Assembly: GCF_000143415.4 (NCBI RefSeq)
Contig: NW_003314264.1
Location: 3,357,710-3,421,709 of the forward strand
Origin: Selaginella moellendorffii
Taxonomy: Eukaryota; Plantae; Lycopodiophyta
Length of the DNA stretch: 64,000 bases
Reading direction: 5' to 3'
Every line of letters begins with the position of its first letter. Within the stretch, counting starts at the first letter, position 1. A program made the position numbers and the translations under genes. The notes beneath the pieces are model-generated. The model saw nothing but the letters and a program-made list of their open reading frames with translations. It searched no databases and had not been told where the DNA came from. This document shows positions 1 through 64,000 of the stretch, piece after piece.

Positions 1-429
1 ACTCGGTCTCATCCGATAAACTTTTTATCATTTCAATTGTGGTTTCAGGGATCCTTTATCCTACAACACCTCGTGTTGGTTCCTTACAACTACACCACCC
101 ATAAAAGAAGTTCGACACCCACATCGATCATCTCTTTTTAATCCTACAACTTGTTGACCATGTCTCCGGGGGCATCCCCCCATTTAGCGGTATACCTAAG
201 TTAGCCTCCCCGGCCAAAAGCCCATGACAATGGAGTATAGATGTCCCTATACCTCTCATCTCACCACACCCTAGTATGGGGTTGGGACTTGAACCAAGCC
301 TTGCTTTACTAAAGGGTTGGGATTCGAACCCAACCTCCATAGAATATGTCTACAGATTTGACATCCATGTGGGGAGTTGGGCATAGTTCCTTATGCCTGG
401 TCAACCTAGTTAAGCCATGTTAATTAGCT

Positions 430-2627
430 TACTTTTGGCGTGCCTTCATGTCCCAATGTATAATATTACTCAATTTTTCAAATAGATTCTAGGTTCTCCT
501 CGGGTTCCCATGTTGCTTCTCAATGTTGAAATCCTTTCCACTTCACATGGAACTCCCTCACCTCACGTTTTTGTCGCTTGTTCATACGCACATTAAGAAT
601 GGCCTCGACCTCGTATTCCTCTTCCCCTTGGATGACCTTAGGTAAAGGTTTTATTTGGTTTTTGTAAAGTGGATCCTTAAAGTACGGCTTGAGGAAGTTC
701 ACGTGGAACATAAAGTGCATCTTCCCCATCTCCTAAGAAAGTTGGAGGTGGTAAGCCACTTTACCAATTTGAGCCTCAATTTCATAAGGCCCTGCAAACC
801 TACTTAAGGAATTCAAGATCAGTTCATTTTCAGGAATACATGCATTTTACCTTTGGGTCAACTTCCAGTTGATCCCACTTGGTAATTTTAGGTTCTTAGT
901 GTTCAGCCACACCTTTTCCCTATGTTAGAATTCTATGTCTAGATGTTTATGGTTCACATATTTAATTTGCCTTTGTTGAGCCTGTTCCAAGGAATCCCTT
1001 ACTAAATTCCAAATGTTGAGTCTTTTATTGTTCACTATAGGCAACTTTCCATGATACTCGGCCACACCGAGTTCCACAGGATCTTCAATAGCTTGCCTAT
1101 TGATGACTTCCCATGGACTCACCTCGATACTCAAATGTAATGAGTTGTTATAGCACATTTCTGCAAGTTCCAAATGACTTACCCAATCAGTCTTGTCTCT
1201 AGAGACATAGCATCGTAAATAATCCTCTATCTGTCTATTCACCTTTTTCGTTTATCCATCTGTTAAGAAGTGTTATTGCCTCAAACTTAACTTAATACCA
1301 AATATCTGTTTGTGGGTGATACACTATGCTGAATTTCAACTTGATGCAATATTGTTCTAGAAAAGTTCTTCAGAACTTACTAGTGAAGATCTTATCTCAA
1401 TATGAGATAATTTTTCTTGGCCTTCCCTGCACTTAAACCACTTGTTTGAAGAACAGCTTCACCATATATTTTGCATCCACTTCTGTTGTGGTATGAAATG
1501 TGCCATCTTCGAAAACTAGTCCACCACCATAAATATCACATCAAACCCCTCACTTAGGGGGAATCCCATGATAAAATCCATTGTAAAGCATTTCCACGGA
1601 CGATTTGGAATTCAGAAGTTTTGTAACAAGCCCCACTAGCCTTAGTCATAGCTTTGACTTGTTGACATGTTGGATATGTCTTTACATAGTCTTGGACGTC
1701 CTTAGCTATGTTTGGCTAGTGATATTTTTTCTTGAGTAAACCCATTGTCTTAAGCACTCCACTATATCCTGCAAAAGGTCCATCATAACACTCTTCTAGT
1801 CTTTTCTTCAGTGGGTGGCTTGTCTTTTTGGTGAGCATCTTACACTTCTTGGTTCCTTAGCAACACTTTTTGTGTTAAACCATCATTCTCAGATGTTATC
1901 TACACATCATCCCAAAAGGTTGATGTTGTGTTGGATATCACAAAATTCAAGCTTGTGTTTCGACTTAGAGCATCTACCACAATATTGCTCTTCCCAAGTT
2001 TATACAAAATCTCACAATCAAATTTGGCCAAAACATTGGCCCACCGACCTTATTTCCCTCTCAGGTTGGGCTGTGATAAGAAGTGTTTCATTGCCACATT
2101 ATCCGTGTAAACTTTAAACTATTTCCTAAAGCAATGTTGCCACTCTTTAAGCGCCTTGACCACCGCAAACAATTCTTTTTCGTGGGTAGGCCACTTTTGT
2201 TGAGCCTTGTCCAACTTTTTCAAAAAGAATACTACTGAATGGTTGTTTTGCTTCAAAATTGTGCCCAATACAAAATCTAAAGTGTCTGTTTCTACCTCAA
2301 AGTCTTTACTAAAGTTTAGTAATGCCAACATAGGAGCCTTCTTCAACTTCCATTTAAGGTGGACAAATGCTACTTTACATTCTACTATTCATACCATCCT
2401 CTATTTTCCTGTTTAGTCTGTTAAATGTAGGATTACTTTTGAATAGTGTTTAATAAACTTTCGGTAGTAATTGTATAACCCCAAGAATGCCCTTAACTCG
2501 ATGGTTGTTTCATTCCTGGATTGTTTGGACCTTCTCAGTATTCACCTTAAGCCCATCCTTGCCTACCATATGTTGGAGAAATTTTACCTTTTGTTGAGCA
2601 AAGTCATTTTTTTTTTTTAGCATATAA
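430..2627 (-). mobile_element. Degraded Ty3/Gypsy chromovirus pol fragment (RT end, RNase H, integrase, chromodomain)
   Basis: Minus-strand pieces: RT ..LYAKK..DFAQQKVKF (~2580-2627); RNase H FEVETDTLDFVLGTILKQ..WPTHEKELFAVVKALKEW (2119-2346); integrase NRQIEDYLRCYV..DWVSHLELAEMCYNN (925-1242); chromodomain EEYEVEAIL..FHVKWKGF..ATWEPEENL (~480-729). Many stops and frameshifts. Confidence 0.92.
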
Positions 2628-2649
2628 GCTCTATTTCGTTAAAGTGGGA
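2628..2649 (+). repeat. Left terminal inverted repeat (22 bp)
   Basis: GCTCTATTTCGTTAAAGTGGGA, exact reverse complement of 16308-16329; the gypsy RT reading frame stops abruptly here. Confidence 0.95.
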
Positions 2650-3067
2650 ATTGTCATTATCCCACTTGTAAAATAAGGTTTCCAAACCTTTATATAGTAT
2701 ATAAATATAACAAAATTCAACTGCATTGAGGCACATGCCATTTTATTTTAAACAAGGAAATGTCTACTCAATCACTTCTCCTCCCCCTGCCACTGCTTCA
2801 CCTCTCTCTTCTCCTTGTTATCGTCGTCCAATTTCTTTCCATCCTTTTAATATTGGCTCAGTTGCTCCGAGTCTAGGTGGAGCCCAAGTCCCCATTCAAT
2901 CTTTACTTTCCCCTTATTAATAAAACAACTTCGTAGACTTCCAATAACATGCTGTAACACTTCTAGTATAATGCAAATCCTCTCAAAGAATTATCTTTTC
3001 ATATTAATACAATGGCATGGAACCCCATGCCATAATAAGTTACATTTTTAAATAAATACATGCCATC

Positions 3068-4583
3068 TCAGACTGTTATTTTTTGCCTCCAACGCCTATA
3101 CAATAATCTTGGAATTTCATCACTCTCCACACTATCAGGATTTAAACCCAATAGTAATGCCATCTCTTCTCTAATACGTCCACGCTCATGTTCAGTGGTC
3201 GAAGAACCCATCCGGTTGAGCAAATTATGGAGATGCGGATAGTGCTTGGCTAGACAATATACATGCCATAAATGATGACTGGTGTCTGTCCGATCAAATG
3301 GCTTCTGATATACCGTTCCATCTGCCATTTGGTTGATTTCTGCAGCCACCTCCTGGACTGGCCGGTTCTCTATCACCATCGCTCCAAGCCGTTTTGCAAG
3401 GTCCCCCAGAACATACGGTTTCTTCTCCCTAGTTTCCATACTGCAAGAGATGGGGTGCACTGCATATGTGTGTTCGCTGCAGTTTTAATCGGCGAGTCAT
3501 CGATGATGAGGATTTCACTTGACCTAGCGGTCCGGTTCATCACTACAGCCTCTGGCTTGACGAAGATGGGCTTGCTACCCCTCACATGGACCATAGTCAA
3601 GCAATCCTTCTGCGTTAGGAGAAAGTCAAATGGTAATATTACTCGCGTCTGATCGTGCATCATCTGTAGCAACGTTAATGCATTGTGGCGCATCATGGAT
3701 GTCCAAACTCCCAATTGCAAATTGAACCCGGCCCTCTGTTTTAAGTGTCGCATGGTCATTATTAGATCCCGTAGTTTCTCCCGTGTGATTAATGTGAATC
3801 TGTCTCTTTTGACCAACTTGCGACCGCAGGCTTTGGAGGGTGCAGTGACATTCGAGGACGAGCCACGCTCATGGGAGAAAAGGACACCGTTCAGATCAAA
3901 AACGATACAGTACTTTCGCCGTGACTCTGAAATGAAATGCGTCAGCATAAAAAATGGTACAAGTCAATTTTACCATCTACAATATTAGCGAATGGTGCTC
4001 CCGATGGTCTTTCAGAGGGTTTTGGTCGAGGAAACGTGAAGGGCGGAAATACTCTCCTCTGCAATGTGGGGTCAATCGCATCCGATGGCGTGTGGGCACA
4101 TGCCATTTCAGCTGTAGACTCTGGTACAACTGGCTCAACAGTGGCATGGGGTGGTTCCGATGGCGTGTGATCACACGCCATTTCAGCTGGTGCCTCCGTT
4201 GGCAAAGTGGACATGACCGAACAGGCAGCAGGGGCGGTGTAGGGAGGTTCCAACGGCGCGTAGTCAGACGATTGGGCACATGTTGAGTCCGTTGGAAATG
4301 AGGATACGACCGGCTCGGCGGCTGGGGTGGCCTCATGCGGGTCCAATGGCGCCTGGTCACCGTCAGTTGGATATGTGGACAAGATTGACTCAGTGGTATG
4401 GGCAGCATCAAGTGGAGCGTGGTCAGCTTGCTTGGCGTTGATATGGATAGTAGCCTCCACCAGCTCTGATGACTCTTGCAGGCAAGTAGAGTCCACTGGC
4501 GGATCCATATGCATGTCCAAATATCTCCCTTCGATTGAGATGGTATCCTCCCTACTGGCTACTAAAAACAAACTCATTAGCAC
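3068..4583 (-). pseudogene. Transposon cargo: FCP1/NIF-type HAD phosphatase-like protein with Pro/Thr-rich repeat N-terminus (two frameshifts)
   Basis: HAD motif I-like CIVFDLNGVLF, GVWTS and motif IV-like ILIIDDSPIK (3373-3948). Continues via a frameshift near 3470 into AVHPISC..PVQEV (3068-3460). Joined upstream via a frameshift in a T-run (~3950) to ORF 3942-4583, which has 25-aa repeats (EMACAHTPSD / EMACDHTPSE). Confidence 0.75.
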
Positions 4584-4809
4584 ATTGAATCGACTATACT
4601 GTATTTACCATCAACTGCTATTGGGCGCACTGCTGATTCTGAAGGATTGGACATATGTTTTGACCCTTGCTTGGCACTATCCTTCCTCGACACTAAAGGC
4701 TAGAGTTTGTATCTTAATTCAACTGAATAATCTCTACTTACCATTTGCTTTGCAACCTACATGGACAATGTTAGAAATGGTAAAAGGTTAGGAATGGATG
4801 TACTATTAT

Positions 4810-5497
4810 TTACCTGATGGTTTGTCTTGTATGACCTTCCTCCGCTGCTCTTTGGCCACCTCAGGCTGGCCATCGTCATCATCATCGTCGTCGTCGTTAT
4901 TATGATCGTCACCATTGTGAGGACCATCCAAGTCCTCTTCATCCTCCTCTTCTTCGTCCTCCTCTTCTTTGTCCTCCTCTTCGTCCTTCTGCTCTTCCTG
5001 CTCATTATCTTTCTCTGGCTCCTCATCCCCCTCCTGCATTTCTTCCATAGGCTGCTCAGGCTGGATGGCTTGTTCTTCCAGGACCATCTTGGGAAAATCA
5101 TCTGGCCGAGTCTCCATCTCAAAATACAAGACATCCATAGCCTGTTTTAGTGCGTGACCTAGGACCGTATCCTCACCCGACTGTCTTAACATGGTTTCTG
5201 CACGTTCTTGCACCCTTTGAAGACGACGAGATGAGAAAAACGTGGCCCTGACTTGAAAAGCATCCCTCATCCATTGTACCTCTCCATTGAGATTGGGGAA
5301 GGGGAGTCCGCCATAGGAATCTGAGTCAGGAGGTGGTGACCGCGAGGCATTACCTATCATCTTTTCGTTGCCCTTCTTCCTTTTCGAATCAAACGCCTCT
5401 GATCCCGACGACTGTCCAACGTGCTTTCGCTTTTTATGACCACTGTCAGTTTGAGCTTGGCTGGTGCTTGCCTGTTTTGCCTTTGAAGAAGTGTCTC
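4810..5497 (-). CDS. Transposon cargo exon: basic NLS-like segment plus long acidic (E/D) tract
   Basis: ORF 4806-5630 has KKRK and KRKK followed by EEEDKEEEDEEEEDEED..DDDDDDDD. TGCAG acceptor at ~5498 and GTAAA donor at ~4812 on the minus strand. Probably a downstream exon of the 5797-8365 gene. Confidence 0.55.
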
Positions 5498-5796
5498 CTG
5501 CAAGGAATGGCATGAGACCACACGCCATTGCAAATATAATTTGTACCCCCTTTTTTCCTATTGCTTGTCTGTTTGTCCTTCTTCGACGCGCCACCAGTGC
5601 GCTTTTCAGTCCTCGTGTCTGAATATTCACAACGATCTATAGTCAAAATGGCGTGAGGCTTCACGTGACCTTACCTTGTGCAGGTTGTGAGCTCGGCCCA
5701 ACAGTAGCTGTTAACGCCGTTTCAGCATCTGGGGGTGGCCACGCTCCTGCATACAGAGCTTGTGAGATAACATTTAAACTTAAAGTGTGTACTCAC

Positions 5797-8365
5797 CAGG
5801 TTCGCAGAGAAGATACTGTTTTTCTTTGGCAACTGTAATTATGTGCTTCATTGAAGTCACCTCTTCAATGGAGTTTGTCACCGCAACACACGGGACACCC
5901 TTGAGTAGTGCGGCTCGAAAGAATAGTCTGCCGCAGTTGTACTCGACAACGCATTTGCCCTTGGAGTCAGAAGCAGGTGCTATTGCGTTGAAGACCCAGC
6001 TGAGCATTTCCCATGCTGCACCTGGAGCTTTCTTTGGATTCGAAAGCTCCATAGCCGTCTTCAGTTCCTCAGGCACGGGTAAATTGACCTCCTTCTGATC
6101 AATTCGATCGGCCTTGTCGAACGAAGCTGGGAAGTCACTCTAGTCCCACTCTGCTGCAGGACCAATAACAAGGGCGAGTGTGAAGATGCGGACATTCGTC
6201 GGTATCTTCTTCTTAGCCATTATCCTATGGATCTCCTGCATCTCCTTGCCTTTCAACCGAGCCTTCACCTCGTTCAAGGCCTTCCAGAACTTGTGATAGG
6301 ATTCGGAGTCGTAGATCATATAGTGGACTAAAGATTCCACCTCCGCAAGTCCCACCATTAAGTCAATGATGGAGCTGACTTCGTCTGCATGAGTGATCTC
6401 CTCGTTTGTGAAGTCCATCACACAAAAGATGTTCTTGACCTGCTCATCTCCGCGGGAAACGATGCTCCTCCACCTTTGATCCTCATCCGAATTCACGTAT
6501 ACCCGGTAAGGTTCTCGATAGGCCTCTACTGCGGGGTCGAGCTGTTTCTGAAGCCGGCGGTCGACATCCCTCTTAATGAAATTTGGATACTGATCCAACT
6601 TCTCAGCTTTACTTTTCGTGGTATCCCGCAGCAGATCGATGAACTTGGGGGCCCCCTTCACGTAGTCGTCGATGTCTTCATTTGACAACTCCAGCTCTTC
6701 CATCATCTCTTGCGTGGTGTCGATGCTCACCCTCTCCACGGCCACTTGCTCGAAGATCCAATCCTTCAATAGCGTACGAGCTCTCAGAGTCGTGCACAAG
6801 TCCTCGTATGTCACAATATGGCCGGGAGTCATTTTGGTCTTGTTGAAGACTACCTCACCACGTAGAAGAGCATTAGCCACTGTCAGAAGGTCATCGTCGT
6901 CTAGAGACCGCGAGAAATGCAAGGCGTTGAGCTTCAAATCATTGGGCTTCCGGCCGTCCTCCACACCCATTGAGTTTAGCAACTCCCCGTCATGGTACCT
7001 CCTCAGCACATCTACCCATTTGTCAAAAACAACTTTTGTCGCGAGTAGAATGTTATGGATGCTGAGTGTGTCATTGACCCCCAGTGTTTTCGAGAGAAGA
7101 CTCGAGAATTCCTGCAATGGAAATGGCGTGAGGCCACATGCTATGCCACATGCAACGAGGCTTACCTGCCAGGCGCTAGTTGCTAGTGCATGTCCTTGTC
7201 CTGGTTTTTGTGGCTTCTTCAGTTGAACCCAGAGCTTCCGTGTTCGTGCCAATGTCTCGTGCAGACCCGATTTGTAGCACGTTTCTTGCTTGACATTCTG
7301 CGCGTGGGAGATGGATATGATAGATCGGAGGGGCGAGTTGCCTTTTATCAGGCGGACAACTCTTGTCTTGAAGACTTTCTTCACCTCCTCGCCCACCATA
7401 ATATCCACAACTATCTCTTGCATCGCCAAGCTAGAATGCTGCCCGGAGACGGCATAGAACTGGATGTTCTGATCGTCCAACACCTTCCTATTGATCAAGT
7501 CTGGAAACCTCGTCTCGCCCTTCATTGTTCGGTAGTAGGGGATCATGTCTGCGATGTCGGGTGTTACTGGACTTGCCAGCATCTTCTACTTCAGTTTCTC
7601 CACCCACTCATCAGATACTAGCCTGTGGTTGTATTTGCTTTGGATGTCGATACGGCTCACGTCGATTGTATATACTTTGTTGGAATAGTAACAAGTACTA
7701 TTATCTGCGACGATTTTTGCTGCCTCTTTTTGCTCTTTTTGCTCTTTGCGGCTCTTCTTTTTGGTGGGTGTAGTGTTCGAACCCGAGGCAATGGCATCAC
7801 CGAGTAGCTTCTTTTTTGGAGCAAGAGAGTCGGACGTCGGCTTGAGCTTGACCACCCTTTTCTGCTTCGGGGTAGTTTCCAAATCGACCCCCTTCCCCTT
7901 TGCTTCGCGAACTGGAGGCACTCTCAACGGCTCAATGTTGGAATATAGTTTTTGAACATCACCGTAGGTGAGGTCCGTGGATTCCATATGATCTTCATAG
8001 ACCCGCAGCGTCTTTGAAATTGTGGGCCTCCTGGAAAACCTCTCCCTAGCTCCCTCTAGGAATTCCTCATAGCCGCTGCCCCCCTCCAGGAAGCCGCTAG
8101 GATGTGCAAGGTGGATCTTGAAGGCGGACGCTGTCTCTACCACAAGTGCCAATCCATATTCTTGCATGGAACTGCATGGAGTGTCTGTCACTTGGATGAG
8201 GATCCCCATGCATTCTTTTCTCCCACCATCTATGTTGTACAGCCTCAGATCCTCGCCTTCCATCCCGAAAGTCCAACTGGTGAGCTCCTCCCCCTTCTCT
8301 GCATCCACATTGACAGTGGCTGGAAGAAGAACGCAATTCCTCGCCTGTTCAGAAATGCACAACAA
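5797..8365 (-). pseudogene. Transposon cargo: ParB/Srx-like domain plus degenerate amino-methyltransferase-like C-terminus
   Basis: ORFs 7586-8365, 6140-7582 and 5780-6076 share one frame and are separated only by single TAG codons. ParB-like: IDVSRIDIQSKYNHRLVSDEWVEKLK..FYAVSGQHSSLAM. C-terminal WVFNAIAP..GKCVVEYNCGRLFFRAALLKGVPCVAV resembles the SAM-binding end of beta-class MTases. In-frame 54-nt GT-AG intron at 7112-7165. Confidence 0.6.
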
Positions 8366-10157
8366 TTAGAGCTGACAGATGAAAAGCTAGCAGCTGGAAA
8401 TAACGTGAGGCCACACGCCATTCACCACTGCATCAGATGTCTTGAGGCTGCATCCTAAGATGGCGTGAGGCTACACGCCATCTGTAACCGGACTGCACTC
8501 GAGAGCCCAATCGGTGCATGCCAATGTTGCTACTAAATGGCATGTGGCCTCATGCCATTTTCTACTTGGCCTAAAAGACTTACCATTTGAAGCCGAATGG
8601 AGGCCGTGACAATCGAGGTCGGACTCGCTGGTGAATGTGCACTGTGTGTGCAGCGGATCATAGCAGCAATGCTACTCTGCCACTTACAGTTGGAGAGTGG
8701 CGCTGAAATCTCCCGGGACGCCAAGTGGGCTGCGTATGGGTGGCGGAGTGGGCGGCGGAGTTGGCGGCGAAGTTACAAACTGGGTGTGTCTTGAAGTGGA
8801 CGCCGATGCACACGAGCGCGATGCGAGCGCGAGTGTGATGCAAGCGCGAGTGGACGCCGATGCACACGAGAAACCTGTAGAGAAGGTAGATGAGCACGAA
8901 TGTGAGCGTGATCGCGAGTGGGAGCGCGATGCGAGCGCGAGTACGAAGCAAAATGCAAAACCTAACCTCACACGCGGGAAATGTCACAACGGTTGGTAAT
9001 CCCGCCATATCATCATTCCTCGGACTTGGGCGCCACCATTAATTTCTAGATTGCCGCGCGCATGCAAGCACGCAAAATCCAAAAGAAATCCGCAACGTCA
9101 TCATTCCTTGGACTGCATGCACGCGAAATCCAAAAGAAAGATCATGATTGGGATATCATTTAATACCCTCGCTATATTTATACCATGCATGATTGGATAT
9201 TCCAAAGCATCTTGTATTTCCAAAAATGGCAGATGTTCAGCTAAATAAAGAAATTCTATCTGTTTCTATTTTTCTCTCAAATCAATATTATAGCGTGTGG
9301 GCTCATGCAATTTTGAACCAAAGAAACCCAAAAAACGTTGGACCCAAAATATTTTGAAAAAACCCAAAAAACCCTAAACATTTTAAACCCAAAAATCCAG
9401 GCATCCTGTGGCATTATTCCTTGAATGGCGTGTGGGCGCATGCCATTTTCAGGGCCAAATGCTAAATGGAGAAAAATTCCCTTTCAGTGCAAATGCTGCA
9501 AGAGGCAGATGCCGAGCACAAAGGACTGTAACTACCTCACATGACACAGATAAACTTTTCTCTATTTGGCAAAGATAAACTTTATAGCGTGTGGGCTCAT
9601 GCAATTTTGAACCCAAAAAATGCACCAAAAAATTCTCGGCGTCATCTGGCATTATCTCTTGAATGGCGTGGGGCCACATGCCATTTTCAGGGGCACATAG
9701 GAGTATATTCCTAGGATATTCTGACACGCGCGAGATTTTTTTGAGTTTTCTGGAGATCCAACCGTTAGATCGCAACTAGATTTTACAGAATGGTATACAA
9801 TGTCTTTCTTGATGACCCTGCAAAGAAGCATCTCGATCGGACACCACATGAGACCACATGAGCCTTACAATGTTTCAGGGGCATTTGCCATAGATCCGAC
9901 CGTTATTTTGCTCCAAGATTTTACAGTTTGGTGTGCATTGACCTTTCCATCGACACTGCAAAGGGACATCACAATCAGATGCGGGATCACAAGAAACTAA
10001 CTTCACTAACTCTGGTTTCACCAAGATCTACGTAAGGAGTTATGAAATGAAAGGACCCTCTCTATTGAAATGTGTTTATGGTCCTAGGGGCATTGTGACA
10101 TATGAAAGGATTTTGCATCAAGTTCTGTATTTGCATGTTTATCAAGCTACTGAATTG

Positions 10158-10184
10158 CTAAACCCTAAACCCTAAACCCTAAAC
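10158..10184 (+). repeat. Short interstitial plant telomere-type repeat (CCCTAAA)n
   Basis: CTAAACCCTAAACCCTAAACCCTAAAC. Confidence 0.8.
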
Positions 10185-11274
10185 ATGTGGCAAATGCTGC
10201 GTGAAGAAAGATGCCCTTTCTGGGCAAATGCTGTAAGAGGCAGATGCCGAGCAGATGTATCTTAGGCTAGCGAAGGGGACAAACGAAAGCTAGCTATAAA
10301 CATGACGGGATGCAAATAGATTACTACACTGGTCCTGCGAAAATCAAAAACCATAATTGAAAACATTGAAAATGCAAAAAGAAAGGTTTATAATATTTTT
10401 GAATTTTAAGCAACCAAAGGAATGTAAGTAGGGCATGTGTTTGTAAGTTTAAAAATGCCTCAACCACTTAAATTCCCAAGTAAATAAAGCTGTTTCTATT
10501 TTTGGTACAGGTAAACTTTATAGTGTGTGGGCTCATGCAATTTTGAACCCAAAAATGCACCAAAAAATGCTCGACTAGCATTATTCTTTGAATGGCGTGT
10601 GGCCTTATATTGCCATAAATGGACGTACACACACAGCATAATTATTCCTTTACACGGCGAATAATCTTGGCGCGGATCGCTGACATGGCATGGCAAAGTT
10701 CGAATCACTGACATGGCACAGCTGGATCGAGGCAAGGACATGATGTGACAAAGTTCAACCTCCGACAGCAAAGTCTAGAAGCTACTCAGTTTGAAATTTG
10801 TCAGAGGAGTTATAAGATCTGGTTTGTCAGAGGATTTGATGTGACGTTCAAGCGTGTGTTATTTTTGAATTCTCGAACTCATTCCTAGGTCTATCATTTT
10901 TGTGCGCCGTGTTCTTGGTTCCGCTGAGCGCAGTGAGCGCTGCTTGTGTAAGCGGCGTTGTGAGCTGTGGTTTATGCGTCTACGAGCAGTTGCGGCATTG
11001 CGAGTGCCATTGCGAGCGGCAGTTTATGTGAGTGGCAGTTTGTGCGAGCGGCGCTACGAGCAGTTGCGGTGTTGCGAGCGGCACTGTCTTTGGTGTGGCT
11101 ACCGCTTCCTCTTGATATTCGGCACTTGTGCTTCCTGGTATGTTCACCATGGAATGGCTTAGGACCACATTTAGAAATGGCATGAGGCCACATGTCATCT
11201 TGGGCCCTTGCAATTTCATGGCTAGCGTATTGTCATGTATGTTTTTACTTGCCTGCAGCTGTGTGTATATCAAG

Positions 11275-11457
11275 ATGGCATGAGGCCTCATGCCATCTTT
11301 GGCCCCTGCTAGCCTATTGCCATATTCCTTTTGAACTGTATATATTTTTGTATGGGTGACTAGTCACGCACACAAAAATATATACAGTTGCAGCAAGGCA
11401 AAAGGAATATAGCAACAGGTTAGCAGGGGCCAAAGATAGCGTGAGGCCTCATGCCAT
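11275..11457. repeat. ~183-bp foldback (long inverted repeat) upstream of the transposase
   Basis: Arms begin and end with the 22-bp palindrome, pair with a few mismatches and one 9-nt bulge, and are centred on GTGACTAGTCAC (11356-11367). Confidence 0.9.
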
Positions 11458-11645
11458 TAGTGGTACCACTAATGGCATGAGGGCTCATGCCAATTTTGTG
11501 AATGCGAAATTTCACGTGGGTGTCAATAGCATGTTTGAATAATGGCATGTGGCCTCATGCTATTGAGGTTGTTTGGTATGTTATGATTTAAGCCATTCTC
11601 CAATCATTTTTTGTATGGTCTTAACTTCTTTTCTGCACTTTCAGA

Positions 11646-14600
11646 ATGGCTTTCAGGGTTGGGGAAAAGGTTTACATTTTGAATGGTGGGAAGAGAGTTG
11701 CAAAAGGGACCCTTGTGTCTATGGATCGGAACTTTGTTATACACTGTCAAAGGCTTGGGGAAGGCAATGTTGCTGTATCAGTAGAGACTGCCTTCGATGG
11801 GAATGTGGTCGCTATTGAACAAGGAGAGATGGTCGTTGGGGTAAATGTTGTTGTTGCCTTGAAAAATCTTCAGAAGAAAGCAGATGTTGGGGACAGCGCA
11901 AGTGCGACGCATGTTCCCTCCGTGGATCTTAAGAACCGTGCTACATGGATTCAGGCGAAGGTGTTTCTAAACAACCCCGAGGGGGAGGTGGTAGCTGAGG
12001 GCTTAGCCACAGTTGTCGATCCAAGAGATGCGATTGCTAATCAAGAATTGGGCTGGGATGATATTGGAGTTGCGATTTTAGAGGTTGTTGACACAGAAGA
12101 AAACAGTCTGACTATTGGAAGCATTGTGCGGTGGAAATTGAGGCACTTAGTGTTTGAGAATGTGAAGGATTCACAATCAAACACCACTACAACTGATGAC
12201 AGAACATCTCTTCATGGGAAAAGAAAGTACACCTTCCTAAAGCGCAGCCAAAGGGATCTGAGGAACGAACCGAAAAGGCAGAAAATGGCGATGGAGGTTC
12301 GAATGGTCTCGACAGTTGCTTGTTGCAAGAGGAGGTGCTGTCAACATGCTGATTGGGATGCTATTGAAGAGGAGAGAGCAAGATACAAGACATTGTCCTG
12401 GAAGGCAGCTCGCAATTGTGTATGAGGCATTACGGTCATCTGTTGATGCTTCAGAACATCAGGTGGGGGGCATGGTCTTCCAGAGGGGTTTGGTCTGCAT
12501 GAAGGCATGGAGAATCATTTATGGAGTCCCTCGAACCACATTCTACAGAATCAAAACTGAGTTCGAGGAATAAAGGGTTCAACAGGCAGTCCATGGGAAC
12601 GACGGTACGCACAAAACCAGGGGTCATGTTGTATATGGAGAGGCAATCTTCAAGAGGTTTGTCGAGACATGTAGTGAGCAGCAACCACATAAAACCCGCC
12701 TCTTGGAAGATGGAACACGAGACACCCAACGAGTTCTCCCTTCCATGTATACCAAGGGGGCCATATTGGAAGATGTGAATCGGGAACTCCAGAGTAATGG
12801 CTACAGGAAGCTGAGCCAATCTAGATTTAGTAGATTGTGGAGCAACAGGTTTAGGGATGTGAGTATAGGAAAGTACTCCAGCTTTTCAAAGTGTGACGAG
12901 TGCACTGCTATCAAAATGGCTTTGTCGAAGAATTCTTGCAGCGCTCAAGAGCGAGAGACGTTGGTTAGAAGGCGGCTCGACCACAACATCGAGCAGAGAA
13001 GCTGCAGGACTGCATATTATCATTCCATGGAGAGACTTGACTCTTACCTCTGCATCATCCACAACAAAATGGACCACAAAAAGACGTGCTTACCTCGACT
13101 CAATCCTGCCCCCAAGGCAATCTCTTCATCCATGCAGCTGCCTATGTCTCTGTTTGGCATAATCGCTCATGGGCATGGTGCCCAGAACTATGGGAACTTC
13201 TTTGTACCTCTATGGGGTGGCGGGGGTGCAAACATGATGATTGCGTCCCTAGCAAAACACTTAAGGTCTCTGCAAAGTGCGCAGACTGAGCTGAATGGCC
13301 AACCCTTGCATAAGGCCCTTGTCGATCGAACCCCATACAGGGTTCAGCTGGAGGAGGAGCAAAGGCTTGCAGTATCGCGTGGGGCCCCATGCCATCCCAG
13401 TGAATATGTTGGCCGTCAGATTGTAGGGTTATCACGTGAGGCCTCATGCCATTCCGACGAGGCTGGTCGGTCGGTGAATGCACAGCCTCATCCAAATGAA
13501 GCAGAATCTCAAGGAAGTTCTTGCAGCCGATGTGGCCTTCCACCCCATCTTCTGCTCCAAACAGACAATGCTGGCAGTGAGAACAAAAACATGTACGTCT
13601 TCGCGTACTTGGCGATGCTTGTTGCCAAAGGCATATTTGAAACGGTTACACTTGGCTTTCTCATGGTTGGGCACACTCATGAAGACGTCGATGCCATGTT
13701 CAGTCACCTGGCAGAGTCCCTCCGGCGATCCAATGTCCTCACCCTCCCACAACTCTACGATGAATTCCAAAATTGCATCAAAGGCACTGTTGAAGCTGCA
13801 CTTGTGACAGAGGTTCCAGACTTTAAGGGGTTTGTAAGAGGCTACATTAGGGACGGATCCGAAACGCTGATTGGCCACTCCAAGCCTCTTCAGTTTCATT
13901 TCAGCATGTGTGACGATGCTCCAGTGATGAGGTACAAGATGAGAGAATGGGACACAGTGTGGCTGCCAGTGGACAGCATTGAACTCTTCAAGAGAGATCC
14001 CATAACAGGGGAACCTATGATTCCTCAGGGTTCCCCACGGCCGATGCACCCGGATGGACTCAAAGACCAGGAAAGTATAGTGGCCGGGATTAGACAGCAT
14101 ATTGCCTTCTGGAAGAGGGGGTTGGTGTTTGGTGGAGAATCCTATTTTCAGAGGTGCAAGCCTTTGCTCGAATACTGGGAGAAGATTATATCTACTATCC
14201 AAAATGGGCCGGTTGTATATAAAGAATTGGAAGAGTCCTTTTGGCCAGAACCCAGAGCACCAGATAGTAGCGGAACAATGTCCTCTGGAAATGTAGTGAC
14301 AGATAATGATGTTGAGGATCACTATTGTGGGCCGAGGAACAAGAAGCCGGATTCAGCATTCAATCCAGTACAGGTCTGCAAAGGAATGGTCGTGCTTGTC
14401 AGACCCAGTAATAAAAAACAAATGATATGGGTGGGGCGCTGCATCACTGATGCAGAGGAGGACGCGGAAACTAACTCCTTCAATGTAACTGTGGAGTGGT
14501 TCAAGCCAAGTTCCGGATATACGAAGGATTGCCTAGAAAAGAGATGGGTGCTGAATCCAAGGGATCCCAGCATGAGCATATCGGTGGATAATGTTGTGCA

Positions 14601-14700
14601 TGGTTGGATGCGGAAGCAGAGTGCCACCATCACCTTGCCAGACCATGCAAGAGATGCAGCAAGAGCATTCATAACCCGGGTTCAAGGTGAGATTTATTAA
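11646..14700 (+). pseudogene. Sola-like DDE transposase (one frameshift ~12400, one in-frame TAA at 12571)
   Basis: N-terminal CCKRRCC..VCMKAWRIIYGVPRTTFY, FSKCDEC, CIIH(N)KMD, LLLQTDNAGSENKN and FLMVGHTHEDVDAMFS. The DN..ENKN / GHTHED.D signature fits Sola-type RNase-H-fold transposases. ORFs 12316-12573 and 12703-14700 are in the same frame. Confidence 0.85.
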
Positions 14701-15413
14701 TATTCCTTTACTAAGTTTCTAATGTATTTTATTTCAAGGTGAACAATCCGAATCTGAATCAGAGGAGGCGTGATGGCATGTGGCCTTACGCCATTCCTAG
14801 GTGAGATGATACAAATAACAAGTATAAATTCTTAATTGTTCTAGCAAATCTTACTTAAAGTTTAAGGTGAACAAGCCGAATATGAATTCATCGGATTGTT
14901 ATAACAAATTGCGAGGTGATGGCATGAGGCGATACGCCATTTGAGAGTGGTAGCCATTCCTATATGAGGTGAGTGAAATATTTATTAGAAATACCTCATT
15001 CAATTGTGCACTTCTAAGTCTTGGTCCACTCAGTACTGTTTGCATGTTTTTATTTTAATTCTTTCTCTAAAATGTTATTTAGCATGTGGCTTCATGCCAT
15101 TGCTCTCCACAATCATGCATTGAATTTTTCTATCCTTGCATAAGACTTCTCCATATATATAGCATGTGCGCACATGTGATATGGTTCATTAGGCCTGATA
15201 TAGTGTGTGAGGTAAAACAAAGATGATGTGACATATGCATTTACCAATCACATGTGCATAAATCTAATAATATGGCGTGTGGCCCATATTAATGGCACAT
15301 AAACCGATATTGTGGGCTTACGTGCTTTATGTACCATCATTCCCTTGCAGCGTGTGTGTTGGTTTCCTTTTATAACACAACGAACTCCATATTTTAGGGT
15401 GAAGAGCGTTCTC

Positions 15414-15671
15414 ATGGCAAGCACAAAATCTGTAAGTGAGGCAGAAAAGGAGACGGGGAAGGAGATAGGTGAAGATGTAGAATATATAAGTCTTCCAAAC
15501 TCCCCGTACTATACTCCAGGTGATCATTTTTCTGAACAAACGGCAACATTAACAACTATCGAGAACGCCCCAGTAACATTAGAGACAACAATCCAAAGCA
15601 AAACAACTGACCCGGAGAAGGATGATAGTACTGCTGAGAGTACCAAAAAGGAGGTGTCCACTAGCGCTTAG
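15414..15671 (+). CDS. Small transposon-borne protein of unknown function
   Basis: MASTKSVSE..VEYISLPNSPYYTP..ENAPVTLETTIQSK; homologous to 21640-21825(-) VNFVSLPQSLYYTL..KNAPVTSETTI. Confidence 0.55.
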   Translation: MASTKSVSEAEKETGKEIGEDVEYISLPNSPYYTPGDHFSEQTATLTTIENAPVTLETTIQSKTTDPEKDDSTAESTKKEVSTSA

Positions 15672-16307
15672 GCTTATAATGGCGTGTGCCCTCATGCCAT
15701 TTACTTGATCACCAAATACCTTTTTCCCTTTGCACTAGTATATCTTAATACCGGTTTGAGAAATAGAATGGCATGTGCCCTCAGGCCTTTTACTAAATCA
15801 CCTTTGAAAGAAATGCAAGCCTCTATGTCGTAAAAAAAAGGTATTAGAGAAATTCCTTAATAATATGAATGTTATTTAGTTTCATGAAAATACACTAAGG
15901 GTCAAATGAGTTAAATGACTTCTCCAGACTAGCAATGCCTCTTGCTACACCTTCACAATTAGATTCGTTAGAAAAAGATAACATTGAATAATATCTAAAT
16001 GTTCTCACCATTAAATTATATGTCTGGCTAATAGGAATGACGTTCATCTTGGAAAGCTCACCACACGCTCAATGAACAAACAAATAGTGTGTGCGCGCAT
16101 GCTATCGCTCTTCTTTAGCTTCAGATTCGGCTTGTTCACCTTGACAGTGAGATTTATTATACAACCAGATGGACTCAGACTGGACACAAAGTCACCGCGC
16201 TAGTCACCATGCCCCAGATATGTCTAGCCCCTGGACAAAAAACATATAATTTCACGTCATTTTCAAATACTTGAAAATTTGTACCTAGTCCCATTTTACT
16301 GAATAAA

Positions 16308-16329
16308 TCCCACTTTAACGAAATAGAGC
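16308..16329 (-). repeat. Right terminal inverted repeat (22 bp)
   Basis: TCCCACTTTAACGAAATAGAGC, exact reverse complement of 2628-2649. Confidence 0.95.
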
Positions 16330-16333
16330 ATAG

Positions 16334-19300
16334 GTGTAGTTGAAGCTGAAAGAGAAGTGGAGTTACCTGAACACATTGTAGACAAGTGCTTCCAAGAGAT
16401 AGTTTTGAGAACCAAATAAAAAGTTTTTCACATGACTCTAGAGTCTCTCAAGTGGGAAGGCCCAGGAGACATAATCCGAGAAATCCCACTATGTCGATTC
16501 ACTCAGACAAGCATCATTTGGTTTGCTTCACTACACTTCGTCAATATGGACATCTATAGTCTATACAAATAGAATGGCCTTGGGACAAACATAGATATGT
16601 TCCTTGTTTTGGTCTTCAAGCCAGGAATGATAAATACCTTCTCGATGTCACCGGAAATCGAGAAGGTTTGGGATGATATTTGGAAAATGAAGTCCCGCGA
16701 ATTTGACAACATGTTTATGAGCCATTCTAAGACTCAACAATTTGTGGGGAAAATGTTCTACATTATTGACGGGAATCATCGCTAGTGTGTGTGGATGAAG
16801 TGCATCAATGAATGCTTCCAAGAAGATCTTGTCTATCACATCAATGTTCTGGTTGGACATGTACATGCGAGAGGATCTCTAGATGTGGCAAGGCTTGTGA
16901 TAGCTTGCCACAAAATTAATGCATAAGTACCTCTCCTTCTTCAATCACTTTTAACAATTTGTGTTTTGCAGGCTGGGACAGTTTGTAGTGCAGAAACAAA
17001 GCCTAGTACATAATATCGAGCAGATCCCAATCTCAATGAGGATGCAGTCTGCAGCCACTATGGTGATGATTTAGCATCACTTATTTGGCATCAACGAGGT
17101 CATCAAGATGCCAATAGATGGTACAAGAATTTAGTGGCTTTTATGACAACTGTGTGGAGTAAGGTATGTTCTTCCAAGTATACTTCTTATCATAGAATGT
17201 TTGTGTTGTCTTCAGCCATTGGTGAAGGTTAAGCAAGATGCATATGCATAGTCGCATCGAGCTGAAAATGATTAAGAACTCTTGGAGCATTTAGCTGCAA
17301 TTGACAAGAAAATTAACAACACAAAGAAGACAAAGGTAAAGAAATTACTTAGTGTGGCTGACCTTTGATGCCCAAAGGAGTGGTTTGATATTATAATAGA
17401 GATTTTTTGTCATGAAAGTAAGTATTGTTTATGTTTACATGAAGGTTACTCACAAAAGTTATTTCTTAGTGGGCAAAACTCCAGATGAGATTATTTACAA
17501 CATCTCAAAGTCAAAACTTACATATGAGGAACAGATACACATTCTGAACGACCTCAATAGCAGACTCAGGGAAGGAGAAAAAAGTTTGGACAGTATGATG
17601 GAGACTGTGAGGAGGATCGTCTACATTTCACAAACTGTATATAAAAGGGAGATGTTTCTAGCGCCTTTCATAGGGGATGATCCTAAGCAACTTCCATTCA
17701 AGGACTTCAACACCACTGAGCTTACAAAACTGGGAGAGGACTGGCTGCCAAAGAAGGCCACAAGCACGACTCCATTTGATAAACAACTTGGCCAACCTTA
17801 CTTTATGTGTCAAGCGGCTTTTAGGTAACATACAATTTTTCAACTATACTCAATTTGTTTATATTCTATTATAGGTATCTCCAATATAGAGGCCTTCCTC
17901 TCGAAACACCGGTATGCACACGACTCCTGAGGCATGGTGTAAGAGATGGAGGCATGTACCCGACAACAATGAAGTTTCCAACAGCAATAAAGCGAGCTTG
18001 TCCTTGGGAATTTGAGATGCTAGATTATACACCAACTCACCGAGAGGCTGCAAGAGGCAACAATGAAAACGTGCCAGATGACAAAGATGATGGCCATGAG
18101 AATGTTGACACTATTGGTGCCAATGGCAAGGAGAGTGAAGATGAGAACGACTTGCAAGAAATTCCTCCAGACAAAGTCTAGCAAGAGAACCAGAACGTCA
18201 AAGAAGTTCTACTTCGACGAAAGCGTGCAAATCCATATCTAGAGGAATTAGTCAACAATGATGATGATCGTCCAAAATGTCCTCGTAACCGAGGAACTTC
18301 TCGAGGTATATTTCTCTTAATTCTCTCCTTTTCTTAATTCCTCAAAATGGTTGCAAGAAAAACTGTCAGGAGTAACTTCATTCCAGCTCGTCTTGATGCT
18401 CGAGAAGAGGACCTGGAAGAACTTACATCTACCACACGCCACATGACGGTATGTAAATTTTTCTTAAGTTCACATTTTATCTTTGTCTTCTCCCCCTGGA
18501 TTCACCTTGTTTCTCCAGTGGCATTCCGTGGTGAAGTTGGGATCTTTATTGGCTCCTACAGTTCATTGATGGCATCTTTTGAGGAGGATGCTGAGAATAT
18601 AGCTATCCTGCAAAAGTGGGAGTGCTTTTGTTAGAAGATTCATAGGTGGCCGCTCAAGAGCACAAACTTCATGTTCTTTGATATGCCAGATGGTCTTCCA
18701 GACGCTAATGATGATGTCCCAAGCTAGAACAACCTGACTGAAGACCACTTGAAAGATGCATTCCTTTTGGCAGCAATTCTCCTTCACACAACTGGTCAAG
18801 TTACCTTCATTCTCCTGAATGACCCCCATTGGATGTCCTACCTTATGAGGTATGCAAGTCGAGTCAACTTCAAGAGGTTAGCTTTCCGGGTGCATCATGG
18901 ATAGTGTTGGGGTCGAGACCAAAGGCGTCCTAGACATGCCAGAGAAGGTAAGAAATCATCTTCTGTTTTGGTTGTCTCTAAAGTTTTATTATTCAGGTTA
19001 TGATGTGGACCTACCATGTGTTCTGCAGAAGAGAAAATGACAGTTTTGGTGATAGCGAGCGTGCTGCAAGGGTTTTGCTAGGGTATGATAGCTTTACTGA
19101 CATCATACCAAATCTCATAGACAACAAGATTTGCAACACATTGTCTGGGTATCAGTTCCGATCTCCATCGGCGATGCATGTCCTACTTGAGCTTTATTGC
19201 CCAACTAGGGGTGTTGTCATCGATTGTAGGTAATGGTTCGATAGTCGAAGCAGCACGTGACTTTGGTAGATCGGTGTTTGCGATTGAAGAACATGAGTTC

Positions 19301-19350
19301 TTCAAACGCCGTCTTAGAGGTTTTCATCCTTCTCTATCAGTTGCTTCTAG
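16334..19350 (+). pseudogene. Spliced ParB/Srx-like plus beta-class N6A/N4C DNA-methyltransferase-like gene relic (5'-truncated)
   Basis: Translation through stops: EIPLCRF..KMFYIIDGNHR*CVW (ParB GxxR motif, ~16760-16790); TNFMFFDMPDGLP..VPS*N (motif IV position, 18680-18694); LAAILLHTTGQVTFI (motif VI-like); FRSPSAMHVLLELYCPTRGVVIDC/GNGSIVEAARDFGRSVFAIEE (motif I region, 19156-19290). Short GT-AG introns are present. Confidence 0.75.
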
Positions 19351-19785
19351 GAGGTAATTTATGATGTTTTAAAAACTTATAAATAATATATATTTAGTTT
19401 TCTAGAAGTCTTCCTAGGTATGCATGGCACATCATATGCAATGTGTAAATTGAGCAGTGGTATGAAAAATCTATTTATTAATGATACATTAAAAGACAAT
19501 TGAATGCATCCACTTGCAATGAGAAAGATATGTCATATGTCAATGTGATAATGATTGTGACATTGACAGTGTCAGTGCAACAGATAGTGACAATGATAGT
19601 GTTAGTGACAAAGACAGTGCCAGTGTTAGAGATGACAAAGTTACAGTATCAGTCTGTCAAATTTCATAATTACTAGTATTATGAGTTTATTATCTATAAG
19701 TAATACAATTTTGTTAATAAAAAAAAGGCGAGAGGGAGGGGGATGGATAATATCATAGTGTAAGAATTATTAGTGGCTGGAATTT

Positions 19786-20127
19786 TCAGTAGGATGGCAT
19801 AAAAATACCACATTCAACACTTGTGGATGTAGGATTTACTAATGGAATATTATTCCTCACTATGAAATGATAATGATTATGTGTTCTTAACTCTTTCTTG
19901 ATTTTTTTATACATCCATTTATGCACACCTTCCACACTAGTTCTTGGGCAGTTGTGACAGTGTTCTAGAAAAGTTTTTAGACCCATACAACCTTCTATTT
20001 TATTTAAATAAAAGTAGCAGATGGGACACTGGAGATAATATGTGTTCATTCTTTCAAAAGTTTCAGCCATATCAAGAGCAAGGTCTTGAAGAAATATCTG
20101 GCATCGCTCTTGAAGCACATGAGGCAA
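19786..20127 (-). pseudogene. Small Cys/His-rich protein, copy 1
   Basis: QCPICYFYLNKIEGCMGLKTFLEHCHNCPRTSVEGVHKWMYKKIKK; paralog at 20593-20960. Confidence 0.5.
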
Positions 20128-20592
20128 TCCAGTTTTAGTAGCAACATCTAGAACATTATTTAGAAGAGGGATCTCTTATTCAGTCACACTTGGGGCTACA
20201 AAAGAAAAAGCTTCACAACAATTGTTGTGTGGAGGGAAGGGTGAAATGTTGGTAGAAGTTGGAGACGAAGGTGGAGACTCATATAAAATACATGGGGGTT
20301 AAGTGTGAATAGCAATAGCATTTTCCCTAGCCATTCCTACACTCTAAACAAATTGAAATTTCAATGTTGAAAACATCCTTTGTCGGTATTTATACTAACA
20401 AAAGATCTAGGGGTTCTTGAAAGTTTAAATTGTCAATCTCAAAAATGGTACTTCAGAATTATAACAATGTCAAAACCACTTGTATATATAATAATATCTT
20501 TATACATGCTAGAATAATATCATTCTTGAAAATATAAGATTCTCCACTTTACTCATAAAAAATTAAACTTTTGAAAAAACTATGCATGACTT

Positions 20593-20960
20593 TCACATTA
20601 CATTAAAGGGTGGCCTAAATATCCTATATTCAGCACTTACTAATGCAATGTTCACTAATGGAATATTATTCTCCACCATGAAATCATAATAGCTGTGTGT
20701 TTTTAATTTTTTCTTGATTTTCTTATATATCCACGCGTGCACACCTTCCAAACCCACTCTTGGGCATTTGCGACAATGCTCAATAAAATTTACCAAACCC
20801 ATGCAACCATCTATCTTGTTTAAAAAATGTTGTATATAGAACACTAAAGATAATATGTATCTACATTAAGCTCCTATGCCATATCTAGAGCAAGATCTTG
20901 AAGAAAATATTGACATCACTTTTGAAGCATTGGAGGTAATTCAACTCTTTTAACAACATC
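20593..20960 (-). pseudogene. Small Cys/His-rich protein, copy 2
   Basis: FLNKIDGCMGLVNFIEHCRKCPRVGLEGVHAWIYKKIKK..NNIPLVN; clear tandem paralog of 19786-20127, with upstream stops. Confidence 0.5.
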
Positions 20961-21599
20961 ATAAGGAAGGAATTCTTATTTAGTTCCACTTGAAGTCACA
21001 AATGGAAAAGCTTCATAACAACCCTCAAAATGAAAAAGAAGATTGTTGCATAGAGGTGAAGGTGAATTATTAGTTGAGATTGGAGATGGAGGTGGAGACT
21101 TATATGAGAGGCCTTCGAAACCAAAAATAAACTTTTTCCTAACCATTGCAACACACAAGAAAAATTAAACTTCCCAGTAATAAGAATTCTCTAATTAATA
21201 TACTATATTTCAGTCTCAAGAATGATGTTTTATTATTACATGACAATATATTGAATCATAATTGTCAATCTCAATAATTTCAACCTATTATGAGAGACAA
21301 GTGGTTATAGGGTTTTAGAAGCTAAAAACTAGCATATAATTAATACGTAGCCTTATTTTATATAGCTGGCTTGCCATATATAATAATGGCAAATACACAC
21401 AGGCATGTAAGTATGCCTTTTTGCAAGATTACCTTTCAATATCAAAATCATATATAGATTTAACTCTTTGATTTGTCCATATCATATATCTTTGCAAAGA
21501 CAAAACATATCAAAAAGAATAAGATATATATAAAATTTTACTTTTTTTAAAATAATATTTTAGTGAATTACAAAAGCTATTATAGAGTGGATTTATTAA

Positions 21600-21825
21600 T
21601 GCTTTCCACTGTGCTATCCATTTCTTCTTTTTTCTTGCTCTAGATTGTTGTTTCGGAAGTAACAGGAGCATTTTTATCAATAGTGACAGTGGTCTTCACA
21701 TTCCCGGATGGGTAATAAAGACTAAGCGTGTAATATAGAGATTGTGGTAGTGAAACAAAATTAACATTCTCACATTTCTGTATGCTAGAATTACTTACAG
21801 ATTTTTTGTCTTCCTTACTTCCCAT
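21600..21825 (-). pseudogene. Homolog of the small transposon protein at 15414-15671
   Basis: Shared SLPxSxYYT and NAPVTxETTI blocks; premature TAG where the other copy has Gln. Confidence 0.55.
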
Positions 21826-22244
21826 CTTTGTAAACCCTAAAGAATGAATGAGTGAATTAGTGTTTCGAATTATTTATATATATCTGGTCAATTATTGAAA
21901 TGTTAAAATGTTGAAATGTACAATAGAAATTTTAGGTTCATTTGAACTTCAATATTCCCATTTTATTTGGAACCAATAAAGCCCAAAAATTTCTATGGGT
22001 TCAAATGAACTTCTAATTCTAGAAATTGTATAAACTGTATTAGAAAGATTCAAAAAATAGAAATCTCTCTGAACCATTGATACTTAAATTCATAAATTTC
22101 AAGTTCACCAAAGAATAACATTTTTCTAACTTAATATTTCCTTATAAGACTTATGGTTGACTATGTTGACTAGCATTGACTTGAGTTGAATTGAGCTCAA
22201 CTTGTGAGCTCAACTCAACTTTGGACCATCCCCCTTTAGGGTGT

Positions 22245-24900
22245 TTATCATGAGATTGAACATGTGAAGCACTTGGACCAAATGCAAAAGCTAAATGGCA
22301 TAGATATCATTCACAGGGCTAGCATGTCCTCAAGTCTGGAATAGGACTTATGGAGATTGTAAGTGAAACTCCTCTAAGTGGTCAAAAGTGTAGTTAAGTG
22401 ACTAAAGTAAAATGGAAAATTTAGTTGTTTACATTCTGCTTATGACTACTTGACTCATTGGGTGGAAGTTAATGCTCTTGCTAATGCATTTGCAACTATT
22501 ACTAGATACTTCCTCCTCAATTGAGTGGTGTTCTAACATTCTTATCCTAAGTAAATTCTTTCAGATAATAGTTCCACATTTATGGCTGAGGCATTTTACA
22601 TTTTGAGGTCTCGATTAAAGATACACCACACTTTTATGAGTGCTTATTATATATAGTAAGATGGTTTGGTTAAGCAGCTCATTTAGACCTTTGAAGGCAT
22701 GATCGCAAAGTATATGAACTTTCAACTTTCGAATTAGAATGGTTATTTACCATCTCTTTTGTATACATATGTCATATGGGTGCAAAGTTCTATTGGTGCT
22801 TCACCATATAAAGTTCTATAGGGTCATGATCTGATACTACTAATGAAGTTGAATTTACCTTCCCGATTGCCATGAACTACTAATGTTAGGTCTTGTAATT
22901 AATATTTGACAAGCTTTCTTCCACTTTTCTAAGCAGAGTCTACCGAACATTTTGGCCACATACAAGTGGGACAACAATGGCAGTATAATGTAAAAAACCA
23001 ACTCCCTAAGATGTTGTAAACTAAAGGATTCCTAAAAATACGACCGAAATGATAAGGAGTTCATCAAATGAGACCGAGTCCAAGATCGAGTCCGAGACCA
23101 ACTTTGAAACCAAGTTTGAGATCAAGTCTAAAACCGAGTCCAAGACTGAGTCCAAGACCGAGTCCGAGACCAAGTCCGAGACTAAGTTTAAGACCAAGTA
23201 GTTCAAGACCAAGTCCGAGACAGAGTTAGAGACCAAGTCTAAGATCCAAGATTGGGTCCAAGATTGAGTCTAAGATCGAGTCTGAAATAGAGTTTGAGGT
23301 TGGGTATAAGATTGAGTCCGAGACCAAGTTCAAGGTCGAGTCTGAAATCGAGTCTGAATACTAATACAAGTTGTGGGGTGAAAGCACAAAGTGTGTGTTT
23401 CCCAAGGGAGCTACAGAGGGTTTCAAAAGTATAATAGAAATAGTGAGGTCCAGGAATAAATCTTAAAGGAACTCTTTAGTGGTGCTTCCAAACTAACTTG
23501 AGGTTGAGACTGGGGCTTAGAGGCTTTAGGTGGGAATGAGCATGGACTCGGGTGGTGCCAGACAAACCACCCAAGGAAGTGCTCAAAAGCAACTCCCACT
23601 CCCAGAAGGGAAACTAACTAAAGTGCTCCCAGCTCATATGGAATGATGCCCCACTTAAGTACCTTGTGGTTTATTGATCCTCGCCCTTCCTAGAGCTTGG
23701 GCTTTCCCTTTGGGATGGAAGTGGGGGAATAAAGATACCTATATCAGGCTATTAGGCCATAGTGTTTCCCCCCCGTGTCCTGAAGCAAGTGTTGCACCTA
23801 AGGCTTGAGATTTAAGGTGTCCTCTGATCAAGTCTTAAAGTACCAAGGGATGTTATCAACCTGGAGGCTTGGTGTGTTTGGTTGCTTATGCCTATGGGGA
23901 GTGCAATAGAACCTTAAGTCTAGTCTAACCTAGGGAGGGGGATTATGAGAGAATTTGGGAATTTGTGGATGGATAGATAACTCTCTATTACTTATATAGT
24001 GAGTTGTTGAAACTAAGTAGGACCAAGTAGGAGCTAGTACAATAGGCAGAAACCTTGGTGAGGGAATTTAACTAAAGCCAAGGCCATGGTGGTCGGATAG
24101 ATGAGGTAAGCTAACAAATTAAAAAGGAAAAATTTGTGGTTTATAATTTAGTATCAAAGCCTTTTCCTTAATTCTAGCGAAGGACAAAGACAGATTGTTG
24201 AGAGATGGGTAAAGCAGGGTGTAAAAGGAACCAAGGTAGAGATGGAACCTTTGATTAATTAAGAAGCTATGGATGAGGAATCTTTCAATGAGAAAGACGT
24301 TAGTGAGGAAACTTCCAAACAAGAGTCCGATGGTAAAGTTTGATTGTCCAAGGCTCTTGTCACGCTTTAGCTTGTGTACAAAGGTCTTTAGTAGGGCATT
24401 GATTTGTGCCAATTATCCTCAATTATCCTGAAGAGGAAGAAAATGCAAAAGACTATAGATGTTGGTAGTTGCACAAGGTGTGGACCCTTTGGCAAGGACT
24501 GAGGTGGAACCAAACAAAGTCGAACAAACCGAAGTGGAATTAATCCCTTAAACAGTTCCCAAGTACAAAAAGCCCCATCAGTCTTCAAGAAAGTAAATGA
24601 CTATAAGGTGGTAGAGGATTGGTTTTACAATATAGAGGATTACTTCCAAGCGTTGTAATTACCAAATTTGAAGAAGATCCCATGTGTGAAACCATACTTG
24701 GCAAATAATGCTAAATCTTAGTAGAGAACAATAGAGGCTAACGAAGGACTAATGGCCACTTAGGAAATGATGAAGGTGAAGATTTGCCTGATTTACGTTC
24801 CTTCAAATGCTACTTTGCACCTAAGGGATTAGTTGAATAAGCTGAAACAGATAAAAACCATTCAAGAGTATGTGAATGTGTTTATGGCATTCATGGCATT
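22245..24900 (+). mobile_element. Degraded LTR-retrotransposon sequence (integrase remnant, tandem-repeat region, gag remnant)
   Basis: Integrase-like WVEV..ILSDNSSTF..HHTFMSAYY (~22455-22800); gag-like DYKVVEDWFYNIEDYF (~24600). 22249-22430 is similar to 48895-49070. Confidence 0.7.
23040..23360 (+). repeat. Degenerate 12-bp tandem repeat (GAGTCCAAGACC-like)
   Basis: Repeated GAGACCAAGTCC / GACCGAGTCCAA units ending in GAATACTAATACAA, the same ending as the array at 47235-47470. Confidence 0.85.
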
Positions 24901-24944
24901 CATGTGAATGTGTTCAGAGGATCCTTGTCATGGACATAGGCCTT

Positions 24945-26660
24945 GAGCAAAGTTACATTTGCTCTCTTTAACATACAGTTTATGTTTTTTTAGTTTTTCA
25001 AACACTTTTGTCAAGTATTCGGCATGCTCTTTTAGCATCTTCCTATAGATCAAGATGTTTCAATATAGATACCCACAAAATAATCTAAATAGAGTACAAA
25101 AATGTGATTCATCAGCGCTAAAAATGTCATTGGTGCATTATACAGCCTAAAGGGCATCACTAAAAACTCAAAGCTTCCATACCTTGTCTGACAGATTGTA
25201 TTTTTGACATCTTCCTTTACTACCCTGATTTGAAAGTATCCTGACCTTAGGTCAATCCTCGATAAGTATTTTGCCTTTCCCAACCTATCAAACAAGTCCT
25301 CAATCCTTGGTAAAGGGTACTTCTTCTTCTTTGTATACTTGCTGAGCAACTGATAGTCTATGCATATGCACATTGAGCCATCTTTCTTTTTCATAAATAA
25401 CACCAGCACCTCATATAGCAACTTGCTAAACCTAATATACCCTTTTTCCACCAATTCCTCAAGTTGACACTTAAGCTCCTTGAGTTCCTTTTCGTTAAAC
25501 CAATAGGGGGGAGGAACCACTTCCTTAGCACCTTCAACCAATTAAATTTTATGTTCTATAAGTCGAGTGGGGGGTAACCCTGCCAGTAACTCCTCTGGCA
25601 TGGTATCTCAAAATTGATTTAACACCCATTAGATCACTAAAGGTATTTCTTTTATTTCTACCTTTGTGTCACTCCCCATTGAGAGTAAACACAAAAATGC
25701 TGCCTTAGTTGCTTTAGTGAGTTGTCCTCTCGTGAACACCATATTCAAGCAGGAGTCTTTGGCCTTACATTGCCCTACCTTTAGATCCTGGGCCTCCACC
25801 CTAGATTATTTTCCCCAAGCATTCGTCAATATCACCAGGTTCCTACTTTATCCATGCAAAGTTATTATAAATTGATTGAACCAATCCATCCTAAAAATTA
25901 CATCAAATTCCGCCATGTCTAACATGGTGAAATCCATATCTACTTTTTATATATCTACTTCGACTCTTGTTTGTCGAAATACTTTATTTGTGCTTTTACT
26001 ACCTTGAACAAACTCTATCATCTTTGGTTCACCCAACTACTACACTGTTAGTCTGGCTTGTTGGACTATATCTGTAGCCACAAAATTATCCGAGCACCCA
26101 TGTCAATTAGAATCTTAACAAAGTTACTTCCGAGCTTCCCTTAAAAGGCTAGTAAATATCGCGAATAACTCTTTATCAAAATTGTTCGTGTAATAAGTAA
26201 TTTTGAGCTAGGGATTGGATTATATACCTCAATTTAGATTTCACCTGATTTAATGACCATCTTGGCTTTGGCTTTCTTTGGGTAGGGACATTCTCTCAAA
26301 ATGTGTTTTGCTTCACCGCAGTTGAAGCATATATTGTTTCCCATACTACTAGCAGACTTATTCTTCTTGTCAATGGGTTTGTCCCTCTTTGCTTGATTCC
26401 CCCATGTACTTACTTACTGGCCACTGGATTTACCTCTTTAAAACTCTGAGGACTCATTTTTAGATAAACTCTTCTTGAACTTCCCTTTGCCATATGTCCC
26501 TTTTGGTTTTGCTCCTTTGCTAAATATGGACCCTAACCCCGTCCTTTCACATGTTATCATTGAAAGTTGCATTCAATGCTTCTTTGTAGTTGGTCAGGTT
26601 CCAATGCATCATATCACCTCAAGCCCATGTTTGTAAATCTAATATGAAAGCATGGAATGC
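24945..26660 (-). mobile_element. Degraded Ty3/Gypsy gag-pol (zinc knuckle, protease, RT)
   Basis: CFNCGEAKHILRECP knuckle (~26285-26330); [46 protein letters not shown] (25050-25541). Confidence 0.92.
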
Positions 26661-26749
26661 ATCCATATCACCCATGTCTATTGAGCAACTAGTAGTCTAT
26701 ACACATACACATAAATTTATTTTTCTTTTTCACAAATAACACATACAAG

Positions 26750-27156
26750 CTTACATTTGGTATTAGATAGGTCTCAGATTCAACTCCGTTGGTTGGCTAA
26801 GGGAATCACACCACATATTGATTGATATCTGGTAGGTCCAATTTGCTCCCAGTTGGGCTCGACCCAAGGGGTAGGATGTCAAGAGAGCGGGGCTCTCGGG
26901 AGAGCTGCAACTCTCAACTTCCGTTCACGAGGGTGTGAACTTATAAAGAAGTATGGTGGATTGTAAGCAACTAAAGGGAACGATTCGAAAGACAATCCAT
27001 AAAGGTTCAAATATAAAGAAAAAGGGCCCATGAACAAGAGTGCACCCCTTTTTTCAATCGGTTAAAGGTCTTGGGATATTTGGAGTTAAACATCCTTGGG
27101 TTTGAATAGTTCTAGGTTGGATGACCTCTTGGGAAGTCCAAATTCATGAACTTATA
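26750..27156 (+). mobile_element. Cassandra-like TRIM, 5'-truncated (PBS, internal region, 3' LTR 26962-27156)
   Basis: ..CTTACA followed by TGGTATTAGA PBS. LTR TGTA..TATA contains 5S-like GAGTTAAACATCCTTGGG..CTAGGTTGGATGACCTCTTGGGAAGTCC. Homologous to 47867-48412. Confidence 0.85.
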
Positions 27157-27214
27157 GGGATAAACCATTACCTTGGCACCCTTGACTAGCTTGATTTTAT
27201 GTTCTATCGATCAT

Positions 27215-28210
27215 GCAAGGGGTAACCCCGTTGGTAACTCCTCTTATATGGTATCTCGAAAATGGTTTGACACCTACTAGATCACTAAAGGTACTTTTTT
27301 TATTCCCGTTTTTTTGTCACTCCTCACTGAGAGCAAGCACAAAAATGTTACCCTAGTTCCTTTAGTGAATTGTCCTCTCATAGACACTATGTTCAAACAG
27401 GAGTCTTTAACCTTACTATAACACATGTAATCATGGGATGAGATTTGGATATATTGTCACCGTGGATCTTTAGAATTTCAGGGGATAAATGGGGATAAAA
27501 TAGCCACTAAAGGCTCTCTCATCAAGCAATTACCTCTTTTTCAATTAGCTTAAGAGGAGAGAAATAAGGTGCGCTACACTTACATTGCCCTACTTTTAGA
27601 TTCTGAGCCTCCCTAGATTGTTCTCCTTGGGCATTTGTCAATACAACCAAGTTCCTACCTTATCTATGTAGGGCTACCACAAACCAATTTAACCAATCCA
27701 TCCCGAAAATCACCTCAAATCCCACAACGTCTAACCTAGTGAAATCTATGTTTATTTTCCCTATCCTTACTTTAACTTTTACTTATCGAAGTACTTTATC
27801 GGTGCTTTGGTTACTTTGAATAAACTTTATAGTTCTTAGTTCACCCAGCCATTATATTGTTAATCCAGCTCGGACTATGTTTGTAGCCACAAAATTATCT
27901 AAAACACCTATATTAATAAGGATATTAACAAAGTTATTTTTGAATTTCCCTCGAAAGGCTAGTAGATGTTGCAAATGACTCTTTACCAAAGTTACTTGTG
28001 TTATGAATAATTTTGAGCTAGGGACTAGATCATATACGTTACTTTAAATTTCACCTGACTTAATAACTATATTAACTTTGGCTTTCTTCGAGATATTCTC
28101 TTGAAAAGTATCCCACTTCACTGCACTTAAAGTATATGTTATTTCTCACACTATTAGTAAATTTAACCCTTTTATCAGTGGGCTTGTCCTTTTTCACTTG
28201 ACTCCCTTAC
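27215..28210 (-). mobile_element. Second degraded Gypsy protease/RT-start fragment
   Basis: Direct paralog of ~25570-26410 (shared GGGGTAACCC, GATCACTAAAGGTA, GTAGCCACAAAATTATC, AAGGCTAGTA). Confidence 0.8.
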
Positions 28211-28379
28211 GAATGTGTCTCAATGATGGACTTCTTTGATAATAAATATTTCCTTTTTACAACATTAATTTATTATATCACAACATAAAAAATTTATCGC
28301 CTAAAAGATATATCTAACCTTTTTATCCCAACAAACAAAAAATCTTGTATCATGATTGTGAAATGCTGTGCTAGTAACA

Positions 28380-28921
28380 TATGCCCAATGCATGTATCTT
28401 AACAAATATTTGATACAATACCAGGCACAAAATCATCTAGTGGAATTTAATTCTATCTGCAACAGTGCAAAACAATAGTCTCCATGATGCAAAAGATTTG
28501 CTTGCCAAATTGCCATATCAAACGTTGCTGTATTGGAACACAATGATTGCTGCAACTTGGGCATCTTTCTGAAATAATGAAAATGTTTGACGAATGTGGG
28601 TGGACAACAGTGTTGACTGCTCACTTCCACCAGGCCAATCAAACGAAGCTCTCCCATAAAAATCAATGACGTAGTACCAGACGAGATATGCTTTGTGCTC
28701 GTGTTGCTCGCTTGTAGCCACGCGGCAATGTACTTCCAGTCGATGATGATGGCGGATTTTACAATCCAGTCCTCGAAGTAAAACTACTGCTGCGTTCTAG
28801 ACATGCTTTCGCGATCCTGGCATTTGAGCGAGGCTAGAGATCTCATCAAAGCCATGCCTTTCAAGGCGGATGCCTCGGACTGGAGGTGCTTGCTAGGAGC
28901 TAGCAGGTCGCCGAGAACGAT
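28380..28921 (+). pseudogene. PLS-PPR pseudogene fragment (E-domain end)
   Basis: PDEICFVLVLLACSH..YCCVLDMLSRS..EARDLIKAMPFKADASDWRCLLGASR with stops and frameshifts. Confidence 0.75.
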
Positions 28922-30772
28922 TCAGCCCAAGTAGACGTTCCTCAGCAGGACGTACCCGACTGAGCTCGCGGCCTCAATCTCGAGAACCAACTGTGACGCT
29001 CGAGCAGCTCCACGATCCATGACTTTGCTCTCCCGGCACGCTTGGAGGAAGCTCGTCCACACGGACGCGTCCGGGACGAAAGGCATGCTCGCGATGAGCT
29101 CCTCCGAGTCTCGCAACCGGCCGGACCGAGCGAGCGCGTCCACCATGCAGCTGTAGTGCTGCTTGGTCCCTCGCAGCCCAAAGTCACCGATCATCGAAAC
29201 GAGGCAGCATCGCCCATCCTCGGCTTTTCCTCGACGACTGCAAGCGATCAAGGCCGAGACGAAGCACACCTCGTCCACCATATCCAGCAGCTTCATCTCT
29301 CCAAACACGTCGATGGCTTCGCGGTAGCGGCCATTGTGAGCGTTGGCCGCAAGAACAGCGGCCCAGGCCACCATTTCTCGATCTGGCAGAGTCTCAAAGA
29401 TGAGGTTGGCGCTGCCGGGATCACAGTTGTGAGCGTAAGCCGTGAGCATTGCGTTCCAGGAGACGCTGTCCCGCTCGGGCATGTTGGAAAAAAGGAGCCT
29501 GGCTTCGGTGACATGCCCGTTCTGAGCATACGCCGATAGCATCGAGTTGGAGCACACAAGATCGTGCTCCGGGAGAGCATCAAACATTCTCTTCGCGTCA
29601 TGCAATCGTCCAGCGCGAGAGAATGCGGCCATCATGGCGGTAGAGAGCACAAGATCATGCTCGGGAATGGACTGGAACACCCCCGCGGCTTCTTCAAGTT
29701 GGTGGAGCTTTGCTCCTGGGATTTGGGAATAGGCTGTGAGAATCGTGGTCGCCGAGACGATGTTCCTCTCGGGCATTCGATAGAACAGCTCCCCGGCTTC
29801 GTGTAGGCGATTGCTGTCGACGTAGCCCGAGAGGAGAGCGTTCCATGAGATTAGATCCCTCTGCCGCATTCGATCGAACAAGAGCTTGCTATCGTCCACT
29901 CGGCCGTTTTGTCCGAACAGTCCCAACATCGAGTTCGACACCACCAGATTCCACTCGGGCATGGACTCGTAGAGTGACAGAGCTTCTCTCAGAGATCCCC
30001 TGTTTACAAGAGCGCTCACCATGGCTGCCCATGCAAAGAGATTTCTTTGTGGCATACCATCGAACAGTAGCTTTGCGTCCTCCAAATGCCCATTTTGGGC
30101 ATAAGCTCCGATCATAGCCACGGTGGTGACAAGATTGTGCTGATCCATCCGATCAAACACAGCCTTTGCTTCCTCTAGTTTTCCATTTCTTGCAAATGCT
30201 CCCAGAATTGCCGTGAACGTCACCACATTCCACTCCGGCATTCGATCAAACAACTCTACGGAATGTCGGGTTTGGGCAAGTACTGCTAGCATGGCGTTCC
30301 ACGTTACCAAGTTTCGCTGTGGCAGCAAATCGAAAAACTCTTTAGCCTCGGTAACGCGACCATTTTGAGCGTAGGCTGTTAGCATGGCATTGATGACCAC
30401 CTGATCCCACTCAGGCATCCGGTCATACACATCCTGAGCTTTATCAAGATGCCCATGTCGGGCATATGCAGCGAGCATGGCAGTCCAGGCCACAACGTTC
30501 CGGTCGGGCATGGAATCGAAGAGAGCTTTGGCGCGAACAAGATCTCCGTGCCGCGAGTACGCAGAGAGCATCAGCACCCATGAGCAGCAATCCGCGCCGC
30601 CGCTGCCCACGATCGTGTCGAAAGCCTCCCGGGCGTGGTCGAGGCTGCCACACGCAATGTAAGTCTCGATCACCTTGTTGGCGATGAAGGCGCTGGAGCG
30701 AAGGAGCTCCGGCGAGACAATGGCGCGGAGCTCCTTGGCACTCTTGCAAGATTCCATGAGCGCCAGATCCAT
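28922..30772 (-). CDS. PLS-class pentatricopeptide repeat protein (S-rich, E domain)
   Basis: 616-aa intronless ORF; repeated FDxMPxRNVVAWTAML motifs; C-terminal HYSCMVDALARSGRL..MPFVPD..W. Confidence 0.93.
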   Translation of the reverse strand: MDLALMESCKSAKELRAIVSPELLRSSAFIANKVIETYIACGSLDHAREAFDTIVGSGGADCCSWVLMLSAYSRHGDLVRAKALFDSMPDRNVVAWTAMLAAYARHGHLDKAQDVYDRMPEWDQVVINAMLTAYAQNGRVTEAKEFFDLLPQRNLVTWNAMLAVLAQTRHSVELFDRMPEWNVVTFTAILGAFARNGKLEEAKAVFDRMDQHNLVTTVAMIGAYAQNGHLEDAKLLFDGMPQRNLFAWAAMVSALVNRGSLREALSLYESMPEWNLVVSNSMLGLFGQNGRVDDSKLLFDRMRQRDLISWNALLSGYVDSNRLHEAGELFYRMPERNIVSATTILTAYSQIPGAKLHQLEEAAGVFQSIPEHDLVLSTAMMAAFSRAGRLHDAKRMFDALPEHDLVCSNSMLSAYAQNGHVTEARLLFSNMPERDSVSWNAMLTAYAHNCDPGSANLIFETLPDREMVAWAAVLAANAHNGRYREAIDVFGEMKLLDMVDEVCFVSALIACSRRGKAEDGRCCLVSMIGDFGLRGTKQHYSCMVDALARSGRLRDSEELIASMPFVPDASVWTSFLQACRESKVMDRGAARASQLVLEIEAASSVGYVLLRNVYLG

Positions 30773-31124
30773 GGCGCAAAAGTCTACATTTTCGAGCTAA
30801 GTCAAGCTTAGTCCTTGAGGAAGAAGCCAATGTGGAAACGTGTCGGATCCCGACAAACGCTGTAAGAGATCTCAAAATACAATTGTTCGACTACAATTGA
30901 AAGAAAAGTTCTAGTCCTCTTTCTCGATTGCCGAGCTATGGATGAGGTCACGGCACTGTGATTGCGCACGGCGACAAACCAAGACACCTCTCTCTAGAGT
31001 ATGGCTCCAAAACGCTCGCTCGCCATAGCTTTCGATCAATCCAAACGAGAGTTTGTTATGAGGCACAGGAACAAGCTCCGTCACGAGAGGAGGAGATTTG
31101 TACAAGAAAAGAGCTAAAACGACA

Positions 31125-32052
31125 CTAGACATTGATGGTCGAGGCTGCCCAGCTCGTCCCTTTTCCAAAGCTGCTCGATCCCCGCGGCGAGTACTTCTTG
31201 GCCAATTGATCCACCTTGAAGGTCGCACCGCAAATCTGGCCCTTGCTGTCCACGCGGGGCATCGGCTTCATCTCGTTGAGGGGGTGCTCGTAGCTGTTCA
31301 AGCCCACCACGCTCGCGAAGAAACATCCTGGAGTTTTGGCTGATCAGATCATCGCTCTCTAGAGAAAATCGTGCAAACCTTGCGGGAAGGGAGCGAACGA
31401 TTGACCGCAGCCTTCCTTGAGAAGCGTCGCATTGTCCGAGAAGCAGAGCGATCCATCGGCGGCAGTGCCCCAGAAGAACGGGACCTTGCCATGGGAATCC
31501 TGATCAAGGCGAAAGAAAGGGGGAGTTCTTAGCTCGAGGATCGATCGATCGAGGGAGAAATTGCTTACGCTGGCAGTGAAGACTCCTCGGGCCTCACGAT
31601 CATACAAGACAAAGGCGAACTGGCCACGCAAATCTCGCACGACTTGGTGCGCCGGATATGGTTCTCTGTCGCGCAGAGCCCTGTAGGCTTCGATCACGAA
31701 CAGCACCTCGCTGATCGATTTGGGGAGGCCATACGCTTGGCGCAGCGTGGGGAGATTCTCCAGCATGCCCTCGAAGAGGCAGAAGATGTTATCCACAGCC
31801 GCGAAGCTCCTGTAGCATGGTTAGAAGCTAAGCTTCCAAGAACACCGGAAGAACTTACCTGGGCCTCAGGAGAGCTTGCTGCGAGTGAGAATAGATCATC
31901 TTGCAATTCTTGTCTGCTTGGATCTGGACGGCCTGAGGGAACGCCCTGACGAATCCCTCCGCGAGCTCCACCGCGCTGCTGCCATTGGAGCTGTCCTTCG
32001 GATTAAGCTCCTGTGGAGCTTCCGCCACGGATTTGTGAAACACTGCCAACAT
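31125..32052 (-). CDS. Stem-specific protein TSJT1 / Wali7-like (DUF3700, Ntn-hydrolase-like), spliced
   Basis: MLAVFHKSVAEAPQEL; DNIFCLFEG.LENL..LRQAYGL; VIEAYRALRDR.PYP; FAPFPQG; MPRVDSKG..CGATFKVD. Confidence 0.92.
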
Positions 32053-32658
32053 GATTACCGCTCGATCGAATCCCTTTCCCTGATCGCCTGCGATTTGCCC
32101 ACGCAAATCACGAGAAGTTTACTCCCACGCACCCCTCGGATCACCAAAACCTTGCGTGGCTATGGCGACCGCACAAACGCACGAAGATTCCCTCTCTCCC
32201 CAAAGCTCTGGAGCCCTCTTTTAAAAGCGGGAAGATTCGGCCAGAGATTCTTACCAGGCTTTACCTTCACATCTCTTGATAAAGTTTATAGTGGAAGTTA
32301 CCAAGGCATTTTCTCTGTTCCGGTTGCCTCTTACCGGCAGCTGGATGCCCTAAACTGGCATTTGGGGGTGGGTGGCAGGGCCAGTGGAGAGAGGGACCAC
32401 GGCGGCCAGCAGCCAGGCGGCCGGCGAGGAGAAGCCGTGCCGGGATCGATTCTCGTTGTGGTTACGGCCGCATTGCCTTGACCTTATCCAGCATGATTGT
32501 ACATAAGGTGAAACGTGATGTTGACAAAAAATTTCAGTGTCACGATCTCGATCCAAATGTGGGACCCAGGGATAAAAAAATCTCTTCCTTTGCTTGTTCT
32601 AGCTACGTCCAACCATCGCTATAGTGTTGGGTGATCAACTATCTCGCTAACAAGCCAC

Positions 32659-32732
32659 TGCTTTCACTGAGAGTTGAACTCAGGACCTCCCGCTTACTAA
32701 ACGGGTGCTCTGACCAACTGAGCTATGAAAGC
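32659..32732 (-). tRNA. tRNA-Thr (anticodon AGT)
   Basis: Reverse complement GCTTTCATAGCTCAGTTGGTCAGAGCACCCGTTTAGTAAGCGGGAGGTCCTGAGTTCAACTCTCAGTGAAAGCA folds into a cloverleaf with A and B boxes. Confidence 0.95.
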
Positions 32733-32734
32733 TT

Positions 32735-33760
32735 ATCGAGATGGCCTTTGCTGGCAGGTCGAGAGCTCAAAGCTCAATTATGCCGAGAATGGGCAATCCA
32801 CCAATGCAAGGTTTTTGTTTGAAACCATGCCTATTTGCAACATTTTCTCCTGGTCTGTGATCCTCAAGTCTTACTCGGGATCCGGGCAGATTGAGCAGGC
32901 TAAGCAATTGCTCGACGCAATGCCCGAATGGAATGTGCTTATCTGGAACACGATGGTTGTAGGATAAGCCCAAACCGGGAATGTTTCGCGGGCAAGGCCA
33001 CAATTTGACGAGATGCCCCAAAGAAATCTCGTCTGCTGGACTTTCGATGATAACTCTCCTTCGCGGAGTCGACGCTCCAGGCAATGCCAGAATATGCGCT
33101 GGTGACGTGGAATTCCATGCCCCAGGTGTATGCCCAAACGGCTGCTGACGGAAGTTTTTGACGGAACGCCCGAAGTAAAAGTGATCACATGCAGCACAAT
33201 GCTGACGGTATATGCCCGTGCCGGGCATTTGGATCCATGTTCCAGTCAATGCCGGAGCAAAACGAGGTGTCCTGACGCGATATGCCGAGAATCTTGAGGT
33301 GTCAAATACTGTTTGACGAGATTCCAGAGCCAAACATCGTGACTTGGACGATCATTCCGGGCATCTCCGAGATGCCGAGAGAACGTTCAAGCACGTCCCT
33401 TGGCACGATGCAGTCGCGCTAAACGCAATGCTTCAGGCTTACGTCCTCAAAGGGAGAGACGACATGGTTTGACAAAATGGGATTTGCTTCGAGCGGGCAT
33501 TTGCATTTGCACGATGCCACGGAGGGCCTTCCTCGACCCTGCTACAGGCTTTTGCAGATCAGATTCGCGAGAAAAACCTTAGATTTTATGCCGGTTCCGA
33601 TCCGCGGATTGCCTGCTGCTCTTATGATACTGTCCAGCATGAGCACCGACGAGGACATTCACGCCTATCGAGATCTCCGACGCGCCTGCCTCCACGTCTA
33701 GACATCCAGCGGCCACACGCTGGGAGCTGCTGCGGGCGATACCCTCGCAGCCCATCTCGT
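32735..33760 (+). pseudogene. PLS-PPR pseudogene
   Basis: YAENGQSTNARFLFETMPICNIFSWSVILKSY..LDAMPEWNVLIWNTM, then stops and frameshifts. Confidence 0.75.
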
Positions 33761-33889
33761 CGGCATGGCGATCGAGGCGGCGCCTTCTAGACCCAAGAGC
33801 CCTAAAACCTATCTAGGGCTACAGCTGTTTCGTTGGCGCGGCGGCGGAAAAGAAGCGCTTCGAGGATCTGGGAGCTCCGATCGGCTGCA

Positions 33890-34204
33890 ATGGCGGCGCG
33901 CCATCAGGCAGTGGTGCCATCGCGATCATCGTCGGGTGACGACAGCCTGTGGGCACGGGTGAGCAACAAGGTCGTGCAATCGTCGCTGTACCACAAGTCG
34001 AAGCGCGCATTGTCCAGCGCCTCGTACGCCAGCAAGAAGCTCATGTTTAGCACCGGCAAGGCCGCCTGGATCGCGGGGACGACGCTGCTGGTTTTCGTGG
34101 TGCCGCTCATCATCGAGGTGGACAAGGAGCAGCAGCTCGCGGAGCTCGAGTCGCAACAGGCAACGCTGCTCGGTGGCGCTCCCCAGCAGCCCGGACCACC
34201 GTGA
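33890..34204 (+). CDS. TOM9: Mitochondrial import receptor subunit TOM9/TOM22-like
   Basis: SKKLMFSTGKAAWIAGTTLLVFVVPLIIEVDKEQQ is the plant TOM9 signature. Confidence 0.9.
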   Translation: MAARHQAVVPSRSSSGDDSLWARVSNKVVQSSLYHKSKRALSSASYASKKLMFSTGKAAWIAGTTLLVFVVPLIIEVDKEQQLAELESQQATLLGGAPQQPGPP

Positions 34205-35288
34205 ATGAGGCACGTAAGTTCTTCGTTCCCTTGTTCTTGTTCTTCTCTCGAGGATGATCTCTGGAGCTTTGCTCGTTCCTTGTTCTTCTCGAGGATGACC
34301 ATTTGATCTTTGCTTTCTTCCACAGGAAATGCGAGAGAGTTTTCAGTTTTCGCTGTAAAGAAAAGGAGAGAAAGTGACTTGGCAAAGGTTTGTAGTGGCG
34401 CAGGTCTTCCCGAGGCATAGTAGAAGTCTAGAGCATTCGAGGTGTAGTTTTTCCCTGTGCTTTTCTCTTACAGCTCTTCCGAGTGATTGATTCAGTGTGC
34501 GGACTCCGCTTTTCCTGCGGGGTGGTCCTTTCCTTTTGACAAGTTCAACGCAATAGTGTAAATCTCTAGTGGCCGGCAGCAGCAATCGCATCTCCAAAAC
34601 ATGCGAAGTTCTTCCTGCCGTTTGCGCAACTTGCCTGGTAGGCTGGTACACCAATATTCCCAATTTGCTCCTTCGGGCCGGAAAAGTATGGAAAAGTACC
34701 ACACCCAGAGAACAATAAGAGTGATGGACCAAACGAGCAGAAGAGAAAGCAAGAGATTCCAAAGAACCATTATACCTTGGAAATAGCATCTCGTTTAGCA
34801 GCCGTTGGATCCCTCATGGCTCAAGTCGGGATTAGGTCAAAAGGCCAAGGCTAAAAACATAACGCCCGACGGCATTAATTACGCCCCTAGGCGGTGACGT
34901 GCCGGAGAAGACCGACACGTGTCGCCTGTGCCGACGCGGCGGCCTGCTATTTGCGGCGCATGATCACGAGCGCGGCGGGCCAATCACAGGCCGCCGACGT
35001 CCGGGCCTCGTACGGAGAGAGGTTAGGTCTGTACGGCCCGGTAGTCCCTGCCAGGCTGGCACATATTCCGGGCAATTCCCAGCCGCCATCGCCAAAGGGG
35101 GGTTTCCAAAGAGTTGGACATGGCTCCCTATATAACTACCTCGCCCTGTCGCCCAGTGCTATCGTCAGTGATTGGGAATTTTTCTTTTGTGCGTGAGTGG
35201 CTTCTTCTTCTTCCTCTCCTCTGGGATACATTCCCATAGTGGGTGATTCTTTGGGCGATTCTTTCTCCGCTTCTTTTGATTCGTGGCT

Positions 35289-35894
35289 ATGGAGGAGAAG
35301 AGGGCGAGGGATGGGGACGAGGAAGATGAAGATCCCCGGGAGTGTCTCAAGAAGCTGTGTAGAGGGCTGGGGATCGTGGAGGAGGAGCACCATGGCCTCG
35401 CGTTGGATGAAGAGGGCAACCGCGAGGTGGCGCTGGAGGAATCCAGCCTCGCGCGCGAGGAGCTCCTCTCGGGCGTGATCAAGAGCCTGGAGGAGGAGAT
35501 CAATCTCTCGTCTGGGTCGTCGTCGCCGGCGCCGGTGGAGCAGCAGCAAGAGGAATCCTGCCAGGAGATCTTCGCGACGAGCAGCCGGCTGAGCTATCTC
35601 CTGGAGGCGTCGGACGACGAGCTGGGCATCGCGAGCCCGGCGCTGTCGGAGGCGGATCTCTCGTGCTCGTTGAGCGAGCAGCAGATCCGCGCCAACACCG
35701 CGCTGGATCTGCTCGAGGGCGAGGTGATCAGCCTGGGCTTCCCCGAGTTTGAGGAGGAGTGGATCCGCAGGGCCGTCGCGACCATGGAGATGGTGATGGA
35801 GTCTTCTTCAGTGGAGTTGGATGGCTCTTCCACGGTCGCGGGGATTGAGTCGCCATGTCAGCCACTCCTGGTCGAATCGTCGGGCTCGTTGTGA
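35289..35894 (+). CDS. Uncharacterised acidic plant protein
   Basis: Intronless, GC3-rich ORF with LLSGVIKSLEEEI and LSYLLEASDDELGI blocks typical of a conserved plant family. Confidence 0.7.
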   Translation: MEEKRARDGDEEDEDPRECLKKLCRGLGIVEEEHHGLALDEEGNREVALEESSLAREELLSGVIKSLEEEINLSSGSSSPAPVEQQQEESCQEIFATSSRLSYLLEASDDELGIASPALSEADLSCSLSEQQIRANTALDLLEGEVISLGFPEFEEEWIRRAVATMEMVMESSSVELDGSSTVAGIESPCQPLLVESSGSL

Positions 35895-37475
35895 TCTCTC
35901 GCTTCCTCGCAAAGAAGAGGAATTGGATCGGCCCTTGTGAATAGTAGGAAATTTTTTTACTTTGCTTTGTATTGACTTTTAACTCCGGCACTGACAATAG
36001 AATGCATCAATCAAAGATGAGGTGGAGTGGAGAGTGGATCATCAAACAGGTCACACTCTCTCTCTAGCTGGAAGAGATTTTTTACTCCAAATGTCCTGTC
36101 GTACAATTGGCCAATCCTGTCGTACGATTACTTGTGTGGTGGAAATTGATTAGCGGTTATGCGTTCTCAACTTTACTTGGCGCATTGAGGGAGCGCCAAG
36201 ATCGAGTTATGGAGACGCGACGATCTGGAGGATTTTCATTAGAGAGCTATCACTATCACTCACCATAGAAACGAGAGAGATCAAATCTGGGCGTTCACGA
36301 CACGGAAAAGTTGGAGAGTCTCGCGGGAAGGAAACTCTCGATTTTCGTCGCTTTGACTGGGAATCTGGAAATCCTCGCCCCGCCTGAGGTACAAACACGC
36401 GTAAGTCAGTAAAACGGAGAGAAAAAAGAGTAAAAGATGAAATCGAGGATTCACTCACACTGTAAGATTCGCTGGATTGATTCGCCTGTGAGTAAGGTGG
36501 CCCACGCATGCTGCATTGGAAGACGGCGCGACGAGACGAGCGATTTTGGGTCCTTGTTGCCGCCCGCCCGAAACACCTGCGAGATGGAAAACGCAGTGAT
36601 GACAACTACAAACGACGAGGAAGACTAGAAAAAAGAGATTAGAAAACTTAGATGGGAATGGGAATCGAATACCTCGTGGGAAGAAGCTACACATGGTGCT
36701 TGGCCCAAGTCGCACGCCTTGGAGCCTCCATGGAAAGTGCGTGCGTCGTCCACCACCAACACCAACGCTCCCTTCCCTGGAATGAGAAAAATGCCGAGAA
36801 AAATGCGCTGCGTCCCCCGGACTATCCATTTGTCAAATCCTGTCACCCCGCCTCCTGCAAGCTTTGCTGCTCTTCTGCCTGTTCCACCAACCAGTCGGCC
36901 CGTTTTGCGTGGGTGCTGGCCAATGAAAGTCCAAAATCCCGGTGCGTATCAATCCTGTGTGCCTCTGTCTCTGTCCCTTTCTCTGGCCCCGTGGCGATCA
37001 TTCTGTCTCGTGAAAGGCGGGCGGGCGGGCGGGCGGAGCCAAAGGTTTGCAGTCCAGACACGCACTCTGCATGGGCGCATCCTGCACAAAAGCCGTTCGA
37101 GAGAGCGTCAAATCTCTAAGTTTGCATGAAGTCTTACCTCCCGGGGAAAGCTTTGGACATGTTGAACAAGCAATTACATTCCCAGGCAGCGTACGCGCTG
37201 TCGTTACGCAACATTTTCGTGGCTCGTTGTCACCCGCTCCATCCATTCTGTTGAGCCGAGGGACCAGACAACGGGCTTACTTCCAGATTCCTAGCCTTTG
37301 CCACTTTCCGGACGCTGCCAAACAGGAGCACTAGATAAGCCTCTGCTGCGTCGCTGTCGATGACCAGGGACTTACTGAAAATTCTTCATCGAGCTGTCAC
37401 GGTCCGGAAGCAACCTGGTTTCCGGCATCAAATCGGGTACCGCCTGTGAAGAAGATTCGAAGAACAGAAACGTGG

Positions 37476-38402
37476 TCACGCTTGTTGTACGTTTCTGGTT
37501 TCCTGGCCAGCCTGGTTCACCAGCTTGCGCAGCCCGTAGTCCCTCAACTTCTGAGAATTCAGCTTCTTGATGGCGGACAGGTACTGAGCAGCACCAGACG
37601 GCATCTGATCTTTGTTGGTCTTGGTTATCGGTTTTGACCCTTCTTTGCGCTTCAAGACTTCGAGAGCTTCTGCTTGGACCTCTTCAAAACAAATATTTAT
37701 GCGTCAGTAACTACTAAGAAGCAAATAAAGAAATCACGCAGACCGGATGTTCCTCTCGCGGCACTAACTGCGAATTCTCGCTCCGTGATTGCTTGAGGCC
37801 AGTCCTCAACGCATGTCATGTGTTTCATGGCCATCTCGTAAGCCTTTGAAAAGATCGAAACAGTCAGGGACAAGGAAAGCTAGCTAATAAATAGAGTCCC
37901 TTACTTTCACAGCGTTGGAGAAGAAAAAACTCCTCGAGCAGGCCCTCGCAAAGTCCATCCATTCTTCCGCAGATACAACCAGCTCTGGATATTCCACGCA
38001 AAAGGTCTCTCGCAGTATCAAGGTCTCGTAACGAAGAACAAATTGTTCCTTTCACACGAACAAATTTTCGGCTTTAGATATGAAAATCAAAGAAGCTACC
38101 TCAATGTCACAGGCTAGATCGAAGCAGCATTGGAGGAAGTCGAGCAGCTCCAGCTTCTCTTCGATAGGGATCTGCGCGGCGGATCTCAAGCAGGCGCTGG
38201 AAGCCTCTCGGAGCATTTCTTTCACGGTGGAATCGAGACCAGGGTCCAGCATGACGCGCAGCTTCTGAAACGCAAGATCATACCTGCGAATCCAGACGCT
38301 GCATTGGCTCCCGCAAGAGCGATCAAGACCTTACCTCCTCGACATTACGAGCGACGCGAACCTTTGCATCTCCATCGCAAGCAAGCGCCTTGAATCCGCC
38401 AT
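37476..38402 (-). CDS. DFO: DOUBLE-STRAND BREAK FORMATION (meiotic DSB accessory) homolog, spliced
   Basis: Spliced translation SRRYD..EEKLELLDFLQCCFDLACDIE..LRYETLILRE..LVVSAEEWMDFA..VQAEALEVLKRK..AIKKLNSQKL follows the plant DFO pattern. Confidence 0.75.
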
Positions 38403-38510
38403 TGCCGCCAAGAAACAAGAACTAGGGTTTATACCCCATCAAAATATTTCTTCTTCGTTTTAAAATCCCTCTCCCAATTCTCTCGCGCGCTTGGGAATGG
38501 AATCTCATCG

Positions 38511-39395
38511 TCAAGGAACGAACTCGATCTCTCCTCTCTGCAATCCCTTGAACACATTCAATCCGCCCACGGCGCCAGCGCTGAAGCTCCCATCGATCAC
38601 GAGGCTATGGCCGCTGATATACTTCGAATCATCGCTGGCCAGGAAAAGCGCGGCCTTGGCCACGTCCTCGGGCGCCAGCATCTTCCTCAAATCCTCGCAA
38701 TTCTCAGAGCCAGGGCAGGATTTCTCATCCCGGATCTCGAGATGCCTGAGATGCCGCCCCACAGAGCACAGCAAATCCGTCAAGACCCCATTGGGTGTGA
38801 TGCAATTCACGCGGATGCCATAGTGGGCGAGCTCCAGCGCGCACGTCTTGACGAGCCCTAGAATGGCGTGCTTGGTGATGGTGTAGGGGTGGAGCGCGAG
38901 GCCGGCCACCATAGCCGAGACGCTGGCGGTGCACAGAATCGACCCCTGGACGTGCTGCTCAATCATGACGCGCGACGCGTGCTTGATCCCCAGCGCCGCC
39001 CCTCTCACGTTCACAGCGTAGAGGAAATCCAGCTCGGCCGCCTCCATGGAGGAGATCGACGGTGATGGATGCCGCCCATTGAGCACGCCGGCGTTGTTGT
39101 GCATCACATCCAGCCGTCCAAACTCGGACACCGCGGTGCGTACCGCGCGGACTATGTCGGCCTCGCTGCCCACGTCGCAGTGCACGTAGCGGCATACCGC
39201 CGGGCCGCCGACCTCAGCCTCGAGCCGGGCGCCCGACTCGTCGTCAATGTCGGCGATGACCAGCCTTGCGCCGTTGGATGCGAAGAGCCGCGCCGTGGCG
39301 GCGCCGATGCCGTTGGCTCCGCCGGTGATCACCGCGACCTTGTCCCGGAGGAGCTCTTGCCTGGAAGAAAGAAATAAAATCGCTCCAGCATGCAT
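38511..39395 (-). CDS. Short-chain dehydrogenase/reductase (ABA2/tasselseed2-like)
   Basis: KVAVITGGANGIG, NNAG, YTITK, GIRVNCITP. The true start is uncertain (possible acceptor at ~39362). Confidence 0.9.
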   Translation of the reverse strand: MHAGAILFLSSRQELLRDKVAVITGGANGIGAATARLFASNGARLVIADIDDESGARLEAEVGGPAVCRYVHCDVGSEADIVRAVRTAVSEFGRLDVMHNNAGVLNGRHPSPSISSMEAAELDFLYAVNVRGAALGIKHASRVMIEQHVQGSILCTASVSAMVAGLALHPYTITKHAILGLVKTCALELAHYGIRVNCITPNGVLTDLLCSVGRHLRHLEIRDEKSCPGSENCEDLRKMLAPEDVAKAALFLASDDSKYISGHSLVIDGSFSAGAVGGLNVFKGLQRGEIEFVP

Positions 39396-40236
39396 TCCTG
39401 GCCTGATTCACCTGGTGTGCTGTTGTTGGTCGTGATTGATTTTCGTGGAGAAGAAGAAGCGCCCTCCTCTTTTGGATTGCTGCCTAATTCACAGGGATTG
39501 GATTCAGATAGATGGTTGCGTACTTTTGTTCCAATCCAAGTACCTCAAGAGCCTCCTCCCAGACAATATCATACTCGCGTCTTCACTCCAATTCGTATCG
39601 CTCCTCTCCAGAGAAGAGAGCTGTGGTCACTCGCGCTTATTGCTCGATCGCTGCGAGATATCTGTCGACTAAAAACCCGAATCACTCCAAAGTCTGTTGC
39701 TGCTGCTAGCGCTGCCGCGGCTGTAAGAGCGGCCATTATCAAAGCTCTCGCGACATGCTCCCCATTAATACGAGAAGTAGAAGAAGAAAGACTAGTAAAA
39801 GAAAAGGAGATGGAAAGACACAAAAGGGCTCTCTGTTCCTCGACGATAGAGACTCGGAGCTCTCTCTCAGGCTTAACAAAATGCCTGACACACAGCCCGA
39901 CAAGGACCGAGAGAAAAGCCCACAAAACTCGAGAGCTTTGCTTGGATCGAGAAGGAAAACTTCGCGCAAATCATGCCCGACAAAGCCTCTCTTCCAAGCT
40001 CGCTCACGCTTTCGGCGTCCTTGTGTGTGTCTGATGCGCATAAGTCTTCGTTTTCCTGCCGCACTGTTTTGCCAGACGTGTGTAAGTTGACAGTGCATTA
40101 GAACTAAAACAATCGGATTCATGGACATCAAATGCTCGGCTTTGCTACAATCAAATCGAAAGCCATGGACGATAACTCTTGTACAACACAACCAAATCAA
40201 AAGCTTCTAGAGAGTTAAAAGGTGGTACAACTTTCG

Positions 40237-41310
40237 TCAAAAGAAGCTCGACCCTTTCACCACCATGTAGAAACCCTGGTTCATCACAAAGTCCGTGATC
40301 TTCTGGTAGAACTTCTCCGTGAAATGAACTCCATCCCAGTTCATGTGCTTCGACAGGGATTTGCACACCGTGGAGGTGCTGCAGCCGCATCCGGGCTTGC
40401 TCGCGTCGCAGTTGTAAGTCCCCGACCCCGACCCACAGCACGCCTGCAGCTTGCTGGCCGGATCAAAGCCGTAGTCCTCCGGGCTCTTGTACATGGTCAG
40501 CGCCGCCGCGAACACATCCCCATACACGATGTTCTCACCGGCATCGATCCCCTCGAGCATCGCCATCAGCGCCTTGTTGAATTCCATGCTCACCTTGCTG
40601 ATCTCCTCGAGGCAGCCGAATCCATCGTACTTGGGACTGGATCCCACACTTTGCTGCAGGTAGAGCGGCAGGCACCCCTGCGGCGGGAGATTCATCACCA
40701 GGAAGCTCTTGATCCCCTCCTTGGCGAGACGGTTGATCCCGTCCTCGATGGAGCCGATCACGTCGGGGATCTTGGCCACGATGGCGCTCGGAGAGGAGCC
40801 GCCGATGATCATGTAGTTGATGTCGTTGCCGCCGATGAGTATGATCGCGACGCCGGATTCCACCGTGCCAGTCGAGGGGAAGTGCGAGGTGGCGTGCGAG
40901 GAGGAGCAGTCCTTCTTGAAGTTGACGAAGCTGTCGATCTGGTGATCCAGGCTGATGCCGCTGGGGAGCGTTGGGCTCGCGAAGTCCTCGTTCGCGGTGG
41001 CGCCGGCGATGGCGAAGTTGACGCCCTTGGTATAGTCTAGATTCTTGTTGCTCCCGTCGTCGTAGGGTGGCAAGAACTGCGTGCCAAAGTTGTCCATGGC
41101 GAAATCTAGCCATAGCCTCCCGTCGGAGAACCTCCCCGTGGCCTTTTTGAAGTACGTCATGCCATACGGGAGCTTCACCACCCCGCCCGACATGCTCTGC
41201 AAGTTTCCCGTGTCGGACAGCGAATCTCCAAACGCCATGAAGTATTTGGCGGCGTAAGTGGTCTGAACGCAAAGGATCAGCGACAAAAAAACCAAGATCT
41301 TCCACTCCAT
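40237..41310 (-). CDS. GDSL esterase/lipase
   Basis: Signal peptide, FGDSLSDTGN, GRFSDGRL, GVNFAIAGA, IGGND, WDGVHFT; intronless. Confidence 0.95.
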   Translation of the reverse strand: MEWKILVFLSLILCVQTTYAAKYFMAFGDSLSDTGNLQSMSGGVVKLPYGMTYFKKATGRFSDGRLWLDFAMDNFGTQFLPPYDDGSNKNLDYTKGVNFAIAGATANEDFASPTLPSGISLDHQIDSFVNFKKDCSSSHATSHFPSTGTVESGVAIILIGGNDINYMIIGGSSPSAIVAKIPDVIGSIEDGINRLAKEGIKSFLVMNLPPQGCLPLYLQQSVGSSPKYDGFGCLEEISKVSMEFNKALMAMLEGIDAGENIVYGDVFAAALTMYKSPEDYGFDPASKLQACCGSGSGTYNCDASKPGCGCSTSTVCKSLSKHMNWDGVHFTEKFYQKITDFVMNQGFYMVVKGSSFF

Positions 41311-41520
41311 TGCCACTGCTTGCTCAAACCCCAAGGATTACTATCAAGTTTATTTTTAGTGTTTTACAGAAGTAACACGATCTCTTTGAACGGCTGTGAT
41401 TTGCCAGAAATATTCTATTTTCTCGTCTTATTTATAACTTTGTGATTTAAAGGTAAACACAATGCTTTGAACTATGTTTTAAAGTTGAGGTTTTGGCCAA
41501 GAAAGGGGAGCCCCCCGTCG

Positions 41521-42683
41521 TCACAGGAACCTCTTGAGATAGGAGCTTGCGCTCATGTAATCGATGTGAGGGTAAAGGTGGGACGCGCTCACGTCGTCAC
41601 TGATGTCGAAGTTGGAGCACTCACCCTTGTAGAAGACGTGATAGAAGATGGAGAGCGCCTCGTTTTTCGGTGACGGTGGTCCTGGAAAGAGCGCTCGCGA
41701 TTAAACAAAAGAGAGAACGACAACAACACGTCAAACCCACCTTGAAGATCTCTGAGAAAGTCCTCCTCGGGAATGTGACACTTTACCAGCGTCACACCGC
41801 TCATCTCCTCCCACATTTCGACGACTTCCTTCTGCGACAGGACGTTGGCTGGAGGGCGAATGTAGATCGTCTTGTTTACCGCCCTGGGATCGTCCACAGT
41901 GCTCAACGCGTATCGCCCAACATCCGCTTCCACGACCCAGACCACTGCCGAAAGAAGAAGAAAAGAGAGAGCTCAGTCTAAAAGCACTGCAAGCCATGAA
42001 TGCATTTGGCAGACCTTTGGCTGTCCCGTCTCCATAGATGAAAGCTTTCTCCTTGGGAGGCATGAACTGAGCGAACTGCGCGAGTGAAGACAAGAAGTAA
42101 CCAGCGAAACAGTTTGCCGACACGAAAGTATGGGGGATCCCGGCTGCCTCCACTGCACGCCTCACCTCTCGCTTCGACTCAAAGACGTGGTTTCCCGGCT
42201 TGAGAGCGTGATGCATCCGGTCGGGATCCATTCCAAACTCCGAAGGTAAAAATCTCTGCGGCACGCACCAAACTTCAGATGGATACCAATAAATTGGCAC
42301 GGACCTTTATGTTCCCCGCCTGCTTGATGGCCTCCACCAGCTTGAGTTGAGAGAGCAGCCGATTCTCTGCCATCGCCGAGACCACCACGTCTACTTGCTT
42401 CAGAGCGGCCAACAAACTGTCGTTGTCATCAAGAGATCCCTGCTAGCCAGAGAGAAACGAACAGTCAGAAAAGAAAAATTGCAAGCCAACTGTTTACCTC
42501 CAAGAGCTTGGCCCCCTGTGCCTTGAATCCTAATACTATTTCCACCCGCGTTATGTCGTGAACAACGTCCGGCCGCACGAGGAGGTACGTTGGGTGATTT
42601 AAATCCAGCGAAGCTTGAGCCATGAGCCTGCCGATGTATCCTGTGCATCCAACAACTAGAACTCGACTCTTAATTGGCTCCAT
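41521..42683 (-). CDS. Pinoresinol-lariciresinol reductase / isoflavone reductase-like (NmrA family), spliced
   Basis: RVLVVGCTGYIG, RFLPSEFGMDP, GIPHTFVSANCFAGYF, DDPRAVNKTIYIRPP. Confidence 0.93.
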
Positions 42684-43079
42684 ACCGACGCTTCTCAGCT
42701 AAAATCTATCTATCTATATGGTCTTTTGATCACAGGAAATGGACGAGCTATAAAAAAGGCCCCAGCACGACCAAACGAGCAGACAAACAAGAAGGCAGAC
42801 AATGTGAAGAAAAAGAAAAAGTAGAAACATGACTATTATGCACGCAAGTTTCTAGTAGAACCTTCTCTTTGTTCAAAGTTTCTACTTAGTCCTTCGAAGC
42901 TTCTACTTTAGTTCTTCGAAGAACTTCTTTGATCTTCTCGTTGCTCACAACTTTCTTGGAACTTCTTTGATCTTCTATGGCGGATTGTCACTTCGAGCGA
43001 GTGAGAATTGGAAGAGTTTGCTCGACGATCGAAACATATTGGTCAGCAGCACATTATACATACGGAGTGCTTTCCTCCT

Positions 43080-43900
43080 GAGCACCAGTTTCGTCACTCG
43101 AGCTCCCCCATCTTGGTGTGTCCCCGGAAAGCTCCCAGCAACCCCAGCTCTCGGGCATCGCTCTGCATGGCCGAGACGAGCACCTCGGCCTCGATCAAGT
43201 ACCTAGCCCGTGCGGAAAATCCACCACGCAGCAAAATTGCTGCTTGAGAGGAACCAACTTCCAGTCTCTCGTCATAGCAAGGCCGGATCGAAGCTTTCCT
43301 GCGCCAGGAGAATCCAAACGAAGCCTGCTTCTCCTGGAGTTTGAGTGAGAACCATGGGGTGGAAGAGCTCCAGCGTCGAGTCCGTCTGGCCATTGTAAGC
43401 ATACGTCTCAAGCATCGTGTTCTAGGCCACAGCCACTGCAGTCACTGTGTCAAGGCCATAGTCCAGGCCATCTGCGGCATCTCCTCAAAGACCGACTTTG
43501 CACGCTTGATTGCCCAGTCTGGGTATAAGCGGCCAGTAGCGACGTCCACGATACTACATTGGCGCCGGGCATGGAGGGAAAGACCGCTTGGCCTCCTCGA
43601 CATGCCCGCGCCGAGCATACGTCGCCGAGAGCAACGCAACCATGTCCCTACTTGGCATGTCCTCGAAGAAAAGCCTGGCTTCCTCCACACACCCGCCCCG
43701 GGCCTACGTTGATGTTCATCATGTTCCACGAGCAAGGTGATACTGTCAAACACGATTCGTGCCTGCTGGACGTTTCCCTGCTTGCTGTAGTGCTGGAGCA
43801 ATTGGAATGCCATTCTTAAGAACCTGAGAGCGCGAAGTATGTCGAGCTGGGAAGAGCAAGTTTCCATCCAGAGCTCGGACCATCTGAAACAAAGAGTGAA
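43080..43900 (-). pseudogene. PLS-PPR pseudogene
   Basis: HYSKQGNVQQARIVFDSI, AKSVFEEMPQ and a degenerate E-domain remnant across frameshifts. Confidence 0.65.
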
Positions 43901-44110
43901 TCCAGTAAATCCAGAAACCAAAACCACCTCGCTTTTCGTTTTCTTTTCTTCTGCTGCTACATTGTAGACAACATGGAAGATATAGGATCAGTTAGGAAAA
44001 CCAAACTTCCCCGGGGATAAAAGAGCCGCGCCATCGTGGTACGTATACTTACAAAATGATAACCGAGAGCCTACCTATGAACAAGACAGCGATGGTAAGC
44101 ACTAAATAAT

Positions 44111-45542
44111 TTACTCTGTTGCAGCGGCAGCTCGGGCCGTGAGCAAAGGTTGGAGCGCTTTCACCACGATGCCCATGTTTGGCCTAAAGTCCGCCTCGTA
44201 TTGCACGCACAGAGCGGCAACAGCGGCCATCTATGCAAGAAGAACGCAGTTGGAAGAACAGAAAAAAAAAAAGAAAAGAACTTACCTTGGCAGCTGCTTT
44301 TACAGGATACTCTCCTTTCAGCATTGGATCCACACATTGCTCGACTTTGTCTTCGCTAAGTCTGGGTGTGGCCTGTGATCGGATCAAACAACACGTTGAA
44401 GTACCAGATACCGCCACTGAGCTTGTCAGCCTACTTACCCACGTTAAAAGGCTCTGCTGTTCACGAGGCTTTGAGTGATCCACTGGCTTTCTCCCAGTGA
44501 GGAGCTCCAACAAAACCACGCCAAAGCTATAGACATCGCTCTTTTGTGTGAGCTGACCTGTCATAGCATATCTAAGCCAAAAAGCGTTAGACTGAGGCTT
44601 GGAAGTTATAACCGCTTACTCTGGAGCGTGGTAGCCGAAAGCTCCAAGTACACGAGTCGAGTGAAGCCTTGCGGCCGTGTCCGGTGCTTTATTGGAGAGA
44701 TTGAAGTCGGCTATCTTTGCTGTGCAGTCGTCGAACAGGAGAACGTTACTGGACTTGATGTTACGGTGAATTAGTGGTGGAGAGACTTTTTCATGCAAAT
44801 ATTTGAGCCCCTTCGCAGCCCCTACTACGATCTTCACACGCTGGGTCCAATCCAACACCGGACCAGGCAAAGCACCTTTAACACCTTTTCTCCCTGGTGG
44901 GACATGACTCGTAAGATTCGAACATCTTGAAAAGGCTCAAAACGTACCATGGAGTATGTCATGCAAGGAGCCCATCGTTGCAAACTCATACGCCAAAACA
45001 CGGAGTGGTCCGTCAACACAGTATCCAATAAGCTCAACAACGTTCTCATTCTTTAATCTCGATACCATGGAAATCTGAAGCACCACACGAATGAATAAAA
45101 AAGTAGAACGCTTGAAAAGCATACCTCAGCAAGAAACTCCTGATCAGGCTGTGAATTCTTGTCGAGCTTCTTTATCGCAGCTTGACCACTTCGCAACTCC
45201 GCAAGGTAAACTCGGCCATAGGATTCCTCACCGATGAGTGACTTGGGACCAAAATTCTCGGTGGCTTCTTTTAGCTCGTCAATACGAAGCATTGGAACAG
45301 CAATCGGTTGGACTCTGGCAGCTTGTCCAGCTCTATTTGCTCCTTCATTTGCTTTAGCAGCACCAGGGTTGCCTGAAAACCAAGCAAAGAACAATTATTT
45401 TCACACAGGAAAGGATGAAGAACTTACCATTTCTCACAGTAGTGAACGGAGTATAACGCTCCCGACTGGCTGTGTGCCGTCTCCCAAGACAATCGCCTCG
45501 TGCTCGCTCTGATGCGGCACAAGAAGAGAAAGCGCATCCCAT
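44111..45542 (-). CDS. PTI1-like receptor-like cytoplasmic kinase, spliced
   Basis: MGC.. N-terminus; [17 protein letters not shown]; [12 protein letters not shown]; [30 protein letters not shown]; [14 protein letters not shown]. Confidence 0.9.
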
Positions 45543-46770
45543 TGCTTCGCTAGACCTTGCCCCAGGTCAAAATATTTACCCTACACCTGGAAGAATCGTA
45601 TCGATGTTAAGACGCCAGCTTTGACCGTGGTCAACGTGAGGCGGGTATTAGAGAAATGATTGCATTGGAATCTTCATATTAGTGGTGTTGATGAGGTGTT
45701 TGAGGACTATATGAACTACAAGCTCTGAATAAGAATTAACAGGATGCAAGAGGCATGGCATAATTACTATGATATGTGGGTGTGTCAAACCACTTAAGGT
45801 TGGATATGATAATGTTTTATACAAAGCTAGATTGACTCAAAATTTTAACTTTTTCTGGTGTAATTATTTGGTATGGTTAACCAATTTAGAAAATGCAAAG
45901 GCTTTAATAACTAGTCTTTGATGGTGGAATTAACTTAAGAAACCTTGTGTTGTGAACAAGAAACCATTAGTGTCTATTATAAATGAGTTTAAAGCTGTTT
46001 TTCATCTATATTTTTTTACAAACTCCTTCCTCTTTTTTTTTATGTCATCTTGAGTTCATGTTTAAGGGCTCACTCAAATTCCAAACATGATTGAATGCTT
46101 GGAACTTGAATTCAATAGGAGCATGACTCTCTACTGTTGTGCATTTAGCTCCACCACCATACCCAACTCCATTGCCACTCTATCCATAGCCACACTTGGA
46201 TCCATTGCTCATCACACTTAACTTAATGATCTAACCAAGTGCCCATAAATGTAAATGATATGTATTTATGTATATTCATATACAAAACACTTTAACCTAA
46301 CTAAAAATTAAATGTAAATCTAAATTACATAAAACATGGGTATAAATAGGAGGTCTATTTATGTCTTTTGTTCTTAGAGTTGCTTATATCTTACACTTGT
46401 TCTTATAGGACATTTTTAGGTGGTGATTATGTTTTTTTCATTTTGATCAATTCTAGCATGCAATTGCTAGCTGTAATCCATAAATTTTCTGTTACTAATT
46501 TGTTAGTTTACCTCTTTTATCCTAGCTATAGTTAAGTTCTTTTGCCAAGGTCTTTTTTTATTATATTATCTCCTTAGTCTTATTTAACTTCAACTACTCA
46601 CTGCAAAAATAATGAAGTGTTAGCCTTCTCTTTATAGATTTTTAGACTCTCTATTTCCCAATTTCTTTTCTTGGAATAGACTAAACTTAAAATTTGGGTA
46701 TGCTCCCTACAAGCATAAATAACCAAACACTAAACCTTTAGGATTTTAACATCCTTTGGTATAACAAAAC

Positions 46771-46926
46771 TGTAAGCAATTAAAGAGAACAATTCAAAAA
46801 ATGATCTATAATGTATTAAATATAAAAAAATGCCCTTCTTTTTTCAATTGGTTAAGGGTCTTGAGATATTTGGGGTTAAATGTCCTTAATGTAACTTCTT
46901 AGAAAGTTTAAATTTAAAAGTTTACA
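46771..46926 (+). mobile_element. Degraded Cassandra-like solo LTR
   Basis: TGTAAGCAATTAAAG..TTTTTCAATTGGTTAAGGGTCTTGAGATATTTGGGGTTAAA..TTTACA matches the LTR at 26962-27156. Confidence 0.7.
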
Positions 46927-47029
46927 AAAGTTTATAAATGGTATAAGAAATGTCATGAGTTTTAACTTCTATTTATGAAAGTGTAAAGTTGCAAGAAAGT
47001 TCTAAAATACAAATCCTAAAGCCCTAAAA

Positions 47030-49240
47030 ATGGAGCCGAAAGGGTGCCACATGGTAGTGGCCGAAGCGAAAGCCAAACAAGAGTAACACGTTTGGACTAA
47101 AAACTTTGATTTGAAAAGTTGAAAGTGGGAATGGAACTCTTAACGAAATGCTTAAGGAATGAGCATGAAGTAAATAATAAGTGAGTCTTTAGAAAAGGGA
47201 CACAAAAAGACCAACACATAACACGTGGAAGTGTCGAGATGAAGTTTGAGATGGACTTAAGATGGAGTCCGAAATAGAGTTCAAGATGGACTTAAGATAG
47301 AGTCCGAGATGGACATGAGATGGAGTCTGAGATGGACATAAGATGGAGTCTGAGATGGACATAAGATAGAATAAAGTCTAAAATGGAGTCAAGATGAAGT
47401 TCGAGATGGAGTCCAAAATGGAATTGAGACTAAGACTGAGACTGAGTCCGAATTTGAATACTAATACAAACTATTGGGTGATAGTCCAAAACAATCAGGA
47501 GGGAGGGTCAAAAGTATAATAAAGACAATGTGGGGGTTGGACTCTAGTGGAATTATTTTGGGCAAGAAAGGCCAGTATAGCCTAGAAAGGCTATACCCAT
47601 ATATTAGGTGATGATATAACCACTAGAAAGTCCCCACATATTAAGTGATGATATAACCACTAGAAAGTCCAAGGCTAAAGTGAATATGGATAAACAAGTG
47701 AGGTAGTTTAGTGAAGTGTTCAAGAGCCAGATTTATCTCCCCCAGGAGATCGAATGGTTGATATTCTCAATTTAAGTGTGGTTGATATTCCTAATGTAGC
47801 TTATTGGAACTTTGCTCTAGCTACCTGTAAGATCCTTGAATTTATTGGAACTTTGCTCTAGCCATCTGTAAGATCCTTGAATTTGGATTTCCCAAGAGGT
47901 CACCCACCCAGTATTATTCAAACCCAAGGACGCTTAACTCCAAATATCCCAAAACCCTTAACTGATTGGAAAAAGGGGTGCACTCTTGTTCATGGGCTCT
48001 TTCCTTTTATATTTGAACCCCATAGATCATCTCTTAAGTCGTTCTTTTTGGTTGCTTACAATCCACCATGCTCTCTTGACACCCTACCCCTCGGGTCGAA
48101 CCCACCCTCGGGTCGAGCCCAGTGGGAGTAAATTGGACCAGCCAGATGTCAATTAACATATGGTGTGATTCCCTAGCCAACCAACAGAGTTAGACTTGAG
48201 ACCGCTTTGATACCAACTGTAAGATCCTTGAATTTGGACTTCCCGGGAGGTCATCTAACCCAGTACTATTCAAACCCAAGGACATTTAACTCCAAATATC
48301 CCAAGACCCTTAACCGATTGGAAAAAGGAGTGCACTTTTGTTCATTGGCCCTTTCCCTCTATATTTGAACCCCATGGATCATTTCTCAAGTCGTTCTCTT
48401 TGGTTGTTTACACCACCTAGCTAGGGCACCCAAATGTGGATGGTGAGAAGAGTACTCATGAGGCTCGTGTAGGGCTATAATGTTTTGAAATGTCGTCCTA
48501 AAGTCCTAGATTGTGGAAAGGAAGAGGAGCAATCCACTTATGTAGTGACTAAAGATGCAGTTATATAGCAAGGAAATCCTGGAGGTCATTAGGATATAAT
48601 GGTCGGGCCTGTGGGCCTTGACTTAGTGGCAATGTTGATGAACACAGCTGTGGATAAAAAAGGATTTGGTGGGGATTGAAAAAGGGATATTAAGGAAGGT
48701 TATTCCCCATATCTGCAGGCATTCTAAGGATGTTAAGGAGTAAATCTGGGATGATCACTCATGGATGGATAACAAAGTCTTTAAAAGATGGGATTGTGAT
48801 GCAAGTAATGTTGGACTATCAGTATGACAAAGGTGAATGAGCATGGCTTTAACATAACAAGCTAATATGTCAATGGTACCTTTGGGTGTCAGTCATAAGA
48901 TTGAACATGTGGAGCACTTGGACCAAGTGCAAAGGTTGAGTAGCATAAATGTCATTTTCGAGGCTAGCAAGTCCTTAAGTCCAGAATAAGATTTATGAAG
49001 GTTGAGGGTGAAATTCTTATATGTGGTCGAAATTGTGGTCAAATGACTAAAGTATAATGGAAAAATTAATCATTTACAAAAGTGAGTTACAACTTTTACC
49101 TTCCATTTGCAAGGATGTTCACAACAATTTCCATTGACAAGGGTATGAATTTACAAGAAAGTGAGTTATAATTTTTCCCTTCCATATGCGAAAGTGTTTA
49201 TGAGGGTGTGGACTTATAGTGAAGTGTGGCAAATTGTAAA
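47030..49240 (+). mobile_element. Degraded LTR-retrotransposon sequence related to 22245-24900
   Basis: 12-bp GAGATGGAGTCC-type array (47235-47460) ending in GAATACTAATACAA; 48895-49070 is similar to 22249-22430. Confidence 0.6.
47867..48412 (-). mobile_element. Complete Cassandra-like TRIM with 5S rRNA-derived LTRs
   Basis: Two ~195-bp TG..CA LTRs (47867-48060, 48218-48412); Met-tRNA-type PBS TGGTATCAAAGC (rc 48204-48215); ~157-bp non-coding interior; near-identical 5-bp TSD CCATC/CCACC; LTRs carry 5S A-box/C-box-like sequence. Confidence 0.9.
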
Positions 49241-50426
49241 CACCCACCCATAACTACTAATCCTCAGTTCTAACTAATTTAGGGTTGGGACCTAAGGCAA
49301 AAAATTCTTTCAAGACTAAGTCTTTTTCCTCATTCTCCTTATTTAAACGTGTTTTAGGATTTGATCACGTGATATGTATTCTCCTTATTTAGACATGTTT
49401 TAGGCTTTGACCACATGGTATATATTAGTATTTAGACTTACACTTGAGAGTATAAGAGAGCAAATTCATCATAGCTGAGGTACTTTGGAATAGGCAAGAT
49501 CAAAATATAATTAATGAACTCCCATTTGGTTAAGAATGATTATAACTCTTTTTTAATTAAATCTATTAATTGAATCACCTATTTATTTGTAGAAATTGGA
49601 TAGATCCCTAAGGCAACAGCCAACCACAATACTTTTGATTGTTCATCCACAATATAATCCTCAATTGAGATATAAGGTAGGTGAGAGATAAAACTAGTTA
49701 TTTCCATACAATGTTTAGCTTTTCTTTTTGCAAACAATGTGTCCTAAACAATGATCTTTCTATCATCGAAATCAAACAAAAGATTCTACTGCCAATTGCA
49801 TGCTTTGATAAATAGTGTGTGAATAAACCATGCTTACATATAAGCCACTTCAATATAATACCAGATTGATTATTGGCCTAGGAAATGCCACCTAATGTTC
49901 TTTAAAAAAGTTACTTTAAAACTATGAAGAATCTTCTCCCTCTTTATATTTATAATTTTACTTTTTGAATGCCATACCATGTACCATGCGCCAACACTTA
50001 TGCCCCCCACCCACCCCTCACCCCCATACTCAAACAGGGGATTTGTCGCCCAGGCACCACACATTGCATCGCCAGGCATTTGGATTGTAATGGCAAAACA
50101 ATGCAGGGTTTCACATTATAGTACACAAACCAGGCACGAACAGTGGAAGCTATTGTGCTGGCGAGAGACATTTCTCTAGTGCAATTACGGAGAAAGGCAA
50201 AACCCTTGTGCCGAGATCTCTTTGTAGATCACTCGGCCTTCTGACGCAATGAACAATCATCAATTCCCTGTTCTATCGTGGAGCATTATCTCGCCGAACT
50301 TACCGTCTAGACAAGAGGGTGCCTGTTTCACGCAAGTATAATCAGTAGAGACTGCTGTTTGAGAGAAATTACGTCATTTTCTCGTTACCTCAGATTCATC
50401 AATCATCCGGCTCTAAACTACAGTTT

Positions 50427-51135
50427 TCATCTGTTGAGCTCAGCGGGTAGCGGTCGGTTGAATCCTCCTGCAAGCAAGGAGCGGCGATAAATTCACAGGA
50501 AATCGAGAAACCATAAATAAAAATAAAAAAACAATGCCCACCTCTTCTGTTCATGTACTGCCGCGGCTGGCGCTTGGAAGCCAGCTTCACCGCACTCTGG
50601 TTTGCATCAGGCACGCATTTTCCCTGCAAGGAAGAAAACAAAAGAAAAGTTTTAGACCTCGACCAGACAGAATAAATGAACCAACCTTGGTGGAGTCGAA
50701 GTTGAGAGGAATGCCAAAGCTCTTCATCATGTCTTCTTCGTCCGCTAGAGGCTCCAAAGCCACGGGCTGTGGTGGCTGCTCCTGCGGCTTCTCTGTGGCG
50801 CTGGGCTTCACCTGTGCCTCTTTCTTTCGTTTTCCATCGTGCTTTTCGGGTGTCACGGACTTGGACCGTGCCCTCTTCCTGTAATCCCTGTGATTCCTGT
50901 CAACGGGCTCCCTATCCCGGCGATCCCTGTCCCAGTCCCGATTATCTCTGTCGCGCTCGCGATAATCCTTGTCACGCTCGCGATCGCGCTCGCGTTCGCG
51001 GCCTCGGTCTCGATCTCTTTCGCGCTCCCTGGCATTTCTGTAGCTGTGACCGCCGCCGCTCTTGTTATCCTTCTCTTTACTATGGTGATACTCACCGTCG
51101 CGGGGGTGCCGCTTCCTCTCTTCCCGCTCCCCCAT
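50427..51135 (-). CDS. U4/U6.U5 tri-snRNP 27 kDa protein-like, spliced
   Basis: RD/RE-rich N-terminus; MMKSFGIPLNFDSTK|GK.V..RQPRQYMNRRG|GFNRPLP. Confidence 0.9.
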
Positions 51136-51433
51136 CTCCTCCAAGCCCTAAACCCTAACCTGGTAATGAGAGATCTGACCGTTAAATTCTAACGGATTAA
51201 GCTGTAAAACCAATGTTTATTTATAATCGCCTCTCTCGTGGTAAACAATTTCTTTTCTTTCCCACTCGAGCTGCTAAGAATGAATGTACAAATCTGCATG
51301 CCACAAGAAATGTTGGAAGAGCTGAGAAATCTCCAAGAAAAAAAAGAATTCCTCCAAGAGTAGGAAAAAATAAAGCTTTCACCTACAAACTCGTGCTCTG
51401 CTGCAAAAACTCTTCTCGCGCTCTCTCCGGTGG

Positions 51434-54400
51434 TCACAACAAGAGAAGATCTTTCGTGTCCTCCGAGTTGAGCCTGGATGCTAGAACGTTCGACCTTTGG
51501 AGCCGGAACTTTGGCTCCCGGTCTTGACTTCCCTGCCCGACTGAAGGACTAGAAACAGCAACTTGGTACCTCTTGCACGAGCTCGAGAGTGATCCTTTGT
51601 AGGAGAAGGCCAAGTTCACAGCTTTGCCGCGGTTGTCCAGGCCAACCGCCGGGCCTCCACCTTCCATGAAATCGTCCGGCAAAACGTTCATAAACTTGAG
51701 ATTGATTTCCATGCTTCCTTTCGGTGGTATCATCCCTGAAGCGGGCGTAACCTGGAAGAACAGAAAAGCTTTCATAAACACACTCGGAGAAGTGTGTTAC
51801 CTGTAACCAAGGTGGGAGCCCGAATCCAGCTCTAACCGTTACTCGAGCCGCTGCGCTTACAGTGGCTTCTGCTGGATCGCCTTCGCAGCGCAGCTCAAAG
51901 ACTACGCACTGCCTGCTGCTCTCGTTGATTGCTTTGAGAATAGAAGGCACGCCGTCCTCGAGGATGATCTTGTTAGTGCTGACAACCGTCTCCGGTACAG
52001 AGTTGAGCTGATCCATCCACTTCTGGACGTGAGGATTGTTCAACATTAGCTCGCAAAATGCTCTCCTCCTTGCTGCTTCGTTGATCACAGCAATGTCAAC
52101 GTTAAGTAGACACCTCACAGGTTTGTGGTCACTGTCTAGTGCATCCATACACGAGTCGTAGCTGCGGCCACATCCAACAATGAGTATAAAAACCATATGG
52201 AAAGATGAGACGGAGAGACACTAGCTTACGATATTACTGATGCTGACACTGGGTGCGAAAGATTAAATTTCTTCTTGGCTTCTGTCCCATCGTAGCTATC
52301 TCTAAAAATTACACGATCACACCAAGCTGGTATCCGTTTCTTCTCACTTGAATCATAGCCTGGAGCGGAACAAAGACATCAACCTAAAGTCACCAATAGA
52401 ACGAGGCTTACCGAGAGGGTTACTGTATCCCTTGTCAAACTTGTAAGTTGGCTGGAATCGTAGGGGGCCCTCTCGCATTCCCTGGAAAACTCTTCCACCG
52501 GTCATCTCTATACGTAGTTGATCCTTTGGAAGTAAAACTTCCCATTGTCTGGACGATATCAAGTCTATTGCGTCTTCATACGCAAGATCATCTATCCTGT
52601 AGTTGAAGTCTCCAACCCAAACAATCATGTCCGCATCCGCTAGATCGGGCATCACTGCTTCTATGACGGTTTCCGACTCCTGGAAGCCACACAGCTTTCA
52701 GTTTCCATCTTTAAACCAAAAACAAATCACGAATCCTTACCACTACCTCCTTTCCCACTTCCTGTCCGTCAGGAGACGCAGTTTTACGCACGGTTGCCCC
52801 ACGGAATGCTGTAGAGAGCGCATTTGGATTGACACAATTGCTCCACAATGTTAGCTAGATCCCAAGATGAGGACCTATTGGATTCAGTCAAACAGAACTC
52901 CAATAAGGTTTAGGTAAGACATGCAAGCAGCTCGGTAAAATTATAAACGACTTAAGCAAGTACCTGATCCACCGGAAGAACGACCAAATTTCATCTGATG
53001 GTAAATGTGCTCAAAATCCGCGTTTCGTCGACCAACGGCATCCATGTGTGCAGCCAAGTGACTGCTTAAAAAACAAAAAGTTCTTCTGTAAAGGAGGATT
53101 TTAACTCCTACTCCTCCCTAAACAAGACAAGCGTTTGAGAAAAATGCCACAAAAGTTGAAACACTCACTTTGTTACCAAGAGCACGGCCAAACCCACAGG
53201 GAACAGCTGCAGCATCGATCTCTCCAACAAAAGGAATAAGTTCGTTTCGGACCCTGCCCAAGAAAAATGAAAAGAAAAAAGTTCAGAACAGAACACAAGA
53301 TAGCACTTGGCGGACTTAGTCATTTACCAGACACCAATAAGAATCCCAGCAAGTTGACGCGAACCAACACGAACAAAGTCCTGGTTCTCACCCAGAGCTG
53401 CACCGAGATTATCCAGCCACCATTGTCCATTCGCACTGCTCTTCTCTTGCAATCCTACCTGTAAAGAAACCATGTCGACGCAAATCAACAAGTTTTCTCA
53501 TACCGTTTCTTTTGCTGCTGCCATGGCAATAGCTCCGGCACTCATCTCGGTCTCCTGCAGTCCTACAAACACAACGCCAGCGTGTGTCGCAGATGCTAGC
53601 CACATCTGCATGGATTTCAAGCTCGCCTTCTCCTCTGCTACATTCCAAGTTCCTGCTAGAATTTTAAAAGTTCTTTCTTGCGTGTATGTTTCTGCCTTGG
53701 ACTGCATCTCGATCTGAAGTATCCCATCAATTGGACAAGGCGATCCGATATTCCAACCGCGAATGCCACCGTGAAGAGCCATTGTGAACACGAAACTCCC
53801 ACACTTTTCCATATGGACAATAGCGGCACTGTGAGCTATCCACACCCCGAGGACCTTGCCTGTATCTGCAAGCACTTGAATTCGACCGTCCGCATAGCCC
53901 ACCCAGATTCTAGTGCCCACCGCACACAAGCTGCGAACGGGAACCGGTATGAAGATGGTTGCCTGTAACCTGTTGCCCAGTCCATCCCATTGAATGATCA
54001 TTCCACTTGGATATCCTCCCCATACTGTTCCATCAACTGCGGCCACCAATGCGTCCACCTTCTTACTATCGTCGCCACCTTGACCACCGCTGGCAGCCCG
54101 TCGAACAGCATCAGCAGCTCCAATAACGCGCTGGAAAAAGCTTAACGTACCAGCTTTTTCTTTCTTTGATGCTTTCGACATCGAGGACCTGACATCATCG
54201 TCCCACATACTGTCCCGAACAGGAGAAATATCTGGGCTGGAGAATTCGGACTGAACACTCGGCCCAAAAACTTTTAACACGTCCCTTGTTCTCGCATCCC
54301 TGCCAGAGAATCTACTCATTAGTCAAAAACCAATAAAAAGTTTCCACAACTTTTTACCATATCGCAAGAGCGAGCGGTCCGCCGCTCCAAACTCTCCCAT

Positions 54401-55817
54401 TCGCGTGCTCCGACAGCAGAAAGTAAACATCCGTATTGGCAAGGCTGGTCGCACCAGCAGCAGTTCCACGGGCTCTGAGGTCCACATAGGAGCGTGCCAT
54501 CAGTGACGCCGCAGACATAGTTTCTTCTTCTGCCCGGCAAAGAGCATGAGACGTTGTCTCCCATGGCCAAGCTCTGATAGCACCACCGTCAGAGCCAGTC
54601 CATAACTCCCCTGACAAGCAAACACAAACTTAGCTCAAGCACAGCTCGTGCACACAAAAATAAGCTCCCTTACCATACGTGGTGATGACCATGGACAACA
54701 CCGGAGAGCGGTGAGCAATCCAGCACAAGCTCGGCTCCGTTCTTCGCTTGGACCTCACAAGTTCCTCGGTGCTCCAAGCCCTGACTTTGCCATCCCTGTG
54801 TCCACTCCACACAAGCTTGTTGGCAGCGTCAGCGACGAGGCATAGAGTCATGCCTTCCACACCCATATACGTGAAAGCCGCGGCATCGATATCGTCGGGA
54901 GGATTTCCATCGCCACCACTTCCGTGAGACATGGCATTCGCGACGTCCCAGACTTTGAGAGCGCCATCGCATGCCAGCCACACCGAAGAGCCCGTGCAAG
55001 TGAGAGCTCTGGCTGGCTGGTTGGTTCTCATGGGCGATGGTCTTAGATCGAAGGGGACGGGCCTGTCCGGATCCACGGGGCCTCGCAGAGGAGGCTTGTA
55101 AACACCTTTGCCACCACCGGCGATGAATTCGCTCGAGCGCTTCACGACTGTGGCTGGCGGCGATGCCTGTGGACTTAGCTTGTTGAGACTCCCGCGCAAG
55201 GGGATCACTCCCTCGGAAGCTGACGGCCCATGCAAAGCTCCGGCGTGGGCCTTTGGTGGCGATGACGATGGAACGGCGGGCTTGAGCTCTGGAGTGCTTT
55301 GGGAATGTCGGACGTTCTTGGTGGAAGGAGCTTTACTACTGCTGCTGTTGGCAACGGTCTTGTTTGCTGGCGACGATGAGACGGAAGGAGGCGAGTAGCG
55401 ATCGTTGGTGTTCCTGGCGACGAACGGGCCATCCGAGGGGCTGTCGAATGGATTGGAGGAATTGGAGGAGTTGGATGAGGCTGGGAAGAGAGGAGGGACT
55501 CCCGGGATCGTTGTTGGAGGCGTCACTGGAAAATCGCCAGTAAGAAGGTCCGGCTGGGGAGAAGGCGTTTGCTGCTGCTGCGTGAACTTGCGATGCTGCT
55601 GGGATGGTTTGTAGGGCGTGGAGAAGGAATCCGATGAGCGGAAGTCCGTGCCGCCATTGCTTGCTGCCGCTCCTCCTCCCGCCCACCCGAAAGGATCCGA
55701 CATCGACGAACTGGTCGCTGGATCATTGTCATCGCCGAAATCAATCAATGAGGGTAGAGCGCGCTGCCGCTGCTGCTGTTGCTGCTGCTGCTGCTCGCGC
55801 CGGCTGGGCGACGCCAT
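51434..55817 (-). CDS. Type II inositol polyphosphate 5-phosphatase with WD40-like N-terminal region (FRA3/5PTase12-13-like), multi-exon
   Basis: [50 protein letters not shown]. Confidence 0.95.
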
Positions 55818-56743
55818 AGGCACTGCCGCTCATGAAGAAAAATGCAAGCGCTGGCACTGACCTAGACGATCCCGCGGCAATCGATCCTGGAAACCCTGAT
55901 CCAACCTAAATCCACACCGATCGATATGCTCCAGATCCTCTCCCAGCGTTAGCGACTTTCTCTGCGATTCTTGCGCTCCGCGCGAGCGATTGGAGCGTTG
56001 GAATCTGGGCCTCCGTCGTCTCTCCCACGAAGAACAGCCACGATCCAGGGGTCGTGCCGGAATCCCTCCCCCCTCTCGTGTGAACGTGTGTTTTAAGCCC
56101 AAGAGGATATCCCCTGGCACAAATCCCGCCCATATCCTGGCCGTCCATCGCCGCCCTCCGCCGGCCGCCACGTGTCCGCCCGCCTCTAGATCTAGATCTG
56201 CCGGTTTTTCTTCCAGCTCCAGCGACTATATATGTTGATCGAGAGTCTCTTATAATTTGAAACACGATTTCGGCGCGAGAATAGAATTTCTCCCGCGGAG
56301 CTCGCTGACAAAAGAATCCACCACGCAACGCGATTGAACCTCCCTCTGAAAGGAAAGTTTACACGCAATGTCCGGATCGTACCGCCGACCAAGTGATCGA
56401 CCGATTGATCGCGAATTTCTTTTGATCGTTGTCACGGAGCTGTTCTCTCTTGTCCAAGAAAAAAAGAGCCCTAGCTATGAAATCTTGGCCTTTGTGTGTG
56501 GTGATCCAGATCTCACGGGGTTCCAAACACTTGTCGCGCGGCCACTCCAGCCACATTTTCTTTGACAATGGGAAGATTGGAATCCCACATATCTATCGAG
56601 ATACCTATGATTGCGGGGGACGCGAATGATGTGTTGGCCCCGCCCAATCCATCACTGTCGTTAGTTCGTCCCTACCAATGGACGAGAACAGGGTTTAGGG
56701 TTTATCCCAAGCCCTATCCTGGAGCCCTCCTCCTCCTAGGGCC

Positions 56744-59700
56744 ATGGCCGCGCTTCTGGCCGACGGCATTGCCGCGGCGCGCGTCCTCTCGAGCTGCCTG
56801 GATCGCGGCGCCAGGGATCAGAATGTCGCATCGGCGCGATTTGTTTGCAGGAGCGTCAAGAGTCCGCATTTGCTTCACCGGTAGGCGCTGCTTGTGATCG
56901 CACTGGCTGATTTTCTGTGGCAGATCGAAGCACCAGCAAGGATTGAAGCGAGCTGCTAGCATTCATGCCACTGCTTCTACTACAGGTACTCTTTGTAGTT
57001 TTTAGATGACGCCCGCATGAAAGGATGTGTTCTAGGTTTGATCGCGCCCGAGGAGAGCAAGACGGTGCATAGCTTGCCGCAAGGGGAATCGTGGTCCGTG
57101 CACAAATTTGGTGGGACGTGCGTGGGAACTTGCGAGAGGATACAAAATGTGGCTGACATCGTCGTCGCCGATCCATCGCAACGCAAAGTCGTGGTTGTCT
57201 CGGCGATGTCCAAGGTCACGGACGTGCTCTATCATCTTGTGGAGGCTGCGGGCTCTCGGAAAGAATCCTACATTGAGTCGCTCAATCTTCTCCTACAAAA
57301 GCACAAGGAAACTGCGAGAGCGCTGCTAGTTGAAGGAGCGGACCTGGAGAAGTTTCTAGCCAAGCTTGAAGACGACATTCGGAACCTTCAAGCCATGCTT
57401 CGTGCTATATACATTGGTCCGGTTTGTGATCCCTGTGCGTGAATTTTTCCTTCTGACGTGTGTTGTGTGCTTTGGCAGCTGGACATGCTACGGAGTCTTT
57501 CACAGATTTTGTTGTCGGACATGGTGAACTATGGTCTGCTCAAATGCTCTGTGCTGCTGTGAATAAGGTACACTTGATTGTGGAGATCACCTCATCTGTT
57601 TATCTTTTAACAGAGGGGTCTCTCTGCTGCATGGATGGATGCAAGAGAAGTGCTTGTTGTTACTCCAACCAGTACAAACCAAGTCGATCCCGATTTTGCA
57701 TCGTCCGAGACGAGGCTATTCGATTGGTATGCACGCAATCCAGCTGACACCATTATAGTGACAGGCTTCATAGCTAACACACCCGACAACGTCCCAACCA
57801 CGTTGAAACGAGATGGGAGCGATTTTTCTGCCGCCATAATGGGGTCTTTATTCCGTGCGGCCAACGTGACGATTTGGACTGATGTAGATGGGGTTTACAG
57901 TGCTGATCCACGAAAAGGTATGGCTAAGACTTTGACGAAAAGAGAAATGGTGTCTTAAAGGCTGAAGATGTCTCCAGTAAGCGAAGCCGTTGTGCTGAGC
58001 ACCCTGTCTTACCAAGAAGCTTGGGAGATGGTAAGAGCAATCTCCTTTTTGTTGAAGCTCTGACAACACGGTGTTCGCAGTCCTACTTCGGAGCAAACGT
58101 GTTACACCCACGAACAACTTTACCTGTGATGAAGTATAACATTCCGATTACAATACGGAATGTCTTCAATCTCTCTGCTTCTGGGACGAAGATATGTCGC
58201 ACTACTTATGAAAGCACCGATGACGAATTTCGGGCAGCAGATTCAGTGGTCAAAGGTTTTGCAACAGTCGATAACTTGGCACTGGTGAATGTGGAAGGGT
58301 AAGAAGCTTTATTAATACCTGCTGGCTACTAGACGTGTGCTTTTGCTTTCAGCACTGGAATGGCTGGTGTGCCCGGAACCGCGAGTGCCATATTTGAAGC
58401 GGTCAAGGAGGTTGGCGCAAACGTTGTTATGATCTCTCAGGTTAGCATTTGACTTGTTGGACCTTGTGGTGATACTTCCGTATGACAGGGCAGTAGCGAA
58501 CATTCCGTCTGCTTTGCGGTTCCAGAAAAAGAAGTGAAGGCAGTGTCTAAAGCTCTCGAGAAAAAGTTCAAAAGGGCCTTGGACGCCGGAAGACTGTCTA
58601 AGGTATCTCCTCGTGTTTGACTCTTTCTTTTCTAATTTAATTTTGTTACGTGCTTTCAGATAGAGATCGTGCCGAATTGTAGCATTTTGGCGGCAGTTGG
58701 ACAGAAAATGGCTAGCACTCCTGGAGTCAGTGCGACATTATTTGACGCCCTTGCGAAAGTAAGAATCTTGAGTTCTTGCTGTCATGTTCCAACCTGTCGA
58801 CGCAGGCAAATATTAACGTTCGGGCCATCGCTCAAGGTTGTTCGGAATATAATATTACAGTGGTGGTGAATCAAGACAACTCTGCGAAAGCTCTTAAGGC
58901 GGCACACTCTCGCTTTTATCTTTCGAGGACTCCTTTGGCCGTGGGCATTGTCGGCCCGGGCCTTATTGGAGGAACACTTCTTGACCAATTGAAGGATCAG
59001 GTATGAGTGAATTTCTTTTGAACTTTCGAACTGCTTTTAATATATTTTATTTTCAGGCAGGACCCCTGAAGGAGGATTTTAATATCGATTTGCGGGTGCT
59101 AGGTGTTATTGGATCGAAGAAAATGGCCCTTAGTCATTCGTAAGTGCATGGAAAACTTCTGCTGTGTATGAGCTTCCAAATTCTTCTAGGGGCTTGAACC
59201 TTTCAAATTGGAGATCTACTTTGAAAGAGGAAGGTGAAGAAGCAGATCTCGAAAAGTTTACAGCACATTTATGTTGCAGTCATCCGATCCCCAATATCGT
59301 CGTTGTAGACTGCACAGCAAGTTCTGATGTACCAAATTGGTACTATCCATGGATGCGAAAAGGCATGCATATAGTTACGCCAAACAAGAAGGCTAACTCA
59401 GGCTCTCTCGACAAGGTAATCGTCAGTATTTTTTCTGCTCTAATGACCGAGCGTTCATTTTACAGTACTTGCGTTTGAAGGAGCTTCAGAGAAAATCGTA
59501 CACGCACTATTTTTACGAAGGGACTGTCGGGGCAGGACTGCCAATCCTAAGCACACTGCAGGGGCTACTTGAAACTGGCGATAAAATCCACACAGTCGAA
59601 GGAATTTTCAGGTGAGGATTTATTATGCGTGACAGCGTATCTTGTTAACGATTCTAAAACGCAGTGGCACATTGAGCTATATATTCAACAACTTCCATGG

Positions 59701-60391
59701 TCAAAAGACATTCAGTGAAATTGTCAAGGAGGCAAAGGCTGCGGGCTACACAGAGCCTGATCCCCGTGACGATCTCTCTGGGATGGATGTTGCAAGAAAG
59801 GTAAGTTGTCCCTTTGATTGATAGAGATCATAAAAGTTTTTCGCCTGTTCAGGTTATTATTCTAGCTCGGGAATGTGGCTTGAAGCTGGAGTTGGATGAT
59901 ATATGCCTGGAAAACCTCGTTCCAGAGCCTCTGCGAGTAAGTTAACTCGGTGCCTTTCCTCAACACACATGATCGGCATCTTTTTTCCAGGGATGTGAAA
60001 ATGTGGATGAGTTTATGGACAAGCTTCCCGAGTACGATCAGGCGATTGCAGCTAGGAGAGAGCAAGCTGAAGAATCAGACGAGGTTTTCCATTCTCTGCT
60101 TTGTTTCCAGACTAAAACCGGTCGTTTTTTCTTCTATCACACCAGGTGCTGTGTTACGTGGGTGTAGTCGACGTACTCGCGAGCCAAGGCCGAGTTGAGC
60201 TGCGGAGATATCCAAAGTCACACGCATTCGCGCAGCTCTCCGGGAGCGACAACATAATCGCCTTCACGACTGCGAGATACAAAAAGCAGCCATTGATCGT
60301 GAGAGGACCCGGAGCTGGGGCCGAAGTCACAGCTGCGGGCGTTTTTAGCGACATTCTCAGGCTCGCATCCTACTTGGGAGCACCTTCCTAG
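56744..60391 (+). CDS. AK-HSDH: Bifunctional aspartokinase / homoserine dehydrogenase, chloroplastic, multi-exon
   Basis: Transit-peptide-like start; WSVHKFGGTCVG, TLKRDGSDFSAA, SYFGANVLHP, GPGLIG, VTPNKKANSG, GPGAGAEVTAAGVFSDILRL. Confidence 0.96.
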
Positions 60392-60494
60392 ACAATCTCG
60401 AGCACCAAAAGCTAGAGAAAGAAGAACAACGAGGTATGACATTTTGAGAAGAAAGATCTATGTTTTATTGATCTCTGGCTTTCTACGTTTCCTT

Positions 60495-60836
60495 TCAGCT
60501 AGAAGAACCTGTGAAGCTCATTCCATAAGTCGTTCCAGCCATCAATAAAACAGTGGTCATTTGCGAGACGACGCGAGCTCTCATCCAGTACTGGCTGTGC
60601 TTGACGTTGCCCTTTTTGAAGCTCCACAGGCCACTCGCGAGAATTGCCGCTGTAGCGAAGCACCCTGTTCTTCGTGAAATTAGAAATGTCCGCCCCAGAG
60701 GATGGCGCAAATGCGCGAAGAGATGGAGCGTACCTATGGGTACCAAAATGCTGCGCGGCCTTTTGTTCGCAAACAAATCTTGCGTCGCGTCCGAGTCGGT
60801 CCAATCGCTCTCGTTCTTGTTCACAACCTCCCCCAT
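60495..60836 (-). CDS. HIG1 (hypoxia-induced) domain protein, spliced
   Basis: LVPIG|..ATAAILASGLWSFKKGN..SQYWMRARVVSQ. Confidence 0.85.
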   Translation of the reverse strand: MGEVVNKNESDWTDSDATQDLFANKRPRSILVPIGTLHLFAHLRHPLGRTFLISRRTGCFATAAILASGLWSFKKGNVKHSQYWMRARVVSQMTTVLLMAGTTYGMSFTGSSS

Positions 60837-60963
60837 CCCGAAAAACCCTAAAACTCGACGAAGTAGAGAATATTCTTTAGCGCTGCCACGTGTTGGTGAA
60901 AGCTGTCCACGTGTCACAATGAATCTCCTCCACGTGTCACCAATTTCAAGAGTTTAGGGTTCT

Positions 60964-62694
60964 ATGCGAAAAACTCGAGAGAGAGGCCTGTGCACAGCTA
61001 GGGATCGCATTTTTGGGGTGGATTCGAGCTCTCAGGGAGGTAAATACGATAGAAGTAGCGCCAGGAAGCAGCTCGATCAGGCGGTAGCAAGGCTCGAATC
61101 GGAGAGATCTGCGGCTAGCCGCGACAGCTACGAGCAGCTCTTGAGGCAATGCGGCAGCTGCAAATCCCTGGTCCATGGGAGGCGTGTCCACTCCCACATT
61201 GCCAGTGTGGGGAAATCCCTTCTCGGCCCTTGTCTCCAGAACGCGCTGGTCCAAATGTATGGCAAATGCCGCAGCATGAAGGAGGCGCTCGCGGTTTTTT
61301 CCACCATAGCCAGGAAGAACACGTACTCGTACAACATTCTCATCTCCGCGGCTGCCAGGAACGGCCTCTACAGAGAAGCTCTCAACGCATTCGAGCGCAT
61401 GAAAAGAGAAGGGATTCCTCGCGACAAGTTCACGTACGCGGATGTGATCACCGCCTGCTGCTCCCTCAAGGATCTGGCTAGAGGCCGAGCTGTTCACGCT
61501 GGACTCCTCGTCTCCGGCATCCAGCCGGATGATTTCCTCCGCGTGGCTTTGCTCAACATGTACGCCAAGCTCGGGAGCTTGGGCGAGGCCACCCGGATCT
61601 TCCACTCCATGCCGACGGACAACGTCGTCGCCTGGAACGTGATGATCGCGGCATTCTCACAGAGCGATCGGCCATCCCTGGCGCTCGAGTTCTACTGGAA
61701 GATGCTTGCCGGGGGCACAAGGCCGGACTTTTGCACGCTCATCAGCACCCTGAGCGCCGTGTCATGCTTGAGGCTTCTCTCGCATGGCCGCGCGATCCAC
61801 GACTCGATCCAGGCGCACGGCTATTGCTCGGACGTGATCCTGGACACCGCGCTCGTCGACATGTATGGAAAGTGTGGCAGCCTCGACGACGCGAGGATGG
61901 TTTTCGACAAGATGCCCGAGAGAGACATCGTCACCTGGAATGCGATGATCGCAGCTTACTCCCAGCACGGCCAAGGGGACAAAGCTTTCGAGCTCTACGC
62001 GGAGATGGAGCCGCAGGGATTCAAGCCGGAGCTCGTCACACTCGTCAACCTCCTCACCGCGAGCTGCTGCTTGGGCGATTTGAGCCGGGGGAAAGCAATG
62101 CATTCCCGGATAATCGACGACAAGCTGGAGCTCACGCTCGTTGCCGAGAACGCCATCGTCAACATGTACGCCAAGTGTGGGAGCCTCGCGCAGGCGAAGC
62201 TCGCGTTCGATGGGATGATCCACCCGAGGGACGTGATCAGCTGGAACGCGATCATAGCTGGGAATGCCGAGAACGGTGGCACCGAGACCTCGCTCCAGCT
62301 CGCCAAGGACATGGTTCTCGACGGCGTGGCGCCCGACGCGACGACTTTCACCTGCGTGCTGCTGTGCTGCAGCCATGGAGGGCGGCTGGAGCAAGGTAGG
62401 AGCTACTTCCTCTCCATGGTTTCGGATTTCCAGCTCTCACCATCGTCTGCGCATTACCAGAGCCTGATCGATCTGCTGGGACGGGCCGGGCGGCTCGAGG
62501 AAGCGGAGGAGCTTATGAGCGTGATGCCATACCAGCCAGGAGTTGCGGGAGTGCGAGCTTACCTGGGGGCCTGCCGGACGCACTTTGACGAGGAGAGAGG
62601 ATCGTCTGCTGGAGAGCTCGCCTGGGAGATGTACCCCGACGATCCCTCCAGCTACGTCCTCACGTCAAACATCGTTCGCAATACCGCGGTATGA
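60964..62694 (+). CDS. PLS-class PPR protein with E domain
   Basis: 576-aa intronless ORF; repeated ALVDMYGKCGSL..A..VFD.M..RD.V.WNAMI motifs; HYQSLIDLLGRAGRLEEAEEL. Confidence 0.95.
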   Translation: MRKTRERGLCTARDRIFGVDSSSQGGKYDRSSARKQLDQAVARLESERSAASRDSYEQLLRQCGSCKSLVHGRRVHSHIASVGKSLLGPCLQNALVQMYGKCRSMKEALAVFSTIARKNTYSYNILISAAARNGLYREALNAFERMKREGIPRDKFTYADVITACCSLKDLARGRAVHAGLLVSGIQPDDFLRVALLNMYAKLGSLGEATRIFHSMPTDNVVAWNVMIAAFSQSDRPSLALEFYWKMLAGGTRPDFCTLISTLSAVSCLRLLSHGRAIHDSIQAHGYCSDVILDTALVDMYGKCGSLDDARMVFDKMPERDIVTWNAMIAAYSQHGQGDKAFELYAEMEPQGFKPELVTLVNLLTASCCLGDLSRGKAMHSRIIDDKLELTLVAENAIVNMYAKCGSLAQAKLAFDGMIHPRDVISWNAIIAGNAENGGTETSLQLAKDMVLDGVAPDATTFTCVLLCCSHGGRLEQGRSYFLSMVSDFQLSPSSAHYQSLIDLLGRAGRLEEAEELMSVMPYQPGVAGVRAYLGACRTHFDEERGSSAGELAWEMYPDDPSSYVLTSNIVRNTAV

Positions 62695-62769
62695 TCCTCT
62701 CAAAGATCTTTCTTTTCTTTTTTGATGGAAGTCTTTGCCTCAATCCTGGCAGAAGAAAAACTCTGGATA

Positions 62770-63555
62770 TCATCTCGAGAGCTCTTCCTGGTGGCGATGA
62801 AAGTGGTCATCGACTATGGCATCAAGTAGCGGTTCCACAAGCCCTCCGGAATCGCTATCTAGCAAAGCGCCCATTGCCACAGACTTGTGGGGAGCCGTGT
62901 CATACATCTCCTTGGCATGCGTTGCCCAGCCATGGCTAACCAGAGCTCCTATCCAAACAACGTACGCCGCATTCCCGTGGAGAGGCATCAGCCGAAACGC
63001 TTCGCTCGCTTCGTCCACAAGTCCATTGCGAGCGTAGCCACGCAGCAGCACTGTCCACAAGATCGAGTTTCGCTCACGGTTGCTGTCAAAGACCATCTTT
63101 GCCTGTTCCATGGCGCCCGCCTTCGCATAAGTATCAACCATAGCCGCCAACTTTGCAGTAGCGTGTGCCCGCGGTATGTTTTCCAGGACGCTAGTGTCCC
63201 ACTCGGGCATCTTGGCGAAAACGTTTCGAGCATCTTCGTCCTGCCCGGCTCTCGCCAGAGCCGCGAGGATCGTGTTCCAGGACACTACATCCCTCTTCCC
63301 TTCCATCCTCTCGAAGCAATCCATGGCTTCCGGGACGCGGCCACACTTGGAGTAGCAACTCAGGAGCGCGTTCCACGCGACAGTGTCGACTTCTCGCGAG
63401 GGGATCCGATCGAACGCCGCCTTTGCATCCTCGGGCTTGCACTGCTCCGCATAGCTTCCAATCATAGCTAATCCCTCTTCCTTGGTGTTCTTGAGCGAAA
63501 TATTTACGCCAGAGCCATAGAGAATTTTACTTACCAGATTCATTAGTTTATTCAT
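62770..63555 (-). CDS. Short or truncated PLS-PPR protein
   Basis: DTVAWNALLSCYSKCGRVPEA..RDVVSWNTILAALARAG; no E domain visible. Confidence 0.7.
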   Translation of the reverse strand: MNKLMNLVSKILYGSGVNISLKNTKEEGLAMIGSYAEQCKPEDAKAAFDRIPSREVDTVAWNALLSCYSKCGRVPEAMDCFERMEGKRDVVSWNTILAALARAGQDEDARNVFAKMPEWDTSVLENIPRAHATAKLAAMVDTYAKAGAMEQAKMVFDSNRERNSILWTVLLRGYARNGLVDEASEAFRLMPLHGNAAYVVWIGALVSHGWATHAKEMYDTAPHKSVAMGALLDSDSGGLVEPLLDAIVDDHFHRHQEELSR

Positions 63556-64000
63556 GTAGATTCTTGCAACTTGCCTCGCCGCCCTGAGGTACGATCACGC
63601 TCAAACGACCTGGATTAATAGCAGTACGATCACGATTGCAATGAACGGCCTGGATTGATCGTAAGCGACTGACGGTGTAGATCAATTTCAATTCATCTTT
63701 CTCCTGCGCGGAGCCAAATTTCCTTTCTTTCTTCTACCGCCATGGAAGTTGTGATCGAATTTGGGAAGCACAAGGGCCAGAAGCTTGGAGAAATTCCTCT
63801 TGGCTATCTTCGCTGGGTATCGACTAAAATGGCGAACGAGAAGATCGGGAAGATCGCAATGGAAGCTCCCCGGCAGCGGCAGATCTCGACCCCATCGCGG
63901 GTGCCAGTAGAGCAACAATCGCCAGCGCCAGGTGATCTCTTGATCTCGATCCCAGGTGATCAAGATCATGAAATCCAGCTGCGCCGCGGGCGTCATGTCC

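Follow-up and report, generated by a model that had tools for sequence, protein, structure and literature searches.

A Sola-like transposon of Selaginella moellendorffii with dispersed palindromes and an accessory gene for a predicted ParB/Srx-like and methyltransferase-like protein

The window analysed here, a 64,000-nucleotide stretch of the Selaginella moellendorffii genome, is eukaryotic plant DNA with intronless PPR genes, a GDSL lipase-like gene, an SDR-like gene and LTR relics. Positions 2628..16329 hold a decayed, 13,702 bp copy of a Sola-like DNA transposon, delimited by its terminal inverted repeats (TIRs) and by contig depth. The left TIR (2628..2649, plus strand) and the right TIR (16308..16329, minus strand) are each 22 bp long and match perfectly; the four bases just outside them are ATAA and ATAG, respectively. 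In run X1, contig depth is 0.68-0.96 million over the element (high-depth zone from the 2877-3453 bin through the 15571-16147 bin) versus 0.02-0.04 million past 16725, about 25-fold less, a depth that is not equal to copy number. One contig of run X4 stops at 2628 and has a flank there that differs from that of the window, and the public contigs of this organism include many variants of the element. It clearly exists in multiple copies, which together with its 22 bp TIRs gives it two Sola1-type traits. The ATAA and ATAG that border it could be a target site duplication. On its left lies a Ty3/Gypsy-like pol relic, on its right another repeat; because the two flanks belong to different repeats, the two tetramers possibly do not derive from one target site.

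The transposase gene (11502..14700, plus strand) belongs to the DUF7869 family (Pfam PF25273, E 3.1e-42) and lies on the strand opposite to the accessory gene described below. It shares about 38-42% identity with its ten best full-length relatives, one 95% near-copy excepted, and its N-terminal part gives a weak Transposase_23 match (Pfam, E 0.05). The window copy has lost 2 nt at 12415 and 12 nt at 13023, and reads HNKMD where the homologs have HDKMD. We take DUF7869 to be the Sola1 transposase family, which is the basis for calling the element Sola-like, and we likewise assume that PPa in the label Sola1-1_PPa_tp stands for Physcomitrella. That sequence is listed as the best match of the transposase of Sola1-1_Ec32, an Ectocarpus element, in the available text of PMC12477816. 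A definition of the Sola1 motif is absent from the available portions of PMC5751038 and PMC4455052. A relic adjoining the element (16330-19350) contains the words DMPDG and IDC..GNGS; it was not picked up by the accessory-family profiles.

The element also carries a set of 26 dispersed 22-bp palindromes (consensus ATGGCRTGWGGCCWCAYGCCAT), found between 3012 and 15789 by a motif scan of the window. Allowing up to four mismatches, all 26 copies fall within the element, versus none in the 50.3 kb of the window outside it, and 100 Markov shuffles produced no palindrome at up to three mismatches. Six of them are located in four of the eight predicted introns of the accessory gene, two in its Pro-rich exon and two in the transposase ORF. 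Three of the intronic palindromes end 9-11 nt upstream of the acceptor, and one lies inside the intron at 7112-7165.

The accessory frame runs on the minus strand from 8365 to 5783 and is open except for TAG codons at 7588-7586 and 6142-6140, as the initial annotation had proposed in describing one reading frame interrupted by two TAG; the motifs it named are also in place (IDVSRIDIQ 7666-7640, NHRLVSDEW 7630-7604, FYAVSGQHSSLAM 7459-7421, CVMDFTN 6424-6404 and GKCVVEYNCG 5959-5930). Its suggestion that both stops be read as Gln holds for the first, which is CAG in other copies, and fails for the second, which is TGG (Trp) there. These alleles account for about 99.6% of the summed X1 contig depth and also occur in X4 and X5 contigs. 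Over 5850-7700 the other copies have no frameshift, the sole indel being an in-frame 9-nt insertion at 5978. Both stops are private to the window copy: with Gln and Trp at these codons in the other copies, the family has an open frame from 5850 to 7700, and the window copy of the accessory gene is a pseudogene. The frame is beyond chance, since the query scores 117 bits against a profile of 12 homologs built without it, while the next-best window segment scores 2.5 bits.

The 54-nt intron at 7165-7112 is predicted from DNA, and the earlier proposal of it agrees with its GT-AG ends (GTAAGC...TTGCAG), with the preserved frame and with a gap at this place in homologs that extend across it, P0020, P0023 and P0029 among them. 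The feature had been drawn from 5797 to 8365. Its frame stands, and its outer limits are to be moved: 8365-8320 is probably intronic, and 5797 is an exon end with a GTGAGT donor next to it rather than a gene boundary. In our gene model, a predicted first exon (8584..8980, minus strand), whose start is not fixed and which has stops at about 8686 and 8674, is followed by an exon (7166..8319, minus strand) that encodes, by homology, an N-terminal region, a basic linker and the ParB/Srx-fold domain. Five further predicted exons extend over 3974..5746 on the minus strand (5746-5675, 5636-5547, 5497-4814, 4692-4609 and 4561-3974); they encode basic/low-complexity, acidic and Pro-rich regions, are free of stops and are separated by phase-compatible GT-AG introns of 38-121 nt. 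A FCP1/SCP-like HAD (NIF) domain with a DLNGVL motif (Pfam PF03031, E 6.7e-6) occupies 3068..3926 on the minus strand, and here 4 nt present in other copies are missing from the window copy at 3469. Altogether, the model has eight predicted GT-AG introns of 38-264 nt, picked by eye and all phase-compatible.

With these introns removed, the gene is predicted to run through the basic, acidic and Pro-rich exons to the HAD domain near 3068, giving a protein of about 1,750 residues. The HAD domain may be a separate gene rather than the last exon of the accessory gene; one homolog, P0031, has the ParB-like part and the NIF domain within one ORF. Two runs guessed to be RNA contained no spliced join of the accessory gene, which is uninformative either way. 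The sequence P0001 was considered as a spliced form and rejected, the stretch that it skips being a deletion present in DNA contigs.

The window copy differs from the other copies at 21 sites over 5850-7700 (22 difference rows, of which row 6696 was dropped as occurring in X19 only), and 19 of these changes are amino-acid-changing or nonsense and two synonymous; four of the 21 sites are polymorphic among copies. At least eight further sites at 7739-8152 comprise six synonymous changes and two that are not. Pooled over at least 29 sites, the ratio is 21 amino-acid-changing or nonsense to eight synonymous, which is close to neutral drift. Private C-to-T changes fall at CG or CHG in 11 of 15 cases, versus a background of 36%, which is the pattern to be expected of a copy that is methylated and silenced.

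An AlphaFold2 model of the N-terminal domain (7280..7687, minus strand; 14 sequences, pLDDT 82) is predicted to have the ParB/Srx alpha-beta fold. Foldseek against the PDB places Noc 7ol9 on top (E 1.3e-4), with Noc, ParB, Srx, KorB and PadC leading and all 28 listed rows to rank 46 being of the ParB/Noc/Srx type. A VIA search of 48,161 chains, which is independent of Foldseek, returned only members of the ParB/Srx superfamily at ranks 1-8 (Z 9.9-6.2; next row 3.7), among them PadC (9.9), KorB (9.2; rmsd 2.8, 93 aligned), ParB-N (8.4), SerK (8.1) and Srx (7.6), and in BFVD phage ParB-like proteins came on top (E 2e-4). The ParB-like domain proposed earlier is thus recovered by three structure searches.

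The absence of the GxxR Arg had also been pointed out, and it turns out to be a trait of the family rather than decay of the window copy: the Arg occurs in none of 13 sequences, which instead read SGQHS (11), SGQHL (one) and DGQHT (one). SGQHS, at 7447-7433 in the window, is the same in other copies of the element. With G-Q-H kept in all 13 sequences and the Arg in none, GQH is best seen as a conserved alternative motif. In ParB CTPases the GxxR Arg is required for CTP binding, and a CTP clamp mechanism is therefore doubtful here. No ParB Pfam family was found in any of the 16 HMMER matches described below (E <= 0.1). The domain fits the ParB/Srx superfamily and, with neither the GxxR Arg nor a Pfam ParB match, falls outside the ParB CTPases.

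The remainder of the frame was modelled from nine sequences (7111-5783); the model is confident for the first 190 residues only, which are mostly helical, and low for the rest. The helical part corresponds to a conserved middle region (6540..7111, minus strand; pLDDT 60-91 per 10-residue block), a candidate DNA-binding part. It gave no informative fold match in a whole-segment VIA search, in which the methyltransferase domain dominated, and no HTH match in Pfam. The part that follows (5807..6517, minus strand; TAG at 6142-6140) resembles beta-class amino-methyltransferases, although its pLDDT is mostly 22-62. Among the 48,161 chains searched with VIA, ranks 1-11 for residues 199-435 (window 6517-5807) all go to beta-class DNA amino-methyltransferases (Z 9.9-7.9), versus 6.4 for the first unrelated fold; CcrM is on top (Z 9.9, rmsd 5.2, 185 aligned), and MboIIA, BceJIV, RsrI, PvuII and the bdelloid N4CMT are also present. 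These matches have an rmsd of 4.4-6.5 and an identity of 6-11%. Two further structure searches point to this class as well, although the best Foldseek E is 0.047. An Atlas language-model search with residues 190-460 of the homolog P0039 placed it near a methyltransferase-type cluster (0.95, automatic name) and near an N6_N4_Mtase cluster (0.90), 39% of whose members carry that family. The methyltransferase-like C-terminal fold of the initial annotation is hence recovered in structure searches from a low-confidence model, more precisely as the beta class, and 6517-5807 is predicted to be a permuted Rossmann fold, in which a motif IV-like strand precedes motif I.

The catalytic motif of this domain is altered throughout the family. 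At the position of motif IV, which we infer for the DFTN Asp from strand order and the homolog alignment, the four clusters read DFTN (6415-6404), DLRR, DSAN and DATT. The missing DPPY, noted earlier, is accordingly a family trait instead of decay at this inferred position, with PP(Y/F) in none of four clusters and CVMDFTN identical in other copies. At motif I (5944-5927), where the window copy reads EYNCGR, the other copies have EYNCGG; P0020 has EYGCGG and P0039 DINTGG, a partial agreement with acidic-x-F-x-G-x-G. The motif regions are poorly conserved across homologs (about 20% identity), and Pfam PF01555 is absent from the query, P0020, P0039 and P0043. The methylase-like domain is likely a catalytically dead pseudo-enzyme, as far as the model can be relied upon.

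An exhaustive HMMER search yielded 16 matches at E <= 1e-3 (best 2.8e-10), most of them fragments, with P0032 excluded as a low-complexity repeat. The clusters looked up cover nine of the 16 matches, and the species among them are S. moellendorffii, Calypogeia fissa and Riccia sorocarpa (three of the nine); the best named relative is a Selaginella moellendorffii protein. The accessory gene has no Pfam family at E <= 1, 11 of 11 pieces found no meaningful match in PHROGs, and a PDB sequence search with the protein gave two rows, both unrelated. Word-seeded protein searches were empty for the query (7,993 candidates scored) and for alignment A1 (7,999 scored), and locus scans with alignment A5 gave 0 of 152 in metagenomes, 0 of 18 in viruses and 0 of 33 in prokaryote genomes. 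A scan with P0039 gave one of 30, locus L001, which was discarded as a chance match within a bacterial glycosyltransferase-like ORF. A tblastn search of P0039 against phages found no match, and gp1 of phage Vincenzo, a ParB-methylase, had no profile match to the ParB-like or the methyltransferase-like domain. As these searches show no close prokaryotic or viral relative, the description of the module as prokaryote-derived rests on folds.

The closest known arrangement is found in the alga Ectocarpus. According to the available text of PMC12477816, Sola1-1_Ec32 of Ectocarpus has an accessory gene with ParB and N4/N6-methyltransferase domains opposite the transposase, and its product is proposed to bind its own element. 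Compared by description, both are giant Sola-type elements (21.5 kb there, 13.7 kb here) with a ParB-like and an amino-methyltransferase domain in one gene on the strand opposite to the transposase. In contrast to our case, where DPPY is absent family-wide, the Ectocarpus methyltransferase is predicted to be active and its gene is transcribed; its element has a 282-bp imperfect TIR, compared with 22 bp here, and a 4 bp target site duplication (PMC12477816, available text). The string 'palindrom' is absent from the main text of that paper, and the Ectocarpus protein is not among our 16 HMMER matches. In red-algal Plavaka elements, the available text of bioRxiv 10.1101/2025.02.11.637652 reports inverted-repeat arrays that adjoin ParB-domain PAG3 genes and are proposed as sites. 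The likeness to PAG2/PAG3 consists in a ParB-like accessory gene, inverted-repeat arrays and a PF01555-type methylase in the cassette. However, these are EnSpm/Plavaka elements whose ParB domain is joined to a 2OG oxygenase, the methylase being part of a different gene, where it is fused to SET; their repeats form tandem arrays, whereas the palindromes here are dispersed and partly intronic.

Bacterial ParB, Noc, KorB and PadC with parS share the N-terminal fold, and palindromic sites repeated along a replicon or element; they differ in having GxxR, where we find GQHS and a fused pseudo-methyltransferase, with no ParA seen. The beta-class methyltransferases (CcrM, M.RsrI, M.MboIIA, M.PvuII and the bdelloid N4CMT) have the same permuted fold, with the motif IV-like strand before motif I, but (D/N/S)PP(Y/F) is absent here and there is no Pfam PF01555 match. 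In sources available to us in part, Marchantia MpDN4MT1 is a known land-plant beta-class case that keeps TSPPY, and Iyer et al. (PMC4738411) describe chlorophyte-type Dam methylases fused to ParB-HTH as well as methyltransferases of phage ParB-Tls loci. The latter work likewise ties a ParB-type module to an amino-methyltransferase in eukaryotes and traces it to phage loci; its proteins, on the available text, are of an M.EcoKI/M.TaqI-like group with a ParB-type HTH fusion.

The explanation that we prefer, and to which we would give about an even chance, is that the gene encodes an accessory protein which binds the 22-bp palindromes of the element and is built of a ParB/Srx fold, a middle part made of helices and a catalytically dead methyltransferase fold. 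It is in line with the DNA-binding, probably catalytically altered factor suggested by the initial annotation. Each two-fold palindrome would be held by a dimer by way of the helical middle region; contacts between dimers would come from the ParB-fold domain, and the dead methylase fold would add a DNA or chromatin contact. Proteins coating the 13.7-kb element in this way could preserve its transcription, or draw its widely separated ends to the transposase; by analogy, the VANDAL anti-silencing proteins, which act on their own elements, would be a model for such coating. The transposase, with its own N-terminal domains, could be the palindrome binder instead. However, in Plavaka (bioRxiv 10.1101/2025.02.11.637652, available text) palindrome arrays lie by ParB genes, and it is therefore the ParB protein, not the transposase, that is pointed to. 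A farther-reaching form of the accessory-protein explanation, which we regard as distinctly unlikely, has the ~1,750-residue protein coat all 26 palindromes, those in its own introns included; it would thereby control itself and resist silencing at RNA polymerase II, as a parS/ParB-derived system of giant Sola-type elements in early land plants. The domains in such a ~1,750-residue reading are the ParB fold, the pseudo-methylase, the acidic region and the FCP1-like phosphatase.

It is unlikely, in our view, that the methylase still works with a non-standard motif, or resembles METTL14 in being inactive itself and pairing with an active paralog, and that the element or its palindromes are thereby marked with 6mA or 4mC. 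Such a role was proposed for the Ectocarpus protein (PMC12477816, available text), and it agrees with an Asp closing the motif IV-like strand in four of four clusters, with an acidic-x-x-x-GG motif I in all three clusters reaching it, with the motif X-like HPxxKS retained by P0043, and with the DMPDG and IDC..GNGS of the adjoining relic. The lack of PP(Y/F) from all four clusters speaks against it, as does the low identity of the motif regions, which fits a relaxed catalytic constraint. The ParB/Srx domain might also be a nucleotide-using enzyme or sensor, of the SerK, Srx, SbnI or DndB/DGQHR type, with the transposase binding the palindromes. In VIA, the Z scores of SerK, Srx and SbnI come to within about 1-3 of those of PadC and KorB, the invariant G-Q-H suggests a conserved pocket, and there is a HAD phosphatase domain downstream, joined as NIF to the ParB-like part in P0031. 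We nevertheless find this improbable: a helix past the ParB core prolongs the match to PadC (residues 25-183) and Noc, and palindrome arrays adjoin ParB-domain genes in Plavaka, an unrelated superfamily, as far as the available text describes them. That the gene is a neutral passenger, captured and without a role in the biology of the element, would suit the near-neutral drift of the window copy (21:8 over at least 29 sites). This is very unlikely, however, given that the majority sequence is open over 5850-7700 with in-frame indels only, that the module recurs in algal Sola and Plavaka elements in the published descriptions available, and that liverwort homologs exist.

The ParB-methylase design is already on record from algae, for Sola1-1 of Ectocarpus and for Plavaka elements of red algae (PMC12477816 and bioRxiv 10.1101/2025.02.11.637652, both from the available text). 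The initial annotation had placed ParB-methyltransferase fusions in phages and prokaryotic mobile elements and had missed this algal transposon precedent. The Selaginella element adds land plants to the range of the design. Within the open-access literature, we found in print neither a land-plant pseudo-enzyme family of this kind, nor a family-wide loss of both catalytic motifs, nor dispersed and intronic palindromes, nor a HAD extension.

Accessory proteins with a ParB domain have been proposed as a new class, for which an experimental test was not found in the available part of the literature. The Selaginella element is an unusually clean land-plant test case for it: the candidate site is a defined 22 bp, with 26 copies inside versus none outside, the family is multi-copy with an open majority frame, and the methylase has retained its fold without a catalytic motif. 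The structural models would place Pfam-dark proteins of liverworts and spikemosses in the ParB/Srx superfamily, and possibly fungal DUF3723 as well. If binding to the palindromes holds, the class would work mainly through DNA recognition, and not through the writing of 6mA or 4mC.

The two flanks of the Sola-like transposon come from different repeats: the left (1-2627) is a Ty3/Gypsy-like pol relic, and the right, from 16330 onward, is a second ParB-MTase-like repeat. Because of this difference, our data suggest that deletion or recombination between copies has taken place at the element. Directly outside the right TIR of the transposon, the second repeat carries a more decayed gene on the plus strand (16330-19350), in which the motif FYIIDGNHR, with the Arg of GxxR retained, is accompanied by FFDMPDG and VVIDC..GNGSIVEAARDFGRSVFAIE. 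By these motifs, it would be a ParB-plus-beta-MTase gene nearer to an active enzyme than the accessory gene of the element. At position 19227, other copies of this repeat have 2-5 additional bases. The gene matched neither Pfam nor the profiles built from accessory-gene homologs, and a PHROGs search returned nothing except one unknown family (E 0.003). We did not find a second DUF7869 transposase within the window.

Elsewhere in the window, arrays of degenerate 12- and 23-bp units (23059-23390 and 47236-47490), followed by a common 53-bp tail, and an inverted match between 1-71 and 23009-23079 are probably the ends of LTR elements. Ordinary host genes were recognized by inspection at 28922-30796, 38511-39407, 40237-41337, 60958-62694 and 62770-63594. 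They comprise PPR genes that have no introns, a gene for a short-chain dehydrogenase, and an ORF that resembles a GDSL lipase.

The palindromes at 5507-5528, 5648-5669 and 7123-7144 lie in three short predicted introns, where they end 9-11 nt upstream of the 3' AG, and the CTCAC/CTCAT half of the palindrome is branch-point-like. Protein binding at these sites could be coupled to splicing. An alternative candidate for the palindrome binder is the N-terminus of the transposase, where tandem domains on the plus strand (11613-12200) show a weak Transposase_23 match (E 0.05); PF26133 is a precomputed annotation in transposase homologs.

The annotated Selaginella gene pair SELMODRAFT_409495 and SELMODRAFT_416075 (P0020 and P0038), near-identical to each other, shares about 24-26% identity with the helical and pseudo-MTase part of the accessory gene. 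The ParB core is missing from their annotation, and the pair is possibly a domesticated derivative.

Phage Vincenzo gp1, a ParB-methylase whose gene (L002:1-1437) adjoins terminase, reads KGNHT and lacks the GxxR Arg, as does SGQHS in the accessory gene; the alignment of the two motifs is not significant. For the homolog of the ParB-like domain (window 7687-7200) in P0034, residues 295-480, the nearest ESM Atlas clusters are fungal DUF3723 (score 0.96, with the family on 31% of members). DUF3723 is a conserved part of the cargo of Starships, and the published text covered by the analysis ties it to TIGR02168 and does not refer to ParB. The DUF3723 protein of Starships may be a ParB/Srx-fold accessory protein.
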